A stretch of 64,000 nucleotides of DNA from positions 33,649-97,648 of the forward strand of contig CAMERI010000005.1 of the NCBI GenBank assembly GCA_945935525.1. Reading direction: 5' to 3'. This stretch comes from an uncultured bacterium. Its GTDB lineage: Bacteria; Bacillota_I; Bacilli_A; RF39; UBA660. The notes under the pieces were generated by a model, which was given only the letters and a program-made list of their open reading frames with translations, made no database searches and was not told the DNA's origin. Each line of letters begins with the position of its first letter. The first letter of the stretch is position 1. Below, one piece after another: positions 1-64,000 of the stretch. The position numbers were made by a program, and so were the translations under genes.

Positions 1-302
1 TAGAACAAGTTAAAAAAGAATTATTTAGTGGTAATGTGTATGTGTATACTACTGAAGGAAAAGTATTACAGTTACCAGTAGGATCTACTCCAGTAGACTT
101 TGCATATAGACTTGATCCTATGAATGCTAGTCGTATGGCACAAGCAATTGTTAATGATAGACAAGTAGCAGATGACTATATACTACAAAATAAAGATAGA
201 GTAAGAATATTAACTACTAGAACAGGTTTTCCTAAAAAAGAATGGGAAGATAAAGTTAAAACTACTAGAGCACTAGCACTTATTAAGAAAGATTTATCAT
301 AA
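1..302 (+). CDS. RelA/SpoT-homologue (RSH) protein, 3' end only; ends just after the TGS domain
   Basis: The frame is open from base 3. VYVYTTEGKVLQLPVGSTPVDFAYRL...DRVRILT parallels the TGS segment of the full-length RSH at 31782 ([26 protein letters not shown]...DMVELIT). The stop comes about 30 aa after the TGS domain, with no ACT/RRM tail. Confidence 0.7.
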   Translation, partial: EQVKKELFSGNVYVYTTEGKVLQLPVGSTPVDFAYRLDPMNASRMAQAIVNDRQVADDYILQNKDRVRILTTRTGFPKKEWEDKVKTTRALALIKKDLS

Positions 303-330
303 ATCTTTCTTTTTATATATATAATTTAGT

Positions 331-1125
331 ATGAAAAAGTATTATAAATATATATTAATTTCTATGTTTGTTTTATTTAGTTTTTATTATACTGATAAGA
401 TTATTACTATGAGTGAACATAATAATGTGATTATGAATAGTATAGTAGAATATGCATCTATTAATGATTATAAATGTAGAGAAGGAGAAATTACTCCTGA
501 TGGGATAGTCTTAGGACTTAGTGGTCTTAGTGTTAATAAGAATAAGAGTTATTCTAATATGAAAGGTATTGGATTTAAAAAAGAATTAATTGAATATAAA
601 GATGAAGAATGTATACTATCTAAAAAGAACAACTTAGATAAGTATATTATTAGAGGCAATAATTATTTAAATAATGTTAGTATTGTAATAGATGTTAATG
701 ATGGTAAAAGTTTTTTAAAGATGATGAAAATAGCTGATAATAAAGGATATACTTTGAATCTTTTATTTAATTATGAGATGTTAAGTTCTAATATAGATAA
801 TATAAGTAATTATAGTAATGTTTTATTTAAAGGAAAAAGTAGGGAAGAAGTAAATAATTTTATGAAGATACTTCATAATGAATTTTATTGTACTAATAAG
901 GATGGAGATATTATAGAAGAGTGTAAAAGTAAGAAACTTAATAGTATAAATGTTATTAATTATATAAGTAAGGATCTATTAATTAATACAAAAAAAATCC
1001 TTGATAAAGGTGTTATTATATTTATCAAGGAAAATGAATTTAATTTAAGTGAATTATCTGCGACTTTAAATTATATAAAGAGTAGAGGATATAATATTGT
1101 TAGTATTAATGATTTATTACTTTAA
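331..1125 (+). CDS. membrane-anchored protein, possibly a degenerate polysaccharide deacetylase (NodB)-like fold
   Basis: N-terminal hydrophobic anchor (YILISMFVLFSFYY). VSIVIDVNDG resembles the TFDDG motif, and the C-terminus GVIIFIKENEFNLSELSATLNYIKSRGYNIVSINDLL resembles NodB-family ends. No catalytic His motifs are visible. Confidence 0.4.
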   Translation: MKKYYKYILISMFVLFSFYYTDKIITMSEHNNVIMNSIVEYASINDYKCREGEITPDGIVLGLSGLSVNKNKSYSNMKGIGFKKELIEYKDEECILSKKNNLDKYIIRGNNYLNNVSIVIDVNDGKSFLKMMKIADNKGYTLNLLFNYEMLSSNIDNISNYSNVLFKGKSREEVNNFMKILHNEFYCTNKDGDIIEECKSKKLNSINVINYISKDLLINTKKILDKGVIIFIKENEFNLSELSATLNYIKSRGYNIVSINDLLL

Positions 1126-2607
1126 GATATATTGTTTACTATCATGTATTGTTTCTGGACTTATGATTAGTTCTCTATGTTGACCTTCTGATAAGGCATA
1201 GTAGTTAGCTACTTCTAGAGCATTTTCTACTATTCTTTTTATACCTCTTGCTCCTATGCCTAGTTTTTTAGCTTCTATAGCTATTTCTTCTATAGTTTTA
1301 TCATCGTATTTAAAGTTTATACCAATTGATTCAAAGAATTTTTTATATAGAAGTAATTGACTTTTATCTGATTCTTTTATAATTCTCATATATTCTTCAG
1401 TATCTAGACTATTCATAACTACTATGTTATCATTTCTACCAACGAATTCTGGAAGTAATCCAAATTTTTTAAGTGTTTCGTTATTGAATATTTCTTTATT
1501 ATCTTGTGCTTCTTCTTTTGATGTATTAAATCCTATACCTCTTTTAGTTCTTGAGAATTCTTCTATACCTGAGAATGCTCCTAGGAATGCAAATGTTAGT
1601 TTTGATGTATCAAATGTTATTATTCCTTTATCATCAGGTGATATTAATTGATATTTGTGTCCTTCCATCATTTTAAGTAATGATTGAATTACGGCTGATG
1701 TGAATGTAGCATGGTCTCCTTTAGATACTTTTTTATCTATTTCATCGACTACTACAATTCCTCTTTGGGCTCTTTCTATATCTTTATCTGAGTTTTCATA
1801 TAGATGAAGTAACATTTCAGTTACATCTTTTCCTTTGTAGCTTGCTGCTGTATATTCAGTTGAATCTTCTATAGTTATAGGTAAGTCTGTCTTTTTACTT
1901 ATTGTTCTAAATATTTCTGTTTTACCAACACCAGTAGGTCCACATATTAACATATTTGATTTTAAACTAGTATCTTGTAATCTTTGATTTTTTGCTATTG
2001 AAGTAGCTATCTTTTTGATTTGTTCATCTTGACAAATGACTGTTCTACTAACTGATTTATATAATTCATCAGCATATATTATTTTAGGTACTATTATAGT
2101 AGGTGGTTCTTTTCTTCTTTTTATTTCTTCTTCAGTGACGGTTATTTCTTGTTTAAGTCTTTTAACTTCTTTAGTGTATTCACTATTAATCATTTCTTCA
2201 AATCCTTCATAATTTTCAGGATTAATACTTATTTGGGTTTCTAAGCCATCACTTGATGCAAATGTTTCAACTGCTGCTTCACCTGGAGTATATAGTTGGA
2301 ATAATAAATGTTTATCAAAGTCTTCTGCTTCACGTTTTAAAGTCTTAGCAAGTTTGTCTTTTTGTCCTTCAGATAGATTATCTAAGTATGCTGGAAATGC
2401 ATAAACATATTCATCGTCAAAATTATATATATCATCTATGAATGGATAATTAAATTTACCTGAATCATCCATGAATATTTTATTTCCATTGTAATCTATT
2501 TCTTTGCCATGAAGTATTTCAGATGGTTCATAAGTATAACTTTCTACTTCATCATTTGCTTTAATTTTTTTTCTTTTGTATATGAATACTAAAACTTCTT
2601 TTTCCAT
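1117..2607 (-). CDS. ClpX-family AAA+ ATPase paralogue with a non-canonical N-terminal domain
   Basis: Walker A LICGPTGVGKTE, Walker B GIVVVDEIDKK, ClpX-like C-terminal block LLPEFVGRNDNIVVMNSL...GARGIKRIVE, and a GIGF tripeptide. The N-terminal 175 aa contain no Cys, so there is no zinc ribbon. Confidence 0.8.
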   Translation of the reverse strand: MEKEVLVFIYKRKKIKANDEVESYTYEPSEILHGKEIDYNGNKIFMDDSGKFNYPFIDDIYNFDDEYVYAFPAYLDNLSEGQKDKLAKTLKREAEDFDKHLLFQLYTPGEAAVETFASSDGLETQISINPENYEGFEEMINSEYTKEVKRLKQEITVTEEEIKRRKEPPTIIVPKIIYADELYKSVSRTVICQDEQIKKIATSIAKNQRLQDTSLKSNMLICGPTGVGKTEIFRTISKKTDLPITIEDSTEYTAASYKGKDVTEMLLHLYENSDKDIERAQRGIVVVDEIDKKVSKGDHATFTSAVIQSLLKMMEGHKYQLISPDDKGIITFDTSKLTFAFLGAFSGIEEFSRTKRGIGFNTSKEEAQDNKEIFNNETLKKFGLLPEFVGRNDNIVVMNSLDTEEYMRIIKESDKSQLLLYKKFFESIGINFKYDDKTIEEIAIEAKKLGIGARGIKRIVENALEVANYYALSEGQHRELIISPETIHDSKQYILK

Positions 2608-2678
2608 TTTATATTCCCCCTAAAATGTAATTTAAATATTATTATAAAGTAGAAAACATGCCTAGTCAAGCAAGTAAC

Positions 2679-2707
2679 TTGCCATTTTAATAAAAACAAT
2701 ATATAAT
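2679..2707 (+). promoter_or_regulatory. sigma-A-type promoter for the 2734 gene
   Basis: TTGCCA (2679-2684), 17 nt spacer, TATAAT (2702-2707). Confidence 0.5.
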
Positions 2708-2733
2708 TAGGGTATAAAAACGGGTGGTATATT

Positions 2734-3753
2734 ATGAAGAAGGAGTTAAAGAAATTTTTAAATTACCTAAAAAAGAATATTAAGGGTATTAATCGTAGTA
2801 TTAAACTTATTAAAAAGAAATGTGATAAAAGTAGTGTAACTTTATTTTTTGATATGTGGTGGAGTTATATTAGATATGGTGTTGACTATGATGAATATAG
2901 AATATTTGAGTTTTATTCATTACCTGGTTTTAAAAGAGATACTTATATGAGTAAATGTAGACATCAAAACTTAGAGAATTATTTATGTGATGTTAAGCAT
3001 TTAGTAATTCTAAATAATAGAACAAAGTTTTATATTAAGTTTAAAGATGTATTAAATAGAGAGTATTATAATGTTAAAGAACTTAGTTTTAAAGAGTTTG
3101 AAGAACTTACTTTAAAGAAAAAAGAATTAGTATGTAGAAGTAATAATCTTAAAGGAGAAAGTAATACTTTAGTATTAAATGTTAAGAATTTTAGAAGTCC
3201 TGCTTTCTTACTTGATAATGCTAAAAAGAATAATTTAGTTATTGCTGAAGCAAGTATAAAACAAAATAAATTATTTGATAGTATTAATCCATATAATATG
3301 AATACTGTTAGTGTTGTTACACTTCTTAGTGGTAATAAAGTAGATATAGTTTCTTCTTATGTGAAATTTGGTATTGAAGAAGAGTATAAGTATGATGTTA
3401 ATTCTGTTAAACATTTAACTGGTTTAGTAGATGTAAAGAGTGGTATTATCAAACATAAACTTGTGTGTGGAGAAGATGAGTTATATAGTGAACATCCAAT
3501 TAGTAAAGTTAAACTTGTTAATTTAGAAATACCTCTTTATGAAGAAATAAAGAGTATTGCTAAAGAATGCGCTAAAGATTTTGATGAAGCTTTAGAAATA
3601 GAATGGAACTTCGTAATATCAGATAAAAAAGTATATTTAATAAATGCTAATTTATGGGATGACTATATATTTGCTCAATTACCAATGTTTTCTAAGAATA
3701 AAGTGGGTTTAATGCCATATTATAGAGATAATGTTAAAAAGAGAAGAATTTAA
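2734..3753 (+). CDS. ATP-grasp family protein (sugar-transfer-associated ATP-grasp-like)
   Basis: The pattern IAEASIKQNKLFDSINPYNMNTVSVVT ... SEHPISKVKLVNLEIPLYEEI ... EIEWNFVISDKKVYLINAN matches my recollection of the ATPgrasp_ST family (iiEe.i.Qh..l..l.p.svNTiR; HP.tg; iGWDvai...liEgN). Confidence 0.5.
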   Translation: MKKELKKFLNYLKKNIKGINRSIKLIKKKCDKSSVTLFFDMWWSYIRYGVDYDEYRIFEFYSLPGFKRDTYMSKCRHQNLENYLCDVKHLVILNNRTKFYIKFKDVLNREYYNVKELSFKEFEELTLKKKELVCRSNNLKGESNTLVLNVKNFRSPAFLLDNAKKNNLVIAEASIKQNKLFDSINPYNMNTVSVVTLLSGNKVDIVSSYVKFGIEEEYKYDVNSVKHLTGLVDVKSGIIKHKLVCGEDELYSEHPISKVKLVNLEIPLYEEIKSIAKECAKDFDEALEIEWNFVISDKKVYLINANLWDDYIFAQLPMFSKNKVGLMPYYRDNVKKRRI

Positions 3754-4991
3754 ATTATATTTTTAAATTTTTCTCTATTTTTTATTGTTGAATTTTTAAG
3801 TAGAGAAGATGCCCTTAATATAGAAGTACTACCAAATCTTTCATTTATTTTATCTATTACTTTATGATATTCATCTCTTTCAATTATATTATTTTCAAAT
3901 AGACTTAGTTGTGTACATCTTTTATCGGATAATCTTGAATATGCTATTGTTACTTTTCTAATAGGGAGATTCTCTATATTTTTGTAATAGATGTATTCTA
4001 GCACTTCATATATTCTTTCTGGAATGTCTTCACTTTCATTTAAAGGAATTGTTTCACCAAAACGTTTACATAAGTCTCTTGAATAGTTTATACCTAAATA
4101 TACTAGTTTAGTAGTTTTATTCATTCTTCTAAGTTTATTACTAAGCATATCATTCATTTCTTTTACGATTAGTATTGCTTCATCTATTGTGTAGTCTCTA
4201 TATAGTATTTGACTCATACTTATAGATTTATCTCTAGCTCTTTCATTTAAATCTTTTATAGTAGTAAAATCTATTCCATTAGCTTTACACCATATATCAT
4301 TACCAGCAACATTACCGAATCTTTTTATATAGAAATCTCTTGTATAGTTATTTATATCTTTTACTTTTTTAATGCCGAGATTATTTAGCTTCTTTTCAGT
4401 TCTTTTACCAATTCCCCAGACAGCACTTAGAGGTTCTAAGTTCCATAGTTTTGTTTCTATATCATTATATGTCCATTTAGCAATAAATTCTTTATTATGT
4501 TTTGCTTCCGTGTCCATAGCTACTTTAGATAAAAATATATTTGGTCCGATACCACAAGTAGATGTAAGACCAGTTTTATCTTTAATAGTTTTCATTATTG
4601 TTTTAGCTAGTTCTATGTCAGTCATTTTATAATAATTTAGATAGTCTGTTACATCCATAAATACTTCATCGATAGAGTAGATGTGAATATCTTCTTCACT
4701 AATAAAACTCTTAAATATTTCTCTTACTTTATTACTATAAGTTTCATATAATTTCATTCTAGGTTTAGCAAATATAATTTTAATATTCTTAGGTAATTCA
4801 AAAACTCTACTTCTAGAATTGACTCCTTTACTTCTTAAATATGGAGTGACCGCTAAAGTCATAGCGCCATTTCCACGTGATGTGTCTGCAACTACTAAGG
4901 GAGTAGTAAAAGGATCAAGACCACGATTAACGCACTCACAAGAAGCAAAGAAACTTTTTAAATCTATACTCATTATAACTCTTTCTTTCAT
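3750..4991 (-). CDS. Y-family translesion DNA polymerase (DinB/UmuC-like)
   Basis: MSIDLKSFFASCECVNRGLDPFTTPLVVAD, SIDEVFMDVT, GIGPNIFLSKVAMD and VWGIGKRTEKKL are Y-family motifs. I chose the start at 4991 (AAAGGTG RBS) over the longer ORF start at 5021. Confidence 0.85.
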   Translation of the reverse strand: MKERVIMSIDLKSFFASCECVNRGLDPFTTPLVVADTSRGNGAMTLAVTPYLRSKGVNSRSRVFELPKNIKIIFAKPRMKLYETYSNKVREIFKSFISEEDIHIYSIDEVFMDVTDYLNYYKMTDIELAKTIMKTIKDKTGLTSTCGIGPNIFLSKVAMDTEAKHNKEFIAKWTYNDIETKLWNLEPLSAVWGIGKRTEKKLNNLGIKKVKDINNYTRDFYIKRFGNVAGNDIWCKANGIDFTTIKDLNERARDKSISMSQILYRDYTIDEAILIVKEMNDMLSNKLRRMNKTTKLVYLGINYSRDLCKRFGETIPLNESEDIPERIYEVLEYIYYKNIENLPIRKVTIAYSRLSDKRCTQLSLFENNIIERDEYHKVIDKINERFGSTSILRASSLLKNSTIKNREKFKNII

Positions 4992-5052
4992 ACAAACACC
5001 TTTTCGTAATAATTGTATCATATATATGTTTTATGTCAATATAAAAGAGCTA

Positions 5053-6918
5053 TTATTTAGCTCTAGGTTTGAATTCTAATATTTTACATTCGCTTCTTGG
5101 TTTTGGTTTCATATTTTTTAAGATTTGTATTTGTCTTTCTCTTGAGCTTTCATAAAGTCTGTCTTCATTTTGTAGGGCTTCAATTATATGTTCAGTTGTT
5201 ACATCTTCACTTTCATTGAATGCTGCAATAGCATATGCTTCTTTTAATATATCTAATACTAATCTTGGATTACTTGATCTATCTTTGTAATCTCTAAAGT
5301 TTGTCTTAGTTGAGTTAATTAACCAATCTATAATCATATGTCTTTCAGTATCACTTACATTAAGTTTAGAATAACTTATTTTGTTATATGCAGTTATTAA
5401 ATCATCTAATACTTGGTATGTAGTGTTATAATTAGGTTCTTTAATTGCTACTTTTTTAAATCTTGTTTTAAATGCAGTATTACTTTCTATATGTTCAGCA
5501 TATTCTTCTTCAGTAGTTGCACCTATAACTCTTACGCTTCCATAATCTAAGTATGGTTTTAATATTTCAGCTACTGTATTATCATTTCCTTCACTTTTAC
5601 CACCTGATATTGCCTGATGTATTTCATCTATAAATAAAATTATATTTTTGTCTTCACTTGCTTCATCTAGAATCTTTTTCATTTTTTCTTCTAGAGTTCC
5701 TACATATTTAGTACCAGCTACCATAGTAGCAGTATCTATACTTATTATTCTTAGATTCTTTAAAGGAGTAGGTACATCACCATTTTTAATTCTATAAGCA
5801 AGACCTCTTACTAAAGCAGTTTTACCACAACCAGCTACACCAGTTATAATAATAGATTTATCTCTTTCAGGATATAAAAGTATTTTCATAATTCTATCTA
5901 ATTCATCTTTTCTTCCAATAGCTGGGTCTTTTATATATGACATACTTGTTAAATCTTTACCATACTTATCAAGAGTAGGTGTACTTAATACTTTAGTAAA
6001 ATCTTTATCTTTATTAGTATATTTTTCTGATACATCTTCCATTTCATCACTTCCAAATAATTCTTCTCTTAGAACTTTAAATGATTTTTCACATTGTCTT
6101 TCAACGTCGTAAGTAGTTAATTTAATAACTTTACCACTTTCTTGTAACATACTTAACAATTCATCAAAATTCCTTTTAGTTATTAATTTATCATTTATTT
6201 TAATTATTTCAGTATTTCTACCTAAAGTAACAATACCATCTTCAAATTGATATGTTGCAATATCTTGTTTCTTACCAGTATTTGAGAATAAATATATTCT
6301 TCCATCATCATATATAACATTAAATCTATCACTCTGATATTCTCTAATACTTTCTGAGTGAGCTAGTTCATTAATGTCTACACCAAATTTACTTGCAAAT
6401 TCTATAAATTTATCTTCTCTATAAGTAGTATATTTAAAGAAATCACTAGTATCAGTAAAATCATCTATATCATTAGTTTCTCTTAGTAAATTACATATCT
6501 TCTCATTATATATAGTCATCATATAATCAAATATTTGATATGGCTCTAAATCTTTATATTGAACATCTTTATCATCTAAATAATAATCTCTTTTAATTTC
6601 AGGCAAGATAACTTTATAAATATCTTCTAATCTATAAGTAGCAAACTCTGATGTTTCATTAGCTCTTCTAAGTTCAAAAGGAACTTCTACCTCTTCTAAA
6701 AAACTAAAACAATTATCAAAAGTAATTCCAAAACTTTCAAAAGTATCTCTTACAAATTCATCAGTTTTAAGACCAGCTAAGAAGAATGAAAAAGGTAATA
6801 TTTCATCTTCTTTTATATGTCTACCATTTTCATCAAAATATCTTAATAGAGAAAATACCATATCTAGATATCTTTTTGTTTCATCACTAGTGCTTTCATA
6901 TAAGTCATAATTAGTCAT
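5053..6918 (-). CDS. Clp/Hsp100-like AAA+ ATPase with a single D1-type module and a long novel N-terminal region
   Basis: GRKDELDRIMKILLYPERDKSIIITGVAGCGKTALVRGLAYRI (Walker A), ILFIDEIHQAI (Walker B), VRVIGATTEEEY (sensor 1), FKTRFKKVAIKEP (Arg finger region). There is no second AAA module. It lies 31 bp upstream of the Y-family polymerase gene on the same strand. Confidence 0.8.
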   Translation of the reverse strand: MTNYDLYESTSDETKRYLDMVFSLLRYFDENGRHIKEDEILPFSFFLAGLKTDEFVRDTFESFGITFDNCFSFLEEVEVPFELRRANETSEFATYRLEDIYKVILPEIKRDYYLDDKDVQYKDLEPYQIFDYMMTIYNEKICNLLRETNDIDDFTDTSDFFKYTTYREDKFIEFASKFGVDINELAHSESIREYQSDRFNVIYDDGRIYLFSNTGKKQDIATYQFEDGIVTLGRNTEIIKINDKLITKRNFDELLSMLQESGKVIKLTTYDVERQCEKSFKVLREELFGSDEMEDVSEKYTNKDKDFTKVLSTPTLDKYGKDLTSMSYIKDPAIGRKDELDRIMKILLYPERDKSIIITGVAGCGKTALVRGLAYRIKNGDVPTPLKNLRIISIDTATMVAGTKYVGTLEEKMKKILDEASEDKNIILFIDEIHQAISGGKSEGNDNTVAEILKPYLDYGSVRVIGATTEEEYAEHIESNTAFKTRFKKVAIKEPNYNTTYQVLDDLITAYNKISYSKLNVSDTERHMIIDWLINSTKTNFRDYKDRSSNPRLVLDILKEAYAIAAFNESEDVTTEHIIEALQNEDRLYESSRERQIQILKNMKPKPRSECKILEFKPRAK

Positions 6919-7028
6919 TTGCTACCTCTTTGATTATTTATACTAACAAAAAGTATTTATAATTTCAATAATACGTTTTAAATTTTATGATATTTTGTTA
7001 TAATTTAGATAATAATGGTGGTGAAGTT

Positions 7029-8126
7029 ATGTATGTTTTAGGTATTTGTGATGCAGGGGAGATACTAGAGACTTTTAGTATTGTTAATACTATTGTTTTA
7101 ATTATTAAGATAGTTGTACCAATAATTTTATTAGTTTCAGGTATGATTACTCTTATAAAAGCAATTAAGGATAAAGATGAGAATTTACTTTCAACGGCTA
7201 AGAAGTCTTTAATTACTAAGTGTATTGCTGCTATATTTATATTTTTTGTACCTACTTTTGTGAATTTTCTTGTTAAGGCAGGAAGTACAGAAGAAAATAA
7301 TTATATTGATTGTTTAAATAATGCTACTTCAGAAAATATAAGTAAGGCTTATTTAACTGAGGCTGAGACTTTACTTGCTAGGGCAGATGAGAATAAGGAT
7401 TTAGATGATTATTATGCTGCTAGGGTTGCTGCTAGTAAGATTAAAGATAAAGAATTAAGAAAGAAATACATGGAAAAGTTAGATGCTATGTATGAAATTA
7501 TAAAGAAAGAAATGGAAGAAGCTGAGAAGAACACTAATCCTGGTGGTGGAAACAATGGTGGAGGTAATAACACTGGTAGTAGTTTTCCATATTATGCTCA
7601 ATGTGATAGTAAGTGGGGTAATAAAAGTTATAATGGAACTAACTTATGTCATGCAGGATGTGGATATACATCACTTGCTATGGTATTAAGTGGACTTAAA
7701 AATGATAGTAGTATAACACCTTATACAGTTCATGAATATGTTTATGGACAAGGTATTTCAGTAAATCCAGGTGGAGGAGCAATAACAGATGCAGCACTTG
7801 TTAGTCCAAAAGTTGCTTCTAAGTATGGAGTAACTATACAAACTTTGTTTGGTAGAAATTATAATGAAGACTCTGCTACTCATCAAAAAGAGGCATCTCT
7901 TATAACAAATGCACTTGATCAAGGAAAACTAGTTGTGCTTTTAATACCAGGACACTATATAGCACTAGGTGGTAATGGTACTAATGTAGTTGTACATGAC
8001 CCAGCTAACTCAAGTAATAATGGTACTTATACTATAGAACAAGTTTATAATAAGTTTAAAAATTATAGTAATAGATGTAGTAGTGGTGGAACATGTGGAT
8101 TCATTTATGCTGTTGCTTATTCTTAA
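7029..8126 (+). CDS. two-TM N-terminal module fused to a papain-like cysteine peptidase (Peptidase_C39_2/YvpB-like), putative cell-wall hydrolase
   Basis: The N-module ICDAGEILETFSIVNTIVLIIKIVVPIILLVSGMITLIKAIK...CIAAIFIFFVPTFVNFLV is paralogous to the one at 21225. It has a GGGNNGGGNN linker. The C-terminus reads FPYYAQCDSKWGN...CHAGCGYTSLAMVLSGL...GHYIALGG...VVVHDP. Start chosen at 7029 (GGTGGTGAAG RBS). Confidence 0.6.
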   Translation: MYVLGICDAGEILETFSIVNTIVLIIKIVVPIILLVSGMITLIKAIKDKDENLLSTAKKSLITKCIAAIFIFFVPTFVNFLVKAGSTEENNYIDCLNNATSENISKAYLTEAETLLARADENKDLDDYYAARVAASKIKDKELRKKYMEKLDAMYEIIKKEMEEAEKNTNPGGGNNGGGNNTGSSFPYYAQCDSKWGNKSYNGTNLCHAGCGYTSLAMVLSGLKNDSSITPYTVHEYVYGQGISVNPGGGAITDAALVSPKVASKYGVTIQTLFGRNYNEDSATHQKEASLITNALDQGKLVVLLIPGHYIALGGNGTNVVVHDPANSSNNGTYTIEQVYNKFKNYSNRCSSGGTCGFIYAVAYS

Positions 8127-8224
8127 TACATTAAATTGAAGTTACTTAAAAAGTAGCTTCTTTTTTTATATAAAATAAATGCTAAATAAATTTTTGATTG
8201 AGTCACGTACGAATATCTTTTTGC

Positions 8225-8253
8225 TTGACCGGGGAGGGGGTACATATTATAAT
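8225..8253 (+). promoter_or_regulatory. sigma-A-type promoter for the 8269 gene
   Basis: TTGACC (8225-8230), a 17 nt spacer that is unusually G-rich (GGGGAGGGGG), TATAAT (8248-8253). Confidence 0.5.
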
Positions 8254-8268
8254 AAAATAGGTGATAAT

Positions 8269-9633
8269 ATGAAGGATAAAAGAATAATATTTGGAATAAC
8301 TTTAGCATTTATATTCCTAGCTAGTGTAGGATTTTCATATGCATATTTTAGCAATTCAATAGTTCAAAATGAAGTAAAAGATCAAGTAGTAGAAACTGGT
8401 ACATTACAACTTACATATACCGATGGACCAGAGATAAATATACAAAATATGAAACCAGGAAATACAATAACTAAAACAATAACTGTTAAAAATACTGGTT
8501 CCTTAGAAGCAAAATATAATATCATATGGCAAGAGCTAACAAATGAGATTACTAATGATGAAATGCTAATTGAAGGAACTTGTACTAGAATAAATGGCAC
8601 AACTGAAGAAGTAGATGGAACTTGTGAAAATATAGTAAGTACTCTAATTAATAGTCTAAAGATTAAAAGAAGTATTTCTATTGAACCAAATATAATACAT
8701 AAATATGATTTAACTATTACTTTTAAAGATACAGATGCTGATCAAAATTATAATCAAGGAAAGAAATTTGGTGGAGTCTTAGGAGTGGAGAATGCTCCTG
8801 AAGTTGTTAATTGCACTTTTGATGGAGAAGTAACGCAAGGTGTTGAGTATGTAAATGGAATATATACGTATAGATATATGCAGGAAAAAAGTGATGCTAA
8901 TACATCAACACTTACTGTTAATTGGAAAAACATGGATGATCTTGGTTGGGGAGTTGCCTTAACAAATCCATTATCTACTGAAGACGTTAGTACTAAAGAT
9001 GTATGTACATATATTAATGATGTACCTGTTATATACATGGGAGGAATGTTTGCATTAAGTCAAGCTAGTAATATAGATTTATCTAGATTGAATACTTCTA
9101 ATGTTATAAGTATGTCTGGTATGTTTGGCTATTCTCAGGCAAGTACTTTAGATTTAAGTAATCTTGATACTTCAAATGTGACTGATATGAGTGGTTTATT
9201 TTATCATTCAAATGCTACTAGTATTAACTTAGAAGGACTAGACACCTCAAAAGTAATACAAATGTGGAGTATGTTTATGAATAGTAAAGTTGCAAATATA
9301 GATTTAAGTAGATTTAATACAAGTAAAGTGACAAGTATGGAAAATATGTTTAGAGATACTTTGTTCACTACACTTAATTTAAGTAGTTTTGATACAAGCA
9401 AAGTAACTGATATGAGTTCGATGTTTAGCAGTTGCAAAAATTTAACGACTATTTATGCAAGCAATAAGTTTATTACTGATAATGTTACTAATTCAACATC
9501 TATGTTTTCGGGTGATAATAAACTAATTGGTGGTGCTAGTACTGTATATGATGCAAATCATATTGATAAAACATATGCTAGGATAGATGGAGGAACTAGT
9601 AGTCCTGGATACTTTACTTTGAAAACTAACTAA
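8269..9633 (+). CDS. secreted surface protein: TasA/camelysin-like N-module (SipW-type signal peptide) fused to BspA-like/DUF285 leucine-rich repeats
   Basis: The signal ends GFSYAYFSN. GTLQLTY...NMKPGNTITKTITVKNTGSLEAKY parallels B. subtilis TasA (AAFND...GTLDLS...NLKPGDKLTKDFQFENNGSLAI). The C-terminus carries about 6 repeats of the type DLSxLDTSNVTDMSGMF. Start at 8269 (AGGTGA RBS), not the 8179 ORF start. Confidence 0.7.
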   Translation: MKDKRIIFGITLAFIFLASVGFSYAYFSNSIVQNEVKDQVVETGTLQLTYTDGPEINIQNMKPGNTITKTITVKNTGSLEAKYNIIWQELTNEITNDEMLIEGTCTRINGTTEEVDGTCENIVSTLINSLKIKRSISIEPNIIHKYDLTITFKDTDADQNYNQGKKFGGVLGVENAPEVVNCTFDGEVTQGVEYVNGIYTYRYMQEKSDANTSTLTVNWKNMDDLGWGVALTNPLSTEDVSTKDVCTYINDVPVIYMGGMFALSQASNIDLSRLNTSNVISMSGMFGYSQASTLDLSNLDTSNVTDMSGLFYHSNATSINLEGLDTSKVIQMWSMFMNSKVANIDLSRFNTSKVTSMENMFRDTLFTTLNLSSFDTSKVTDMSSMFSSCKNLTTIYASNKFITDNVTNSTSMFSGDNKLIGGASTVYDANHIDKTYARIDGGTSSPGYFTLKTN

Positions 9634-9647
9634 TCATAAAATAGTTC

Positions 9648-9676
9648 TTGATACATACAATTTAATATGTTATAAT
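9648..9676 (+). promoter_or_regulatory. sigma-A-type promoter of the rimP-nusA-infB operon
   Basis: TTGATA (9648-9653), 17 nt spacer, TATAAT (9671-9676). Confidence 0.6.
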
Positions 9677-9690
9677 ACATTTGACAACGA

Positions 9691-9720
9691 AGAGTGGGCC
9701 TAAAACCCACTCTTTATATT
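9691..9720 (+). promoter_or_regulatory. leader hairpin (attenuator-like) upstream of rimP-nusA
   Basis: AGAGTGGG-CCTAAAA-CCCACTCT followed by TTATATT. It lies between the promoter and the rimP start. Confidence 0.45.
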
Positions 9721-9739
9721 GATATGATAAGGAGGTCTT

Positions 9740-9997
9740 ATGGAAGAGAAGATTTATGATGCTGTTAAGGAACCACTTGAAAAAGAAAATATTAAATTAG
9801 TAGGTGTTCACTTTGGAGAAGAAGATGGTGAAAATACATTATTTGTAACTATTGAAAACTTTAATGGTGAACCAGTAGACACAGATTTATGTGTTAAAGC
9901 TACAAAAATAGTTGATCCAATTATTGATAGTCTAGACTTAGATTTAGAGAATTATGTACTAGATGTCGGAAGCAAAGGAGAAGAAGGAAATGAGTAA
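9740..9997 (+). CDS. rimP: short RimP-like ribosome maturation factor (N-terminal domain only)
   Basis: Positioned immediately upstream of nusA. NYVLDVGSKGEE resembles the RimP Y.LEVSSPG motif. At 85 aa it is well short of the usual 150 aa or so. Confidence 0.55.
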   Translation: MEEKIYDAVKEPLEKENIKLVGVHFGEEDGENTLFVTIENFNGEPVDTDLCVKATKIVDPIIDSLDLDLENYVLDVGSKGEEGNE

Positions 9998-11132
9998 AAA
10001 GTTAAAAGAAGAAGATGCAGCAGTAGCAAGCGCTAAAGAATTTAAAAAAGCATTAGAATTCATAGTAAAAGAAAAAGGTATAGATGAAGATGTAGTTATT
10101 GAAGCTATGCAAACTGCTTTAAGTACTGCATATAAGAAAAATGAAAAAGCTGATTATAATAGTCGTGTATTAATAGATAGAAATACTGGAGAAATTAAAG
10201 TATTTAAAGTTACTACTATAGTAGATGATTACAAAGATGATGATGATGATATAGACCCAGAAACTGGAGAAGTTAAAGTAAGTCATGATTACTTAAATGA
10301 AATGACTATTAGCGAAGCTAAAGAAATAAATAGTGACTATCAAGTAGGCGATGAAATACTAGAAGAAGTTACTCCTAAAAACTTTGGTAGAGTAGCTATT
10401 TCAGTTGCTAAACAAGTAGTACTTCAAAAGATTCGTGAAGCTGAACGTGAAAAAGTTATGGCAGATTTTGCTGATAAGGAAGATGAATTAATGGTAGGAT
10501 TCCTTGCAATGGAAGATGCTAGAAACTATTACGTAGATTTAGGAAAAGCACGTGGAATACTTCCAAAGAGTGAATTAATTCCAGGTGAAAAGTTAACTAT
10601 GGGAGACTCTATAAAAGTATATATTACTAAAATAGAAAGTACACCTAAAGGACCACTTATTTTAACATCAAGAAAGAATTATGGATTTGTTAAAAGATTA
10701 TTTGAACATGAAATTCCTGAATTTAGTGATGGAACATTAGAACTTCGTGGAGTTGCTCGTGAAGCAGGTGTAAGAAGTAAAGTAGCTGTTGCTTCAACTA
10801 ATCCAAAAGTAGATCCAATTGGAAGTTGTATTGGTGAAAAAGGAAGAAGAATTGCTAATATAATTAATGAACTTGGTGGAGAAAAAGTAGATTTAATAGC
10901 ATATTCTGATAATATGGAAGAATTTATTGCTAATGCATTAAGTCCTGCTAAAAATTTAAATGTTAGTATTACTGATGAAAAGAAGAAAGAAGCATTAGTA
11001 ATAGCTGATGATGAAAATTTAAGTTTAGCAATTGGTAAGAAAGGAATTAATATTAAATTAGCTAGTAGACTTACTAAATATACAATTAATATTAAGACTT
11101 TAGCAGATATAAATGCTGAAATAAATAAATAA
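9990..11132 (+). CDS. nusA: transcription termination/antitermination factor NusA
   Basis: S1 and KH domain motifs (GRVAISVAKQVVLQKIREAERE, DPIGSCIGEKGRRI, AIGKKGINIKLASRLT). Start at 9990 follows AAAGGAGAAGAAGGAA; 9963 is an alternative start. Confidence 0.95.
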   Translation: MSKKLKEEDAAVASAKEFKKALEFIVKEKGIDEDVVIEAMQTALSTAYKKNEKADYNSRVLIDRNTGEIKVFKVTTIVDDYKDDDDDIDPETGEVKVSHDYLNEMTISEAKEINSDYQVGDEILEEVTPKNFGRVAISVAKQVVLQKIREAEREKVMADFADKEDELMVGFLAMEDARNYYVDLGKARGILPKSELIPGEKLTMGDSIKVYITKIESTPKGPLILTSRKNYGFVKRLFEHEIPEFSDGTLELRGVAREAGVRSKVAVASTNPKVDPIGSCIGEKGRRIANIINELGGEKVDLIAYSDNMEEFIANALSPAKNLNVSITDEKKKEALVIADDENLSLAIGKKGINIKLASRLTKYTINIKTLADINAEINK

Positions 11133-11149
11133 TCATAAGGAGGGTAAAC

Positions 11150-11407
11150 ATGAAAGTTAAAAAAGTCCCTATGAGAACTTGTGTAATAACACATGAAAAA
11201 TTAGAAAAAAGAGATTTACTTCGTGTAGTAAGAGACAACGAAGGAAATGTATTTGTAGACGATACAGGTAAAGCTAATGGACGTGGAGCTTATGTTAAAA
11301 AAGATAAAGAAGTTATAGAAAAAGCTCGTAAATCAAAAGCACTTGAACGTCATTTAGAGGTTAAAATAGAAGATAATATTTATGATGAATTAATTAGTAA
11401 AATATAA
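11150..11407 (+). CDS. ylxR: YlxR/RnpM family RNA-binding protein (DUF448)
   Basis: PMRTCVITHEKLEKRDLLRVV...GRGAYV, and the conserved position between nusA and infB. Confidence 0.85.
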   Translation: MKVKKVPMRTCVITHEKLEKRDLLRVVRDNEGNVFVDDTGKANGRGAYVKKDKEVIEKARKSKALERHLEVKIEDNIYDELISKI

Positions 11408-11430
11408 TTAAAGAAAAGGAGGAAATAAAT

Positions 11431-13554
11431 ATGAGTATAAAAGATTACGCTTTAGAATTAGGAGTAGATACTAAAACTGTTATTAGTAAACTTAAAGAAC
11501 TTGGCTTTAAATATAATAATGAAGAAGATATTCTAGATGATGAAGCTATAATTATGTTGGATAATGAACTTAGCGCTAACTCAGAAGAAAATAATCTTAC
11601 TGAGGAATTAGCAAGTAAGTTTGAATTAGAGGATAGAGCTGAAGAAGCTGCTCTTGCATACAACATAGAATTAGATGAAGAAGTTAAGGTTAAGGAAAAA
11701 ATAAAGAAGAAAGATAATAACAATAAACAAAGTAATGATGATTTATCACAAAAGAAGAAAAATATTTATAAGAATAAATCTAAATTACAAAGTAATAAAG
11801 AAGAAGTAGAAAGTAACGTAGTTTTATATAAAGAAGGTATGAGTGTATCAGATTTAGCTAATGCAATTGGTGTTAGTGCATCAGATGTAGTAAAGAAGTT
11901 AATTGGTATGGGACTTATGATATCTTCAAATCAAGCTATTTCTTTTGATGATGCTAGTGTAGTAGTTCTTGAATATAATAAAGAATTAGTTAAAGAAGAA
12001 ACTACTGATATTACTAATTTTGAAGAATATGTAATAAATGATAAAGAAGAAGATTTACTTCCTAGACCTGCAGTTGTAACTATTATGGGTCATGTTGATC
12101 ATGGTAAGACTACATTACTTGATTACATTCGTAATTCACATGTTGCTCAAGGAGAAGCTGGTGGTATTACTCAAGCAATAGGTGCATATCAAGTAGAAAG
12201 AAATGGTCGTAAGATTACATTTATAGATACTCCAGGACATGCTGCATTTACTGAAATGAGAGCAAGAGGAGCTAGTGTTACTGATATAGTAATTATTATA
12301 GTAGCTGCTGATGATGGAGTTATGCCTCAAACAAGAGAAGCAATTGATCATGCTAAAGCAGCAGGAGTACCAATTATAGTTGCAATTAATAAAATTGATA
12401 AACCACATACTAATATAGATAAAATAATGAGTGATATGAGTGAACTTAATCTTGTTCCTGAAGAATGGGGAGGAGATACTATATTTGTTCGTATGAGTGC
12501 TCAAACTGGTGAAGGTGTAGATTTACTTTTAGATAATATTAATGCTTTAAGTGAGCTTTTAGATTTAAAAGCAAATCCTAATAGATATGCTAGTGGTTCT
12601 GTTATAGAAGCTAGACTTGATAAGAATATTGGACCAGTTGTAACATTATTAATACAAAATGGTACTTTAAGACTTGGAGACCCTATTGTTGTAGGTACAA
12701 GTTATGGTAAAGTTCGTACATTAAAGGATGACACTGGACGTGAAATAGTTAGTGCTGAACCTAGCAAACCAGTTGAAGTAACCGGACTTGAAGATGTACC
12801 AGTTGCTGGAGATAAATTTATGGCATTCGAAGGAGAAAAAGAAGCAAGAAGCGTTGCTATAAAGAGAAAAGAACATGAAAAGAGTAAGAGATTTGCTCAT
12901 AAAGCATTAAGTTTAGATGAACTATTTGATCAAATTAAAGAAGGTCGTAAAGAAATTAATGTTGTTCTTAAGACTGATGTTAAGGGTAGTGAAGAAGCAG
13001 TTAAGAATGCTTTATTAAAGATACATGTTGATGGCGTTAAAATTAATGTTATTAGAAGTGGAGTGGGTACTATTACTGAAAGTGATGTTGTACTTGCTAA
13101 TGCATCTAATGCAATTATTATAGGATTTAATGTTAGTCCTTCTAAAGCTACTAAAGAAACTGCTAAAAGTTATGGAGTTGAAATAAGACTTTATAATATT
13201 ATTTATAAATTAGTAGAAGAAATAGAAGCTGCTATGAAGGGTATGTTAGATCCTGAATATGAAGAAGTAGTTATTGGAGAAGCAGAAGTAAGACAATTAT
13301 TCCATTTCTCTAAAGTTGGAAATATAGCTGGTTCTCACGTAACTAGTGGAGTTGTTAAAGTTGGTACACCTTGCAGAATTATTCGTGATGGTATAGTAAT
13401 TGCTACTTCTAAGATTGCTACACTTCAAAGAGAGAAAGATCAAGCTCATGAAGTTAAAGCTGGATATGATTGCGGTATGACTATCGAATCATTCCCAGAT
13501 ATTAAAGAAAAAGATATTATTGAAGCATTTGAGAATAGGGAAGTGAAGAGATAA
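11431..13554 (+). CDS. infB: translation initiation factor IF-2
   Basis: GTPase motifs [21 protein letters not shown], and the conserved C-terminal domains. Confidence 0.97.
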
Positions 13555-13892
13555 TGAATTTAAAAGGTGAGAGAGTAGCTTCAGATATGCAAAGAGAACT
13601 TGGTAATATTTTACTTCTTGAAGCTAAAGATGAAGATTTTAAACATGTAACTATTACAGATTGTGAAGTAACTAATGATTTAAGTTTTGCTAAGATATAC
13701 TTTACTACTACTGATGATAGGGAAAAGGTTACTAAGGACTTAAATAATGCTGCTGGATTCTTTAGAAGTCTACTAGCAGAAAGATTACAAATTAGACATA
13801 CTCCAGAGTTAAGATTTATATTTGATGAATCTATTGAGTATGGACAAAAGATTGAAAAAATTATTGAGAAGTTACACGAAGAAGATAAATAA
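13554..13892 (+). CDS. rbfA: ribosome-binding factor A
   Basis: RVASDMQRELGNIL...VTITDCEVTNDLSFAKIYF...RHTPELRFIFDES, located downstream of infB. Confidence 0.9.
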   Translation: MNLKGERVASDMQRELGNILLLEAKDEDFKHVTITDCEVTNDLSFAKIYFTTTDDREKVTKDLNNAAGFFRSLLAERLQIRHTPELRFIFDESIEYGQKIEKIIEKLHEEDK

Positions 13893-13907
13893 ATAGTTAG
13901 GTGGGTT

Positions 13908-14210
13908 ATGGAAAAATTAAAATGTGCTAATCTATGCGGTTGTATGTCTAAAATGATGCTAATAGATTTAGTTCGTGAATATAGAGAAGGATTTATGCTT
14001 TCTAATTTTGTAGATGATGTTCATGAAGGACAACTTTGTATAGTAAATGATGAAATAGTTGATGAAGGTGATTATGATCAAGATGGAAATTATCAAACTA
14101 ATTTTCAAGTTAAGAAAACACTTTATCCTATAGAATATTGTCCTTGTTGCGGAAAGAGAATAGAATACAAGCCAGTAATGGATAAGCCATATATGAGAGA
14201 ACTAAAATAA
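13908..14210 (+). CDS. small Cys-rich hypothetical protein (possible zinc ribbon)
   Basis: GGTGGG RBS. CANLCGC near the N-terminus and CPCCGKR near the C-terminus. I recognise no family. Confidence 0.45.
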   Translation: MEKLKCANLCGCMSKMMLIDLVREYREGFMLSNFVDDVHEGQLCIVNDEIVDEGDYDQDGNYQTNFQVKKTLYPIEYCPCCGKRIEYKPVMDKPYMRELK

Positions 14211-14236
14211 CGCTTTACGCAAGCGTTATTTTTTTC
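14209..14236 (+). terminator. rho-independent terminator of the nusA-infB-rbfA operon
   Basis: AACGCTT-TACGC-AAGCGTT followed by ATTTTTTTT. Confidence 0.8.
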
Positions 14237-14247
14237 TTATTTAAATA

Positions 14248-14331
14248 TTTACTATAAATAGTAAATATGGTATATTATTGTTAGTGAAATGCACCCCCTG
14301 AAGAGATACCGAAAGGTATCTCATTTTGTTT
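14248..14331 (+). ncRNA. possible very short transcript: promoter plus terminator hairpin
   Basis: TTTACT, 17 nt spacer, TGG-TATATT (14271-14276), then GAGATACC-GAAA-GGTATCTC-ATTTTGTTT (14303-14331). No ORF. Confidence 0.25.
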
Positions 14332-14366
14332 ATTTAAGGGCATTTTACTTATTTTTGGTAATACGC

Positions 14367-14386
14367 TACCCATCAAATACCCATCA
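14367..14386. repeat. left-end repeat, 2 x TACCCATCA (candidate att/arm sites)
   Basis: TACCCATCAAATACCCATCA sits immediately beyond the integrase stop codon. The 12-mer TACCCATCAAAT recurs at 20136-20147. Confidence 0.5.
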
Positions 14387-14388
14387 TT

Positions 14389-15597
14389 TTATGATGATTC
14401 ATCATTATTTTGATTATAATTATGTTCTAGATTATCAAAGAATTTTGGAACATTAGCCATCTCCTTTTTAAATAAATGTGTATATGTTTCTAATGTTTCT
14501 GTTGTCTCTGAATGACCTAGATAATTTGAAATAGCAGTTATTGGTGCTGCATTTGATATTAGAGCAGAAGCACAAGAATGTCTAAAGTCATGTATCCTAA
14601 TATGCTTAACTCCTGCTAGTTTTTGATATTTGTCTCTTCGACTATATATCTGATGATAGGAAATAGGTGTATCATCTCCAAAAACAAACCATGTATTTTT
14701 AAATTTACTAAAGAACTGATTGTTCTTTTTTAATTGCTCTAATTCCTTCATTAATACTGATGGAATAGGAATAGTTCTATTTGATGATTCTGTTTTAGGG
14801 CTTGAGATGTACCATTCACTATTTGCATTATTTGTAGATGGATTTAATACTTGTTGTGCAACTGTTAAAGTGCTGTTTTTAAAATCAATATGTTTCCATT
14901 GGAGTCCTCTTGCTTCAGATCTTCTTAGTCCACAATAATATAATATTTGAAATAAACATCTATCTCTTAAATATTCTATAACAGATAAGAATTTATAAAA
15001 TTCATCAGGTTCATAAAATTCCATTTCTTTTTTTATAGCACCTGGTGTTTTAAATGGCTCTAACTTGTTATAAAATTTTCTTAAGTTAAAATCCCATTGT
15101 TTTTCTGCAAAATTTATAACTTGTTTAATAAACTTTTGTATATCATTCTTATATCTATCACAAAGATTAGTTTTATTCATTTCTTTTCTCCATTTTTGAT
15201 ATAAATCCCAATTTAAATTGACTAATTCAACATTATCAAATAATCCCATATAAGCGATTCTATCTCTATATGTTTTAAGAGTAGAATCTTTTATTTTATC
15301 TTTTTGATATTCATAATATATTGTATAAGCCTCTTTAAATGTCATATGAGGATTAACATCTATATCTTTATATTTCTTTAAATATTCTTCCTCAGCCTGT
15401 TCAGCTTCTTTTTTTGTATAGTAAGTTGGAGACTGATATTGATGTCTTTTTCCATCTAATCCTTTGCTATATGCTACGAATGCCCATGATCTACCATCTT
15501 TAGTTACTTTATTTCCTTTTAATTGTCTTACAGACATAAATTTCTTTTTACCTCCTTTGTTTATATCTGCAAAAACATCGTGACTATATTTTATCAT
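14389..15597 (-). CDS. tyrosine site-specific recombinase (phage-type integrase)
   Basis: GLRRSEARGL (catalytic Arg), IRIHDFRHSCASALI (H-x-x-R), LGHSETTETLETYTHL (His and Tyr nucleophile). Confidence 0.9.
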   Translation of the reverse strand: MIKYSHDVFADINKGGKKKFMSVRQLKGNKVTKDGRSWAFVAYSKGLDGKRHQYQSPTYYTKKEAEQAEEEYLKKYKDIDVNPHMTFKEAYTIYYEYQKDKIKDSTLKTYRDRIAYMGLFDNVELVNLNWDLYQKWRKEMNKTNLCDRYKNDIQKFIKQVINFAEKQWDFNLRKFYNKLEPFKTPGAIKKEMEFYEPDEFYKFLSVIEYLRDRCLFQILYYCGLRRSEARGLQWKHIDFKNSTLTVAQQVLNPSTNNANSEWYISSPKTESSNRTIPIPSVLMKELEQLKKNNQFFSKFKNTWFVFGDDTPISYHQIYSRRDKYQKLAGVKHIRIHDFRHSCASALISNAAPITAISNYLGHSETTETLETYTHLFKKEMANVPKFFDNLEHNYNQNNDESS

Positions 15598-15605
15598 TAA
15601 TATAG

Positions 15606-17045
15606 TTATAATTCATAGTCATCGTGTGATTTTTGCTTGTTTTGTTCTTTATGACTACTAATGGTATTGCAAATAGATTCAAAAAATTCTATTGATTCTT
15701 TTTCTTCAATATGATTTTTTTTGACTAATTCTTCTGGCAGATTAACAAGTTTTTTAATAGCACGAAAAGCTGCATTTAAAGCATGAACAAATCTATTGAT
15801 TTTATCATTTAAAAAATCCACTACATTATTTAAATAGTGAATTTCTTGCTTTTGATCTTTAATTGTTTTTTCATGTTTATTAATTATTATATCTTTCTCT
15901 TTAATTGTATTATAAGCTTTTTGCAATTCTTTACCAGATTTTAAACCATTAACTTGATCATTTAATTTTTTTATTTCAATATCTTGCTTTCTAATAGTGT
16001 TCTTAGAAGATAGATTTTCTTTATTTACTTCTTTAGTATAACTAATAAGTTTCTCTATATCTTTATCCTTATATCTTTTAAAAACGTCCTTAGAAGGCGA
16101 TAATACTTCTTCTTGATTAAGATTTAGTATTTCTTCATTTGTTTTTAAATTAGCATTATTTATGCTTTCATAATGCTTAATTTCTCGTTGTAAGTTTTTA
16201 ATTTCTTTTTTAGTTTCTTTTAATTTATGTTCAGCTTTAGTTTGATGTTCTACATTAGCACCAACATTACCTCTATATAAATTAAAACCTTTTGAGGTAA
16301 TATATTCATTATATTTATCTTGAACTCTAGCATAGGATGATTTACCACCTAAATCTTTCCAGAATTGATCAAGATTTAGGAATTTGCCGGTTTCGGTTTT
16401 ATATATAGCTTTACCATTTTCATCTTTAGCTATGATAGGCACCATCTTTTTATTTCCATCTTTACCAGTAATCTCTTTTTTTAATATATTACCGTATTTA
16501 TCAGTTTCAAATACTTTCCTTTGAACTGAGTTTACTACTGGAGTGTAATAAAAATGCATATGTGGAGTATTTTCATCAAAATGAATTCCAGAATAAACAA
16601 CATTTTCTTTACCAACTAGATTACATAAGAATTCATGTGAGTATCTAAAATATTCTAAAACTTTTTCTGGAATATCATATTCAGAATTTATATTAACTCT
16701 TTCAATAGGTTCACCAGCATGTTCACCATATTGATGTACTTCTTCAGTAGGTACAAATTGCATACCTAATGATTTAAAAAATTCTTGTCCACTAGTTACA
16801 ACAACTCCACCAATTAAATTGATATTCTTTTTATTTTCTCCATATTGTACTTCATTAGATTTAAGAGTAGAGTAGACCTTACTCATTAAAGTTTGATTAT
16901 TTAAAGATACAAATTCTATATTATATTTAGTTCTTTCTAAATCATAATTACCTGTACCTTTTCTATCTTTAAGTTCTACACCAAGTCCTCCTAAATCCGA
17001 TGCTTTATATTTTTCAAATCTCATTACTTGATTTCCATCGAACAT
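15606..17045 (-). CDS. MobV-family (Mob_Pre) mobilization relaxase
   Basis: The N-terminus MRFEKYKASDLGGL and the motif GIHFDENTPHMHFYYTPVV (HxDExxPHxH) are MobV signatures. The C-terminus is a long coiled coil. Confidence 0.85.
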   Translation of the reverse strand: MFDGNQVMRFEKYKASDLGGLGVELKDRKGTGNYDLERTKYNIEFVSLNNQTLMSKVYSTLKSNEVQYGENKKNINLIGGVVVTSGQEFFKSLGMQFVPTEEVHQYGEHAGEPIERVNINSEYDIPEKVLEYFRYSHEFLCNLVGKENVVYSGIHFDENTPHMHFYYTPVVNSVQRKVFETDKYGNILKKEITGKDGNKKMVPIIAKDENGKAIYKTETGKFLNLDQFWKDLGGKSSYARVQDKYNEYITSKGFNLYRGNVGANVEHQTKAEHKLKETKKEIKNLQREIKHYESINNANLKTNEEILNLNQEEVLSPSKDVFKRYKDKDIEKLISYTKEVNKENLSSKNTIRKQDIEIKKLNDQVNGLKSGKELQKAYNTIKEKDIIINKHEKTIKDQKQEIHYLNNVVDFLNDKINRFVHALNAAFRAIKKLVNLPEELVKKNHIEEKESIEFFESICNTISSHKEQNKQKSHDDYEL

Positions 17046-17094
17046 TATTTACCTCCTTGATGTATTGAAAAAAATATTTTTTAGTTTATATAAG

Positions 17095-17125
17095 TTGACA
17101 AAAGTATAATTTTAGAGTTATACTT
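17095..17125 (+). promoter_or_regulatory. promoter/operator region of the XRE-ImmA module
   Basis: TTGACA (17095-17100) is followed by the perfect 8 bp inverted repeat AAGTATAA-N8-TTATACTT (17102-17125), which overlaps the -10 region. Confidence 0.4.
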
Positions 17126-17175
17126 ATGTCAAGTAAGAGAGATAAAAGTATCTTACTAAGAAAGGGAGCACAAAT

Positions 17176-17502
17176 ATGGAAGGGAAATTTGTAGAAAGAT
17201 TAAAAGAACTTATTGCGAGAGAAGATATCAAACAAAAAGATCTTGCTGAAGACGTAGGTATTACTGAAGCTGCATTATCAAGATATATGAAAGGTGATAG
17301 AACTCCACATGGTGAAACATTATGTAATCTTGCTACTGCTCTACATACTACAACAGATTACTTATTAGGTAGGGAAGATAAAGAAGATTTTAATAAGGAA
17401 ATCAGTTTTAATGAAATGCAAGGCTTACTTGCAAGAAGTTCAAAGAATTATTCTAGTGATCAAAATGATGAATTAATGCGAATAATTTTAAAAAACAAAT
17501 AA
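17176..17502 (+). CDS. XRE-family helix-turn-helix transcriptional regulator
   Basis: LKELIAREDIKQKDLAEDVGITEAALSRYMKGDRTP is a classic Cro/CI-type HTH. Confidence 0.85.
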   Translation: MEGKFVERLKELIAREDIKQKDLAEDVGITEAALSRYMKGDRTPHGETLCNLATALHTTTDYLLGREDKEDFNKEISFNEMQGLLARSSKNYSSDQNDELMRIILKNK

Positions 17503-17517
17503 TCAGGAGGTGAATTT

Positions 17518-18105
17518 ATGGCTAGAGTTAGGCTTAGAGATGAAAGGTATGAATACATAAAGAAAATAGTGGTTAAAACATTAAAAGAATGTAATATAAG
17601 GGAAATTCCAATTGATCCATTTTTAATATGCAAAGTAAGAGGATATAAATTAATAAAATATACAAAAAAATATACTAAAGAAGAAATGGAAGTAGTTTGT
17701 AGGAGATATCCTAATGGATTTAATTATGTTTTAAATGGTGAAAGAATAATTGAATATAATGACACTTTAGCACCAGAAAGAATTAGAACTACTATATTTC
17801 ACGAAATAGGACACATAGAGTTAAAACACACTTGTGAATGCTCACTAGCTGAAGCAGAAGCTGAATGGTTTGCTGTTTATATGATAGCACCACCACCATT
17901 AGTTAATTTATTTAATCTTGAAGATTCAATGGATTTAGCAATTAAGTTTGATACTTCTATGGAATGTGGTTATTACTCTATGGTTAGATATATAAAGTGG
18001 AAGAAATATACCTGGATTCTTAAAGACTATGAAAGAGAACTAGTCAAACAATTTACTGCTACTAATGAATATTTAATTAAGAAAGAAGAGGTGATGCAGA
18101 ATTGA
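17518..18105 (+). CDS. ImmA/IrrE-family metallopeptidase (anti-repressor protease)
   Basis: HEIGHIELKH (HExxH), and its position directly downstream of the XRE regulator. Confidence 0.8.
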   Translation: MARVRLRDERYEYIKKIVVKTLKECNIREIPIDPFLICKVRGYKLIKYTKKYTKEEMEVVCRRYPNGFNYVLNGERIIEYNDTLAPERIRTTIFHEIGHIELKHTCECSLAEAEAEWFAVYMIAPPPLVNLFNLEDSMDLAIKFDTSMECGYYSMVRYIKWKKYTWILKDYERELVKQFTATNEYLIKKEEVMQN

Positions 18106-18260
18106 TTGCAAATAAAAAGTACCTTGTTACTTGCGATAACAAAGTACTAAGAACCAATGATCAAATAGATCTGGTTACAAGTCTATTATATCATGAAGGT
18201 TCAAAATTTCAAAAATTATTTAAGAATATTATGTCAATTAATATTAGAAAGGAATGGTGA
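18102..18260 (+). CDS. possible 52-aa ORF with a TTG start
   Basis: A GAGGTGA RBS lies 7 nt upstream of the TTG. It fills the gap between immA and the cargo operon. No recognisable family. Confidence 0.25.
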   Translation: MIANKKYLVTCDNKVLRTNDQIDLVTSLLYHEGSKFQKLFKNIMSINIRKEW

Positions 18261-18305
18261 AAATCGTGAATAATAGACTTAAATCACCAATCAACAGGTG
18301 CTCAT

Positions 18306-19034
18306 ATGAGGAAAGTTGATGATATAGAAAGAAAAACTCGACTAGAATTTCTTAAAATACTTAATACTACTACACCATCTAAATCTGGTAGGATGCCAAA
18401 TCTAAAATATGATTTAGAAGTATATCCAGATTATTTGGCTTTATATAATGAGCCAGGTAAGTATACTAAAACATTATTAACAGCACCATGTTTCTATTTA
18501 TGGGATGAAAAATTTGATGATTATGATGGATTGCTAAATGCAATTAAATATAATATCGAGGATAAATTAGATTTTTATAAAAAGAGATTCCACGGTGTAA
18601 AAATGATAATATCACCTGATTACAGTCTAGTAGGAAATATTTATCCTACTATTAATGAAGGAAGAATATTTGATTCTAGACTAGTATCTCTTTGGTTTGC
18701 TAACGAACTAGGTATTGTATCAATACCTAATATGACTTATACAGATGAAAGTTCATTTCCTATGATGATTGATGGCATAGAGGAATGTAAAGTTGTATGT
18801 TTTAGTGCTATGTCTTGCCTAACTGATAAAGAAGATAGAAATAAACTAGAAAAAGCTATTAAATATACTGTTGATCATTTAAAACTAAATGCTATAGTAG
18901 TGTATACTTCAACTCCAAATGATGATAAAATTAATGATATATTTAAATATGCTATCGAAAAAAATGTTAAAATTATAATTCCTGATAATACTATTAGAGA
19001 ATCTAATAGGAGGAAGTTAAATGGGAAGAGTTAG
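18306..19034 (+). CDS. hypothetical protein, possibly DUF4417 family
   Basis: The length and the motifs FYLWDEKFD, ISPDYSL and VSIPNMTY recall DUF4417, but this is from memory only. Confidence 0.4.
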   Translation: MRKVDDIERKTRLEFLKILNTTTPSKSGRMPNLKYDLEVYPDYLALYNEPGKYTKTLLTAPCFYLWDEKFDDYDGLLNAIKYNIEDKLDFYKKRFHGVKMIISPDYSLVGNIYPTINEGRIFDSRLVSLWFANELGIVSIPNMTYTDESSFPMMIDGIEECKVVCFSAMSCLTDKEDRNKLEKAIKYTVDHLKLNAIVVYTSTPNDDKINDIFKYAIEKNVKIIIPDNTIRESNRRKLNGKS

Positions 19035-19497
19035 TGGGATAGGTGGAAGTACTGGAGTTGGTACTTCTGGACAATTATCATTACAACAACAAACTTACTC
19101 ATCACTTGTTCAGGGATTAGAAAATGTACTAAATAGTATTAAAACATATAATATTAATAAAAATGCAAAGGCAATGGCAAGTGAATATCCTACAACTAAA
19201 GGCGGGTACTTTGGTAAAAAAGGAACATCTAATAAAAAAAGAGTTATTTATACTGATAATCCAATATCAGAAGCTAATAATTTCTTTAATAAGATATCTA
19301 AAGGGTATTATTCTAAAACAATACATGGTAATGCTACAATAGTTCGTTTACCAGATGAGACTGTTATAACTTATAGAGTTATTACTAAGACTAGTAAAAG
19401 TGGTAATTCACCTGCAGTTGATATAAATATTAATAGTTCAAAAGCAAATCCTAAGATTAAAGGACAGAGAATACATTTTGAAAAGGAGAAGAAATAA
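19021..19497 (+). CDS. hypothetical small basic protein with a Gly-rich N-terminus (candidate toxin-like module)
   Basis: Overlaps the upstream stop. N-terminus GIGGSTGVGTSGQ. The C-terminal segment ITYRVITKTSKSGNSPAVDININ...RIHFEKE recalls the C-terminal modules of polymorphic toxins. Weak. Confidence 0.3.
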   Translation: MGRVSGIGGSTGVGTSGQLSLQQQTYSSLVQGLENVLNSIKTYNINKNAKAMASEYPTTKGGYFGKKGTSNKKRVIYTDNPISEANNFFNKISKGYYSKTIHGNATIVRLPDETVITYRVITKTSKSGNSPAVDININSSKANPKIKGQRIHFEKEKK

Positions 19498-19498
19498 A

Positions 19499-20035
19499 AT
19501 GATTAAACAAGAATTTAAAATAAAAGAAATAGAAATCTTAAAATCTTTGATTGGAAAAAAAATCATAAATATTAATTATACATATCCAGTATATGGAAAT
19601 ATTAAGATTGATTTTGATTTATATTCTGTTGTCATATCTAATTTAATGCATGAAGGAAGCTTAGCTGGAGATGATGATGACATTACGTACTTCACATTAG
19701 AGAAAATATCCAAAGAAGATAAATTTGAATTTTTCTTAAATGATGTTAAAACTGATAGTATTGAAGTTAATGAAACTATAAAGTCAATAGAGATTGTTAA
19801 TGATTTAATTAATTATAATGACGAGTATGAAATATCTTATGATGTAGCTATAGTCTTTATTACTGATAAACATAAGTATATTATTTCTAGAGATTGGTTC
19901 TATATGGAAACAATGCAAATAAATGTTGATAAAGATATAGATGATATTTTAGATAAAAATACTATTATTGAACAATATAGAGGAGAATCTACTGAAGTAA
20001 AAGTAGAAATAGAAAGAACTAGTAGAGAAATATAA
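19499..20035 (+). CDS. hypothetical acidic protein (candidate immunity-like partner)
   Basis: AAAAGGAGAAG RBS, with the start 2 nt after the upstream stop. Asp/Glu-rich. No recognisable family. Confidence 0.3.
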   Translation: MIKQEFKIKEIEILKSLIGKKIININYTYPVYGNIKIDFDLYSVVISNLMHEGSLAGDDDDITYFTLEKISKEDKFEFFLNDVKTDSIEVNETIKSIEIVNDLINYNDEYEISYDVAIVFITDKHKYIISRDWFYMETMQINVDKDIDDILDKNTIIEQYRGESTEVKVEIERTSREI

Positions 20036-20040
20036 AAAAA

Positions 20041-20072
20041 GTGATCTATTCATTTCGAATAGACCACTTTTT
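20041..20072 (+). terminator. rho-independent terminator of the IME cargo operon
   Basis: GTGATCTATTC-ATTTC-GAATAGACCAC followed by TTTTT. Confidence 0.7.
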
Positions 20073-20103
20073 AAGTTAAAATTGAGCCCGCAAATGATGG
20101 GTG

Positions 20104-20147
20104 TACCCATACTTCTACCCATCATACCCAACGTTTACCCATCAAAT
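20104..20147. repeat. right-end repeat cluster, 4 x TACCCA(T/A) units (candidate att/arm sites)
   Basis: GTACCCATAC, CTACCCATCAT, ATACCCAACG and TTACCCATCAAAT, preceded by the inverted copy ATGATGGGT (20094-20102). Confidence 0.5.
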
Positions 20148-20298
20148 TTTAGGATTTTTTTGCAAATCTTTTTAAACTCAAAATCTTAATTATTCCTTGA
20201 TATTACGATGCTTTTGCAGAATGTGTTGTAAAGAAAACCTTACAATTAACTCGCCCCCTGAGGGCGCCATCACTTAAAAGTGTAAGGCCTAACGAGAG

Positions 20299-20391
20299 TT
20301 AGGTGTTTTTAATTGTAATTATAAGAATAACTAGAATTAAAAGTATTATTATGAAAATCAAAGATGCAATTAATACATTTTTCTTGTTCAT
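20299..20391 (-). CDS. 30-aa hydrophobic peptide (candidate type I toxin-like or small membrane protein)
   Basis: AAGGAGA RBS 8 nt upstream of the ATG. Sequence MNKKNVLIASLIFIIILLILVILIITIKNT. A TTGACA-17-TAAATT promoter on the minus strand lies at about 20455-20490. Confidence 0.4.
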   Translation of the reverse strand: MNKKNVLIASLIFIIILLILVILIITIKNT

Positions 20392-20669
20392 ATACATACC
20401 ATCTCCTTATAAAAAAATAATTAAATTAAATATATTGAGATGACGCCCTTAACGTTTCGATGAGTAATTTAACATACGTTAAAAATTATGTCAAAAATGT
20501 AAAAAAAGAATTTTTGGTATATAAAACATACTTAAGATTCTTTTTTTCTCTAGGAGAAAATTAATGAATAGTTGAATAAATTCTTTATAAAATTAAATTT
20601 TATATCTTTTTAAAAATGTTTTAATTAGCGATAAAGTATGCTATTATAAATATAGAAGATAGTGATAAT

Positions 20670-21209
20670 ATGAAAATGGGAAAAGAAGAAAAAATAATAT
20701 TTGGTTTTATTTTATTATTTATATTCATTGGTACTGTTGGATTTAGTTATGGATATTTTCGTGCTGAGTTTGCATACAGTTCTGATGAAGTAGAGGTAAC
20801 AACTGGAACTTTAGAACTTAAATATAGTGATAATAGTCCATTAATATATAAGAATGGTTTTAAACCAGGTGAAACTATTACTAAAACTGTTACTGTAGAA
20901 AATACAGGTACGTTAGATGCAGTGTATGATTTAATATGGAAAGAATATAAAAATGAAATAATTAATGATGAGTTAACTATAAGTGCTGTATGTGATAGTA
21001 TGAATTCTAATGATATAATGAGTGGTAGTTGTACTAATGTAGAAGAAAAATCTGTTAGTGGGGATGCAATTAAAACCAAAGTTAGTATAAGCCCAGGCAT
21101 GAAACATAGATATAGTATAGTAATAACATTTAAGAATCTAGATGAAAGTCAAAATTATAATCAAGGTAAGACATTTAGTGGTATTATCAATGTTAAAGAT
21201 AGTAATTGA
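20670..21209 (+). CDS. stand-alone TasA/camelysin-like module with SipW-type signal peptide
   Basis: GFSYGYFRAE...GTLELKYSD...FKPGETITKTVTVENTGTLDAVYDLIW...QNYNQGKTFSG is collinear with the N-modules at 8269, 35107 and 45098. Confidence 0.7.
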   Translation: MKMGKEEKIIFGFILLFIFIGTVGFSYGYFRAEFAYSSDEVEVTTGTLELKYSDNSPLIYKNGFKPGETITKTVTVENTGTLDAVYDLIWKEYKNEIINDELTISAVCDSMNSNDIMSGSCTNVEEKSVSGDAIKTKVSISPGMKHRYSIVITFKNLDESQNYNQGKTFSGIINVKDSN

Positions 21210-21224
21210 TTGTGAGGTGTAGTA

Positions 21225-22463
21225 ATGATTTTACAAATATGTGATAATCCAACTGTTTTGAGTGTAATGCGTATTGTTAATATTGCAATTTTAATTATTA
21301 AGATTGTTGTTCCAATATTATTAATTTTAACGGGTATGATAACACTTTTGAAAACTATTAAAGTAGTTGAAGAAGATTTACTTGCGAAAGCTAAAAAACA
21401 ACTTGTTAATAATTGTATTGCTGCAGTAGTTGTATTTTTTATACCTACTTTTGTTAGTGTATTAGTAAAAGTTTCTTTAACAAATGGTGAATATAAAGAT
21501 TGCTTAAGTAATACTTCAAGTGATGTAATTAATCAAAAGTATTATGACATAGCAGTTGATTCCATTAGTAAAGCTGAATCATCTTCTAAATATAATGATT
21601 ATTATGATGCTGTAAATAAAATTAATGAAATAAAAGATATTGATACAAAAAAATCTCTTAAAAAAAGACTTGATAATGTAAAAACTATTATTGATAAAAA
21701 AATAGAAGAAAATAATAAAAAAGAAAATATTAATAGTGGAACTAATAGTAATAGCGGGAGTAATAGCTCTAACACAACTATTTCTGATGCTAGTAATCCT
21801 GGTACATTCACGCCTGATAGTGGAAAAACTTCCAATTGTAATAAGAACGGAAAATATCAATTATGTTCTGCTAAAAAAGGAATCTTTGGATCATTTGCTT
21901 ACTATGATAAAGCAGCAGTAAATGATACATCTAATCGTAATAGTATTGAGATGGACCCATCATGGAAAAAAACAAATCTAGTTAATGTATCAACTACATG
22001 TTCTAATGGAACCAAATATAATTGGACTGTTCATAGACTTGCTTCTTCAACATGGAAAAAAGTTCAGGAAAAATTTTGTCAAATAATTACAGTTGGAATA
22101 GATGGAATAAAATATGAACCTAATCAAATAGTGGTTAGTGGACCTATATCTATACGATATATAAGTAATACCAAAACAATTAGTACTCATGCTTATGGAA
22201 TTGCAATAGATATAAATCCTAGCGAAAGCTATACTATTAATGGAAAAAAATATTCAACTCCTTATGGTAGAAGTTTAGAAAAATACAACAATTTTATAAA
22301 TGCTATAGGTGGCGAAAGCGATCCTAGAAATGTTAATTATGTTTTATGGAAAAAAGTTTTTGAACCACTTGGATTCATATGGGGCGGTAATTGGGGAAGA
22401 AATGGTAAAGGTACAAAAATAGATGGAATGCACTTTGAAATTGATTGGAGGAATGCTAGGTAA
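21225..22463 (+). CDS. two-TM N-terminal module fused to an M15-family (VanY / L-Ala-D-Glu peptidase-like) peptidoglycan metallopeptidase
   Basis: The N-module ICDNPTVLSVMRIVNIAILIIKIVVPILLILTGMITLLKTIK...CIAAVVVFFIPTFVSVLV is paralogous to the one at 7029. It has a Ser/Asn linker. The C-terminus reads HAYGIAIDINP...GFIWGGNW...DGMHFE. Confidence 0.7.
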   Translation: MILQICDNPTVLSVMRIVNIAILIIKIVVPILLILTGMITLLKTIKVVEEDLLAKAKKQLVNNCIAAVVVFFIPTFVSVLVKVSLTNGEYKDCLSNTSSDVINQKYYDIAVDSISKAESSSKYNDYYDAVNKINEIKDIDTKKSLKKRLDNVKTIIDKKIEENNKKENINSGTNSNSGSNSSNTTISDASNPGTFTPDSGKTSNCNKNGKYQLCSAKKGIFGSFAYYDKAAVNDTSNRNSIEMDPSWKKTNLVNVSTTCSNGTKYNWTVHRLASSTWKKVQEKFCQIITVGIDGIKYEPNQIVVSGPISIRYISNTKTISTHAYGIAIDINPSESYTINGKKYSTPYGRSLEKYNNFINAIGGESDPRNVNYVLWKKVFEPLGFIWGGNWGRNGKGTKIDGMHFEIDWRNAR

Positions 22464-23215
22464 TGAAAAAATATATAATTGCACTTATCATATTAATTTC
22501 AATATGTATTCTTACAATATTTATATTAGATAATAACAATAAAAAACAAATAGAAGAAAATAAAGAAAAAAGTTTTATATATTATAAGTCTCTTAATTTT
22601 AATGATAATATTAATACTTTAAGAAAAAATATATATAATAATTCATACTTCAATTTATTTGTAAAAATAAATGAATATAATGGTGTTATAGATGAAAATA
22701 ATATAAGTGAAATAATGAATTATTATATAGTTAATATTACAAAGAATAAAAATGAAGTTTTTGAGACAAGTGATGATAATTTAAATTTTTGTTTAAATAA
22801 ACAATCTTTTATAAATTCGTTTAAAGAATTGTTTAATAAAGATATTGAAAAGTTTTATCCTAATATTAATGTTCTTCCAAATATTAATGCAGGGCCTATT
22901 AAAATATGTTTTAATTATGATGAAGATTATCTATATGATTATTCAAGTTTAATTTATGTTAAAGATAAAAAAGTAAATGGTGATATAATAGAATTAAATA
23001 TATATGAATATTTAATTGATATAGATGATAAAGATATTGAGGAGAGTTTAATAAAAGATTTTGTTAGAAGTTTAGATAGTAATGACATTAATAATTTTAA
23101 TGAGACTTTTATTAATGATTATGGCTTTGAAATTTTAGAAAAAAAGATTAAGTTTAGAGAAATTAAAGATGGAGATTTCTTTAAATATCAATTAATATCA
23201 ATGAATACTATTTGA
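22463..23215 (+). CDS. membrane-anchored hypothetical protein
   Basis: Start overlaps the upstream stop (TAATG). Single N-terminal TM segment (IIALIILISICILTIFIL). Asn-rich, with no recognisable domain. Confidence 0.5.
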   Translation: MKKYIIALIILISICILTIFILDNNNKKQIEENKEKSFIYYKSLNFNDNINTLRKNIYNNSYFNLFVKINEYNGVIDENNISEIMNYYIVNITKNKNEVFETSDDNLNFCLNKQSFINSFKELFNKDIEKFYPNINVLPNINAGPIKICFNYDEDYLYDYSSLIYVKDKKVNGDIIELNIYEYLIDIDDKDIEESLIKDFVRSLDSNDINNFNETFINDYGFEILEKKIKFREIKDGDFFKYQLISMNTI

Positions 23216-23246
23216 CAAATAAATAATATAGATGTATAATCTCTTT

Positions 23247-23460
23247 ATAAAACGAGGAACAAGAGGAGTAATATATACTAATTATTAGAGATGAAAGGTC
23301 ATCGGGTGAAAGCTTTTCTTAAGATAGATATATGAAGGTAGCTTGGGAGTTAATTACTGAAATTAAGTAAGTAGTTACGTAAATATGCGTTAAATATATA
23401 GAGTATAAAATAAGGTGGTACCACGATAAATTCGTCCTTTGGTATTACCTTTTTATTTTG
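23247..23460 (+). promoter_or_regulatory. T-box riboswitch leader (probably Val-specific) controlling HD-valS
   Basis: AGAGA box (23287-23291), distal-loop GGGTGAAAG (about 23304), T-box sequence AAGGTGGTACCACG (23412-23425), and a terminator stem pairing with GGTATTACCT followed by TTTTTATTTT. The candidate specifier is GUA at 23338-23340, in GAAGGUAG. Confidence 0.75.
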
Positions 23461-23472
23461 GAGGAAAAAAGT

Positions 23473-24219
23473 ATGAATGAGATGAATGAAAACTTCGATG
23501 AGTTTGATAAGTACGTTATGGGTTTTGATTTTAATGAGGATATGATTGCATATAAATACAATCATTCATATAGAGTAATGCATCAATGTGATGAGATATC
23601 ATATACATTAAATTTAGATGAAGAAGATAATTATTTAACTTGTTTAATTGGATTATTACATGATTTTGGTAGATTTGAACAATGGACTAAATATAAATCA
23701 TTTGTAGATTCTGAAACTGTCGATCATGGAGATTTAGGAGAAGAATTATTATTTAAAAAAGGCTTAATTAAGAACTTTAAATTAGATGATGAGTTTTATG
23801 ATATAGTTTCTAAAGCTATAAAATATCATAATAAATATGAATTACCAGATGATTTAACATTACGTGAAAAGATGCATGCTAAGATAGTGAGAGATGCTGA
23901 TAAATTAGATATAATATATGCTTTTTCTACAATTAGACTTTTAGAACTTAAAGAGGATGATAGCAAAATAAGTGAAGAAGTAAAGAAGGAATTTTATTTA
24001 CATGAGCCAGTTAAACGAGTCAATTGTAAGACTGTTAATGATAAAATAATATTCTTATTATCATTTGCTTTTGATTTATATTATGACTATAGTAGAGGTT
24101 TATTATTAGATAAAGGTTATTATAATAGAATATTTGAAAATATAAAAGATAAAGATAAATTTAAGCCTTATTTTGATGAGGTAGAAAAATATTTAAGGGA
24201 GTGTGAAAATAATGCTTGA
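23473..24219 (+). CDS. HD-domain phosphohydrolase
   Basis: [10 protein letters not shown] (HD motif), VDHGDLG, RDADKLD. Confidence 0.75.
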
Positions 24220-26737
24220 TAAAAAATATAATCATAAAGAAGTAGAAAATGGAAAATATGAAATGTGGCTTAAAAGTCATTGCTTTGATGCAGGAGATAA
24301 GAGTAAAGATGCGTTTACTATAGTTATACCTCCACCTAATGTTACAGGTAATTTACATTTAGGTCATGCACTTAATGGTAGTATTCAAGATGTTATCATT
24401 AGATATAAAAAGATGAAAGGTTTTGATACTTTATGGCTTCCAGGAATGGATCATGCAGCTATTGCAACTGAAGCTAAAGTAGTTAATAGACTTAAAGAAA
24501 ATGGAATTAATAAATATGAGCTTGGTCGTGAAGGATTCTTAAAAGAATGTTGGAAATGGACTGATGAACATAGAAGTAATATTCATAAACAATGGGAAAC
24601 TTTAGGGCTTAGTGTGGATTATAGACGTGAGAGATTTACATTAGATGAAGGACTTAATGATGCGGTTAATGAAGTATTTATAAGACTATATAATGAAGGA
24701 TTAATCTATCGTGGTGAAAAGATTATTAACTGGGATCCAGTTGCTAAGACAGCTCTTTCAAATGAAGAAGTTATTTATAAAGATGATCCAGGAGCTTTCT
24801 ATCATATTAAATATTTTATTGAAGGAAGTGATAAGTATTTAGATGTAGCTACTACAAGACCTGAAACTTTATTTGGTGATACTGCTGTTGCTGTTAATCC
24901 AGAAGACGAGAGATATAAAGATTTAATTGGTAAGAATGTAGTACTTCCAATTGTTAATAAGTTAATACCTATTATAGGAGATGAACATGCTGATCCTGAG
25001 TTTGGTACTGGATGTGTTAAAATTACACCAGCACATGATCCTAATGACTTTGAAGTAGGCGAAAGACATAATTTAGAGAGAATTCTAATTATGAATGAAG
25101 ACGCTACAATGAATGAGAAAACTGGCAAATATAATGGAATGTCTCGTGAAAAGTGTAGAGAAGAATTACTTAAAGATTTAGAGAGTCAAGATTTATTAAT
25201 TAGCGTTGAAAAGATGACACATAGTGTAGGTCATTCTGAGAGAACTGATGCTGTAGTAGAGCCATATTTATCTAAACAATGGTTTGTTGATATGAGTGGT
25301 ATGAGTAAAGACTTATTAGATGCTCAAAAAGGTGGAGACAATAAAATTAACTTTATACCTAAGAGATTTGAAAAAGTATTAAATCACTGGATGGTAGACT
25401 GTCATGACTGGTGTATTAGTCGTCAATTATGGTGGGGACACAGAATTCCTGCTTGGTATAAAGGGGAAGACATTAAAGTACAAAAAGAATGTCCAGGTGA
25501 TGGATGGACTCAAGATGAAGACGTGTTAGATACTTGGTTTAGTAGTGCGTTATGGCCATTTAGTACTCTTGGTTGGCCAAATAAAACTGAAGACTTAGAA
25601 AGATATTTTCCAACTGATGTTCTTGTAACAGCATATGATATTATATTCTTCTGGGTTGCTCGTATGGCATTCTCATCACTTAAACAAATGAATAGCCGTC
25701 CATTTAAAGATTGTATTATTCATGGGCTTATTCGTGATAAACAAGGAAGAAAGATGTCTAAATCATTAGGAAACGGAATAGATCCAATGGATATGATAGA
25801 TGAATATGGATGTGATGCGTTAAGATTCTATCTAACAACAACATCTGCGATGGGAATGGATATACGTTTTGATACTGATAAAGTAGCTTCTACTTGGAAC
25901 TTTATTAATAAATTATGGAATGCATCAAGATTTGTACTTATGAAACTTGAAGGTTTCAAGAAGGAAGATTATTCACTTAAAAATTTAAATAAAGCAGATA
26001 AATGGATACTTACTAAGCTTAATGAAACAATTAAAAAAGTAACTAAATCTATGGATAAATATGAACTAAATAATGCAGGAAGTGAGTTATATTCATTTAT
26101 ATGGGATGATTTTTGTGATAAATATATAGAAATGTCTAAATTTAGTGAAAGCAATGAAACTAAGAGTACACTTTTATATACAATTACAGCTATAGTTAAA
26201 ATGATGCATCCATTTATGCCATTTGTTACTGAAGAAATGTATAGTAACTTTGGAATAAAAGATAGTGATATACTTCTTATGACTGAATATCCTACATATG
26301 ATAAAAAACTAGTATTCAAAAGTGAAACTAAAGAAATAGATGAAATGCTTGAATATGTAACATTATTTAGAAATAAAAAGACTGAAAGTAAAATAACAAG
26401 TGAATTTGAAGTAATAGATTATAATAATAATGAACTATTAAATAAGATGCTTAAATTAACTGATAAAATAGTTGGTGAAAGTAAATATAAAGATAAACTT
26501 ACTATTGAGTTATATAATTATAAATTTGATCTATTCTTTGATAACTCTAAAAATAATCTTGAAGAAGAGTTAAGACGTAAAGAAGAAATAGAGAAGTTAG
26601 AAGCATCTATTAGTCGTCGTAAGAAATTATTATCAAATGAAAATTATGTAAATAAAGCACCTGAAGCTATAGTTAATAAAGAAAGAGAAGACTTAGAAAA
26701 GGAAGAAAAGAGACTAGAAATTCTTAAAAAGAACTAG
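24212..26737 (+). CDS. valS: valine--tRNA ligase
   Basis: [14 protein letters not shown] (HIGH), KMSKSLGN (KMSKS), and the C-terminal coiled coil. Start at 24212 ([12 protein letters not shown]); the GTG at 24203 is an alternative. Confidence 0.97.
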
Positions 26738-27020
26738 TCTTTTTATTTTATTTGTGTTAATCTATAAATATAAGGTAGGTGAGACATGAAAAGAAGTCTT
26801 GGTTTTACATTAGTAGAGTTACTTGCTGTTATAGCAATACTTGGTATAATAACTCTTATTGCAGTACCAAATGCTATTAAATTATATAATGAAGCAATAT
26901 TAAAAGAAATGGTTGTTCAAGAAAGTAATATTAAGAATGCTGCTAATATATATTTAGAAGATTATTGTAATTCTAAATTAGATGATAGGCTTATATGTCC
27001 ATCTAGTTATGAAGAAGTTA
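26733..27020. repeat. tandem duplication, copy 1: terminator/promoter/RBS plus pilin 5' region
   Basis: ACTAGTCTTTTTATTTTATTTGTGTTAATCTATAAATATAA is identical to 28648 onward. A 74 nt block in the pilin N-terminus is also identical, and identity is then about 80% out to roughly +235. Confidence 0.8.
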
Positions 27021-28639
27021 ATAATAAAGATGAAAAATATGTTTGTTTAAGTGACTTGCAAGAAGCAAATGATTCATACATAGGAAGTGTTAAATATAAG
27101 AAAGATTCTTGTAAAGGTATTATTGTATATAAAAAAGATAAAGATACTGATTTATATACAGATGCTAAAACATATTTATATTGTGGTAATAGTGATACTG
27201 GAGAATATAATTATATAACTGATGAAACTATTAATCCTGCTGATTATTCAAGATGTAATATTAAATTAAATAATGAAATGTATTATTTTAATGTTATGGA
27301 AGAAAAATTATCTGAGATTCATTTAATACTTCAAAGAGAAAATGAGTTAGTAGTACAAATGAGTAATGAAACAAATACTTCTAATGATAGAGAAAAAATA
27401 AAAAAAGAAATACAAGAACTTAATAAAGAAATAAATATTCTATATGATTTTAAATATTTAGATGCGATGATATTACATAAAGATAATATTTTAACTGGTA
27501 AATACGTAGTTAAAGTTGTTAGTAGTAGTGGTTTAAAACTTGATAGTTTAACATTTAATGATTATGTAAAAGATGAAGATACTGTTAAAAAAGCAATTAA
27601 AGATGTAAGTTATTTTAGAAGTTATATAGGAGCAGAAGAAAATGCTTTAGAATATAGATTAGAATTTAATAAATGTGAAAATGATAGTTGTAAACTTGAT
27701 ATAGTTAAAAATATGGTTATGAGAATATATGAGTTATCTTATAATGCTACATATAATAATACTTATATTGATGATGATTTGGTGAATATAAATCTTGAAA
27801 TACAAAAGTTATTTGATAACTTAGATGTGTTTTCTAAAAAAACGGATAATTCTTCAATAAGTAAAAGTATTGTATTTCCTAATGGAAAAGATGTATTAAA
27901 TAAAAATAATAGTAAGATAATATATGAAGAAGCTAGTTCATATTTAAAAAATATTAAGAGTGATTTAAATACATCGGCTGCTTGGGAAGACGAAGTATCT
28001 ATGTATGAAACGGCTAAGGGTGCTTTGAGTAATATCATTAGTATAACTGATAGGCAAAGTGAATTAATTAATAATTGTATTAGTAATTCCTCAGTTAATG
28101 ATGAATTAAATGAACTATATAATGAAATAGAAAATATTAAAAATAATACTACTTTTAATACTAATAAAATATTAAGTGATAGTACTTATTATAAAGATTA
28201 TTTATTATATGATTTAAGTGATAATGATCTTAAAAATATAAGTTGTTCTAATAGTAAATCTTCTAGTGTGATAAGTAAGTATCAAAGAAAAATAAATTTA
28301 AATATTGTGAGTATAAATGCTAATATAGATAAAGCTAAAGTATTGATAGACTTTGTTAAATGTAATGATTCATCTTGTGTTTTAGATGTGGTTAAGGGTA
28401 TATTAAATACTATGATTGGTCTTAGTGACAAGGCTATGAGTGTAGGTGATATTTTGAGAGAAGAATATAATATAGAATACACTACATATTTTAAAGCTCT
28501 TAACCATATAGCGTTAATAAGCAAAAATGATAGTTATAGTACTAAGAGTCTTGGAATAGATAATACTAATATATTAACTCTTGAGAATGCTAAAAGTGCT
28601 AAAGAAGTGTTAAATAGTAAAATTTCTAATATAAAATAG
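26786..28639 (+). CDS. type IV prepilin-like protein fused to two flagellin D1-like modules
   Basis: Prepilin signal MKRSLG/FTLVELLAVIAILGIITLIAVPNA. Flagellin-like segments are HLILQRENELVVQMSN, AIKDVSYFRSYIGAEENALEYRLEFN and ETAKGALSNIISITDRQSELINN. Confidence 0.7.
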   Translation: MKRSLGFTLVELLAVIAILGIITLIAVPNAIKLYNEAILKEMVVQESNIKNAANIYLEDYCNSKLDDRLICPSSYEEVNNKDEKYVCLSDLQEANDSYIGSVKYKKDSCKGIIVYKKDKDTDLYTDAKTYLYCGNSDTGEYNYITDETINPADYSRCNIKLNNEMYYFNVMEEKLSEIHLILQRENELVVQMSNETNTSNDREKIKKEIQELNKEINILYDFKYLDAMILHKDNILTGKYVVKVVSSSGLKLDSLTFNDYVKDEDTVKKAIKDVSYFRSYIGAEENALEYRLEFNKCENDSCKLDIVKNMVMRIYELSYNATYNNTYIDDDLVNINLEIQKLFDNLDVFSKKTDNSSISKSIVFPNGKDVLNKNNSKIIYEEASSYLKNIKSDLNTSAAWEDEVSMYETAKGALSNIISITDRQSELINNCISNSSVNDELNELYNEIENIKNNTTFNTNKILSDSTYYKDYLLYDLSDNDLKNISCSNSKSSSVISKYQRKINLNIVSINANIDKAKVLIDFVKCNDSSCVLDVVKGILNTMIGLSDKAMSVGDILREEYNIEYTTYFKALNHIALISKNDSYSTKSLGIDNTNILTLENAKSAKEVLNSKISNIK

Positions 28640-28647
28640 ACTAGATT

Positions 28648-28935
28648 ACTAGTCTTTTTATTTTATTTGTGTTAATCTATAAATATAAAGTAGGTGAGAT
28701 ATGAAGAGGAACAGTGGTTTTACATTAGTAGAGTTACTTGCTGTTATAGCAATACTTGGTATAATAACTCTTATTGCAGTACCAAATGCAATTAGTTTAT
28801 ATAATGAAGGTGTAATTAAAAAAATGATAGTAGAAGAATCTAATATAAGAGATGCTGCTAATATGTATTTAGAAGATTATTGCTTATCTAAATTAGATGA
28901 TAGACTTGTATGTCCTTCTAGTTATGAAGATGGTA
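28648..28935. repeat. tandem duplication, copy 2
   Basis: See copy 1 at 26733. Confidence 0.8.
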
Positions 28936-29201
28936 TTTATGATGCAGCAAGTGATAAAATAGTAGAAAAGTATGTATGTTTAAGCGAATTAACTAATGAT
29001 ACTAATAGTTATTTAAGAGGAAGAGTTAACTATAAAAAACAAGCTTGTAATGGATTTGTAACATACTATTATGATAGTGAATTAGGTACTTATGAAAATC
29101 CTAAAACATATTTATTTTGTGGTGAAGGTGATAATGGATATTTCACTGATAAGAATATAGATACTAAAAGATATTGTAAATGTTTTAATAATTGTGATTA
29201 G
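28701..29201 (+). CDS. type IV pilin / ComGC-like pseudopilin
   Basis: MKRNSG/FTLVELLAVIAILGIITLIAVPNA. Its Cys-containing globular domain is collinear with residues 1-160 of the 26786 protein. Confidence 0.8.
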   Translation: MKRNSGFTLVELLAVIAILGIITLIAVPNAISLYNEGVIKKMIVEESNIRDAANMYLEDYCLSKLDDRLVCPSSYEDGIYDAASDKIVEKYVCLSELTNDTNSYLRGRVNYKKQACNGFVTYYYDSELGTYENPKTYLFCGEGDNGYFTDKNIDTKRYCKCFNNCD

Positions 29202-29226
29202 AAACTATTTTAGTTTCTTTTTTCTT
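29200..29226 (+). terminator. rho-independent terminator after the pilin gene
   Basis: AGAAACTA-TTT-TAGTTTCT followed by TTTTTTC. Confidence 0.7.
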
Positions 29227-29258
29227 GGTTATATTGTATAATTAACTTGGTGAAGGTT

Positions 29259-29549
29259 ATGGATAATCCTATAGAATTTAAAAGTGCTAAAGAATTATAT
29301 AATAGAGTACTTCCTGCATTATATTCTAAAGTTAAAGAACTAAGAAATTTAGGCTTTAAATATATAACAGAAAAAGATGTATGGAATTATTTAGTTAATA
29401 GTACGTGGAAAGTTAAAAGAGATTTACAACTTCATGATCTTATAAGTGATATATTGTATGCCGATAATTATAAACTTAATGATTATGTCATGGAAAAGAT
29501 GAAAAAATTAAAAACAAGAGATGACAATGTGGATGAGGAGATGCTTTAA
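29259..29549 (+). CDS. comN: ComN-like post-transcriptional regulator
   Basis: VLPALYSKVKELRNLGFKYITEKDVWNYLVNSTWK...LQLHDLISDIL resembles B. subtilis ComN/YrzD, which also lies directly upstream of secDF. Confidence 0.6.
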   Translation: MDNPIEFKSAKELYNRVLPALYSKVKELRNLGFKYITEKDVWNYLVNSTWKVKRDLQLHDLISDILYADNYKLNDYVMEKMKKLKTRDDNVDEEML

Positions 29550-31774
29550 TGAAAAAAATAATTAAACCAATTAGTATATTGGTAGTAATTGTTGTTGGTT
29601 GTTTATTACTTATAAAGCCAACACTAAAGTCTATTCATTATGGAATAGATTTACAAGGTGGATTTGAGATTCTTTATAATATTGAACCACTTAATAAGGA
29701 TGATGAGTTAACACAAGATGATTTAGATAAGACTTATAAAGCTATAGTTAATAGAATTGATAGTTTAGGTGTAAGTGAACCTGTTATAAGCTTTGAAGGA
29801 GATAACTTAATTAGAATACAACTTCCAGGTGTATCTAGTGAAGAAGAAGCAAGACAAAGAATTAGTACAACTGCTGTACTATCATTTAGAGATGTAAATG
29901 ATAACTTACTTATGACAAGTGAGATACTTGGACATAATGGTGCTTCTTTAAGTCAAAATAGTAAGACTTTTCAATATCAAGTTAAATTAGATATTAAAGA
30001 TACTGCTAAGTTTTATGATGTAACAAATTCTTTATCAAAGAGAAGTAATGGTGAGAATTTGATGATTACTTGGCTTGATTTTACTGAGGGATTAGATTCA
30101 TATAATAATGAAAAAGAAACTTGTGGAAAAGATGCTAGTATGAAGTGTATTAGTGCTGCTAGTGTAAATGAAGGACTTAATAGTAGTGAAGTAGTTATTG
30201 AAGGAAATTTTACTAAAGAAGAAGCACAAGCGCTTGTAGATTTAATTAATAGTGGTAGTCTTCCAACTAAGTTAACAGAAGAAGCTACACCTAAGAGTGT
30301 TTCACCTTCATTTGGTAGTGAAACTATTACTAAGACTGGTATAGCTGGTATTATTACATTTGTAGTAGTGTCATTAATACTTATATTTAAATATAGATTT
30401 AGTGGAGTAATAGGTAGTATTTGTTTACTTCTATATTCAGTATTAGTATTCTTAATATTTAATGCAGTAGGTGGTGTACTTACATTAACTGGTATAGCTG
30501 CTTTAGTACTTGGTATAGGTATGGCAGTAGATTCAATAATAATATCTAATGATAGAATTAAAGATGAACTTAGAAAAGGTAATAAATTAGTAGCTGGATA
30601 TAATGAAGCAAATAAGAGTAGTTTAGTAGCTATAATAGATGCTAATATTACAACATTAATAGCTGGTATAGTTCTTTACTTATTTGGAGAAAGTAGTGTT
30701 AAAGGATTTGCTACTATGTTAATAATTACTATATTTGTAACAGTATTTACGACAGTAATTTTATATCGTATAATACAAGGAATGTTTGTTAAGAGTAAAG
30801 CATTCGTTGGAAAAGAAAAATTATTTGTAGGTAAAATAAATAATGTACATAATTTTGATTATGTTAAATTTGCTAGTAAACCAATAATGGCAGCAATAGC
30901 AATAATAGCAATAGGAATTGCTTTTGCATTAGTACGTGGATTTAACTTTGGAGTAGACTTTACTGGTGGAACTAATATAAATTTATCATCTAGTAAAGAC
31001 ATTGATTTTGATAAATTAACTACTATGTTAAAAGATTATGATGTAAGAGGATATGATTATTACGTTGGTGGTAAAACAGAAGGATACATTAAACTAAATG
31101 ATATTCTTAGTGATGAAGACACAACTAAAGTTAAAAAAGAATTAAAAGATATGGGAATAGAGACATCTATGAGTGAAATAAGTACTCTTGTTACTAAGAG
31201 TTTAACTAAGAATGCTATTAAATCATTATTATATTCATTAATAGCAATTATTATATATGTAGCTATACGTTTTAACTTTAATTATGCAGTAAGTGGAATT
31301 CTTATGTTATGTCATGATGTATCAATAATACTTTCTATGTTTGCTATATTTAATATACCAGTAGATTTTATTATAGTAGCATCACTACTTACAATAATAG
31401 GTTACTCAATAAATGATACAATAGTTGTATTTGATAGGATAAGAGAAAATAGAAAGAAACTATATAGAAATAAAAAGATACTTACAGATGAAGAAATGAA
31501 TAAACTAGTTAATAATTCTTCTAATGAGACAATGTCTAGAAATGTATGGACTAGTATTACTACTATAGCAGCTGTAGTTATATTACTATGTGTTGGACTT
31601 AATGATATTTATACATTTAACGTATCAATATTAATAGGCTTAGTTGCTGGTAACATATCATCATTATTAATAGGTCCTAGAGTATGGATGACACTTGAAA
31701 AGAGAAGTCAAAATAGACCAGATGATGAAGAAGATGAAGTAGAAGAATTAAAAATAAAAGGTATTAATATTTAA
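29549..31774 (+). CDS. secDF: protein translocase subunit SecDF (fused)
   Basis: GIDLQGG at the N-terminus, two 6-TM blocks, and the SecF motif GVDFTGGT. Confidence 0.95.
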   Translation: MKKIIKPISILVVIVVGCLLLIKPTLKSIHYGIDLQGGFEILYNIEPLNKDDELTQDDLDKTYKAIVNRIDSLGVSEPVISFEGDNLIRIQLPGVSSEEEARQRISTTAVLSFRDVNDNLLMTSEILGHNGASLSQNSKTFQYQVKLDIKDTAKFYDVTNSLSKRSNGENLMITWLDFTEGLDSYNNEKETCGKDASMKCISAASVNEGLNSSEVVIEGNFTKEEAQALVDLINSGSLPTKLTEEATPKSVSPSFGSETITKTGIAGIITFVVVSLILIFKYRFSGVIGSICLLLYSVLVFLIFNAVGGVLTLTGIAALVLGIGMAVDSIIISNDRIKDELRKGNKLVAGYNEANKSSLVAIIDANITTLIAGIVLYLFGESSVKGFATMLIITIFVTVFTTVILYRIIQGMFVKSKAFVGKEKLFVGKINNVHNFDYVKFASKPIMAAIAIIAIGIAFALVRGFNFGVDFTGGTNINLSSSKDIDFDKLTTMLKDYDVRGYDYYVGGKTEGYIKLNDILSDEDTTKVKKELKDMGIETSMSEISTLVTKSLTKNAIKSLLYSLIAIIIYVAIRFNFNYAVSGILMLCHDVSIILSMFAIFNIPVDFIIVASLLTIIGYSINDTIVVFDRIRENRKKLYRNKKILTDEEMNKLVNNSSNETMSRNVWTSITTIAAVVILLCVGLNDIYTFNVSILIGLVAGNISSLLIGPRVWMTLEKRSQNRPDDEEDEVEELKIKGINI

Positions 31775-31781
31775 AAGGGAA

Positions 31782-33911
31782 GTGAACATTATTAAAGATC
31801 ATAGTTATGAAGAATTAGTTGATGTTTTAAAGACCTATATGGCTCCTGAATATATAGAGTTTATAAATAAATATTATGAACAAGCTAAAATAGTATATGC
31901 AGGAATGAAAAGAGAAACTGGTGAAGACTATATATATCACCCAATAAATGTAGCTTATATTTTAGCAGATTTAAAGATGGACCCAGTAACTATTGCTTGT
32001 GCATTAATACATGAAGCAATAACACTAGGTAAAATGACTTATGAAGAAGTAGAAGAAATGTTTGGAACAGAAAGTGCAAATATAGTAAATTCTATTACAA
32101 AGATAAGTAATCTTAAACAAACATTTAAGATTAATAATCCAGAAAAATATAGAAGAATAATAGTAGGACTTTCTGAGAATCCAGCTACACTATTTATTAA
32201 GTTTGCTGATAGACTTCATAATCTTAGAACATTAAAAGTTCATGATAAAGAACATCAAAAATATATAATAGATGAAACACAAAATATATATATACCAATA
32301 GCACATAGACTTGGCATGAAAAAGATGAAGAGTGAAATGGAAGACTTGTGTCTTCAATATAGTGAGACTGAACAATATAATAAAGTACTTGATAGAATAA
32401 ATGCTGATAAAGCAGAACTAGAGAAAAGTCTTGCTAAAATGAAGTATGAAATAATGCAACTTCTAGAACATCATAATATTAAATATGAAATACTTAGTCG
32501 TGTTAAGAGTGTTCGTGGTATATATAATAAACTTAAAAATGGTAAAAGATGGGAAGATATATATGATTTACTTGGACTTAGAGTTTTAGTAGATACAGTA
32601 GAAGACTGCTATAGAGTAATAGGTCTTGTACAAAGTAAATATCAACCAATACCAAATAGATTTAAGGATTATATAGCTAATCCAAAACCAAACTTATATC
32701 AAAGTTTACATACTACAGTTTACGGAGAAGACAAAAGAATTTATGAAGTACAAGTACGTACTCATGAAATGGATGAAATAGCTGAAAAAGGTGTTGCTTC
32801 TCACTGGAGTTATAAAGAAAAGATAGATGGAAGCGTTAAAAATAATTTAGATCATATTTTAGAACAATTCCGTGTACTTGTAGAAGTAAATGATATAGAA
32901 CAAAATATGGAGTTTTTCGGTAATATAAAAGAAGAACTTAAGAGAAATGAAATATATGTATATACTCCTAAAGGAGATATTATAGAGTTACCTGCTGGTG
33001 CTACACCAATAGATTTTGCATATAAAATACATAGTGAGGTAGGTAATACTACAACTGGTGCTTTAGTAAACTCAAAAATGGTAAAATTAGATCATGAACT
33101 TAAAGATGGTGATATGGTAGAACTTATTACTCAAAAGGGTCATGCTCCATCTAAAGGATGGTTAAAGATAGTTAAAACTGAAGCAGCTAAATCAAGAATA
33201 AAATCATATTTCTATAAAAAAGAAAGAGAAAAATATATAGCTCTTGGACATGAGATGTTATCAAATGAGTGTAAAAAGAAGAATGTTGATATTAACGATA
33301 TAATAACTGATGAAAATATAGAAAAACTAAATAATAGTCTTGGTACTAAAGATTTAGATGATATATATTTCTCAATAGCTACACTTAAATATTTACCATC
33401 TTCAATACTTAGTCGTCTTGAAGTACATGAACCTAAAAAGAAAGTTCTAACTTTAAGTAAGAAAGATAGTAAGGGTGGAAGTGGTATATTAATAGCTGGT
33501 TCTAGTGATATATTATGTAGCCTTGCTACTTGTTGTAATCCAGTATATGGAGAAGATATAGTAGGTTATATTACTCGTGGATATGGAGTTAAAATACACT
33601 CTAAAAATTGTCCTAATATAGATTTAAATAGTGAAAGAATAATTGATGCTGAATGGGAAAGTAGTAATGAAAATAGATATACTGCTAAATTAAAAGTATA
33701 TATTGATGATGTGTCAGATATTCTACTTAAAATAATTACACTTTCTACTAAAGATTCTATAATAGTTGATTCAATAAACTTGATAAATAGAAATAAAGAA
33801 TTATTCTATGATATAAGTTGTAGAGTTAAAAATATAAATGATTTACATTTATTTATTGATGAAGTAAAAGCAATAAATAGTGTTACAAAAGTAGAGAGGG
33901 TATTTATATGA
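31782..33911 (+). CDS. relA: bifunctional (p)ppGpp synthetase/hydrolase, long RSH
   Basis: HD hydrolase domain ([20 protein letters not shown]-like), synthetase domain ([27 protein letters not shown]), TGS domain, Cys-rich ZFD (CSLATCCNP...HSKNCPN), and an ACT-like C-terminus. Confidence 0.95.
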
Positions 33912-34357
33912 GAGTAATATTACAAAGAAGTAAAGAGAGTAAAGTAACTATTGATGGTAAAGTAAATGGTAAGATTGATAAAGGTTATGTAGCACTTGTT
34001 GGCTTTACTGACGGAGATAATACTGAAATAGTAGATAAGATGATTAAGAAAATAGTAAACTTAAGAGTATTTGAAGATGAAAATGAAAAGATGAACTTAA
34101 GTATTCAAGATATAGGTGGAAGTATTCTTAGTATTAGTCAGTTTACTTTATATGCTGACTCTAAGAAAGGCAATAGACCTAGTTTTATAAATGCTATGAA
34201 TCCTACTGAAGCATCTAAGTTATATGATATTTTTAATCAAAAACTAAGTGAAATATTACATGTAGAAACAGGTATATTTGGAGCTGATATGAAAGTAGAA
34301 ATATATAATGATGGACCTGTTACTATAGTATTAGATAGTAATGAATTATTTAAATAA
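33908..34357 (+). CDS. dtd: D-aminoacyl-tRNA deacylase
   Basis: MRVILQR...[17 protein letters not shown]...[11 protein letters not shown]. Confidence 0.95.
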
Positions 34358-34368
34358 AAGGAGTTAAA

Positions 34369-35028
34369 ATGGAAATAATAGTAGAAGGAAAAGGGGTAGA
34401 ATATTTTACACCTGATCAAGTAGTATTGAATATTGAATTTCATACTAAAGGATTAAGTTATGAAGAAGCACTAAGTGAAGGAGTTAAAAATGTACAAAAC
34501 TTCGTAAGTGAATTATTACTTAGAAATGGTTTTAATAATGAAGATATGAAAACAAGAAGTTTTGTAGTTAGAGAAGATAAAAAATATAATGAATCTACAA
34601 GGACATATATATTTGATGGATATTTATTTAATCAAAGTGCAACTATAAAATTTGATTATGATAAAGAGAGACTAGCTAAAATAATGAATGATTTATCTAA
34701 ATTAGATAATGCACCTACTTGTAGAATTAACTTTGGTCTTAAAAATGAAAAAGACGCTAAGAGAAGAATAGTTGCTAAAGCATATAGAGATGCAGAACTT
34801 CAAGCACAAGCTATTGCTGATGCAGCAGGTAAAACATTAAAACAATGTGCTAAAGTAGATTTTAAGCCATTTACTACTGAGTATGTTTCACAAACTACTT
34901 TTGGAAGTGATATGATGTATTCTAAAGCAGCTAGACTTAATGATAATGCAGCTCGTATAGTAAATACATTTAATCCTGAAGATATAGAATTAACTGAAAC
35001 ATTATATTGTTTATGGTTAGCTGAATAG
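34369..35028 (+). CDS. SIMPL/DUF541 family protein
   Basis: The overall pattern (IIVEGKG...PDQVVLNIEF; AKAYRDAELQAQAIADAAGKTLKQ) is typical of SIMPL domain proteins. Confidence 0.7.
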   Translation: MEIIVEGKGVEYFTPDQVVLNIEFHTKGLSYEEALSEGVKNVQNFVSELLLRNGFNNEDMKTRSFVVREDKKYNESTRTYIFDGYLFNQSATIKFDYDKERLAKIMNDLSKLDNAPTCRINFGLKNEKDAKRRIVAKAYRDAELQAQAIADAAGKTLKQCAKVDFKPFTTEYVSQTTFGSDMMYSKAARLNDNAARIVNTFNPEDIELTETLYCLWLAE

Positions 35029-35106
35029 TGAGGTAACGAAAGTTATCTCTTTTTATTGTGTTAAAGAATCAAGGTTATTATAATTGTCTATAGTAGGAGA
35101 GTGAGT

Positions 35107-36198
35107 ATGAAAGATAAAAAATTAATATTTGGAATTGCTTTAGCCTTTGTATTTCTAGCTAGTTTTGGTTTTTCTTATGCATATTTTAGTAATTCAATTG
35201 TTATAAAGATGTAAAAGATCAAGTGGTTGAAACAGGTTCACTTAGTTTAAGGTATGTAGATGGGCCAAAGATAGTAATGAATAATATTAAGCCAGATGAT
35301 ACTTTTACTAAGACTATTTATGTAGCTAATACCGGTACAATGGAAGTAACATATAATCTTATATGGCAGGAGTTGGTTAATGAAATAGAAAATAATGAAA
35401 TGGTTTTGAGTGCTACATGCACTAGAATGAATGGAACTACTGAGAAGGAAGATGGTGCTTGTAATGATATAGAGGATATGCCTATCTATGATACAACAAT
35501 TAAAAAGAAGATTGTTATTGAACCAAATATCGTTCATAAATATGATTTGACTATAACTTTTTTAGAATTAAATGATAATCAGAATTATAATCAAGGAAAG
35601 AAGTTTAATGGTGTTTTAGGTAAACATAATATTAGAATTGCAAATACTACGACACCTGGTGAATGTTCAACTACTGGTTTTTCTCAAACTGCATGTGGAT
35701 TTGTTATTGAGTTTGAAGATGGAATTACTACACATGTAATGAATAGTACACGTACTAATGTTGGAGGATGGCCAGCAAGTGAAATATACTCATATTTGAA
35801 TACTGATTTATATAACATGCTTCCAACTGATTTAAAAAGAACTATTATAGATACAACAATAGTTAGTAGTTATGGCAGCAGTGATTCAAATAATTTTACA
35901 TCAACTGACAAATTGTATTTATTAGTTCCAAAAGAAATATATAGTGGGTTTTCCAGCACATATGATACTGCAAAAAAATTTAACTAGACAATTATATTAT
36001 TATAATAATATAGGTATTACTGTAAGCAATTATTCAGGCACTATTAAAAAGTATGGAACTACCGCATCTGTATGGTGGCTTTGCTCGGCTCATTCTTATG
36101 ACTACTATGATTTCTATACTGTTATTAGAAGTGGTGATTTGAGCGATGCTAGTGCTTATGGCATCTGTGTTATTTCACCTGCATTTAGAATAGGATAA
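35107..36198 (+). pseudogene. disrupted TasA-like N-module fused to a WWL(C/R)S...PAFRIG C-terminal module (paralogue of 45098)
   Basis: Three frames are needed to read it. There is a 1 nt deletion near 35200-35204 (compare ATTGTTATAAAGATG here with ATTGCTAATAAAGATG at 45190) and an extra A in the A7 run at 35972-35978. An in-frame deletion of about 45 aa follows GVLG relative to 45098. Confidence 0.8.
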
Positions 36199-36202
36199 TA
36201 TA

Positions 36203-36235
36203 AAAAGTATATACATTTAATACGTATATACTTTT
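36203..36235. terminator. bidirectional hairpin between convergent genes
   Basis: AAAAGTATATAC-N9-GTATATACTTTT, a perfect 12 bp stem. Confidence 0.6.
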
Positions 36236-36389
36236 ATTGTTTCTTTTTAAGTTTTTTTACTTCTTTTGATTCTTCAATTTTGATTGGTTCTGGAGGTAGT
36301 GCGGCTACTTCCTTTTGTTTAGTACCACATGAGAATATCATAGATGCTGCTAGAAGAATAGAAGTTACTTCTTTTGTTCTCTTATTCAT
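36234..36389 (-). CDS. 51-aa putative lipoprotein
   Basis: AAGGAGAA RBS. Sequence MNKRTKEVTSILLAASMIFSCGTKQ..., with the lipobox MIFSC. It is missing from the supplied ORF track because it is too short. Confidence 0.5.
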   Translation of the reverse strand: MNKRTKEVTSILLAASMIFSCGTKQKEVAALPPEPIKIEESKEVKKLKKKQ

Positions 36390-36477
36390 ATTGTTCTCCT
36401 TGAATTAATAATACATTTTAATCCATTAATTGTCAAATTTGTTTGCGTTTTTGTGTAAATGTATTATAATAAATTGT

Positions 36478-39003
36478 ATGGAAAGAAAAGATGTAAAACT
36501 TGAAGATGTTAGCCCTATGATGAGGGAATACCTTAAAACTAAGAGTGAGTATGAAGGTATAATTTTATTTTATAGATTAGGTGATTTCTATGAAATGTTT
36601 TTTGATGATGCGATAACTGCGAGTCATGAGTTAGAACTTACTTTAACTGGTAAACAATGTGGATTAAGTGAAAGAGTTCCGATGTGTGGTGTACCTCATC
36701 ATGCTTTAAACGTATATTTAGAAAAACTAATTGAAAAAGGATATAAAGTAGCTATATGTGAACAAATGGAAGACCCTAAGACTGCGAAAGGAATAGTTAA
36801 AAGAGAAGTAATACAAATAGTAAGTGCTGGTACATTAACTAGTACTGAAATAGTAAATGAAAAAGACTTTAACTATATAGCTAGTGTAACTGATTACAAT
36901 TATATCTATGCGCTTAGTTATGCTGATTTACTTAGTGGTAAAGTGTATACTACATTTGTAGAAAAGAATAGAGAAAAGATAATAAGTCATATAGTAAACT
37001 TAAATATAAAAGAAATAGTTGTTCATGATAACTTTGATGTAGATTTAATACATAGACTTAAAACTAACTATAATATATTTATATCTTATTATAATGATGA
37101 AAGTTTATATAAGAAAGATATATTTGGAAGAGTTACAGATTCTAAATTAATAAATAATACATCATTACTTTTAAATTACTTAACAAACTCTTTAAAACAA
37201 GATTTAAGTCATATACAAGAAGTAGAAGTAATAGATAGTGGTTTATTCTTAGAACTTGATAAAGAGTGTATTAAGAACTTAGAATTAGTTGAGACTATAA
37301 GAAATAAAGATAGACAAAATAGTTTACTTGGATTTATGGATAAAACTAAGACTGCGATGGGTAGTAGACTTTTAAAGAGTTATTTGATAAGTCCTAGTAT
37401 TAATAAAGATGAGATCTTGAGAAGACAAAACTTAACAGAAAAATTAATAAATGAATTCTTACTTAAGAGTGAGTTAAAATCATTCTTATATGAAATATAT
37501 GATTTAGAAAGACTTACTGGTAAAGTAGTATGTTCTAACTTAAATGCTCGTGATTTATTACAATTAAAAACTAGTATTAAAGTGATACCTGATATAAATA
37601 ATATTCTTAAGTCTTTAGGTGAACCATTACTTGAAACTTTTGATGACTTATATAATTTGCTTGAAAGTTCTATTAAAGAAGATGTACCACTTACTATTAA
37701 AGAAGGAAATATTATTAAAGATGGATTTAATAGTGAAATAGATGAACTTCGTAGTATTAAAAGTGGTGGTAAAGACTTTATATCTAAGTTTGAAATGGAA
37801 GAAAAAGAAAGAACTGGTATAAAGGGTTTAAAAATTGGATTTAATAAAGTATTTGGTTATTATATAGAAGTACCTAAGGGACAAGTTAGTCAAGTAAAAC
37901 CTGAGTTTCAATATGATAGAAAACAAACTATATCTAATTGTGAACGTTATATAACACCATTATTAAAAGAAAAAGAAAATTTAATTCTTAATGCTGAAGA
38001 GAGACTTAATAGTTTAGAATATGATGTATTTTGTGGTATAAAAGAAGAGGTTAAGAAGTATATTAGTAGTCTTCAAAGAGTATCTAATTATATAGCATAT
38101 TATGATGTTATGCAGTCTTTTGCGACAGTAGCAGAAGAATCTAATTTTGTAAAACCAACTATTAATGAAGATGGTATTGTTGAAATTATTGGTGGACGTC
38201 ATCCGGTTGTTGAAAGTGTAATAGACACAGAATATATTGATAATGATGTTATACTTGATAGTGAGACAAATATACTTATAATAACAGGACCTAATATGAG
38301 TGGTAAAAGTACTTATATGAGAGAATTTGGTATTATAGCTATACTTAATCAAATAGGATCATATGTACCAGCTAGTAAGTGTAATTTACCTATATTTGAT
38401 AAGATATTTACTCGTATAGGAGCAAGTGATGACTTAGTAGGTGGAGAGAGTACCTTCATGGTTGAGATGAAAGAGAGTGCTTATGCTTTGCTAAATGCAA
38501 CTAGTAAAAGCTTAATACTATTTGATGAGTTAGGTCGTGGTACTAGTACATATGATGGTATGAGTTTAGCTGGTGCGATAATAGATTATATTGCTACTAA
38601 AGTTAAATGTAAAACATTGTTTTCAACACATTATCATGAACTTACTGATATGGAGAATAAGTTACCTGGTATACGTAATGTGCATGTATCCATAGATGAA
38701 ACTGATGGAGATATTACATTCCTTCATAAAGTAATGGATGGTCCAGTAGATAAGAGTTATGGTATAAATGTAGCTAAACTTGCTAATTTACCAATTAGTG
38801 TTATAGATAAAGCTCAAGAATTATTAGAAGAATATGAAAAAAATGATAATAGACCTCGTAAAAGAGTTACTCAATTTCAACTTGATTTAGATACTAAGAG
38901 TGATGAATTAAGAGATTATATTAAGACAATAAATCCATTAGAAGTAACTCCAATAGAGGCATTAATAATACTTGATAAAATTAAAAAGAAAAGTGAGGAA
39001 TAA
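36478..39003 (+). CDS. mutS: DNA mismatch repair protein MutS
   Basis: SPMMREYLKTKSEY, FYRLGDFYEMFFDDA, GPNMSGKSTYMR (Walker A), LFDELGRGTSTYDG, STHYHEL. Start at 36478 (MERKD...) by alignment with MutS N-termini. Confidence 0.95.
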   Translation: MERKDVKLEDVSPMMREYLKTKSEYEGIILFYRLGDFYEMFFDDAITASHELELTLTGKQCGLSERVPMCGVPHHALNVYLEKLIEKGYKVAICEQMEDPKTAKGIVKREVIQIVSAGTLTSTEIVNEKDFNYIASVTDYNYIYALSYADLLSGKVYTTFVEKNREKIISHIVNLNIKEIVVHDNFDVDLIHRLKTNYNIFISYYNDESLYKKDIFGRVTDSKLINNTSLLLNYLTNSLKQDLSHIQEVEVIDSGLFLELDKECIKNLELVETIRNKDRQNSLLGFMDKTKTAMGSRLLKSYLISPSINKDEILRRQNLTEKLINEFLLKSELKSFLYEIYDLERLTGKVVCSNLNARDLLQLKTSIKVIPDINNILKSLGEPLLETFDDLYNLLESSIKEDVPLTIKEGNIIKDGFNSEIDELRSIKSGGKDFISKFEMEEKERTGIKGLKIGFNKVFGYYIEVPKGQVSQVKPEFQYDRKQTISNCERYITPLLKEKENLILNAEERLNSLEYDVFCGIKEEVKKYISSLQRVSNYIAYYDVMQSFATVAEESNFVKPTINEDGIVEIIGGRHPVVESVIDTEYIDNDVILDSETNILIITGPNMSGKSTYMREFGIIAILNQIGSYVPASKCNLPIFDKIFTRIGASDDLVGGESTFMVEMKESAYALLNATSKSLILFDELGRGTSTYDGMSLAGAIIDYIATKVKCKTLFSTHYHELTDMENKLPGIRNVHVSIDETDGDITFLHKVMDGPVDKSYGINVAKLANLPISVIDKAQELLEEYEKNDNRPRKRVTQFQLDLDTKSDELRDYIKTINPLEVTPIEALIILDKIKKKSEE

Positions 39004-39005
39004 CT

Positions 39006-39608
39006 ATGGAAGAAATAGATAAACAAAAACTAATAGAAGATACTGTTAAATCATGGATGAGTAATGATGAAATAACTATAGATGATGCAGTAAAAGAAGC
39101 TGAAGAACTTACTAATACTAAAGTATCTATTATGGCTAATATATTAGGTGAAGTAGATAAACAAAAGGCAAGAGGAGATGAAACCTTAAAAGATTTATAT
39201 GCTAATAAAATTGTATTTGAATTACTTAAAAGGTTTGATTTTATATTAAAGCTTAATGATAGGGGTCTTCCAAAAGAAGAATACATGAGACTTCTTTCTA
39301 TAATAAACACATATATAATAGAACTTAGAAAAGATAAGAAAACACTTGCTGAAATAAAGAAGGCTATAATGAGACTTGCTACTGTACAATCATTGCAATG
39401 TAATTCAAGATTAATGCTTTTACTTCAATTGTTAGAAGATAAGAGAGTAGCTATGGTAGAAAACTATAATCATGAACATACTTTATCCGAATGTAGAAGC
39501 AGTGGTATTAATTATGTATCTGGTCAAGATGTAAGAGATAGAACAAAAGAAATGAATAAGAATATTTTAACACTTAGATTATCACTTGGATTAAAGGAGG
39601 ATAAATAA
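39006..39608 (+). CDS. hypothetical helical protein, translationally coupled to mutS
   Basis: The start is 2 nt after the mutS stop. No recognisable motif, and not MutL (no GHKL motifs). Confidence 0.5.
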   Translation: MEEIDKQKLIEDTVKSWMSNDEITIDDAVKEAEELTNTKVSIMANILGEVDKQKARGDETLKDLYANKIVFELLKRFDFILKLNDRGLPKEEYMRLLSIINTYIIELRKDKKTLAEIKKAIMRLATVQSLQCNSRLMLLLQLLEDKRVAMVENYNHEHTLSECRSSGINYVSGQDVRDRTKEMNKNILTLRLSLGLKEDK

Positions 39609-40066
39609 TGGACTTTGGAGTATCAAATATATTATTAGAAGAATCTAAAAGTAAAAATAAAACTGCTTTAAATGGCATCGTAAGAGCTAAAGCATCACTA
39701 ATTAGAATGAAGATATCAGGTATATTAAATTCTAACGTTAGAAGTCAATATGATGTTATTGATAATGTATTAGATGAAGCAAATAAAGGAATATCTTCTT
39801 TAAAGAAAGATAGAGAGACACTAGAATATTTAAGTCGTGTATCTAGTGAATATGAATTTGATGATAATTTCTTAGAACTTATTAGAGTTATAGGTACTAG
39901 AGATGAAGAATTATTCTTTAGATTTTGTAAAGTTTTTGAGTCAACTATGTATATTAAAAGAGGACTTAGATTTGCGCCTCAAGTGCCTGAAGATGTTACT
40001 GAAGACAGAGATAAAGTAATTGATGATAAAATGAGACTTATTAGAGAATTAAATACTAAGGCTTAG
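39608..40066 (+). CDS. hypothetical helical protein
   Basis: Start overlaps the upstream stop (TAATG). No recognisable motif. Confidence 0.5.
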   Translation: MDFGVSNILLEESKSKNKTALNGIVRAKASLIRMKISGILNSNVRSQYDVIDNVLDEANKGISSLKKDRETLEYLSRVSSEYEFDDNFLELIRVIGTRDEELFFRFCKVFESTMYIKRGLRFAPQVPEDVTEDRDKVIDDKMRLIRELNTKA

Positions 40067-40076
40067 ATATTCTATA

Positions 40077-40105
40077 TTGATAATAAATAACAAATATTAT
40101 ATAAT
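40077..40105 (+). promoter_or_regulatory. sigma-A-type promoter of frr
   Basis: TTGATA (40077-40082), 17 nt spacer, TATAAT (40100-40105). Confidence 0.6.
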
Positions 40106-40126
40106 TAAAATATCGATGGAGGAAAA

Positions 40127-40669
40127 ATGATAGACGAAAATGAAATTAAAAATAAGATGAATAAGGTTATTGAATCTTTAGAAAGTAGATTTACTACTAT
40201 TAGAGCTGGAAGAGCTAATCCAAATATATTACATGGTATTATGGTAGATTATTATGGAACACCAACACCAATTCAATCACTTGCAACTATTTCTATTCCA
40301 GAAGCTCGTGTTCTTTCAATTAAACCATTTGATAAGTCATCTTTAAAAAATATAGAGAAAGCAATATATGAAGCAAACTTAGGAATTGCTCCTACTAATA
40401 ATGGAGAAGTTATTATGCTTACAGTACCAGAACTTACTGGTGAAACGAGACGTAATTATGTTAAACAAGCATCAGTTATGGCGGAAGAAGCAAAAGTTGC
40501 TTTAAGAAATATTAGACAAGATGAAAATAATAAAATTAAAAAGAACGAAGAATTAAGAGAAGATGAAAGAGATATGTGTCTTGATATAGTTCAAGAAATG
40601 ATAGATAAATTCAATAAAATAGTTGATGAAAAATTTAAAGAAAAAGAAAATGAACTTACTAGTATTTAG
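40127..40669 (+). CDS. frr: ribosome recycling factor
   Basis: FTTIRAGRANPNIL...VDYYGTPTPIQSLATIS...PELTGETRRNYVKQ. Confidence 0.95.
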   Translation: MIDENEIKNKMNKVIESLESRFTTIRAGRANPNILHGIMVDYYGTPTPIQSLATISIPEARVLSIKPFDKSSLKNIEKAIYEANLGIAPTNNGEVIMLTVPELTGETRRNYVKQASVMAEEAKVALRNIRQDENNKIKKNEELREDERDMCLDIVQEMIDKFNKIVDEKFKEKENELTSI

Positions 40670-40719
40670 TAAGTTTTTTTGTTATAATTAACTTGATAAT
40701 AGAAAGTGTGGCGACAAGT

Positions 40720-42141
40720 ATGTACACTCAAGAAAAAGTAAAACCATCTTATGATAAATTTATACGTTATTTAAAAGAACATATAGATATATTATCTCAA
40801 GAGTTAGATGAATATACCAAAAGAAATACATATTATGAAACTATTAGAGATCTTAAGAATAATCCAACTTTAGAAACATTCTTGAAGTCTAGAAAAGTTT
40901 TAGTATCATTAAATCCTGAGATTAGTAAATATTATAATGTAATAGATTTTTTTATGTCTAGAGGCGCTAAAGAAGCTCCTCAAATTGATATTGCTTTAAA
41001 ATCAATAATGAATATAAATGAAATAAAAAGTTTTAGTGAACAGGCAGCTACTTCTTTAAATGTTTCAATAATAAAAGAAGAGTTAGATCATTATATTAGT
41101 TTACTCAATGGAGTTAATTTAGATATAGATTTTTTAGTTAGTGTTCTTAGTAAGAGTGGACTATCAGACAAAGAACAAATAGATGTACTTTCTAGAATAT
41201 GTTTTGAAAGAATACCTGAAAAGAAAATAGAAGAAAAGGTAGAAGAAGAAAAATCTAAAGATAAAGAAGAAAATATGGATAAAGCTATTAATGCTCCTAA
41301 AGAAGAAACTGAAGAAATGATTTCTATAGAGTCACTAATGGATAGATGTGCTTTAGCACTACCAGTAATAGCTGAGATAAAAGAAAAATATGCATACTTA
41401 GTTCAAGATAAAAATGAAAGTCAACTTAAGTATGCATCTGCGATAAGTAAAATGTATAACTCAAATGAACTTACTTTTGATCAAGTAGAAAACTATTCTA
41501 ATGAATTAATGTTAACTATGTATTTAACTATAATGAGTGATAAAGAAGAAGTAGATAAGTTAATATATAAAAGTGAAGATGATATGTTATCTAAGAGTGA
41601 AATGGAATTATTAGAGTTATATGTTAATGATTTAGAACATTCTATTATTCAATTTAAAAATATTAGTAAGATAGTTAATGATAAAGAAAAAAGAAAGAAT
41701 GAAGGTAAAGAAAATAATCTTGAATCTAGAAAAATTATATTCTTAATAGATGGTAGAGGTAAGTGTGTAGTTGATTTTGATAAATTTAGACGTGGCGAAG
41801 TAGAATCACTATTTGAGAAATGTAAAAAAGGTATGTGGAAGAAAGAATATAAACTAGGTCCTGGATGTGAATTTTCTGTTATGATGAATAATGTATCTAA
41901 AACTGCATGTACATACGTTTCATTACCTAATGGATATAGTTTGATAATAGATTTAAGTCATATAGGGGATGCTCACGATAGAGCAATAGAACGTGCTACT
42001 AAGAATCAAACTATGATAACTGATTTTATGCATGTAAGAGATAATGAACTTGATGATATATATACATCACAAGAAGAACTTAGAAAAGAAATAGAAAGTA
42101 AATATAATATATCTACTGAAGGCGAAGAGGTGACATTATGA
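40720..42141 (+). CDS. hypothetical protein (about 473-482 aa), helical with an acidic central linker
   Basis: Long ORF with typical codon usage. The start is uncertain (ATG 40720 or TTG 40693). A TGTTATAAT -10 element lies at about 40679-40687. No recognisable family. Confidence 0.5.
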   Translation: MYTQEKVKPSYDKFIRYLKEHIDILSQELDEYTKRNTYYETIRDLKNNPTLETFLKSRKVLVSLNPEISKYYNVIDFFMSRGAKEAPQIDIALKSIMNINEIKSFSEQAATSLNVSIIKEELDHYISLLNGVNLDIDFLVSVLSKSGLSDKEQIDVLSRICFERIPEKKIEEKVEEEKSKDKEENMDKAINAPKEETEEMISIESLMDRCALALPVIAEIKEKYAYLVQDKNESQLKYASAISKMYNSNELTFDQVENYSNELMLTMYLTIMSDKEEVDKLIYKSEDDMLSKSEMELLELYVNDLEHSIIQFKNISKIVNDKEKRKNEGKENNLESRKIIFLIDGRGKCVVDFDKFRRGEVESLFEKCKKGMWKKEYKLGPGCEFSVMMNNVSKTACTYVSLPNGYSLIIDLSHIGDAHDRAIERATKNQTMITDFMHVRDNELDDIYTSQEELRKEIESKYNISTEGEEVTL

Positions 42142-42338
42142 AAAATATGAATATAACTGAAATATTTAATTCTATTAGAAAAGACTCTTTAAGACTTATA
42201 AAAGAAAAGAAAGTTGATTTAGATATGCTAGCTTTCGAATGTGATATAACTACTAAAAAATTAGTAAATTTATTTGAAAAAAAAGATGATGATATGCTTA
42301 TATATTTAAAGATATATAATACATTGGTAGAATGGTAG
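42138..42338 (+). CDS. small (66 aa) HTH-like protein
   Basis: Overlaps the upstream stop (ATGA). LDMLAFECDITTKKLVNLFEKK looks like a helix-turn-helix segment. Confidence 0.4.
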   Translation: MKNMNITEIFNSIRKDSLRLIKEKKVDLDMLAFECDITTKKLVNLFEKKDDDMLIYLKIYNTLVEW

Positions 42339-42345
42339 GTGTATT

Positions 42346-44211
42346 ATGTCTTTAGAAGAATTAATTAATTTAAAACTTAAAAATTTATATGTAGAAAATG
42401 AAAAGGCACAAGATGATTCATCTAAAACAGAGCAAGAAAAAGATGAACTTGAAAAAGTACGTGAAGATTGTGAAGATTTTATACATTTAATGTCTGAAGG
42501 ATGGGAAAATGTAAAACATCAAGATACAAAAAAACTAACTAAACATTTAATTAAATATAGTGGACTTGCTTATAATGAAGATGAGATAAATGAAAACTTT
42601 AGATTAGTTAAACTTGTATATGAAGCTATAGAGTTTGGACTTGATACTACGTTAACTGAAACACAAATAGATTTTGTTAGAGGCTATATAGGAAGTTTAA
42701 TGCAGATAGTTAAAGATCTTGATGAAAAGATTAGGGCTAAAGAAGAGTTAGTTTCTACTACTAAAGAAAGTAATACTAGAAATAATGATGCAATATTAGG
42801 ACTTGAAATACTTAAAGAAAAAATAAGTGATCCTATGAATGAAGATGTGTTAGATGAAAATGATTTTCAAGCATTTTATAGTATTATAGAAGATGAAAAT
42901 ATACCAACAGACATAAGAAAACAAGCAATAGTTAAATTTATAAAATATAATAATGATAGAATAAGTAATACTCCAAAACAAGGAGCTAAAGTAAGTATAG
43001 AAGATATTAAAGATTTATTCTCTTCTTATGGATTTAGTGATCCTAAGGAACTAGCATTTATTTCTAAAAATAAGAAAGAATTAGAAGCTAGAAGTGAACT
43101 ACAAAATATGAATAGTATTTTAAGTTTTATGAAAGAAAATAGAATTATTAAAAGATTTGATATAGGTGCTTTATTATCTATATGTTTAGCTGGTAGCGCT
43201 GAAAGTGTAAGAGAAACTTATAAGAAACTTGCTAAAGAACATAAATTATGTGATTTTTACTTTCAAACACCTGGTGTATGGGTAAATAATACTTTAAAAC
43301 AAGAATCTAAAAGAAATAGATATGGAGGACCTGGACCTAAAGAAAATCCTAGATCACTTTATTATTCTGCTCGTAAAATATCTTTAGAAGATGTAGAACG
43401 TAATGAAGAATTCTTAAAAGAAAAAGGATTTAATATAGATCTTGAAAGCAAAGAAAATATTGGTAAGTTACTTTCAACTCCTCATTATAAATTAGTTCAA
43501 AATTATGAATTATGTAGAAGTTATGGTTTATATGGAGATAATAGTGCTCATGATAATATTAGTCCTTTATATGGTTCATGTATAGAAGAAAAAATGGATA
43601 GTTTAATAGAAGCAGGATTATTTAACTGTGATGGGGTTGCAAAAAATGTATATGGAAGATATGCTAATAGATATCCATCTGCTATTATTAGAACTGATGA
43701 CTATACAATTACATATTATTCATATTTAAGAAGTATATATAATCCCGATGAATATTATAATCTTATATTTTCTGATACTAGAAATGGTATGTTAAAGAAA
43801 AGTGTTGTTCCTAAATTTACTAAGAGAGATGGTAAATATGATATGTTTATTGATACACACTTTGTTAATGCTGATATAAGCAGTAAAGAAGATTATGATA
43901 AAATAATAAGAGAAAGTGATGCAATAACATATGATGAAGATGTATTTCATGAAAAAGCAGTATTTGATTTAGAAAGACAATTTAGAGTACGTGATAACGA
44001 ATTCTTATATAATATAAATGGAATATTAGTTTCAAGAAATAAAGTACTTAGAACACTTTCTATTTTAAAGAATGTAGGTGTAAATATAACTAGTGAAGAA
44101 GTAATGTATGCTGTTACTAAAGGTATGTATTTAGCCAAAGAATCACTTGATAAAGTATCAAAGAGTGTAGGATACGTAAAAGAAGGAGAGATGGTTCATG
44201 AATTACATTAA
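42346..44211 (+). CDS. hypothetical protein (621 aa), all-helical with repeat-like segments
   Basis: Long ORF with no enzymatic motif. It has recurring L..(Y/K)GF...(D/E)I segments. Confidence 0.5.
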   Translation: MSLEELINLKLKNLYVENEKAQDDSSKTEQEKDELEKVREDCEDFIHLMSEGWENVKHQDTKKLTKHLIKYSGLAYNEDEINENFRLVKLVYEAIEFGLDTTLTETQIDFVRGYIGSLMQIVKDLDEKIRAKEELVSTTKESNTRNNDAILGLEILKEKISDPMNEDVLDENDFQAFYSIIEDENIPTDIRKQAIVKFIKYNNDRISNTPKQGAKVSIEDIKDLFSSYGFSDPKELAFISKNKKELEARSELQNMNSILSFMKENRIIKRFDIGALLSICLAGSAESVRETYKKLAKEHKLCDFYFQTPGVWVNNTLKQESKRNRYGGPGPKENPRSLYYSARKISLEDVERNEEFLKEKGFNIDLESKENIGKLLSTPHYKLVQNYELCRSYGLYGDNSAHDNISPLYGSCIEEKMDSLIEAGLFNCDGVAKNVYGRYANRYPSAIIRTDDYTITYYSYLRSIYNPDEYYNLIFSDTRNGMLKKSVVPKFTKRDGKYDMFIDTHFVNADISSKEDYDKIIRESDAITYDEDVFHEKAVFDLERQFRVRDNEFLYNINGILVSRNKVLRTLSILKNVGVNITSEEVMYAVTKGMYLAKESLDKVSKSVGYVKEGEMVHELH

Positions 44212-44485
44212 AAATTATGGTTTAACAGATGAGGATATAAAAGAAATAGAAGAATATCTAAGTGATGAAGATATTAATAACTATTATGTAAGTGAACTGA
44301 GAGTAGCAGAAATACTAGATTATTTAAAAAGTCTTGGTATTAAGAATATAAAAGATATACTAATGTATAAAAGTAATATATTTTATGAAAGTGTTAATAC
44401 TATAAAAAAGAATATACCTAATGATAAAATAATAATAGAATTAATTAATGAAGACTATCAAAATTTAGATAGATTAGGTTATTAA
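44198..44485 (+). CDS. hypothetical protein (95 aa), helical-repeat-like
   Basis: Overlaps the upstream gene by 14 nt. Two similar segments: IKNYGLTDEDIKEIEEYL and LDYLKSLGIKNIKDILMYKSNIF. Confidence 0.45.
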   Translation: MNYIKNYGLTDEDIKEIEEYLSDEDINNYYVSELRVAEILDYLKSLGIKNIKDILMYKSNIFYESVNTIKKNIPNDKIIIELINEDYQNLDRLGY

Positions 44486-44513
44486 ACTAATTTAGAAATA
44501 AATTAGTTTTTTT
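44485..44513 (+). terminator. rho-independent terminator
   Basis: AACTAATTT-AGAAAT-AAATTAGTT followed by TTTTT. Confidence 0.75.
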
Positions 44514-44540
44514 GACTTTTAGATGAATATATATTACAAT
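44512..44540 (+). promoter_or_regulatory. sigma-A-type promoter of the 44566 gene
   Basis: TTGACT (44512-44517), 17 nt spacer, TACAAT (44535-44540). Confidence 0.55.
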
Positions 44541-44565
44541 AGACAAGGTTTTAGGAGGTGCATGA

Positions 44566-45021
44566 ATGAAAAGATATTTTAAACTTGAACTTGATAAATG
44601 TAATTTTTGGCAAAGTGAAATAAGAGACGGAAGTAAAGTTTATTTTAAAAGAGACTTTAAGAGAAGAAGTGTAATTCCACTCAATCAAGTATTTTTTAGA
44701 CAAGATGTTGATGGCATGTTTACTGAAGTTACTACAGGTAAAAGAATTAAAGTAGAATCTATAAATAATAAGTTATTTATAGTTGAACCACTTGGTATAG
44801 ATATAGACTATGGTGCTTTTAGTTCTGCTACTCCAAGAGAGATTTCAGGACTTATAAGAGATATTAGAGTAAACAATTTAGGAAGTGAATATTTAGATAT
44901 AATTGATGATTTACTTGTTAATAGTGACTTATGTGAGAAAGCTTCACTAAAGAAGAAAAAATTAAAAGAAGAATCAAGTTTAGTAAGAAAGTTTATAAAT
45001 AAGTTTCATAAGAAAGATTAA
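44566..45021 (+). CDS. hypothetical protein (151 aa)
   Basis: AGGAGGTG RBS. Basic C-terminal tail. No recognisable family. Confidence 0.5.
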   Translation: MKRYFKLELDKCNFWQSEIRDGSKVYFKRDFKRRSVIPLNQVFFRQDVDGMFTEVTTGKRIKVESINNKLFIVEPLGIDIDYGAFSSATPREISGLIRDIRVNNLGSEYLDIIDDLLVNSDLCEKASLKKKKLKEESSLVRKFINKFHKKD

Positions 45022-45045
45022 TTCACTAGTAATAGTGAATTTTTA
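45021..45045 (+). terminator. rho-independent terminator
   Basis: ATTCACTA-GTAA-TAGTGAAT followed by TTTTT. Confidence 0.7.
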
Positions 45046-45097
45046 ATTGTGTAAATAATAATCAGGTGTTATACTTTTTATAGTAGGAGTGTAGAGT

Positions 45098-46330
45098 ATG
45101 AAGTATAAAGATAAAACGATGTTATTTGGTATAGGAATAGTATTTTTATTTTTGGCAACAGTAGGATTTAGTTATGCATATTTTAGTAATGCTATTGCTA
45201 ATAAAGATGTAAAAGATCAAGTGGTAGAGACTGGTACATTAAGTTTAAGATATGTAGATGGATCAGAGATAGTTATGAATAATATCAAGCCAGGAGATAC
45301 TATTACAAAGACAGTTTATGTTGCGAATACTGGTACACTTGATGCAGTATACAATCTTGTGTGGCAAGAGTTAAATAATGAGATTACAAATGACGAAATG
45401 TCAATTGATGGAGTTTGTATTAAAGTTGATAGTACTACTGAAAAGGAAGATGGATTTTGTGGTTTAGTGAGTTCTATAATAGTTGAAAATGTTATTGAAA
45501 AGAAAATAACTATAGAACCAAATATAGTTCATAAGTATTAGTTAACTATTACATTTAAAGATACAAAAGCGGATCAAAACTATAATCAAGGAAAAAAATT
45601 TAGTGGAGTTTTAGGAGTAGAAGAATATGTTCCTTCTCAATTTGAAAAAGATAGTTGGACTACAATAATTACTAATGTTAAAAATGGTAACATTTCAGAT
45701 TATAACCTTGGTGATACTAAAGAAGTTGATCTAGGTGATTTAGGAAAACATAATGTTAGAATAGCAAATACTTCAACACCTAGTGAATGCTCTACTGAAG
45801 GATTTTCACAAACTGCATGTGGATTTGTTCTTGAATTTGAAGATATAATTGATCAAAAACAAATGAATAATGATTATATTAGTACTGGAGGATGGCCTGC
45901 ATCAGAGATATATACTTATGTTACTGATACTATATATAATAAATTTCCAGCTGATTTAAAAGATTCTATTATAGATACAACTGTAGTTAGTGGACATGGG
46001 ACTAAAGATTCTTCTAATTTTACTTCTATAGATAAAGTTTATTTGTTAGCACGAAAAGAAATATATAGTCTTTGGAATGATTCATATGATTCGGCAAAAG
46101 ATTTAACTAGACAATTAGATTATTATACTAGCAAGAATGTTACTAAAGGTAATTACTCAGGAGCTATCAAAAAATATGGTACTACTTTTATAACTGCGGA
46201 AGAATGGTGGTTGCGTTCTGCTAATTCTTTTATGGGTGGTACTTTCTATGGCGTTTCTGATAGTGGTAAATCAGTCAATTATACTGCTAATTTTAAAAAT
46301 GGTATTTCACCAGCTTTTAGAATTGGATAG
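45098..46330 (+). pseudogene. TasA-like N-module fused to a WWLRS...PAFRIG C-terminal module, interrupted by one in-frame TAG
   Basis: A single reading frame runs from 45098 to 46330, interrupted only by TAG at 45539-45541. At that position the paralogues have Asp (HKYDLTITF versus HKY*LTITF). I translated 45542-45862 and found it fully open. Confidence 0.75.
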
Positions 46331-46448
46331 ACCTTTAATTTATATAAAATATTCATAAAATATAAAAGAGTTAGAAAAGATATTAAAAAATAATATCTTT
46401 TTATTTGAAATAATGGTATAATCTTTATAGATTTTTTTGGAGGAACTT

Positions 46449-46859
46449 ATGAAATTAACAAGAACTGAAGCTAGAGAAAAGATAATGGTTATCTTATATC
46501 AAATAGATTTTTATAGAAAAGAAAAGATAGAATATAATTTAGAAGATGTATTTCATGAAAATTTAGAGATGGATAACAAATATGTTAAAGATATAGTAAA
46601 TGGTGTTTTAGAAAATCAAGAAAAGATAGATGAGACAATTACTAAATACTTAGATAATTGGGATTTAGATAGACTTGGTAAAACAGATAGAGCTATTTTA
46701 AGACTTAGTACATATGAAATGATGTATTATGATACTCCTAAAGTAGTTGTTATTAATGAGGCTGTTGAACTTGCTAAAAAGTATAGTGATGATAAAGTAG
46801 TTAAATTAATAAATGCTGTTTTAGATAAGATTCGTGATAATGAGGAAATAAATGAATAA
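46449..46859 (+). CDS. nusB: transcription antitermination factor NusB
   Basis: TRTEAREKIMVILYQIDF...DRLGKTDRAILRLSTYEM...VVINEAVELAKKYSD. Start follows a GGAGG RBS. Confidence 0.9.
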   Translation: MKLTRTEAREKIMVILYQIDFYRKEKIEYNLEDVFHENLEMDNKYVKDIVNGVLENQEKIDETITKYLDNWDLDRLGKTDRAILRLSTYEMMYYDTPKVVVINEAVELAKKYSDDKVVKLINAVLDKIRDNEEINE

Positions 46860-48180
46860 AGAATATATTTCTATTAGTGATATTAATAGAATTATTAAGT
46901 TTACGATTGATAATAATGAAAGTCTCCGTAGTGTATATATTAAGGGTGAAATAAGTAATATTAAGTTTCATAGTAGAGGACACTTGTATTTTTCACTTAA
47001 GGATGAGAATAGTAAGATAAATGCTGTTATGTTTAACTATAATAGATATTTGAATTTTATTCCCAAGGACGGAGATTCTGTTTTAGTACATGGTAAAGTT
47101 AGTGTGTATGAAGCTACTGGTAGTTATCAAATATATGTAGATGAGATGAATGAAGATGGTCTTGGTAACTTATATCAACTATTTGAAGAGTTAAAGAAGA
47201 AGTTATCAAATGAAGGGCTTTTTAATCCTGAGCATAAAAAGAAGATAAATAGATTACCTCGTAAGATTGGTATTATTACTGCGCCTACTGGGGCTGCTAT
47301 TCGTGATATAATATCTACTATTAATAAAAGATATCCTTTGGTAGAAATATATGTGTTTCCAACACTTGTACAAGGAGATAATGCAGGTAAAAATATAGTA
47401 CGTATGATAGAACTTGCTAATACTTATCCCTTAGACACAATTATACTTGGTCGTGGTGGTGGCTCTATAGAAGATTTATGGTCTTTTAATGAAGAAATAG
47501 TAGCAAGAGCAATATATAAGTCAGAGATACCTATAATAAGTGGTGTAGGTCATGAAATAGATTTTACAATAAGTGACTTTGTAGCAGACTTAAGAGCACC
47601 GACACCAACTGGTGCCGCTATAATGGCAACTAGTGATAAAGAAGATATAATTAAGTATTTAAAGAGTACCCGTGAGAGAGTAAATAATGCTATACAAAAT
47701 AGATTATATTCATATAATGAGTTAATTAAGAAATATAAAAGTAACTATATACTTAATAATCCAATGAGACTATATGATATAAAAGAACAAAAGTTAGATA
47801 TGCTATATGATAGACTTAATGGAAGTATTAAAGTTAAACTTGATAATAGCCTTAAATTAATTGATAAATATAAGAGTAATTATATACTTAATAATCCTAG
47901 AGTTTTATATGAAAATAAAGTTGATAAACTTAAGAGTCTTAGTGAAGATGTTAGTTCTAGTATTAAAAGAGTTATTGAAAATAATACTAAGAGACTTGAC
48001 ACATTAAAAATAAAACTTGAACTATTAAATCCTAAGAATGTACTTAATAAAGGATACTCAATAATATATAAAGATGGTAAGATAGTGAAGAATACTAAAG
48101 ATATAAGTGTTAGTGATGAATTAAACGTTATAATTAGTGATGGTAATATAGATGTAACAGTTAAAGGAGTAAATAAATGA
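46852..48180 (+). CDS. xseA: exodeoxyribonuclease VII large subunit
   Basis: OB-fold N-terminus (VYIKGEISNIKFHSRGHLYFSLKD), GIITAPTGAAIRDI, GRGGGSIEDLW, and the coiled-coil C-terminus. Confidence 0.95.
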   Translation: MNKEYISISDINRIIKFTIDNNESLRSVYIKGEISNIKFHSRGHLYFSLKDENSKINAVMFNYNRYLNFIPKDGDSVLVHGKVSVYEATGSYQIYVDEMNEDGLGNLYQLFEELKKKLSNEGLFNPEHKKKINRLPRKIGIITAPTGAAIRDIISTINKRYPLVEIYVFPTLVQGDNAGKNIVRMIELANTYPLDTIILGRGGGSIEDLWSFNEEIVARAIYKSEIPIISGVGHEIDFTISDFVADLRAPTPTGAAIMATSDKEDIIKYLKSTRERVNNAIQNRLYSYNELIKKYKSNYILNNPMRLYDIKEQKLDMLYDRLNGSIKVKLDNSLKLIDKYKSNYILNNPRVLYENKVDKLKSLSEDVSSSIKRVIENNTKRLDTLKIKLELLNPKNVLNKGYSIIYKDGKIVKNTKDISVSDELNVIISDGNIDVTVKGVNK

Positions 48181-48398
48181 AAGAAAAGACATTTGAACAA
48201 TCAATAAAAGAACTAGAAAAAATTGTTAATGAACTTGAAAGTGGAGAACTTGATTTAGATAAATCAATTACTAAATATACTGAAGCTATGAAATTAATAG
48301 AATTTTGTGAGACTAAACTTAATAATGCTACTGAAACTATTAATAAATTAGTTAATGAAAATGGTACTGAAAGTAAGTTTGAAGTAGAAGAAAATTAG
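48177..48398 (+). CDS. xseB: exodeoxyribonuclease VII small subunit
   Basis: TFEQSIKELEKIVNELESGELDLDKSITKYTEAMKL. Confidence 0.9.
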   Translation: MKEKTFEQSIKELEKIVNELESGELDLDKSITKYTEAMKLIEFCETKLNNATETINKLVNENGTESKFEVEEN

Positions 48399-48470
48399 TA
48401 ATTATTTCCATAGAAATAAGTGGTTATATAATAAAAATATAAAAGTAAATAATAATAAAGAGGTGAAATA

Positions 48471-49448
48471 GTGAAAAAATTTATATTCACGTTATTTATT
48501 ATTTTTTTATTTCCATTAGGTACGTTTGCTTATTCTAAATACATTATTCCAGGGGGAGAAAGTATTGGAATAAAGATAAATACTGATGGACTTATAGTAG
48601 TAGGCTTTTATAAAGTAAATGGTGAATATATAGCTAAAAATAACTTTAAAATAGGAGATAAAATAATAAGTGTTAATGATAATAAAGTAAATACTATTGA
48701 AGAGTTGTCTCATGAAGTAGATAAAAGTGATTTAAGTCAAATGAAAGTAAGCGTTCAAATAGATAGAAATGGTAGAAAAATAAATAATATATTAAATCTT
48801 AAAGTAGAAGATGGTATATATAAAACAGGTCTTTATGTTAAAGATTCTTTAGTAGGACTTGGTACTCTTAGTTATATAGATCCAGTTAGTAAAATATATG
48901 GAGCTTTAGGACATGAAGTAACTATGAATGAAACAGGTAGTAGAATAGATGTTAGGAATGGTAATATACTTTATAGTAAAGTTATTGGTATAGATAAAAG
49001 TAGAAATGGTAGAGTTGGTAGTAAAGATGCTAAAATAGTGTTTAATAAAGTACTTGGTAGTATAACTAAAAATACTAATAAAGGAATATATGGTATATAT
49101 AGTGATAGTCTTCCTAATAAAGAAACTATTGAAGTAAGTAGTTTTAGTGATATAGAAAAGGGTAGTGCTTATATACTTACTGTTACTAAAGATAATAAAA
49201 TAGAAAAATATAATATAAATATAATAGATAAATATTATAATAAAAAAGATACTCAGAAAGCATTTAGTTTTGAAATAATTGATAAAAATCTTATAAGTAA
49301 GACAGGTGGTATAGTACAAGGAATGAGTGGTTCACCTATAATACAAAATAATAAGATTATAGGGGCAGTTACTAATGTACTTGTAGAGAATGTAACATTA
49401 GGATATGGAATATCCATAATAACAATGCTTGAAGAAGGAGAAAGTTAG
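48471..49448 (+). CDS. spoIVB: SpoIVB-type S55 serine peptidase
   Basis: PDZ-like segment (IGDKIISVND), GTLSYIDPVSKIYGALGHEV, GGIVQGMSGSPIIQNNKIIGAVTNV. GTG start after a GAGGTGA RBS. Confidence 0.85.
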   Translation: MKKFIFTLFIIFLFPLGTFAYSKYIIPGGESIGIKINTDGLIVVGFYKVNGEYIAKNNFKIGDKIISVNDNKVNTIEELSHEVDKSDLSQMKVSVQIDRNGRKINNILNLKVEDGIYKTGLYVKDSLVGLGTLSYIDPVSKIYGALGHEVTMNETGSRIDVRNGNILYSKVIGIDKSRNGRVGSKDAKIVFNKVLGSITKNTNKGIYGIYSDSLPNKETIEVSSFSDIEKGSAYILTVTKDNKIEKYNINIIDKYYNKKDTQKAFSFEIIDKNLISKTGGIVQGMSGSPIIQNNKIIGAVTNVLVENVTLGYGISIITMLEEGES

Positions 49449-49469
49449 TACTAAAAATAGTACTTTTTT
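49447..49469 (+). terminator. rho-independent terminator after spoIVB
   Basis: AGTACTA-AAAA-TAGTACT followed by TTTTT. Confidence 0.7.
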
Positions 49470-49531
49470 CATATATTTTTGTATACTTAATATAAATTTG
49501 TGTTATAATATTGGTCTAATTAGAGGGAATT

Positions 49532-50422
49532 ATGATACATAATGAAAAATTTACAATTAGTAGTAGTAAGTTAGATAGAGATTATACTATATGTTCTTTA
49601 GCTGATATTCATAATAATAAATGGGCTACTTTTGAACTATGGGATAAACTTATTGAAGAAGTTGATAAGACTAGTCCAGATATTATACTAGTATCTGGAG
49701 ATTTAACATATACTGCTGATGACTTTTATATTCCTAAGAATGATAGGATGCTTAGATATTTATTTTGTAATTTAGATTCTATTGCTGAAACTTTTATATG
49801 TCTTGGTAATCATGAGTTAAAGTGTGGTAAAAAATATAGTGATTATGATTCAATTGAATATTTAAAAAGGCTTGATAAGTTAACTGGTGTTCATATATTA
49901 GATAGAAGAGTTGGAGAAGAATATATAGATATTGGTAATATGAGAATAGGCGGTTTTTGTCCTAGAAGTATGGCATATTATAAATCTAAAGAAAGTATGT
50001 GGGAAGAATATTTTATTGAAGACTATATGAAGAGTTTATTAGAGTTTACTGATAAACAGTTTAATATATTACTTACTCATTCACCTGATACTATAAGTAA
50101 AAAAGAAGTTTTAACTATTTTAAGAAATAAACTTAAAGAACTAGACTTAATAGTATGTGGACATAAACATGATGGGTATATGCCTAAAATAATACAAGGC
50201 ATTTTAGATGATACTGGAATAGATGTTAGTGATGGTAAAAGAGTAACTGATTATATAGTTACCAAAACTGATAAATGTAGAGGAGAATTTGATGTTTTAA
50301 ATGCTAAAATGATAGTTAATAGAGGATATAGAAAATTCTCTCATACAAGTCCTATATTTGGTATGTTAGATAAGATTTTTCCTAGAGATATGGCTACAAT
50401 AACTTTAAAGAAGAAATTGTAG
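49532..50422 (+). CDS. calcineurin-like metallophosphoesterase
   Basis: SLADIHNN, VSGDLTY, LGNHE, THSPD, GHKHDG. Confidence 0.75.
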   Translation: MIHNEKFTISSSKLDRDYTICSLADIHNNKWATFELWDKLIEEVDKTSPDIILVSGDLTYTADDFYIPKNDRMLRYLFCNLDSIAETFICLGNHELKCGKKYSDYDSIEYLKRLDKLTGVHILDRRVGEEYIDIGNMRIGGFCPRSMAYYKSKESMWEEYFIEDYMKSLLEFTDKQFNILLTHSPDTISKKEVLTILRNKLKELDLIVCGHKHDGYMPKIIQGILDDTGIDVSDGKRVTDYIVTKTDKCRGEFDVLNAKMIVNRGYRKFSHTSPIFGMLDKIFPRDMATITLKKKL

Positions 50423-50482
50423 TCTTTTTTATTGTACGAAATTCAAATTTATGTTAAAATTTATATATACTAGGAGGCTATT

Positions 50483-50752
50483 ATGAACAATACTAATAAT
50501 AAATTAAAAGTAACTATTGAAGATGGAACTACTGTAGATGTTAATGTTCTTGATATAGTAGATTCTTTAGAATTTAATAAAACATTTATTATTTATACTA
50601 TTAATAATGAAGAAGATACTATTTTTTCATCAATATTGAATGAGACAGAAACAACTTTTTCATTAGATACTATTACTGATCAAAAAGAAATAGATTTTAT
50701 TAATAATGAAATAGACAAAGTAGTTAGTGAACTTAGTGAGTCAGGTGAGTAG
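50483..50752 (+). CDS. DUF1292-like small acidic protein
   Basis: The size and the pattern (VTIEDGTTVDVNVLDIVD...TFIIYT...) resemble the DUF1292 protein at 58059. Confidence 0.5.
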   Translation: MNNTNNKLKVTIEDGTTVDVNVLDIVDSLEFNKTFIIYTINNEEDTIFSSILNETETTFSLDTITDQKEIDFINNEIDKVVSELSESGE

Positions 50753-50754
50753 TT

Positions 50755-51738
50755 ATGACTATTAGAGATGCAATGAGAAGTGGAAGACTTCCAAGAGTAG
50801 GAATAGATTTTATAATAAAAATATGTAATTCTCTTAGTATTCCAGCAAAAGATTTGGAATTTGAACTAACTGATGAACAACTAAAAAGATTACAGTTTAA
50901 TCCCAATATACATAAAAAAGCTGTTGGTAATGAAGTAAAAGAAGCTCATTATGAATTAACTGAAAAGTATAGAAAGTTAATAGATAAGTATCAAAATTTA
51001 TCTTATTATATGGGAAAAAGTGGATACTTAGATGATCCTAAGAAAGAAATAGATGGGATAATTAAGGATCTTGAAAAGGCTGAACTTAGTTATTCTGATG
51101 TTATTAGAGGTATATCTATTGGTGGACAAAATTTAGGATTTGATTCTAGAGTACTAAATCCAGTTGATTCTGTTAGGATGGGTATTAGTAATAAAGGTAT
51201 AGAGAGAACCGGAGATAAACTATCTAGTCAATATGAAAAGTTAGAAGAATTACGTTCTAAAGATTTTAGATCTAAATTCAAAATGAAAAAGAATGAAAAA
51301 CGTATAAATAAAGTATGTGCTAGAATTAGTAAACTTCAAGCAAAGCAAGGTAAGATGCAAGCAACTCAAAAGAAAATTGTTAATAAGGGTTCAGCAAAGT
51401 ATGCTAAAAAGAAAATGCGTGAGATGGAAAAATTCTATGCTGACTATAATAGATATCGTGTTTATGGTGATATGAAAGCATCACTTAAGCAATCAAGAGA
51501 AGATTATGAACATGATATTAATCAAACAAAAGCTGAACTTGCTGCCTTAGAAGGTAAGGTAGGCTTAGTAAATGGTGCTAAAAAGGTAAAAACTGCTGCT
51601 GAACTTGCTGTTATGAATGCTAATTTAAAACTATTTGGTATTCAAGAAAAGGCAGTTGAAAGATTAAGAACTAAACAAGGTAGATGTAAACTTGGAGAAC
51701 AATATTATAGAACTATTGCTAGGTCATTGGCTGCATAA
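50755..51738 (+). CDS. hypothetical Lys-rich coiled-coil protein
   Basis: The start is 2 nt after the upstream stop. Long heptad-like basic regions. No recognisable family. Confidence 0.5.
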   Translation: MTIRDAMRSGRLPRVGIDFIIKICNSLSIPAKDLEFELTDEQLKRLQFNPNIHKKAVGNEVKEAHYELTEKYRKLIDKYQNLSYYMGKSGYLDDPKKEIDGIIKDLEKAELSYSDVIRGISIGGQNLGFDSRVLNPVDSVRMGISNKGIERTGDKLSSQYEKLEELRSKDFRSKFKMKKNEKRINKVCARISKLQAKQGKMQATQKKIVNKGSAKYAKKKMREMEKFYADYNRYRVYGDMKASLKQSREDYEHDINQTKAELAALEGKVGLVNGAKKVKTAAELAVMNANLKLFGIQEKAVERLRTKQGRCKLGEQYYRTIARSLAA

Positions 51739-51763
51739 ATATGTAATTTGAATATAAAAAAAG

Positions 51764-51792
51764 AATACTTTCGTTTTTGAAAGTATTTTTAT
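51764..51792. terminator. bidirectional terminator between convergent genes
   Basis: AATACTTTC-GTTTTT-GAAAGTATT, flanked by an A-run upstream and a T-run downstream. Confidence 0.7.
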
Positions 51793-53123
51793 ATTCCTAA
51801 AAGATGAGTTGCTATTTGAAAATAAACTATTAATGAAATTGCATCTACTATTGTTGTTATGAATGGACTTGCCATTACTGCTGGGTCAAAACCTATCTTT
51901 TTAGCTAGTATTGGTAGGGAACATCCTATTATTTTGGCAATTATTACCGTTACTACTAGTGTTAAACATACTACTAATGCTACACTTGTTGTTACTTTAT
52001 CTATAAGAAGTAGTTTGGCAAAGTTTGCTATTGCTAGTGTTAGTCCTGCTAGAACGGCCACTCTTATTTCTTTCCATATGACTTTTAATGTATCTTTGTA
52101 TTCTATATCATTTAATGAAAGACCACGAATTATTGTAACTGATGATTGTCCTCCGGCATTTCCTCCTGTATCCATAAGCATAGGTATGAATGAAGTTAAA
52201 ACTACATAAGAAGCTAATGCTGCTTCATAGTGTTGAATTATTTTACCTGTAAATGTTGCTGATATCATAAGAAGTAATAACCAAGGTATTCTACTTTTAT
52301 AAAGTTCTAAAACATTTAGTTTTAAATATGGTTTTTCAGTTGGAGTGATTGCTGCCATCTTTTCAATATCTTCTGTAGTTTCTGCTTCGATAATATCAAT
52401 AACATCATCAATTGTAATAATTCCAACTAGTTTGTTTTCGGTGTCTACTACTGGAATAGAAGTAAGGTCATAATCTTGTATGATAGATGCTACTTCTTCT
52501 TGATCCATTAGAGTATTAACACTCATTATGTCATCATCCATAATATCTTTTATAAGTTTTTCTTCATCATTTAAAACTAAGTCTTTTAGTTTAACTGTTC
52601 CGATTAATTTTCTTGATTTATCAGTTACAAAACATATATCAATAGTTTCTTTATCATCATATTCTCTTTTAATTTTTCTTATGGCTTCTTCTATAGTGTT
52701 TTCTTCTTTTAAATCCATATATTCTGTAGTCATGATACTACCAGCAGAATCATCTGGGTAATTTAGAAGCTGATTTATATCACGTCTTGCTTCAGGATCT
52801 ACTTTATTTAATAGTCTACTTACTACATTAGCAGGTATTTCATCCATTAAGTCAGCAGCATCATCACTTGCCATATCATTTATAATTTCTACTGCTTCTT
52901 TTTCACTTAATAGAGTGATTAGCTTACTTTGAGTATCTGTTTCCATATATGAAAATACATCTGCTGCTATGTCTTTTGTTAATAATCTAAATATTTTTAA
53001 TTGTTCAGTGGTCGGTAAGTCTTCAAATATCTCAGCTATATCATAGTCATTCATCTCATTTAAGATTTTTTTGATTTCAGCATATTTTTTTTCTTCAATT
53101 AAGTTTTCAATATTTTTTAACAT
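51789..53123 (-). CDS. mgtE: magnesium transporter MgtE
   Basis: MgtE N-domain, tandem CBS domains, and the C-terminal TM domain with DTGGNAGGQS and PFITTIVD. Start at 53123 (AAAGGTGG RBS). Confidence 0.95.
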   Translation of the reverse strand: MLKNIENLIEEKKYAEIKKILNEMNDYDIAEIFEDLPTTEQLKIFRLLTKDIAADVFSYMETDTQSKLITLLSEKEAVEIINDMASDDAADLMDEIPANVVSRLLNKVDPEARRDINQLLNYPDDSAGSIMTTEYMDLKEENTIEEAIRKIKREYDDKETIDICFVTDKSRKLIGTVKLKDLVLNDEEKLIKDIMDDDIMSVNTLMDQEEVASIIQDYDLTSIPVVDTENKLVGIITIDDVIDIIEAETTEDIEKMAAITPTEKPYLKLNVLELYKSRIPWLLLLMISATFTGKIIQHYEAALASYVVLTSFIPMLMDTGGNAGGQSSVTIIRGLSLNDIEYKDTLKVIWKEIRVAVLAGLTLAIANFAKLLLIDKVTTSVALVVCLTLVVTVIIAKIIGCSLPILAKKIGFDPAVMASPFITTIVDAISLIVYFQIATHLLGI

Positions 53124-53276
53124 AATAAACACCACCTTTTTTTCTTGATAATTATACTATAATTGTATTAAATTGTCACTTAAATGTCATTAAAATATGT
53201 AAAAAGAGTTAAAAATATATAAAAATTATTGTTTTTTTAGTATAATAATTGTTAGTTGCAAGAAAGAGGAAGATTT

Positions 53277-53993
53277 ATGAAAAATGATATACCAAATCAT
53301 GTGGCTATCATAATGGATGGAAATGGAAGATGGGCTACAAGACAAGGAAAAAAAAGAACTGAAGGACATTATGCAGGATATAAGACTCTTAAGAAGACTG
53401 CTCTTCATATATTAAGTAAAGGTGTTAAGATACTTAGTGTTTTTGCATTTTCTACTGAGAATTTTAAAAGAAGTCAAGAAGAAGTAGGATATTTAATGAA
53501 TTTATTTGTATCAGCTTTTAAGAGTGATATGCATTTCTTTTTAGATAATAATATTAGAGTTGTTTTTTCAGGTAGAAAAGAACCACTTAGTGATGAAGTT
53601 TATGGTGTTATGAAGACTCTTGAAAAAGAAACTTTAAATTGTACTGGTGGAATATTTAATGTATGTTTAAATTATGGTGGCCAATTTGAAATAGTTGATG
53701 CTGCTAAAAAGCTCGCTACTATGTATAGAGATGGAGAAGTTAATTTAGATGATGTTACTCCGGAAAACTTCTATAGTTATTTATATAATGATTTACCTCC
53801 AGTGGATTTAATGATTAGAACTAGTGGAGAACTTAGAATAAGTAATTTTATGTTATATAGTATTGCTTATGCTGAGTTATATTTTACTGATAAGTGTTTT
53901 CCAGACTTTACTGAGGAAGAATTTGATAAAGCTCTTGAATCATATTTCAATAGAAATATTTCAAAGGGTGCAGTTAATGATAGAAAGAAATAA
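53277..53993 (+). CDS. uppS: isoprenyl transferase (undecaprenyl diphosphate synthase)
   Basis: HVAIIMDGNGRWA, FAFSTENFKR, IRTSGELRISNFMLYSIAYAELYF. Confidence 0.95.
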   Translation: MKNDIPNHVAIIMDGNGRWATRQGKKRTEGHYAGYKTLKKTALHILSKGVKILSVFAFSTENFKRSQEEVGYLMNLFVSAFKSDMHFFLDNNIRVVFSGRKEPLSDEVYGVMKTLEKETLNCTGGIFNVCLNYGGQFEIVDAAKKLATMYRDGEVNLDDVTPENFYSYLYNDLPPVDLMIRTSGELRISNFMLYSIAYAELYFTDKCFPDFTEEEFDKALESYFNRNISKGAVNDRKK

Positions 53994-54342
53994 TTTTATA
54001 ATTTTTTAAAAAATATTGTTGTAACATAATATTTAATTTATTATTACATGTATGTATTAATTACTTGCCATGTTAATATGATAATTTAGACGATAACGTA
54101 TATTTCTTAGGCAAGAAGAAATATACATGATGCGGAGATATATCTTTTAGGAGGTATGTCTCTTTTTTTGGAAAAAAATTCAAAAATGAAGTGTTTTTGA
54201 ATTTTATGGTTAACTATAATAATATGGGGATAAATAGTATTAAAAAAACGTTAAAAAAGAAGAAACTTTAACGAAATGCCGTTGCGCCTTTATGCGTGAT
54301 GTGGTGGTATATCTTTAAGATGTGATGTTTCTTTTCTATAAA

Positions 54343-54369
54343 TTTGCGGTCAAAACTTTTGACCGCAAA
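54343..54369. repeat. perfect 13 bp-arm palindrome
   Basis: TTTGCGGTCAAAA-C-TTTTGACCGCAAA, 36 bp upstream of the ORF6N-like gene. Confidence 0.8.
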
Positions 54370-54404
54370 ATGATAAGACTTTAATTCTAGAAAGGATTTA
54401 TAAG

Positions 54405-55271
54405 ATGAATGAAATTAATAATAGCATAAATATTGAAAATTTAATTTATGAACTTAGAGGTAAACAAGTTATGCTAGATTCTGATCTAGCAAGGTTATAT
54501 GAATGTAAAAATGGAACTAAAGAAGTAAATCAGGCTGTAAAAAATAATATTGAAAATTTTCTGAGAGATATTGCTTTCAATTAAATAATGAAGAGGTTAA
54601 TGTTTTGCAAACGAAAATATTGACTGCAAAGCTTAGTACAAAGTCTAGAATTAATCCTAGAGTTTTTACTGAACAAGGTGTATACATGTTAGCAACTGTA
54701 TTAAAAAGTAAGAGAGCTTCTGCTATGGCATTATATATTATGGATGCTTTTGTCCTCATGAAAAAAGTTATTTCTACAGAATATGTTAATAATAGTATTC
54801 TTGTTAATCACGAAAATAGAATTTTAAAATTAGAAGAATCTTTTGAAAAAATTTCTTCTAATAAATCTTCTATTGTTTATGATGGGAAAATATATGATTC
54901 TTATTCATTATTACTAAATATATTTAATGAGGCAAATGATGAAATAATAATCATTGATAATTTTGCTAATAAAAAGTTATTCGATACTCTTAGAAGTATA
55001 AATAAGAAAATTAAGATTTTTTCAAAGAATTTGGATGAAATTTTGATAAAAAAATATAATGAACAATATTCAAATATTAATTTTTTTCATTGTAATTTAT
55101 TTCATGATAGATATATTATTCTTGATAGGAAATTTGTTTATATAAGTGGGATGTCTCTAAAAGATATTGGAAAAAAAATATAGTTATATATATAAAATGA
55201 ATGAAAAATTGTTTGTTGATGAATTAATATTAAAAGTGGTGAAGTTGATAGAGATGAATGATAAGATTTAA
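54405..55271 (+). pseudogene. ORF6N (KilA-N-like) domain protein, disrupted by two frameshifts
   Basis: LRGKQVMLDSDLARLYECKNGTKEVNQAVKNNIENF continues in another frame as SERYCFQLNNEE...RVFTEQGVYMLATVLKS; the shift is at the A4T4 run at about 54554-54560. A second shift at the A8 run (55171-55178) restores the expected tail GKK-YSYIYKMNEK... Confidence 0.7.
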
Positions 55272-55377
55272 AGATTACAAATGTAAAAACCTTTTAAAAT
55301 AGTTAATAATAGGAACGAAACAATAAAAGCGTATTTAAAAATTTTGAAGAGAAATAAAAAAATAGTACCATTTGATA

Positions 55378-57264
55378 CTATTTCTCCCTTAATCTTAAGA
55401 ATAATATTAATCCTAAGAGTATGTTTTTTGTGTATTCTTTTATGTCCATTGATTTGATATTTGTATAAACTTCGTTGAACATTTCATTCATTTTATTAGT
55501 AGCATATTCTAAGGCACCTGAGTCTTCAAATAATTTTTGTACTTTCTTAGATTCTTCTTCAGTTATATTTTTACCATAATACTTTAAAAGTTCATCAAGT
55601 AAATCATTTCTATTAATTTTAATATAAGAATAAAGTATAGTTTGTTTGAATTCTTCAATATCTGAATAAACTGATTTACCTAGTATTTCTTTACTACTAT
55701 AGATTCCTAAAATATCATCTTTTATTTGGAATGCTATACCAAGAGGTTCTAATACTTTTTCGAAAGTTTCTATGTCTTTAGCTTTAGAATTTCCTAAGAT
55801 CATACCAAGTATGAATGGACCAACTACTGTATACCAAGATGTTTTAAGTCTATATATTTCCATTATATCTTCTTCGTGAAGAGCATGTTTTTTATCATTC
55901 TTTTCTATAAATGGAAGAGCAACATCTATTATTTCTCCTTTGATAGTTTTAATAACTATATTATTATAATAACTTAATAATTTAGCAAGATTCTTATCAT
56001 TTTTATACTTTTTAGTTATCATTTCATTTGTATAGAAGAAACCTAGATCTCCGATACATAGAGCTAGTGAAGTATTAGTGTTATCATTTTCTACGTTATA
56101 CTTTTTAAATTCATCTTTATATGTTTCGTGTATCGTTTCTTTATTACGTCTTAGATGTGCATTATCAATAATATCATCATGAATAAGTATTGAAGTTTCA
56201 AATGTTTCATAAGCAAGAGATAGTGTTTTAGCATAGTCATCACTTTTAGTTAGTTTATATCCTAAGTCAATTAGACATCCTCTTAAGAATTTTCCATCTC
56301 CATTCATATTAATAAATTTATTTACTGCATCTATTACGATAGGGTTGTCATTTTCTAAGAAAGATTTATTTATCTTTTTTAAGTCCGTTTCAAATTCTTT
56401 TAGTTTAGTTTTGTAATAAATAAAGAATTCTAATAAATTTGCATATTCTTTTATTTGTTCTTTAGGAGTAGATGCTCCACCAGTGAATCCTATTTTAGTA
56501 TTTAGTGTATACTTTTCTTTCTTTATGAAATTAAAGAAGTCTTTTATATCAGAAAAGTAGTATGTTTTAGTAACTTCATTACAAAGATTATATAATTCTT
56601 TAGTATTAGAACTTTCTTTACCACCAATTACAAACATAATATCCATTTGTTCTGCGAGAGTGACACTTGATGTTTGAATTAGTTTTTGAGCATTACATAT
56701 AGTGTTTTCTATTTCATAACTAATATTATTTTCATTCATATAGTTTAATAATTCTTGTAGTTTTTTATGGCTTATAGTAGTTTGACAAACTATGAAGTAT
56801 TTATCATTATTATTTAGTTCTTTGTAATCATCTTTATCTTCGATAATTATCCCTTCATTATTGATCCAACCATTAGTACCTATAACTTCTGGATGTGTTT
56901 TTTTACCAATAATTATGATTTTATAACCATCTTTTTGTTTTTGAGTAGCTAGCTTATGTACTTTTAAAACATTAGTACAAGTAGCATCATAATACTCAAT
57001 ATTATGACTATTTAAGTAATCATAAGTTTCTTTAGGTTCTCCATGAGCTCTAATAATTAAAATATCATTTTCATTAAGAATAGATAAATCATCAATACAT
57101 TTAATATCATCTTTTAATAATTCATTTATTATATATGGATTATGTAGTATTTCTTTATAAATATAAATATTTTTATCTTTGTTTTCTTTCTTTAATTTAT
57201 ATGCTGCTTCGATTGCTTTATTAGCACCAGCACATGTTCCGTATACTTTAGGGTAATATATCAT
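55378..57264 (-). CDS. ispH: fusion protein: IspH (HMBPP reductase) N-terminal domain plus trans-polyprenyl diphosphate synthase C-terminal domain
   Basis: IspH motifs: YGTCAGANKAI, LHNPYI, RAHGEP, DATCTNVLKVH, THPEVIGT, CQTT, NTICNAQ, GGKESSNT, GGASTP. Prenyl synthase motifs: LIHDDIIDNAHLRRNKETIH (FARM) and FQIKDDILGIY (SARM, with the last Asp replaced by Gly). Confidence 0.8.
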   Translation of the reverse strand: MIYYPKVYGTCAGANKAIEAAYKLKKENKDKNIYIYKEILHNPYIINELLKDDIKCIDDLSILNENDILIIRAHGEPKETYDYLNSHNIEYYDATCTNVLKVHKLATQKQKDGYKIIIIGKKTHPEVIGTNGWINNEGIIIEDKDDYKELNNNDKYFIVCQTTISHKKLQELLNYMNENNISYEIENTICNAQKLIQTSSVTLAEQMDIMFVIGGKESSNTKELYNLCNEVTKTYYFSDIKDFFNFIKKEKYTLNTKIGFTGGASTPKEQIKEYANLLEFFIYYKTKLKEFETDLKKINKSFLENDNPIVIDAVNKFINMNGDGKFLRGCLIDLGYKLTKSDDYAKTLSLAYETFETSILIHDDIIDNAHLRRNKETIHETYKDEFKKYNVENDNTNTSLALCIGDLGFFYTNEMITKKYKNDKNLAKLLSYYNNIVIKTIKGEIIDVALPFIEKNDKKHALHEEDIMEIYRLKTSWYTVVGPFILGMILGNSKAKDIETFEKVLEPLGIAFQIKDDILGIYSSKEILGKSVYSDIEEFKQTILYSYIKINRNDLLDELLKYYGKNITEEESKKVQKLFEDSGALEYATNKMNEMFNEVYTNIKSMDIKEYTKNILLGLILFLRLREK

Positions 57265-57401
57265 ATTTTTGCCTCCATAAATATTATAGCAACTATAGTT
57301 ATTATTTCCTAGAAAAATGTTATTTCTTTGCGTATAATATCTATATAAATATTGTTTAGAATATAAAAATTTGTTAGAATATATGTGAGGAGTTGAGTTT
57401 T

Positions 57402-57653
57402 ATGGTAGGAAGTGAAACTACAGTAGTAGATACTGAAACTATTATTGATCATAATACAAGAAGTTCTTTAATTAAAATATGTGAAGATTTAAATGAAAGA
57501 GGGTATAATCCAACTAAACAAATAGTTGCTTATTTAATTAGTGGAGATCCTGGATATATTTCTAGTTATAAAGAGTGTAGAAATAGAATACTTGAATTTA
57601 AAAGAGAGGACATAATAGAATTAATGTTAGTTAATTTTATAAATAAGAAATGA
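57402..57653 (+). CDS. IreB/UPF0297 family regulatory phosphoprotein (YrzL-like)
   Basis: LNERGYNPTKQIVAYLISGDPGYISSYKECRNRI, positioned upstream of ruvX as in Bacillus. Confidence 0.8.
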   Translation: MVGSETTVVDTETIIDHNTRSSLIKICEDLNERGYNPTKQIVAYLISGDPGYISSYKECRNRILEFKREDIIELMLVNFINKK

Positions 57654-58069
57654 CATATTTAGGATTAGATTTAGGTAGTAAAACTTGTGGTATAGCGATA
57701 AGTGATAGAACTGGACTTATAGCTACATCTTTAGAAGTTATTAGATATAGTGATTATGATGAATTAATAAATAAACTTAATAATATAGTTATAAGTAGAA
57801 ATGTAGATGCTTTTGTACTTGGAAATCCTAAAAATTTAGATGGGAGTTTATCTAAGAGAAGTGAAATAACTTTAGAGTTTAAAGATTTACTTTTAAAAAA
57901 ATTTAATATGGAAGTAATAATGCAAGATGAAAGATTATCTACAGTAGAAGCAGAACGTATGCTTATTAGTAATAATACAAAACGTAAGAATAGAAAACAA
58001 GTGATAGATAAAATAGCTGCGACTATAATATTGCAGAGTTATTTAGATAGGAGAAACAATGAAAGATAA
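57650..58069 (+). CDS. ruvX: YqgF/RuvX-family pre-16S rRNA nuclease (putative Holliday junction resolvase)
   Basis: YLGLDLGSKTCGIAISD...DERLSTVEAERML...DKIAATIILQSYLD. Confidence 0.9.
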   Translation: MTYLGLDLGSKTCGIAISDRTGLIATSLEVIRYSDYDELINKLNNIVISRNVDAFVLGNPKNLDGSLSKRSEITLEFKDLLLKKFNMEVIMQDERLSTVEAERMLISNNTKRKNRKQVIDKIAATIILQSYLDRRNNER

Positions 58070-58325
58070 TACTCTAGTATTAAAAGATTCATCTGGAAAT
58101 AAACAAGAATATAGAATACTTTTAGATATAGAAGATACAACTAACAGTGTTAACTATGTTATCTATACAGATGATGAAACTAATAAAGATGGTGAGATGG
58201 TTTGTTATGCGTCAACTTATGTATTGAGTCCTAAAGGTAATATGACAAAATTAAAACCAGTTGAAACAAAAGAAGAATTTGATTTTATTAGTAAGATACT
58301 AGATTCTTTAGAAAGTGGGAAATAA
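58059..58325 (+). CDS. DUF1292 family protein (YrzB-like)
   Basis: Conserved position after ruvX, small acidic protein, and a pattern like EYRILLDIEDT...YVIYTDDE. Confidence 0.7.
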   Translation: MKDNTLVLKDSSGNKQEYRILLDIEDTTNSVNYVIYTDDETNKDGEMVCYASTYVLSPKGNMTKLKPVETKEEFDFISKILDSLESGK

Positions 58326-59413
58326 TGAAAAAGAAGGTTTTTAGTGTGAAAAAATTTATAATATTTTTATTTTTTTTATGTTTAATTATAGGTGGTGCTT
58401 TAGTAGGAAGTTACTTCTATTTAATTAAAGGTGGAAAAGATAATGAAACTGTTAATATATATGTTAATGAAGGAGATACTTATAGTACAATATCTAAAAT
58501 GCTTAAAGATAATGAGTTAATTAAGTCAGAGTTAGCATATAAAATATATATTAAGTTAAATAATCCTGGAAGTTTAGAGTATGGAGATTATGTACTTAAG
58601 AAATCATATAGTGTAGAAGAACTTGTAAATACTTTAGAAAAAGGTAGTGTAGATTTAAGAAAGACTAAGACAGTTACTTTTGTTGAAGGAAAGAATATGA
58701 GATATGTTATTTCTAAGATAACAGACAACTTCAATATCAGTGAGAAAGAAATAACTGATAAACTTAGTAATTCTGAATATTTAGATAGTCTTATTAAAGA
58801 TTATTGGTTCTTAACAGATGATATTAAAAATAAAGATATATATTACTCATTAGAAGGATATTTATTCCCTGATACATATGAATTTTATGAGAGTGCAGAT
58901 GTAGATGATATATTTAGAACTATGCTTAATAATATGGAAAAGAAGCTTGAAAAATATAAAGATGAAGTGAGTAAAAGTAAATATAGTATTCATGAGATGA
59001 TGACACTTGCATCTATTATTGAACTTGAAGCAGGTAAAGCTAGTGATAGAAAAGGTGTAGCTGGAGTGTTCTATAATAGATTAAATGCTGGATGGAGTCT
59101 TGGTAGTGACGTTACAACATATTATGCTGAAAAGATTGATAATTGGACTAGAGATTTAAGGGCAAATGAACTTTCTAGTTGCAATAGTTATAATACAAGA
59201 AGTAGTTGTATGGCAGGTAAACTTCCAGTTAGTCCAATATGTAATCCTAGTGTAGGATCAATAGAAGCTGCAATAGAACCAACTAGTCATAAATATTATT
59301 ATTTTGTAGCAGATAAAAATGGAAAAACATACTTTACTAAAACAGATGCTGAACATGTAAGTAAAGTTAGAGAGTTAAAGAGAAACGGATTATGGATAGA
59401 ATATCAAAGTTAA
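58325..59413 (+). CDS. mltG: endolytic murein transglycosylase MltG (YceG-like)
   Basis: N-terminal TM segment, LEGYLFPDTYEF, LASIIELEA, YNTRSS...GKLPVSPICNPS. Confidence 0.9.
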   Translation: MKKKVFSVKKFIIFLFFLCLIIGGALVGSYFYLIKGGKDNETVNIYVNEGDTYSTISKMLKDNELIKSELAYKIYIKLNNPGSLEYGDYVLKKSYSVEELVNTLEKGSVDLRKTKTVTFVEGKNMRYVISKITDNFNISEKEITDKLSNSEYLDSLIKDYWFLTDDIKNKDIYYSLEGYLFPDTYEFYESADVDDIFRTMLNNMEKKLEKYKDEVSKSKYSIHEMMTLASIIELEAGKASDRKGVAGVFYNRLNAGWSLGSDVTTYYAEKIDNWTRDLRANELSSCNSYNTRSSCMAGKLPVSPICNPSVGSIEAAIEPTSHKYYYFVADKNGKTYFTKTDAEHVSKVRELKRNGLWIEYQS

Positions 59414-59985
59414 TAAAAGAAATAGAAGAATATGGAATTAAAAATAATGTGCCTATAATGAGTGAGGACACAATAGAAGTAATTAAAAATATAATAACAG
59501 TTAATGAATTTCATACTATACTTGAAATAGGAACGGCTATAGGGTACTCTACGATATGTTTTGCAAGTACTCCAGGTGTTACTAATATTACAAGTATAGA
59601 AAGAGATCCAATTAGAAGTTCTATAGCATACAACAACGTTAAAGAAAGCGGACTTAAAAACATAACACTTAGACATACAGATGCTTTAGAAATAGAAATC
59701 AAAGATAAGTTTGATTTGATAATAATAGATGCTGCTAAAAGTCAAAATATGAAATTCTTTAATAAATTTAAAGAAAATCTTAATGAAGATGGAATAATTA
59801 TAATAGATAATTTAAGTTTTCATGGATATGTAAATCAAGAGACTAGAATACAAAGTAGAAACTTGAGACAAATGGTTAATAAGATTAGAAAATTCATAGA
59901 TTTCTTAAATAATAACGAAGAATTTACTGTAAAATATATAGAAGTAGGTGATACTTTAGGAGTATGCAAAAGAAAGAATATTTAA
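59392..59985 (+). CDS. class I SAM-dependent O-methyltransferase (YrrM/TrmR-like)
   Basis: ILEIGTAIGYST (SAM-binding motif I), DLIIIDAAK, and its position upstream of the two U32 genes as in B. subtilis yrrMNO. Confidence 0.7.
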   Translation: MDRISKLIKEIEEYGIKNNVPIMSEDTIEVIKNIITVNEFHTILEIGTAIGYSTICFASTPGVTNITSIERDPIRSSIAYNNVKESGLKNITLRHTDALEIEIKDKFDLIIIDAAKSQNMKFFNKFKENLNEDGIIIIDNLSFHGYVNQETRIQSRNLRQMVNKIRKFIDFLNNNEEFTVKYIEVGDTLGVCKRKNI

Positions 59986-60767
59986 TAATACCAAATAAAA
60001 AAGAATTGGATTTATATACTAAGTATAACTTTGATACATTTATATTACCACTTGAAGGGTATAGTATAGGATTTAATGTATACTATGATGTTGATGAAAT
60101 AAATAATTTAAGTTTAAAATATAATATATATGTTATCATGAATAAATTCTTACATAGAAATATAGAAGAATTTAGAAAAATATATGATAAATTCAATAAA
60201 AGTATAAAATTTATTATAGAAGATATAGGCCTTACAGATATAATTGATAAAGAAAGATTTGTGTTATATGAAAACCATATATTATCAAATTATAAAGCTA
60301 TTAACTTTTTAGAAAGCATTGGTATTAAAAATGTAGTAATTAATAATGATTTAACTATAAATGAGTTATTAGAAATACAAGAGAAAACAAGTAGTAATTT
60401 ATATTATTTTTATGTTGGTAAGAATAGTTTAATGTATTCTAGACGTAATTTAGTAAGTAACTATAATAAATATTATAATTTAGATAATACTAATAGTTAT
60501 AAGCTTGTTGAAAAAGTAAGTGGTAAAGTTCTTGATATTTATGAGGAGATGGATGGAAGTGTAGTATATTTTGATAAGATATTTTGTGCTTCTAAGTATA
60601 TAGATAAACTTAACATGAACTTGATTATTAACTTTACCAATATAGATAGTGTTAGTGAAAAAATAATACTTGAAGAATATCAAAATATTAAATTATGTGA
60701 TTTAATAGATAGTGATTATTACTTTTTAGAGAATGATATTAAGTATAAGGTAGGTGATATAAAGTGA
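59964..60767 (+). CDS. divergent U32-family-like protein (YrrN position)
   Basis: Assigned mainly by synteny between the methyltransferase and the canonical U32 gene. Sequence motifs are weak. Confidence 0.4.
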   Translation: MQKKEYLIIPNKKELDLYTKYNFDTFILPLEGYSIGFNVYYDVDEINNLSLKYNIYVIMNKFLHRNIEEFRKIYDKFNKSIKFIIEDIGLTDIIDKERFVLYENHILSNYKAINFLESIGIKNVVINNDLTINELLEIQEKTSSNLYYFYVGKNSLMYSRRNLVSNYNKYYNLDNTNSYKLVEKVSGKVLDIYEEMDGSVVYFDKIFCASKYIDKLNMNLIINFTNIDSVSEKIILEEYQNIKLCDLIDSDYYFLENDIKYKVGDIK

Positions 60768-61939
60768 AGTATGAATTATTATTGCCTGCTGGGGATTTAG
60801 CAAGACTTAAGTTTGCTTTTATGTATGGTGCTGATGCTGTATATATTGGTGGATATAATTATAGTCTTAGAGCTAATGCTAATAATTTTAGTTTAGAAGA
60901 AATTAAAGAGGGAGTAGAGTTTGCTCATAAGCTTGATAAGAAAGTATTTGTTACTGTTAATATGGTATTTCATAATGAAGATTTAGATGGACTAGACGAT
61001 TATTTAAAGGCTTTAGATGAAATAGGGATAGATAGTTATATTATTAGTGATTTTGCTGTTATAGAGGCTATTAAACGTCTTAAAATAAAGACTCCATTTT
61101 TTATATCAACTCAAAAGTCTATTACTAATTTAGAAGCAGTTAAATTTTATAAATCATTAGGTGCTTACAGAGTAGTTATGGCTCGTGAATGTAGTCGTGA
61201 AGATATAAAGAAAATAAAAGAAAATATAAATACTGAAGTAGAAGTATTTATTCATGGAGCTATGTGTACTAGTTATAGTGGTAGATGCGTTATGAGTAAT
61301 TATGTAACATTACGTGACTCTAATCGTGGAGGATGTAGCCAAGTATGTAGATTTACATTTGATTGCGGTAAAGATTATGAGTATGCATTTTCATCAAAAG
61401 ATTTAAATATGATCGATTATATAAGTGATATGATGGATTTAGGTATTGAGTCATATAAAATAGAAGGACGTATGAAGAGTCTTTACTATATAGCAACAGT
61501 AGCAAATGCATATAGAACTATTATGGATAAAAAAATAGATGGAACACTAAGTGATGAAGACATTACTTACTATAAAAAAGTATTAAATAGAGTATCTAAT
61601 CGTGAGAACATACCACAATTTTATAATGGCATGATTGGAGTAGAAGGACAATACTTTACAGGTCGTCAAGAAATAAGTAATAAGGATTTTTTAGGACTTA
61701 TAAAATCATATGATGAATCTACATCTGAAGCAATAGTTGAACAAAGAAATAAGTTTAGTGTAGGAGACACAGTAGAGGTTTTTGGGCCAAATACTATGAC
61801 TAAAAAATTCAAAGTTGAATATATTATAAACAGTGATGGTGAAAACGTAGAATCTGCTAGTCATGCACAAGAAATTATAAGAATAAAAATACCATTTAAG
61901 GTATATGAAAATGATATTATAAGGGTCAATATTGCTTGA
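60764..61939 (+). CDS. U32 family peptidase-like protein (YrrO/TrhP-like)
   Basis: ELLLPAGDLARLKFAFMYGADAVYIGG, VFIHGAMCTSYSGRCVMSNY, RDSNRGGCSQVCR. Confidence 0.85.
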   Translation: MKYELLLPAGDLARLKFAFMYGADAVYIGGYNYSLRANANNFSLEEIKEGVEFAHKLDKKVFVTVNMVFHNEDLDGLDDYLKALDEIGIDSYIISDFAVIEAIKRLKIKTPFFISTQKSITNLEAVKFYKSLGAYRVVMARECSREDIKKIKENINTEVEVFIHGAMCTSYSGRCVMSNYVTLRDSNRGGCSQVCRFTFDCGKDYEYAFSSKDLNMIDYISDMMDLGIESYKIEGRMKSLYYIATVANAYRTIMDKKIDGTLSDEDITYYKKVLNRVSNRENIPQFYNGMIGVEGQYFTGRQEISNKDFLGLIKSYDESTSEAIVEQRNKFSVGDTVEVFGPNTMTKKFKVEYIINSDGENVESASHAQEIIRIKIPFKVYENDIIRVNIA

Positions 61940-61997
61940 CAAAATGTACATTTTATAGTATCATTTTTTGGTAATGAGAAAGAGGTGGCAATTTGCT

Positions 61998-62468
61998 ATG
62001 AAAAAGAAGGAAATTTTTCTAACAAGTGAAGGTTATTTAGAACTTGAAAATGAATTACATTATTTAAAAACAGAAAAGAGAAAAGAAGTAACTCAAACTC
62101 TAAAAGAAGCAAGAGCTTTAGGTGATTTGTCAGAGAACTCTGAATATGAACAAGCAAGAGAAGATCAAGCAAATTTAGAAAAGAGAATAATTGAAGTTGA
62201 ATATGCTTTAGAGCATGCAACTGTAATAGATAACGCTGAGAGTGATGGAACTGTAGGTATTGGATGCCAAGTAGAACTTAAGTATGAAGACGATGATGAT
62301 GTTGAAAGTTATAAAATAGTTGGTAGTCAAGAAGCAGATCCATTTAATAACAAAATATCTAACGAAAGCCCTATAGCTGCTGCTATAATGGGTAAAAAAG
62401 TTGGAGATACTGTTGAAGTTTCATCACCTGATGGTGTATATAGCGTTCAAATAGTAGCAATAGGATAG
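61998..62468 (+). CDS. greA: transcription elongation factor GreA
   Basis: LTSEGYLELENELHYLKTEKRKEV...ARALGDLSENSEYEQARE...SNESPIAAAIMGKKVGD. Confidence 0.95.
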   Translation: MKKKEIFLTSEGYLELENELHYLKTEKRKEVTQTLKEARALGDLSENSEYEQAREDQANLEKRIIEVEYALEHATVIDNAESDGTVGIGCQVELKYEDDDDVESYKIVGSQEADPFNNKISNESPIAAAIMGKKVGDTVEVSSPDGVYSVQIVAIG

Positions 62469-62516
62469 TAAAATATCCTTTTTTGTACATTTAATATATA
62501 ACGAGGGAGGGAATTT

Positions 62517-63761
62517 ATGAAAGAAAGTTATACATTAAAATTAGAGGGAAAAGAATGGAAAGATTGCTTAAAAGAAGCATTTGAAAAGAAAAGAAAAGAT
62601 ATCAAAATGGATGGATTTAGAAAAGGTCAAGTTCCATATGATATTTATGTTAAAAAAGCAGGAGTAGAAACATTATATATGGATGCTGTTGATATGGCAG
62701 TAGATATGTTATATGCTAAACTACTTAGTGATCCTAAAACTATTACTCCAGCTGCTACACCAGCTATCGATATTAAAGATATCGGACATGATCATATTGA
62801 AGTAGAATTTACTTTAGTAGCAAGTCCAAAAGTAGAACTTGGAAAATATAAGAAATTAGGAATTAAAAAAGATAAAGTAGAAGTTACTGATGATGAAGTA
62901 GAACATGAACTTGGTCATTTAAAAGAACAATTCGTAGAAGTTAAATCATTAGATGATAAAGCTGAAGCTCGTGAAGGAGATGTAGTTGTTATTGACTTCG
63001 AAGGATTTAAAGATGGAGTAGCATTCAAAGGTGGAAAAGGAGAAGATTATTCATTAGAAATAGGTTCTCATACATTTATTCCTGGATTTGAAGAAGCATT
63101 AATAGGCCTTAAAAAAGGTGATAAAAAAGATGTTAATGTAGTATTCCCTGAAAATTATCATAGTGATGAATTAAAAGGACAACCAGTAGTATTTAAAGTA
63201 GAAGTTAAAGAAGTAAAAGAAAGAGTATTCCCTGAATTTGATAAAGAATTCTTTGCTGACTTAAATGTTGGTGGAGTTGAATCTTTAGATGACTTAAAGA
63301 AATATATTAAAGAAAACAAAGAAGCAGAAAAAACTAAACAATTAGAAGATGAATATTTATTTAAATGTTTAGATAAAGTAGTTGAAGGAGCCAAATTTGA
63401 AATTCCTGAAGAAATGACTGAAGATGAAACTAATAGATTGGTTAGAGAATTCTCAGAAAAACTACAATATCAAGGATTAAAATTAGAAGATTACTTAAAA
63501 TATTGTAATACTAATTTAGATAACTTTAAGGCTACACTTAAAGATGAAGCTAATAAGAGAATAGGTTATAGATTAATTATGGATGCAGTAGTAGAAGCTG
63601 AAAAATTAGAAGTAACTGATGAAGAATTAGAAGCTGGACTTGATGAAACTAGTAAAGAATATGGAATGTCTAAAGAAGACTTCTTAAAACAAATTGGTTC
63701 TAAAGAATTATTTAAATATGATTTATTAATGAAGAAAGCTATGAAAGTAGTTACTGAATAG
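62517..63761 (+). CDS. tig: trigger factor
   Basis: GFRKGQVPYDIY ribosome-binding signature, FKBP-type PPIase block (DFEGFKDGVAFKGGKGEDYSLEIGSHTFIPGFEEALIGLKKGD), and the helical C-terminal domain. Confidence 0.95.
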   Translation: MKESYTLKLEGKEWKDCLKEAFEKKRKDIKMDGFRKGQVPYDIYVKKAGVETLYMDAVDMAVDMLYAKLLSDPKTITPAATPAIDIKDIGHDHIEVEFTLVASPKVELGKYKKLGIKKDKVEVTDDEVEHELGHLKEQFVEVKSLDDKAEAREGDVVVIDFEGFKDGVAFKGGKGEDYSLEIGSHTFIPGFEEALIGLKKGDKKDVNVVFPENYHSDELKGQPVVFKVEVKEVKERVFPEFDKEFFADLNVGGVESLDDLKKYIKENKEAEKTKQLEDEYLFKCLDKVVEGAKFEIPEEMTEDETNRLVREFSEKLQYQGLKLEDYLKYCNTNLDNFKATLKDEANKRIGYRLIMDAVVEAEKLEVTDEELEAGLDETSKEYGMSKEDFLKQIGSKELFKYDLLMKKAMKVVTE

Positions 63762-63771
63762 TAAAGTTTAT

Positions 63772-63799
63772 AAAACGTTCTTATATAGAACGTTTTTTT
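63772..63799 (+). terminator. rho-independent terminator after tig
   Basis: AAAACGTTC-TTATATA-GAACGTTTT followed by TTT. Confidence 0.8.
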
Positions 63800-63825
63800 A
63801 TGTTATAATTTACTTATGAAAAAAG

Positions 63826-64000
63826 TTGTTAAATATATAGTTGGTGTTTTATTAATATTGTGTTCAATGTTACTTGTAGGTTATAGTGAATATAATATAA
63901 TAAAAGTTTTAATGAATAGAGATAGTCTTAATAATAAAACTATTGAAGTTAAATCTACAATAATTGATAAAAATAATAATGGTAAATTAGTATTTGTGAA
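63826..64000 (+). CDS. membrane-anchored hypothetical protein, 5' part only (runs off the window)
   Basis: A TGTTATAAT -10 element lies upstream. The N-terminal TM segment is VKYIVGVLLILCSMLLVGY. The frame is open to the window end. Confidence 0.4.

Follow-up and report, generated by a model that had tools for sequence, protein, structure and literature searches.

Four paralogous loci in the analysed 64,000-nucleotide stretch of DNA (the window) are a lineage-specific variant of the known TasA fibre family. Their N-modules are homologous to TasA and have clear boundaries; in relatives, C-terminal tips have been swapped and SipW-type genes lie beside paralogues. With moderate confidence, we interpret the loci as subunits that are processed by SipW, join by donor-strand exchange and display adhesive tips on a fibre, with polymerization itself being suggested by homology. 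In Bacillus and Clostridium, fibres of the TasA type are familiar as matrix scaffolds built from a single domain. Here the TasA handle is miniaturized, occurs at least 13 times within a small genome and carries exchangeable binding domains.

The shared N-module and its kinship with TasA

The preliminary description of this DNA had proposed a collinear N-module common to four loci. This was confirmed by tblastn, which located exactly four copies of a ~175-aa module in the window, all on the + strand, and no fifth copy; the direct-repeat families D1, D2, D5 and D6 connect the same four loci (8269, 20670, 35107 and 45098). The motifs listed for the module were all seen in the alignment of the four loci, namely GFSY(A/G)YF, TG(T/S)L.L.Y.D, KP(G/D).T.TKT, W(Q/K)E..NEI.N(D/N)E, an invariant Cys pair and QNYNQGK.F.G. 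The three architectures assigned to it (module alone, module with DUF285/PARCEL, and module with DUF6273) were also correct (Table 1).

Table 1. Coordinates of the four loci, the parts of locus 1 and two neighbouring genes. The arrow marks signal peptide cleavage.
Feature	Position	Strand	Description
Locus 1	8269..9633	+	Intact 454-aa gene; TasA-like module + DUF285/PARCEL tip
Locus 1 signal peptide	8269-8343	+	aa 1-25; predicted cleavage SYA↓YF
Locus 1 TasA-like N-module	8344-8796	+	aa 26-176
Locus 1 small beta cap + DUF285/PARCEL repeat tip	8797-9630	+	aa 177-454
Locus 2	20670..21209	+	Intact, 179 aa; TasA-like module alone
Locus 3	35107..36198	+	Pseudogene; TasA-like module + DUF6273
Locus 4	45098..46330	+	Pseudogene; TasA-like module + linker + DUF6273
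Locus 1 neighbour	6987..8126	+	2-TM N-module (weak T4SS_pilin-like match) + Peptidase_C39_2-like domain
Locus 2 neighbour	21225..22463	+	2-TM N-module + Peptidase_M15_4 cell-wall peptidase domain

Orthologues of locus 1 form twelve clusters of 454-aa proteins at 82-98% identity. Those of locus 2 are syntenic and stand-alone in seven related genomes and occupy their own clade in the N-module tree; locus 2 is a candidate for the major (shaft) subunit. The gene downstream of locus 2 begins 16 nt past it, a pairing kept in six genomes, and its 2-TM N-module is 44% identical to that of the gene upstream of locus 1. By association, the product of the latter gene is a possible cell-wall or processing partner of locus 1. 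A promoter-like TTGACC-17-TATAAT at 8225-8253, found by a consensus promoter scan, and a terminator-like hairpin at 8138-8160 precede locus 1 and suggest that it may be its own transcription unit; site counts were not above those in shuffled controls.

The proposed likeness to TasA and camelysin was borne out by sequence profiles. All four N-modules match Pfam Peptidase_M73 (PF12389, TasA/camelysin) above the gathering score of 22.5, with 47.1 bits for locus 1, 32.4 for locus 2 and, scored as repaired translations, 29.9 for locus 3 and 37.1 for locus 4. The same family is matched at E <= 1e-4 by 83 of 85 relatives. The sole PDB matches by sequence are to TasA (8aur/5of1, E 3e-5), and the HMM alignment to these chains recovers the parallels GTLDL, NLKPGDKLTK and NNGSL, pairing KD.VV.TGTL.L...KPG.T.TK...N.G.L of the N-module with TasA residues 34-80. 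Scores fall far below the cut-offs of the NCBIfam TasA equivalog NF046066 (19.5-26.9 bits against 450) and the BsaA subfamily TIGR04090 (22-26.5 bits against 60), so neither TasA nor BsaA is an orthologue of the loci.

AF2 models of loci 1 and 2 reached pLDDT values of 84.4 and 84.8, respectively; in locus 1 the tip exceeds 90 and residues 16-36 are disordered. When compared with known structures by Foldseek, both models had the TasA fibre structure 8aur_A as their top match, with a probability of 1.00, E values of 3.4e-4 (locus 1) and 6.2e-4 (locus 2) and modest TM scores of 0.35-0.44. The Foldseek lists also hold subunits of donor-strand filaments, including AbpA (7ueg), CanA (9hdi/9h8b), a Sulfolobus thread (7pnb) and CfaB (4y2l), and generic beta-sandwich domains (CBM3) that score almost as high as TasA. 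The N-module is a compact beta-sandwich of ~150 aa belonging to the TasA/CalY/BsaA superfamily and braced by the invariant Cys pair.

C-terminal tips and proposed fibre assembly

The tip of locus 1 matches DUF285 (PF03382) at 106.5 bits (cut-off 25) and, in five stretches, the PARCEL repeat TIGR02167 at 97.4 bits (cut-off 30), and contains 75-nt DNA repeats at 9074-9414. The domain of loci 3 and 4 that holds the WWL(R/C)S...ISPAFRIG motif, which had been left for a profile search to name, is DUF6273 (PF19789), scoring 55.3 and 58.4 bits, respectively, in the repaired translations (cut-off 23.5). DUF6273 is reported to have a C-type-lectin-like fold with a binding role (PMC10743442, PMC12402451). 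Hypervariation of the DGR type was considered for these tips and rejected, as the window holds neither a template-like repeat nor a reverse transcriptase.

That the tips are interchangeable, as had been supposed, is demonstrated in relatives by the positional orthologues L044 and L030, which share 71% identity across residues 1-183 and are unrelated from there on. Among 87 family members, 38 carry DUF6273, 27 carry DUF285, 8 have another tip and 14 have none, and the tip types are interleaved on the N-module tree. The entire tip of locus 1, cap and DUF285 repeats included, is 49% identical to that of protein P0174, which starts as a canonical type IV pilin (MNKKAFTLIELL...; PF07963). Since this homology begins exactly at locus 1 residue 176, the module boundary, the tip is also found on a handle that is a proven filament subunit. 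A literature search for TasA-like modules fused to adhesin domains found nothing relevant.

In the mechanism we favour, the modules would be exported by Sec via their signal peptides, and a SipW-type (archaeal/ER-type) peptidase encoded beside another paralogue would cut after SYA. Once freed, the YFSN...KDQVVETGTL segment would be a donor strand for the following subunit, completing its beta-sandwich in the manner of TasA fibres. Locus 2 would build the shaft, into which locus 1 and, before their decay, loci 3 and 4 would be incorporated as fused paralogues, displaying adhesive tips made of DUF285 repeats or of the lectin-like DUF6273. Both AF2 monomer models leave the mature N-terminus unstructured and at low confidence, which lends indirect support to a donor-strand role, and this N-terminus aligns with the segment of TasA that contains the donor strand. 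In TasA this strand is formed by residues 28-38 (PMC9674648).

Packing in a fibre might be impeded if every subunit carried a bulky C-terminal tip, and about 73 of the 87 members have a large C-terminal domain. Such proteins could instead be monomeric surface adhesins that form no fibre, with the hydrophobic N-terminal helix as an uncleaved membrane anchor or cleaved and the protein released, and with the beta-sandwich as a mere stalk or spacer that keeps the DUF285 or DUF6273 domain at a distance from the cell. A conserved tipless module at a syntenic site in eight genomes would make little sense if the sandwich were only a stalk, and the residues of the cleavage site and mature N-terminus are strongly conserved. 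Non-polymerizing beta-sandwich modules (CBM3) do appear among the fold matches with similar scores, and neither a TapA-like nucleator nor an anchor protein was identified; however, genuine type IV pilins, a polymerizing kind of handle, bear the same tip, and a SipW gene adjoins paralogues. Membrane attachment does occur in the superfamily, as BsaA oligomers have been reported to be membrane-anchored (PMC11580942). On balance, we believe monomeric adhesins to be possible but rather unlikely.

Signal peptide processing and paralogue decay

The cleavage region is conserved as G-F-S-Y-A↓Y-F-S-N, and across 85 members conservation exceeds 90% at Y24 and F27, the residues on either side of the cleavage site. 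SYA↓YFSN resembles WA↓AFND of TasA when compared by eye and in the HMM alignment. The SipW-cognate signal model TIGR04088 gave no match in the NCBIfam scan even at E <= 10.

No sipW-like gene had been visible in the window, and none of the S26/SipW type was found there by Pfam and NCBIfam searches of the ORFs, motif scans or tblastn with the SipW of a sister genome. SipW-type peptidases do adjoin paralogues in relatives. In two sister genomes, SipW-type genes (TIGR02228, 82-100 bits, cut-off 51.85) are located immediately upstream of paralogues at L048:9335-9889 and L038:9343-9897, and the same cluster has a second SipW and four further proteins with SYAWF-type signals. A third genome (L056) has a SipW-type gene of 43% identity 2.4 kb upstream of a paralogue. 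The absence of any SipW-type peptidase, part of what would have refuted the preliminary interpretation, is thus not what relatives show. The sister genomes bearing SipW are 85-95% identical in DNA to the window, and by extension this genome probably encodes a SipW-type peptidase elsewhere, beside another paralogue.

A strict SPase I motif search returned no match; with a looser motif, the SipW genes of both L038 and L048 were picked up. As only SipW-type enzymes and no P-type SPase I were seen by motif scan in ~1.33 Mb of related sequence, the SipW-type (ER-type) enzyme could be the general signal peptidase of a reduced-genome lineage, making the loci ordinary Sec-secreted proteins and giving the term "SipW-dependent" no particular significance. 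SYA↓Y, as read from the sequence, does conform to the ordinary -3/-1 rule. The scan, however, covered just a fraction of each genome, and the occurrence of two SipW paralogues within a cluster rich in unusual (S/T)YA(Y/W)F signal ends resembles the dedicated tapA-sipW-tasA arrangement, and we find a general role for the enzyme distinctly improbable. Such a role would touch the processing step alone and does not conflict with the formation of fibres.

Loci 3 and 4 are pseudogenes, which the preliminary description had overlooked. Three-frame translation of locus 3 showed that codon 33 has lost 1 nt (35203-35204) and that an A7 run at 35972-35978 has gained 1 nt; this locus is also without ~42 aa of linker present in locus 4. 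Locus 4 is interrupted by an in-frame TAG at 45539-45541, where its paralogues encode Asp. Sequencing error was rejected as the source of the frameshifts and stop because the same broken forms recur in independent assemblies: the 254-aa middle fragment of locus 3 is P0057, with 107 member sequences on 35 contigs, and the locus 4 split is the same in another sample (L003) and recurs as six 147-aa variants (P0022-P0030). Reassignment of TAG was also rejected, as TAG terminates 9 of the 36 long ORFs of the window and is thus an ordinary stop there. The locus 4 orthologue in a sister genome (L031) is intact at 411 aa, and the recurrence search found no intact alleles of loci 3 or 4 from this species. 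Given this decay, loci 1 and 2 alone are expected to be functional in this species.

Gene conversion between the loci had been considered plausible from long nucleotide-identical stretches. These were overstated: the N-modules are 60-73% identical in DNA, and no identical run exceeds 26 nt (P = 0.025 by permutation, without correction), with one of five pairs reaching an uncorrected P < 0.03 for identical runs. Two copies match the 17-mer quoted as an example exactly, and a third differs from it at one position. Recent conversion is therefore rejected, and the idea is supported only in the form of block-wise mosaicism of old origin, as three-way informative sites of loci 1, 3 and 4 fall into clusters along the alignment, in blocks (P = 0.0008).

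This block clustering, the position of one locus 3 frameshift in a homopolymer (A7), the many paralogues in the family and the fast evolution of positional orthologues could also be expected of a contingency or antigenic variation system, in which silent and expressed cassettes exchange by gene conversion and frameshifts act as phase-variable switches. We hold this to be very unlikely given the divergence of the paralogues and the lack of longer identical runs. Moreover, the frameshifted and TAG-bearing forms are shared by many samples, among which intact alleles of this species were not found, and slippage cannot revert a TAG substitution. A camelysin-type metalloprotease can be dismissed almost entirely, as its sole support is the Pfam family name Peptidase_M73, the alignment of the four N-modules has no HExxH or other zinc-binding motif, and the protease assignment of CalY is considered in the literature to be a probable misidentification (PMC11580942).

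Significance and comparison with known systems

Members of the TasA-like module family were found solely among uncultured low-GC gut Bacilli, and one sister genome has at least 13 of them. It is a lineage-specific and strongly expanded family of secreted proteins, with paralogues scattered among housekeeping genes. If the modules polymerize, they would give Gram-positive bacteria an equivalent of tip-adhesin pili on a TasA scaffold, and would hint at the means by which uncultured gut Bacilli with reduced genomes adhere to the host or to other microbes and alter this adhesion. The DUF285 and DUF6273 domains gain a concrete structural context. A broader scheme, which we put forward tentatively and consider unlikely, is a combinatorial and filament-agnostic display of adhesins, with the same tips (DUF285, DUF6273 and others) recombined exactly at the module boundary onto two unrelated polymerizing handles, one TasA-like and one a type IV pilin. 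Heteropolymeric fibres would then be assembled from a dozen or more paralogues, and their adhesive repertoire would turn over via tip swapping and pseudogenization. The N-terminal fragments that recur, of 147 aa here and of 122 aa on 162 contigs of a related lineage, might even be retained to nucleate or cap fibres, by analogy with TapA, of which the N-terminus alone is required.

TasA of B. subtilis (5OF1, 8AUR) and CalY of B. cereus share Pfam PF12389 and the beta-sandwich fold class with the modules described here, along with the collinear motifs GTLDL, KPGD.LTK and NNGSL, a corresponding signal end (A-F-N-D against Y-F-S-N here) and linkage to a SipW-type gene, seen here for paralogues in relatives. 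Compared to TasA, the module is smaller (~150 aa mature against 234; ~14% identity), and its copies, at least 13, are dispersed among housekeeping genes instead of residing in one tapA-sipW-tasA operon, with no TapA found. An invariant disulfide pair and, in most members, a C-terminal binding domain further distinguish it from TasA and CalY. BsaA and BsaB of Clostridium perfringens (TIGR04090), which are SipW-dependent matrix proteins, are the best NCBIfam subfamily match after TasA. Their organism likewise has multiple paralogues and a sipW clustered with several substrates. These proteins combine donor-strand exchange with an N-E-K isopeptide lock, and heteropolymers have been suggested; unlike the modules here, BsaA has no fused adhesin tips.

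The archaeal AbpA bundling pili (7UEG), CanA cannulae and Sulfolobus threads (7PNB) have subunits of similarly compact size (~150-180 aa), and the archaeal filaments polymerize by donor-strand complementation without a chaperone. This similarity is at the level of fold only, and the archaeal subunits use a generic signal peptidase and lack fused tips. FimH and PapG of chaperone-usher pili follow the same logic of a donor-strand pilin-type domain joined to a receptor-binding domain, but they belong to unrelated families with another domain order (the FimH lectin domain is N-terminal) in Gram-negative bacteria, and need a chaperone and usher. The type IV pilin-BspA proteins of gut Mollicutes/Tenericutes MAGs, such as P0174, are BspA family leucine-rich repeat surface proteins in which a type IV pilin handle (PF07963) takes the place of the TasA-like one, with the same tip joined at the same module boundary.

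Identity and integrity of the four loci

Four genes in the window (26.7% G+C) share a TasA-like N-terminal module. Searches by tblastn with loci 1 and 4 returned these four places only, all on the + strand, in agreement with the preliminary description, and direct-repeat families D1, D2, D5 and D6 join the same four loci at 64-84% DNA identity. Mean column identity is 72% among the four modules (alignment A1), and every motif quoted in that description is present: GFSY(A/G)YF, TG(T/S)L.L.Y.D, KP(G/D).T.TKT...N.TG, W(Q/K)E..NEI.N.E, an invariant Cys pair, and QNYNQGK.F.G.

Features of the window and SipW-type genes of two sister genomes (L048, L038)
Feature	Position	Strand	Content
Locus 1	8269-9633	+	~175-aa N-terminal module; intact, 454 aa
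Locus 2	20670-21209	+	~175-aa N-terminal module; intact, stand-alone type
Locus 3	35107-36198	+	~175-aa N-terminal module + DUF6273; two 1-base frameshifts
Locus 4	45098-46330	+	~175-aa N-terminal module + DUF6273; in-frame TAG
Upstream neighbour of locus 1	6987-8126		2-TM N-module + Peptidase_C39_2-like domain
Downstream neighbour of locus 2 (gap 16 nt)	21225-22463		2-TM N-module + Peptidase_M15_4 (cell-wall peptidase)
Tyrosine integrase	14389-15597	-	Within 14301-20248
Mob_Pre relaxase	15606-17045	-	Within 14301-20248
HTH regulator			Within 14301-20248
Peptidase_M78	17518-18105		Within 14301-20248
DUF4417	18306-19034		Within 14301-20248
Type IV pilin-like gene	26786-28639		N_methyl motif; 617 aa; also Flagellin_N-like stretch
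Type IV pilin-like gene	28701-29201		N_methyl motif
SipW-type gene	L048:9335-9889; L038:9343-9897		TIGR02228 match; just before paralogue starting near 9950-10000

All four loci exceeded the gathering score (22.5 bits) of Pfam Peptidase_M73, the TasA/camelysin family, at 47.1, 32.4, 29.9 and 37.1 bits for loci 1 to 4, respectively. Matches in NCBIfam were weak, below threshold, and to TasA and the SipW-dependent BsaA subfamily only; the proteins are therefore superfamily members but not TasA or BsaA orthologues. When all PDB sequences were searched with a profile of 82 relatives, TasA alone was recovered (8aur, 5of1/5of2; E 3e-5), with KD.VV.TGTL.L...KPG.T.TK...N.G.L aligned to TasA residues 34-80. 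In Foldseek, the TasA fibre 8aur_A ranked first for two AlphaFold models, one of locus 2 (pLDDT 84.8; E 6.2e-4) and one, built independently, of full-length locus 1 (pLDDT 84.4; E 3.4e-4). Among the further Foldseek matches are the donor-strand filament subunits AbpA (an archaeal bundling pilin), CanA (a cannula protein), the Sulfolobus thread subunit and CfaB. TM-scores were modest (0.35-0.44), with generic beta-sandwich modules nearly as high, and the fold evidence therefore backs the sequence evidence rather than carrying the case by itself. Taken together, membership in the TasA superfamily and a modular architecture can be assigned with high confidence. Protease function is unlikely: the N-module contains no HExxH motif, and the metallopeptidase role implied by the family name was rejected on this ground. 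Published work likewise treats the assignment as a probable misidentification (PMC11580942).

Only loci 1 and 2 are intact, a point missed in the preliminary description. Locus 3 has one base deleted in codon 33 (35203-35204) and one inserted in an A7 run (35972-35978), and its linker is shorter than that of locus 4 by about 42 residues. In locus 4, TAG (45539-45541) stands at the position of an Asp codon in the paralogues; the triplet is a genuine stop, since 9 of the window's 36 long ORFs end with it. Assembly noise was ruled out as the cause of these defects because the broken products recur: the 147-aa product of locus 4 has six near-identical variants among database clusters (P0022-P0030), its split is found in an independent contig (L003, 99.6% identical), and the 254-aa fragment of locus 3 corresponds to P0057, a cluster of 107 sequences spread over 35 contigs. 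Twelve orthologue clusters of locus 1, at 82-98% identity, encode the full 454 aa, and several clusters of locus 2 are likewise intact. Relatives of 45098-45541 (P0077, P0081, P0082, P0084) belong to a lineage with about 90% identity to locus 4 and are truncated at a different point, 122 aa, on up to 162 contigs. The differing end points (147 and 122 aa) indicate recurrent truncation of the same locus, which poses the question of whether locus-4-type N-terminal fragments keep a function.

Tips and possible recombination

The C-terminal tip of locus 1 combines a small beta cap with DUF285/PARCEL repeats (106.5 and 97.4 bits; pLDDT >90), and loci 3 and 4 match DUF6273 at 55-58 bits. According to published work, DUF6273 is C-type-lectin-like; in phages it serves as a receptor-binding domain diversified by DGRs, and a gut IgA protease carries it at the N-terminus (PMC10743442, PMC12402451). 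A one-genome-per-species scan found 185 relatives. The best 80 of these (74 distinct loci) are without exception from MAGs of uncultured gut bacteria, under the labels Clostridium sp. (including CAG:524), Bacilli, Mollicutes or Mycoplasmatota, and the closest genome among them (CAJJPX01) carries at least 13 copies. Profile matches among 85 members were to PF12389 (83/85), DUF6273 (33/85) and DUF285 (27/85), with CarboxypepD_reg, LRR_5 and DUF4886+GDSL as other tips; local classification of 87 members gave 38 with DUF6273, 27 with DUF285, 14 with none and 8 with other tips.

On a neighbour-joining tree, N-modules with DUF285 and those with DUF6273 are intermixed many times, and the stand-alone locus-2 type forms one clade, made up of syntenic orthologues in eight genomes. 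The clearest instance of tip swapping lies at the locus-3 position, between a SIMPL gene and mutS, where the proteins of two related contigs (L044 and L030) share 71% identity over residues 1-183, the first 18 being identical, and have nothing in common beyond, one continuing into DUF285 and the other into DUF6273. Homologues of the locus-1 tip, 44-55% identical, also occur with a PF07963 N-terminus in place of PF12389. Cluster P0174 begins as a canonical type IV pilin does (MNKKAFTLIELLAVIAIL...), and its homology to locus 1 starts precisely where the TasA-like module ends, at residue 176. This tip is then also carried by a handle that is a proven filament subunit, which is the strongest indirect evidence that the TasA-like module, too, serves for incorporation into filaments.

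Gene conversion between the copies had been proposed from long nucleotide-identical stretches. Such stretches were not found: DNA identity among the paralogous modules of the window is only 60-73%, no identical run exceeds the 26 nt shared by loci 3 and 4 (P = 0.025 by permutation, uncorrected), and just two copies match the quoted 17-mer exactly. There is thus no sign of recent conversion. Sites where exactly two of loci 1, 3 and 4 agree form blocks (1+3 at the 5' end, 3+4 at about 70-220 nt, 1+4 beyond) and are more clustered than in shuffles (P = 0.0008), a pattern consistent with ancient recombination among paralogues and to which rate heterogeneity could contribute.

Signal peptide, SipW linkage and genomic setting

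Read directly, the signal peptide has a basic n-region, a hydrophobic core ending S-Y-A and no lipobox Cys, with predicted cleavage before Y-F-S-N, an ordinary -3/-1 site. Y24 and F27, flanking this site, are >90% conserved in 85 family members, a level that generic signal peptides do not usually show and a parallel to the A↓AFND of TasA. The TIGR04088 signal model gave no match. The TasA donor strand consists of the first 11 mature residues, 28-38 (PMC9674648); the equivalent segment is unstructured and of low confidence in both monomer models.

As first noted, no sipW-like peptidase is present in the window: annotation of essentially all ORFs with Pfam/NCBIfam, motif scans, and tblastn with a sister-genome SipW found no S26 peptidase. 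Two sister genomes (DNA 85-95% identical to the window) carry a 184-aa gene directly upstream of a paralogue, matching TIGR02228 (archaeal/ER-type signal peptidase I) at 82-90 bits (cut-off 51.85), with B. subtilis SipW as best-named match. In CP091739 (L056), a third and more distant genome, a SipW homologue lies 2.4 kb upstream of a paralogue. The preliminary description had counted a lack of any SipW-type peptidase against its reading; such genes lie near paralogues in all three relatives, and the reading is therefore not refuted on that count. Judging from this linkage, the family is probably processed by a SipW-type peptidase, which may be either a dedicated enzyme or the sole signal peptidase of this lineage. 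The SipW-type gene of L048 is part of a cluster (3607-17982; same layout in L038) that contains a second one, together with two TasA-like-DUF285 genes and genes for four further unannotated proteins (367, 388, 350 and 191 aa) with signals ending (S/T/A)YAW(F/M), and that is interrupted in the middle by McrB-like and DUF2357 genes.

The four loci are dispersed among housekeeping genes (rimP-nusA-infB, valS, secDF, relA, dtd, mutS, frr, nusB, xseA); their positions are kept in sister genomes, and their sequences are fast-evolving. A second modular family flanks loci 1 and 2, its two members sharing a 2-TM N-module (44% identity) with a weak T4SS_pilin-like match. The pairing of the stand-alone gene with the M15 gene is kept in six genomes, and these neighbours might conceivably help fibres to cross the wall.

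Just upstream of locus 2, the block 14301-20248 is missing from sister genome L004 and looks like an inserted integrative mobilisable element. Also absent from L004 is 26771-29211, holding both pilin-like genes, whose 5' ends, together with the DNA upstream, share 87% identity over 293 nt (26733-27025 vs 28648-28940). A single 628-aa ORF (55378-57264, - strand) joins LytB/IspH to a polyprenyl synthetase domain and is apparently a fusion of isoprenoid-synthesis genes. A SpoIVB-like Peptidase_S55 gene, of sporulation type, lies beside xseAB (48471-49448) in this lineage of MAGs labelled Mollicutes, Mycoplasmatota or Bacilli. ORFs 40693-42141 and 42346-44211, just upstream of locus 4, and 50755-51738 (482, 621 and 327 aa) had no Pfam match at E <= 0.01.

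Proposed assembly and comparison with known systems

We favour a model in which these proteins would be exported by Sec and cleaved after SYA by a SipW-type peptidase; the freed N-terminus may then enter donor-strand exchange to form a fibre, with the stand-alone paralogue as shaft and tip-bearing paralogues built in as adhesive subunits. Homology and the pilin analogy give polymerisation and tip display roughly even prospects. The main rival, in which each protein would act as a monomeric stalked adhesin, seems rather doubtful, and a role in phase or antigenic variation is unlikely.

TasA/BsaA homologues, their SipW linkage and multiple paralogues are already known (PMC9674648, PMC9245690, PMC11580942), and one database member of the present family already carries the name "CalY family protein". 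Our literature search found no description of a miniature TasA-like module as a handle for exchangeable DUF285/DUF6273 tips, of small genomes carrying a dozen or more copies of it, or of tips common to TasA-like and type IV pilin handles. Compared with TasA, the module described here is far smaller, at about 150 residues when mature, and contains an invariant Cys pair.

Follow-up and report, generated by a model that had tools for sequence, protein, structure and literature searches.

Type IV pilins are the subunits of a filament system unrelated to flagella. In these proteins a long alpha1 helix packs against a head of antiparallel beta-strands, which has a Cys pair at its C-terminal end (the D-region). 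Their class III signal peptide consists of a short, basic leader that closes with Gly and a hydrophobic stretch of ~21 residues in which position +5 is Glu. In flagellins, type III export depends on the D0 helices, which also build the inner core of the filament and are needed for its packing, and D1 is the polymerisation core of the flagellum and the epitope read by TLR5. Modular type IV pilins are known from Streptococcus sanguinis, in which PilB combines a pilin with a vWA domain and PilC combines a pilin with a lectin (PMC8179133; PMC9934059). In such pilins the grafted module itself carries out a function of the pilus, adhesion for instance. Two other systems resemble the protein described here. 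Archaellins likewise have a type IV pilin-like N-terminus on the subunit of a "flagellar" filament, and Sphingomonas sp. A1 p5 (2zbi, 3k8v, 3k8w) is a flagellin fold put to a non-swimming use at the cell surface.

We analysed a stretch of 64 kb (the window). The host is an uncultured low-GC gut bacterium. The 617-aa ORF that the preliminary description had placed on this DNA was found at 26786-28639 on the plus strand, and its features and flanks are as follows.

26733..26785, plus strand: region upstream of the fusion gene, with a valS-distal hairpin then a T-run, an AT-rich promoter-like stretch and the RBS GGTAGGTGAG
26786..28639, plus strand: fusion gene, 617-aa ORF, modular type IV prepilin with flagellin-D1-derived C-terminal modules
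26786..26803, plus strand: class III signal-peptide leader MKRSLG, ending at Gly-1, the predicted prepilin-peptidase site
26804..27265, plus strand: mature pilin module, residues 7-160, with alpha1 helix, beta-sheet head and six invariant Cys
27272..27676, plus strand: unit U1, residues 163-297, with the C-terminal half of ND1a, ND1b, beta-hairpin and CD1 helix
27674..27691, plus strand: CENDSC, an invariant CxxxxC in the turn that follows the CD1-like helix in U1
27677..27976, plus strand: unit U2, residues 298-397, a degenerate flagellin N-hairpin (RIYEL...D..I..E.Q.LF..LD.F...FPNG), then a short helix
27977..28360, plus strand: unit U3, residues 398-525, the second D1-like unit, with the LafA match at 401-499
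28361..28636, plus strand: unit U4, residues 526-617, the second degenerate unit, opening with the invariant CNDSSC (28361-28378)
28638..28655, plus strand: terminator-like hairpin and T-run, immediately 3' of the fusion stop codon
28701..29201, plus strand: plain type IV prepilin gene, 166 aa, N_methyl 34.1 bits, head as in the fusion

The layout of the fusion is that of a modular type IV pilin. It begins with a class III signal peptide and a full small pilin module, from which a short linker leads to a bulky domain that is not pilus-specific, and a plain pilin is encoded beside it. Its head corresponds to the entire 166-aa neighbour, the linker is ~6 residues long and the extra domain is Flagellin_N. 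The lineage of the fusion also has pilin-DUF285 proteins (IPR005046), an architecture that is included in the catalogue of Raynaud et al. 2021 (PMC8179133). Unlike the catalogued modular pilins, the fusion carries flagellin D1-derived units in tandem as its cargo. Flagellin entries IPR001029, IPR001492 and PF00669 do not occur in the text portion of Dataset S1 of the catalogue (264 architectures; PMC8179133), and a full-text literature search found no report of a pilin-flagellin fusion. To the extent of that search, the earlier assertion that no described architecture combines the two holds; the fusion falls within the concept of the modular type IV pilin, which was already known. The fusion widens the modular-pilin repertoire to a cargo class outside the published catalogue, as far as the text of its dataset goes.

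The N-terminus reads MKRSLG / FTLVELLAVIAILGIITLIAVPNA, with Gly-1, Phe+1 and Glu+5, as first described. Pfam N_methyl PF07963 (26.9 bits; cut-off 21.2) and NCBIfam TIGR02532 IV_pilin_GFxxxE (22.8 bits; cut-off 16.3) both scored above their cut-offs. Prepilin motifs occur just twice in the six frames of the window, in the fusion ORF and in the neighbouring 166-aa pilin. Across 18 fusion homologues G6, T8, L9 and E11 are invariant and F7 nearly so; the six Cys of the pilin head (C61, C71, C87, C109, C133 and C157) are also invariant. PDB pilins were matched at the N-terminus (9egp, 1.2e-4; MshA, 1.3e-3; 3sok, 4.6e-3). Residues 1-157 share 59% identity with the adjacent pilin (E 3e-64), which bears out the proposal of a shared head of ~160 aa. 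In the full-length AF2 model, the pilin part has a helix at 9-62 and strands at 83-87, 109-117, 124-135 and 140-144, with pLDDT 55-84 for the head and <50 for residues 1-35. The signal peptide, the alpha1 helix and the beta-sheet head of a type IV pilin are thus all present, and C133 and C157 occupy the place of the D-region Cys pair, with a predicted disulfide.

The two window pilin genes begin almost alike. The upstream region at 26733..26785 is near-duplicated before the 166-aa pilin gene (53/56 nt match 28648-28700), and the near-identity continues through the first ~145 coding nt; in the 5' alignment of the two genes, nt 72-146 match at 100%. A promoter consensus scan upstream of the fusion gene gave no signal above chance; the AT-rich stretch is a putative promoter. 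Two terminator-like sites were seen against 0.2 expected, and both are the palindrome at 28638..28655, one per strand. The near-identical upstream 53 nt and first ~145 coding nt hint at co-assembly of the two pilins, and the 166-aa protein is probably a partner subunit of the fusion.

The ~455 aa after the pilin head consist of flagellin-D1-like helices. Pfam Flagellin_N PF00669 matched the fusion at 53.5 bits (cut-off 26.6) in two stretches, the better of which places residues 172-222 on positions 75-126 of the 139-position profile. NCBIfam flagellin Hag matched residues 170-220 and LafA matched residues 401-499 (both 1e-16). In phmmer against the PDB, residues 167-303 aligned with residues 72-225 of Roseburia hominis flagellin 9hpz_A (E 3.6e-10), and the alignment spans ND1a, ND1b and the CD1 "RSxLGAxQNxLE" helix. 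When residues 163-617 were compared with a library of 1.84 billion representatives, 442 proteins were matched; outside the fusion's own family nearly all of these are flagellins, matched at canonical position ~residue 76. An origin of this part from FlgL/FlgK fits less well (FlgL 2e-7; flagellin 1e-16).

AF2 modelling gave pLDDT 84.8 and pTM 0.75 for the full-length fusion and pLDDT 91.7 and pTM 0.86 for the module alone. With the module model, all 25 of the top 25 Foldseek matches were flagellins (probability 1.00), although the best E value was modest (1.5e-3). TM against the D1-only crystal structures 5z7q and 5gy2_C was 0.62, normalised to target, and local matches to FliC D1 covered ~110 residues with RMSD 2.4-3.2 A. 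The full-length model gave weak matches (E 0.03). Profile matches, PDB flagellins and two confident models with flagellins as best structural matches thus agree with the earlier reading of residues 170-617 as flagellin D1.

Like D1 of Hag and FliC (PF00669), the fusion has an ND1a-ND1b-beta-hairpin-CD1 bundle in both its sequence and its predicted fold, with ND1a represented by its C-terminal half. It keeps the flagellin motifs LQRxxEL..Q..N.TN, DRxxIxxE, an FNG-like hairpin and RSxLGAxxNxLE, as well as the TLR5-related R/L/I/E. Unlike Hag and FliC, it has neither ND0 nor CD0, and the N-terminal half of ND1a is missing. Positions 1-74 of the flagellin profile and chain residues 1-71 and 226-270 of 9hpz_A (chain 270) are unmatched. 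Only ~6 residues separate C157, the last pilin Cys, from the first D1 helix (H164), and the N-terminus is that of a prepilin; the D0 termini are therefore lacking, as had been claimed. The Pfam comparison proposed in the preliminary description gave a divided result: N_methyl and Flagellin_N scored above cut-off, but Flagellin_C PF00700 was below threshold and did not match the fusion even at E<=1. A further difference from Hag and FliC is the type IV prepilin export signal in place of a type III signal, and no flagellar genes were found among the scanned ORFs of the window. The fusion cannot act as a flagellin, because it lacks the D0 helices on which type III export and the packing of the filament depend; a true flagellin was ruled out by this absence together with the missing Flagellin_C match and flagellar neighbours.

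In the C-terminal part a two-unit module is present in duplicate, (U1-U2)x2, with a full D1-like unit and a degenerate N-hairpin in each copy. Comparison of family slices by hhalign related U1 (163-297) to U3 (398-525) and U2 (298-397) to U4 (526-617), each with 96% probability, and U1 to U2 with 85% over 39 columns; BLASTP between the module halves gave E 1e-4. U3 also matched PDB Hag (5wjx_A, 1.6e-5; 5gy2_C, 6.8e-5). In the PDB, the U2 profile alone found hardly anything but flagellins (3v47_C, E 1.9e-5), with U2 positions 8-63 on FliC 80-135; the fusion thus has four flagellin N-hairpins in all, and those of U1 and U3 are followed by a CD1-like helix. AF2 helices lie at 164-192, 199-220 and 260-296 in U1 and at 300-323, 329-353 and 373-387 in U2. 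The duplication into two tandem modules is thus as previously described, but each module consists of two units rather than one.

Flagellins are typically Cys-free. The fusion family has twelve invariant Cys, mostly in apparent pairs, and this supports an extracytoplasmic location. The paired-Cys motifs CENDSCKLD and CNDSSCVLD noted earlier contain C297/C302 and C526/C531, which are invariant in the 18 homologues and are predicted to form disulfides. The CxxxxC turn of each D1-like unit sits where D0 would start in a flagellin. In contrast to those of Hag and FliC, the D1 units of the fusion are internal, repeated and, by prediction, Cys-stapled. This natural chimera indicates that flagellin D1 is usable as a stand-alone extracellular module that is repeated, has predicted Cys staples and would leave the cell by way of the pilin export signal.

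The comparison with the two other systems leads to similar distinctions. The globular domains of archaellins are unrelated to bacterial flagellin, whereas the cargo of the fusion is true bacterial-flagellin-derived sequence, and the fusion, unlike archaellins, shows no sign of rotation or motility. Chains of Sphingomonas sp. A1 p5 are among both the sequence and the fold matches of the fusion; however, p5 is a stand-alone flagellin homologue without repeats, whereas the D1 units of the fusion are grafted on a pilin.

We consider it likely that the fusion is a modular type IV pilin whose D1 array is displayed on pili. A prepilin peptidase would cleave the leader after Gly-1, and a type IV pilus machinery with its genes in another part of the genome would extract the protein from the membrane and polymerise it via the alpha1 helix. 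The fusion would assemble with the adjacent 166-aa pilin, to which it is near-identical in alpha1N and in the regulatory region, and the flagellin-derived array would thereby be exposed on the cell exterior, either at the pilus tip or at scattered points of the fibre. By analogy, the putative role of the displayed array is likely binding or host interaction. A Pfam scan of the window ORFs revealed no pilB, pilC or pilD, and this lack of assembly genes is in keeping with another arrangement, in which the signal peptide serves only to insert or anchor the protein in the membrane, or to release it through type II secretion or a Com-like pseudopilus, and the product is a surface or secreted helical protein with no extended pilus. 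The lineage puts the same cargo domains on a second N-terminal module, camelysin/TasA-like PF12389, so a pilus is not its sole display route, and another multi-D1 class ("GITLLALV") has a pilin-like helix that lacks Glu5 and does not score as a prepilin. We nevertheless regard such an arrangement as unlikely, since Gly-1, Phe+1 and Glu+5 are invariant or nearly so in the family, the whole pilin head is kept with its conserved Cys pairs under a dN/dS of 0.19, tighter than that of the cargo, and a conserved T2SSE ATPase (PF00437, 415 bits) adjoins pilin genes in a related Bacilli MAG. A search for the T2SSE Walker motif across all loci found machinery only in related MAGs (L024 and L072). Close homologues of the ATPase number thousands in the database, and the few that are named come from Bacilli MAGs.

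Between valS and secDF, related genomes have a slot whose modular-pilin cassettes vary. In a 20-kb locus of a 756-kb scaffold (L080), the slot holds three tandem two-module fusions, with no plain pilin within 10 kb. In another genome (L088), a one-module fusion stands between pilin-LRR_5 and pilin-DUF285 genes. In an NCBI Hadza MAG (L001), genes for pilin-DUF285-DUF6273 and pilin-DUF6273 come after the fusion, and no plain pilin adjoins it. The pilin head of the fusion is also found alone, as the 166-aa neighbour, and on DUF285 (50-59% identity); in P0028-P0080 a head of this type is joined to DUF285 with or without DUF6273. Because the slot swaps these cassettes, the D1 array appears to be used like the repeat-type cargos LRR_5 and DUF285. 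The hypervariable valS-secDF modular-pilin locus is likely a main determinant of surface interactions in these reduced-genome Bacilli. The upstream and RBS sequences shared by the fusion and plain-pilin genes, and the three fusions of L080, fit poorly with a low-abundance minor pilin.

A major-subunit role, which those shared upstream and RBS sequences would also suit, would give a filament with a type IV core in a flagellin-D1-derived sheath, in which lateral D1-D1 contacts stiffen or thicken the fibre; the role of the array would then be structural or mechanical instead of ligand binding. The tandem fusions of L080 and the fusion of L001, each without a plain pilin nearby, are consistent with this, as is the conservation of residues that take part in D1 packing in flagellar filaments. 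However, no known major pilin is so large, and flagellin fragments that lack D0 are not known to polymerise. The one-module version of L088, placed between pilins with LRR-type cargo, points to exchangeable display modules, and modular pilins are proposed to be sparse or to sit at the tip (PMC8179133). A major-subunit role is accordingly improbable compared with display of the array by a modular pilin.

The TLR5 hot spot of B. subtilis flagellin comprises R89, L93, I111 and E114, and D0 also contributes to TLR5 activity (PMC5247705). Alignment with Bacillus chains 8jmv, 5wjx and 5gy2_C places R184/L188/I205/E208 of module 1 and R423/L427/V437/E440 of module 2 on these residues, in line with the initial identification of LQRxxELxVQ as the TLR5-recognised region. 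Not every family member keeps the hot-spot Arg: module 1 can have K, N or S there, and module 2 can have E or Q. To judge from these alignments, the flagellin surface recognised by TLR5 may be displayed on a pilus. The host-interaction or decoy role put forward in the preliminary description stays a conjecture. In a probably non-flagellated gut commensal, pili with D0-less D1 arrays might bind TLR5, as an adhesin or as a ligand that signals weakly or not at all ("silent" or antagonistic), or might bind the flagellin D1 surfaces of other bacteria; we hold this proposal to be unlikely. If docking to TLR5 or flagellin were true, a flagellin pattern-recognition epitope would have been naturally re-used outside the flagellum. 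It is now a testable question of host-microbe interaction whether TLR5 is bound, activated or blocked by D0-less D1 arrays from this abundant gut lineage, which is uncultured.

The search for homologues in related genomes, as suggested earlier, yielded ~27 protein clusters with the pilin-flagellin architecture at 46-99% identity (ENA, Logan and NCBI assemblies). All seven of the fusion DNA copies examined (7/7) are intact. Relative to an 81%-identical orthologue, dN/dS was 0.33 overall, 0.19 for the pilin module and 0.37-0.40 for U1-U4; the distant comparisons (L080 and L001) were saturated and were left out. The value of ~0.4 in the modules indicates moderate constraint only. The pilin-flagellin junction recurs with the same neighbours in a 99%-identical ENA contig of another sample (L086), and it is also present in a Logan assembly (L085), in L080 and in L001. 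With the junction in four independent assemblies, every copy an intact ORF with dN/dS <1, and an equivalent fusion on another pilin head in the distant P0228 family, an assembly chimera of pilin and flagellin genes or a decaying pseudogene is exceedingly improbable. Two sets of candidates were rejected as members. L004, which matched residues 1-258, is a pilin with non-flagellin cargo, and the "GITLLALV" multi-D1 proteins (P0230-P0233, P0325 and P0238) have N-termini with no significant prepilin score and were kept apart as a class of their own.

P0228/P0415 is the sole other clear pilin-flagellin family that was found. Its proteins (537-538 aa, on low-GC metagenome contigs) have a prepilin signal (TIGR02532, 35.8 bits) followed by U1-U2-U3 and a CxxxxC motif (CADEAC), and they align with the window family along the entire cargo. 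They differ from the window fusion in having another pilin head, no U4 and another genomic context. Their D1 units are nearer to canonical flagellins, with Flagellin_N at 92 bits and Flagellin_C at 24.0 bits (cut-off 23).

The window has a G+C content of ~26% and carries ordinary chromosomal genes (nusA, infB, valS, secDF, relA, dtd, mutS, frr, xseA, spoIVB, mgtE, uppS, ispH, ruvX, mltG and tig). A six-frame search across the 64-kb window revealed only two prepilin motifs, those of the fusion and the plain pilin. On the far flank, opposite valS, the pair is followed by a ComN-like gene, then secDF.

24203-26737: valS, flanking the pilin pair on one side
26786-28639 (+): fusion prepilin gene (617 aa)
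28701-29201 (+): plain prepilin gene (166 aa)
26733-26785 and 28648-28700: near-identical upstream sequences of the pilin genes

The fusion begins MKRSLG/FTLVELLAVIAILGIITLIAVPNA and scored 26.9 bits against Pfam N_methyl (cut-off 21.2) and 22.8 bits against NCBIfam TIGR02532 (cut-off 16.3), in agreement with the prepilin signal claimed in the preliminary description. The claim of a pilin head common to both proteins was also borne out: fusion residues 1-157 matched the entire plain pilin (59% identity, E 3e-64), and the fusion thus holds a complete pilin, not a signal peptide alone. The head has six invariant Cys. AlphaFold2, run with the family alignment (n = 18 sequences), placed a long α1 helix (9-62) upon a β-sheet (83-144), with low confidence for residues 1-35. 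The two genes have 53 of 56 upstream nt in common, including the RBS GGTAGGTGAG; their α1N coding regions share one 100%-identical stretch, similarity decays further on, and a terminator-like hairpin lies 3′ of the fusion gene. This pattern indicates a tandem duplication with homogenised 5′ ends, probably under common regulation.

The C-terminal array resembled flagellin D1, as had been proposed. Pfam Flagellin_N matched two stretches of the fusion (53.5 bits; cut-off 26.6), and NCBIfam flagellin Hag and LafA matched residues 170-220 and 401-499, respectively (1e-16 each). The best PDB-sequence match was Roseburia hominis flagellin 9hpz_A (E 3.6e-10), in an alignment spanning ND1a, ND1b and up to the CD1 helix; the second module by itself matched B. 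subtilis Hag (1.6e-5). When residues 163-617 were run exhaustively with HMMER against 1.84 billion representatives, 442 proteins matched; outside the fusion's own family, almost all were flagellins, aligned at canonical position ~residue 76. AlphaFold2 models of the full-length fusion (pLDDT 84.8, pTM 0.75) and of the module only (pLDDT 91.7, pTM 0.86) both had flagellins as best PDB fold matches in Foldseek (probability 1.00), with target-normalised TM 0.62 to the D1-only crystal structures 5z7q and 5gy2_C and local matches to FliC D1 over ~110 residues (RMSD 2.4-3.2 Å). Foldseek E-values were modest (best 1.5e-3); the modelled fold supports the sequence evidence and does not stand alone. Flagellin profile positions 1-74 and flagellin chain residues 1-71 and 226-270 had no match in the fusion; D0 is missing, as first described. 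The last pilin Cys and the first D1 helix are only ~6 residues apart. The fusion cannot be a working flagellin.

Slices of the family alignment were compared profile against profile to define units U1-U4. U1 (163-297) matched U3 (398-525) and U2 (298-397) matched U4 (526-617), each with 96% probability; U1 matched U2 with 85% across the LQRxxEL...D..I..E hairpin. A U2-only profile retrieved PDB flagellins and almost nothing else (best 1.9e-5, matching FliC 80-135). By these matches, the cargo is a full D1-like unit plus a degenerate flagellin N-hairpin unit, twice over. The duplication seen in the preliminary description therefore stands, but each of its two modules is two units, not one. The paired-Cys motif that it noted after each module is an invariant CxxxxC in the turn that ends each CD1-like helix (C297/C302, C526/C531). 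P0026 (389 aa), a natural one-module version with pilin plus U1-U2, confirms U1-U2 as the evolutionary unit. Taken together, the analysis showed that a prepilin signal and complete pilin lead, through a short linker, into a Cys-stapled array derived from flagellin D1.

In the distant P0228/P0415 family, a bona fide prepilin with another head precedes U1-U2-U3 and a CADEAC motif. The D1 units of this family lie much nearer canonical flagellins than do those of the fusion, which supports descent of the fusion cargo from a real flagellin. A separate class (P0230, P0231, P0233, P0325, P0238, P0232) has a pilin-like N-terminal "K-G-ITL(L/I)ALV" hydrophobic helix, with neither Glu5 nor a significant prepilin score, then 2-3 near-canonical D1 modules; its members occur as tandem paralogues amid housekeeping genes (L082 8329-11902). 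One 1374-aa protein carries Flagellin_N twice, SpaA and an LPXTG anchor. Since both carry D1 units, flagellin D1 appears to have been recruited at least twice as a module of surface proteins.

The slot between valS and secDF is a variable modular-pilin cassette site.

Window: fusion and plain pilin
L080 (related 756-kb scaffold): three fusions in tandem
L088 (related locus): pilin-LRR_5, one-module fusion, pilin-DUF285

In proteins P0028-P0080 of this lineage the same pilin head (50% identity) is joined to DUF285 alone or to DUF285 plus DUF6273, and in L001, an NCBI Hadza-gut MAG, a fusion gene lies between rpmF and ppa beside pilin-DUF285-DUF6273 and pilin-DUF6273 genes. Pilin genes of the lineage directly follow housekeeping genes (valS, proS/pheST with a T2SSE ATPase, rpmF/ppa), as at L024 6117-10900, L001 9613-12384 and L088 1962-8798, and every one of them is preceded by a near-identical sequence of its own. 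The fusion shares the "modular pilin" design of S. sanguinis PilB/PilC. The available part of a catalogue of 264 modular-pilin architectures includes pilin-DUF285 and has no flagellin entry (PMC8179133), and a full-text literature search found no prior report of a pilin-flagellin fusion, consistent with the initial statement that no described one was known. Among the known modular type IV pilins, the fusion represents a new cargo class.

A camelysin/TasA-like N-terminal domain (PF12389) was also fused to DUF285 or DUF6273, cargo borne by relatives' pilins.

Window: 8179-9633, 20670-21209, 35223-35987, 45098-45541, 45863-46330
L001: 5599-7659

This suggests that two alternative N-terminal display modules, pilin and PF12389, draw on one cargo pool. 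Two pairs, 35223-35987/35944-36198 and 45098-45541/45863-46330, look like genes that have been split or frameshifted.

In a related MAG, a T2SSE ATPase (415 bits) adjoins pilin genes; its close homologues are abundant in the database, the few named being Bacilli MAGs. At least some assembly machinery is therefore present in the lineage, as seen in that MAG. Prepilin peptidase would cleave the fusion leader, the protein would polymerise via α1N into a type IV pilus alongside the 166-aa pilin, and the array would be displayed extracellularly. Because the locus swaps the array with LRR-type cargo domains, we regard it as likely to be a displayed binding or host-interaction module. That the fusion is instead membrane-anchored or secreted, outside any pilus, is unlikely. 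A major, sheath-forming subunit would fit the identical promoter and RBS of the two genes and the L080 locus, where three copies stand in tandem and no plain pilin is near, but the large protein size and the exchangeable slot contents make this role very unlikely.

The fusion architecture recurs in ~27 clusters (90% identity clustering), 46-99% identical to the window protein. The fusion gene has the same neighbours in a 99%-identical ENA contig (L086), a Logan assembly (L085) and L080, and the gene recurs in L001, which answers the suspicion of a chimera; all 7 DNA copies are intact. Against an 81%-identical orthologue, dN/dS was 0.19 for the pilin module and 0.37-0.40 for U1-U4, which points to purifying selection that is looser on the cargo, a pattern usual in surface proteins. 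Several independent assemblies, intact copies and dN/dS leave a negligible probability for an artefact. Public records label the hosts uncultured Bacilli, Mollicutes, Tenericutes and "Clostridium sp. CAG:524", from human and animal guts.

As anticipated, the flagellin region recognised by TLR5 has a counterpart in the array, here in both modules: the B. subtilis hot spot R89/L93/I111/E114 (PMC5247705) aligns with R184/L188/I205/E208 and R423/L427/V437/E440. Within the family alignment, neither module varies at the hot-spot Leu and E208 is almost invariant; the Arg is substituted in some members and E440 in two. In flagellin, E114 supports R89 by an intramolecular hydrogen bond (PMC5247705), so by analogy Arg/Glu conservation may be structural, not functional. 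D0, absent here, also contributes to TLR5 activity (PMC5247705). For both reasons, TLR5 binding by the array, silent or antagonistic, is offered as a hypothesis, not a finding, and we consider it decidedly doubtful.

A small, integrative, mobilisable island (14389-20035), where GC skew flips, also lies in the window.

14389-15597 (-): tyrosine integrase
15606-17045 (-): Mob_Pre relaxase
17518-18105: IrrE-like M78 peptidase
18306-19034: DUF4417 gene

ORF 55378-57264 (-) combines LytB/IspH and polyprenyl synthetase domains. An S55 peptidase of the SpoIVB type that carries a PDZ domain is encoded at 48471-49448; alongside genes for PBP, MltG and M15 peptidase, it suggests that this Bacilli lineage has a wall and possibly sporulates. 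Some records label relatives of this 26% GC genome Mollicutes or Tenericutes. A 412-aa protein (21225-22463), conserved at both syntenic loci, L080 and L088, has an N-terminal membrane segment weakly like a T4SS pilin (E 0.0027) that an Asn/Ser-rich linker connects to an M15 D-Ala-D-Ala carboxypeptidase domain at the C-terminus.
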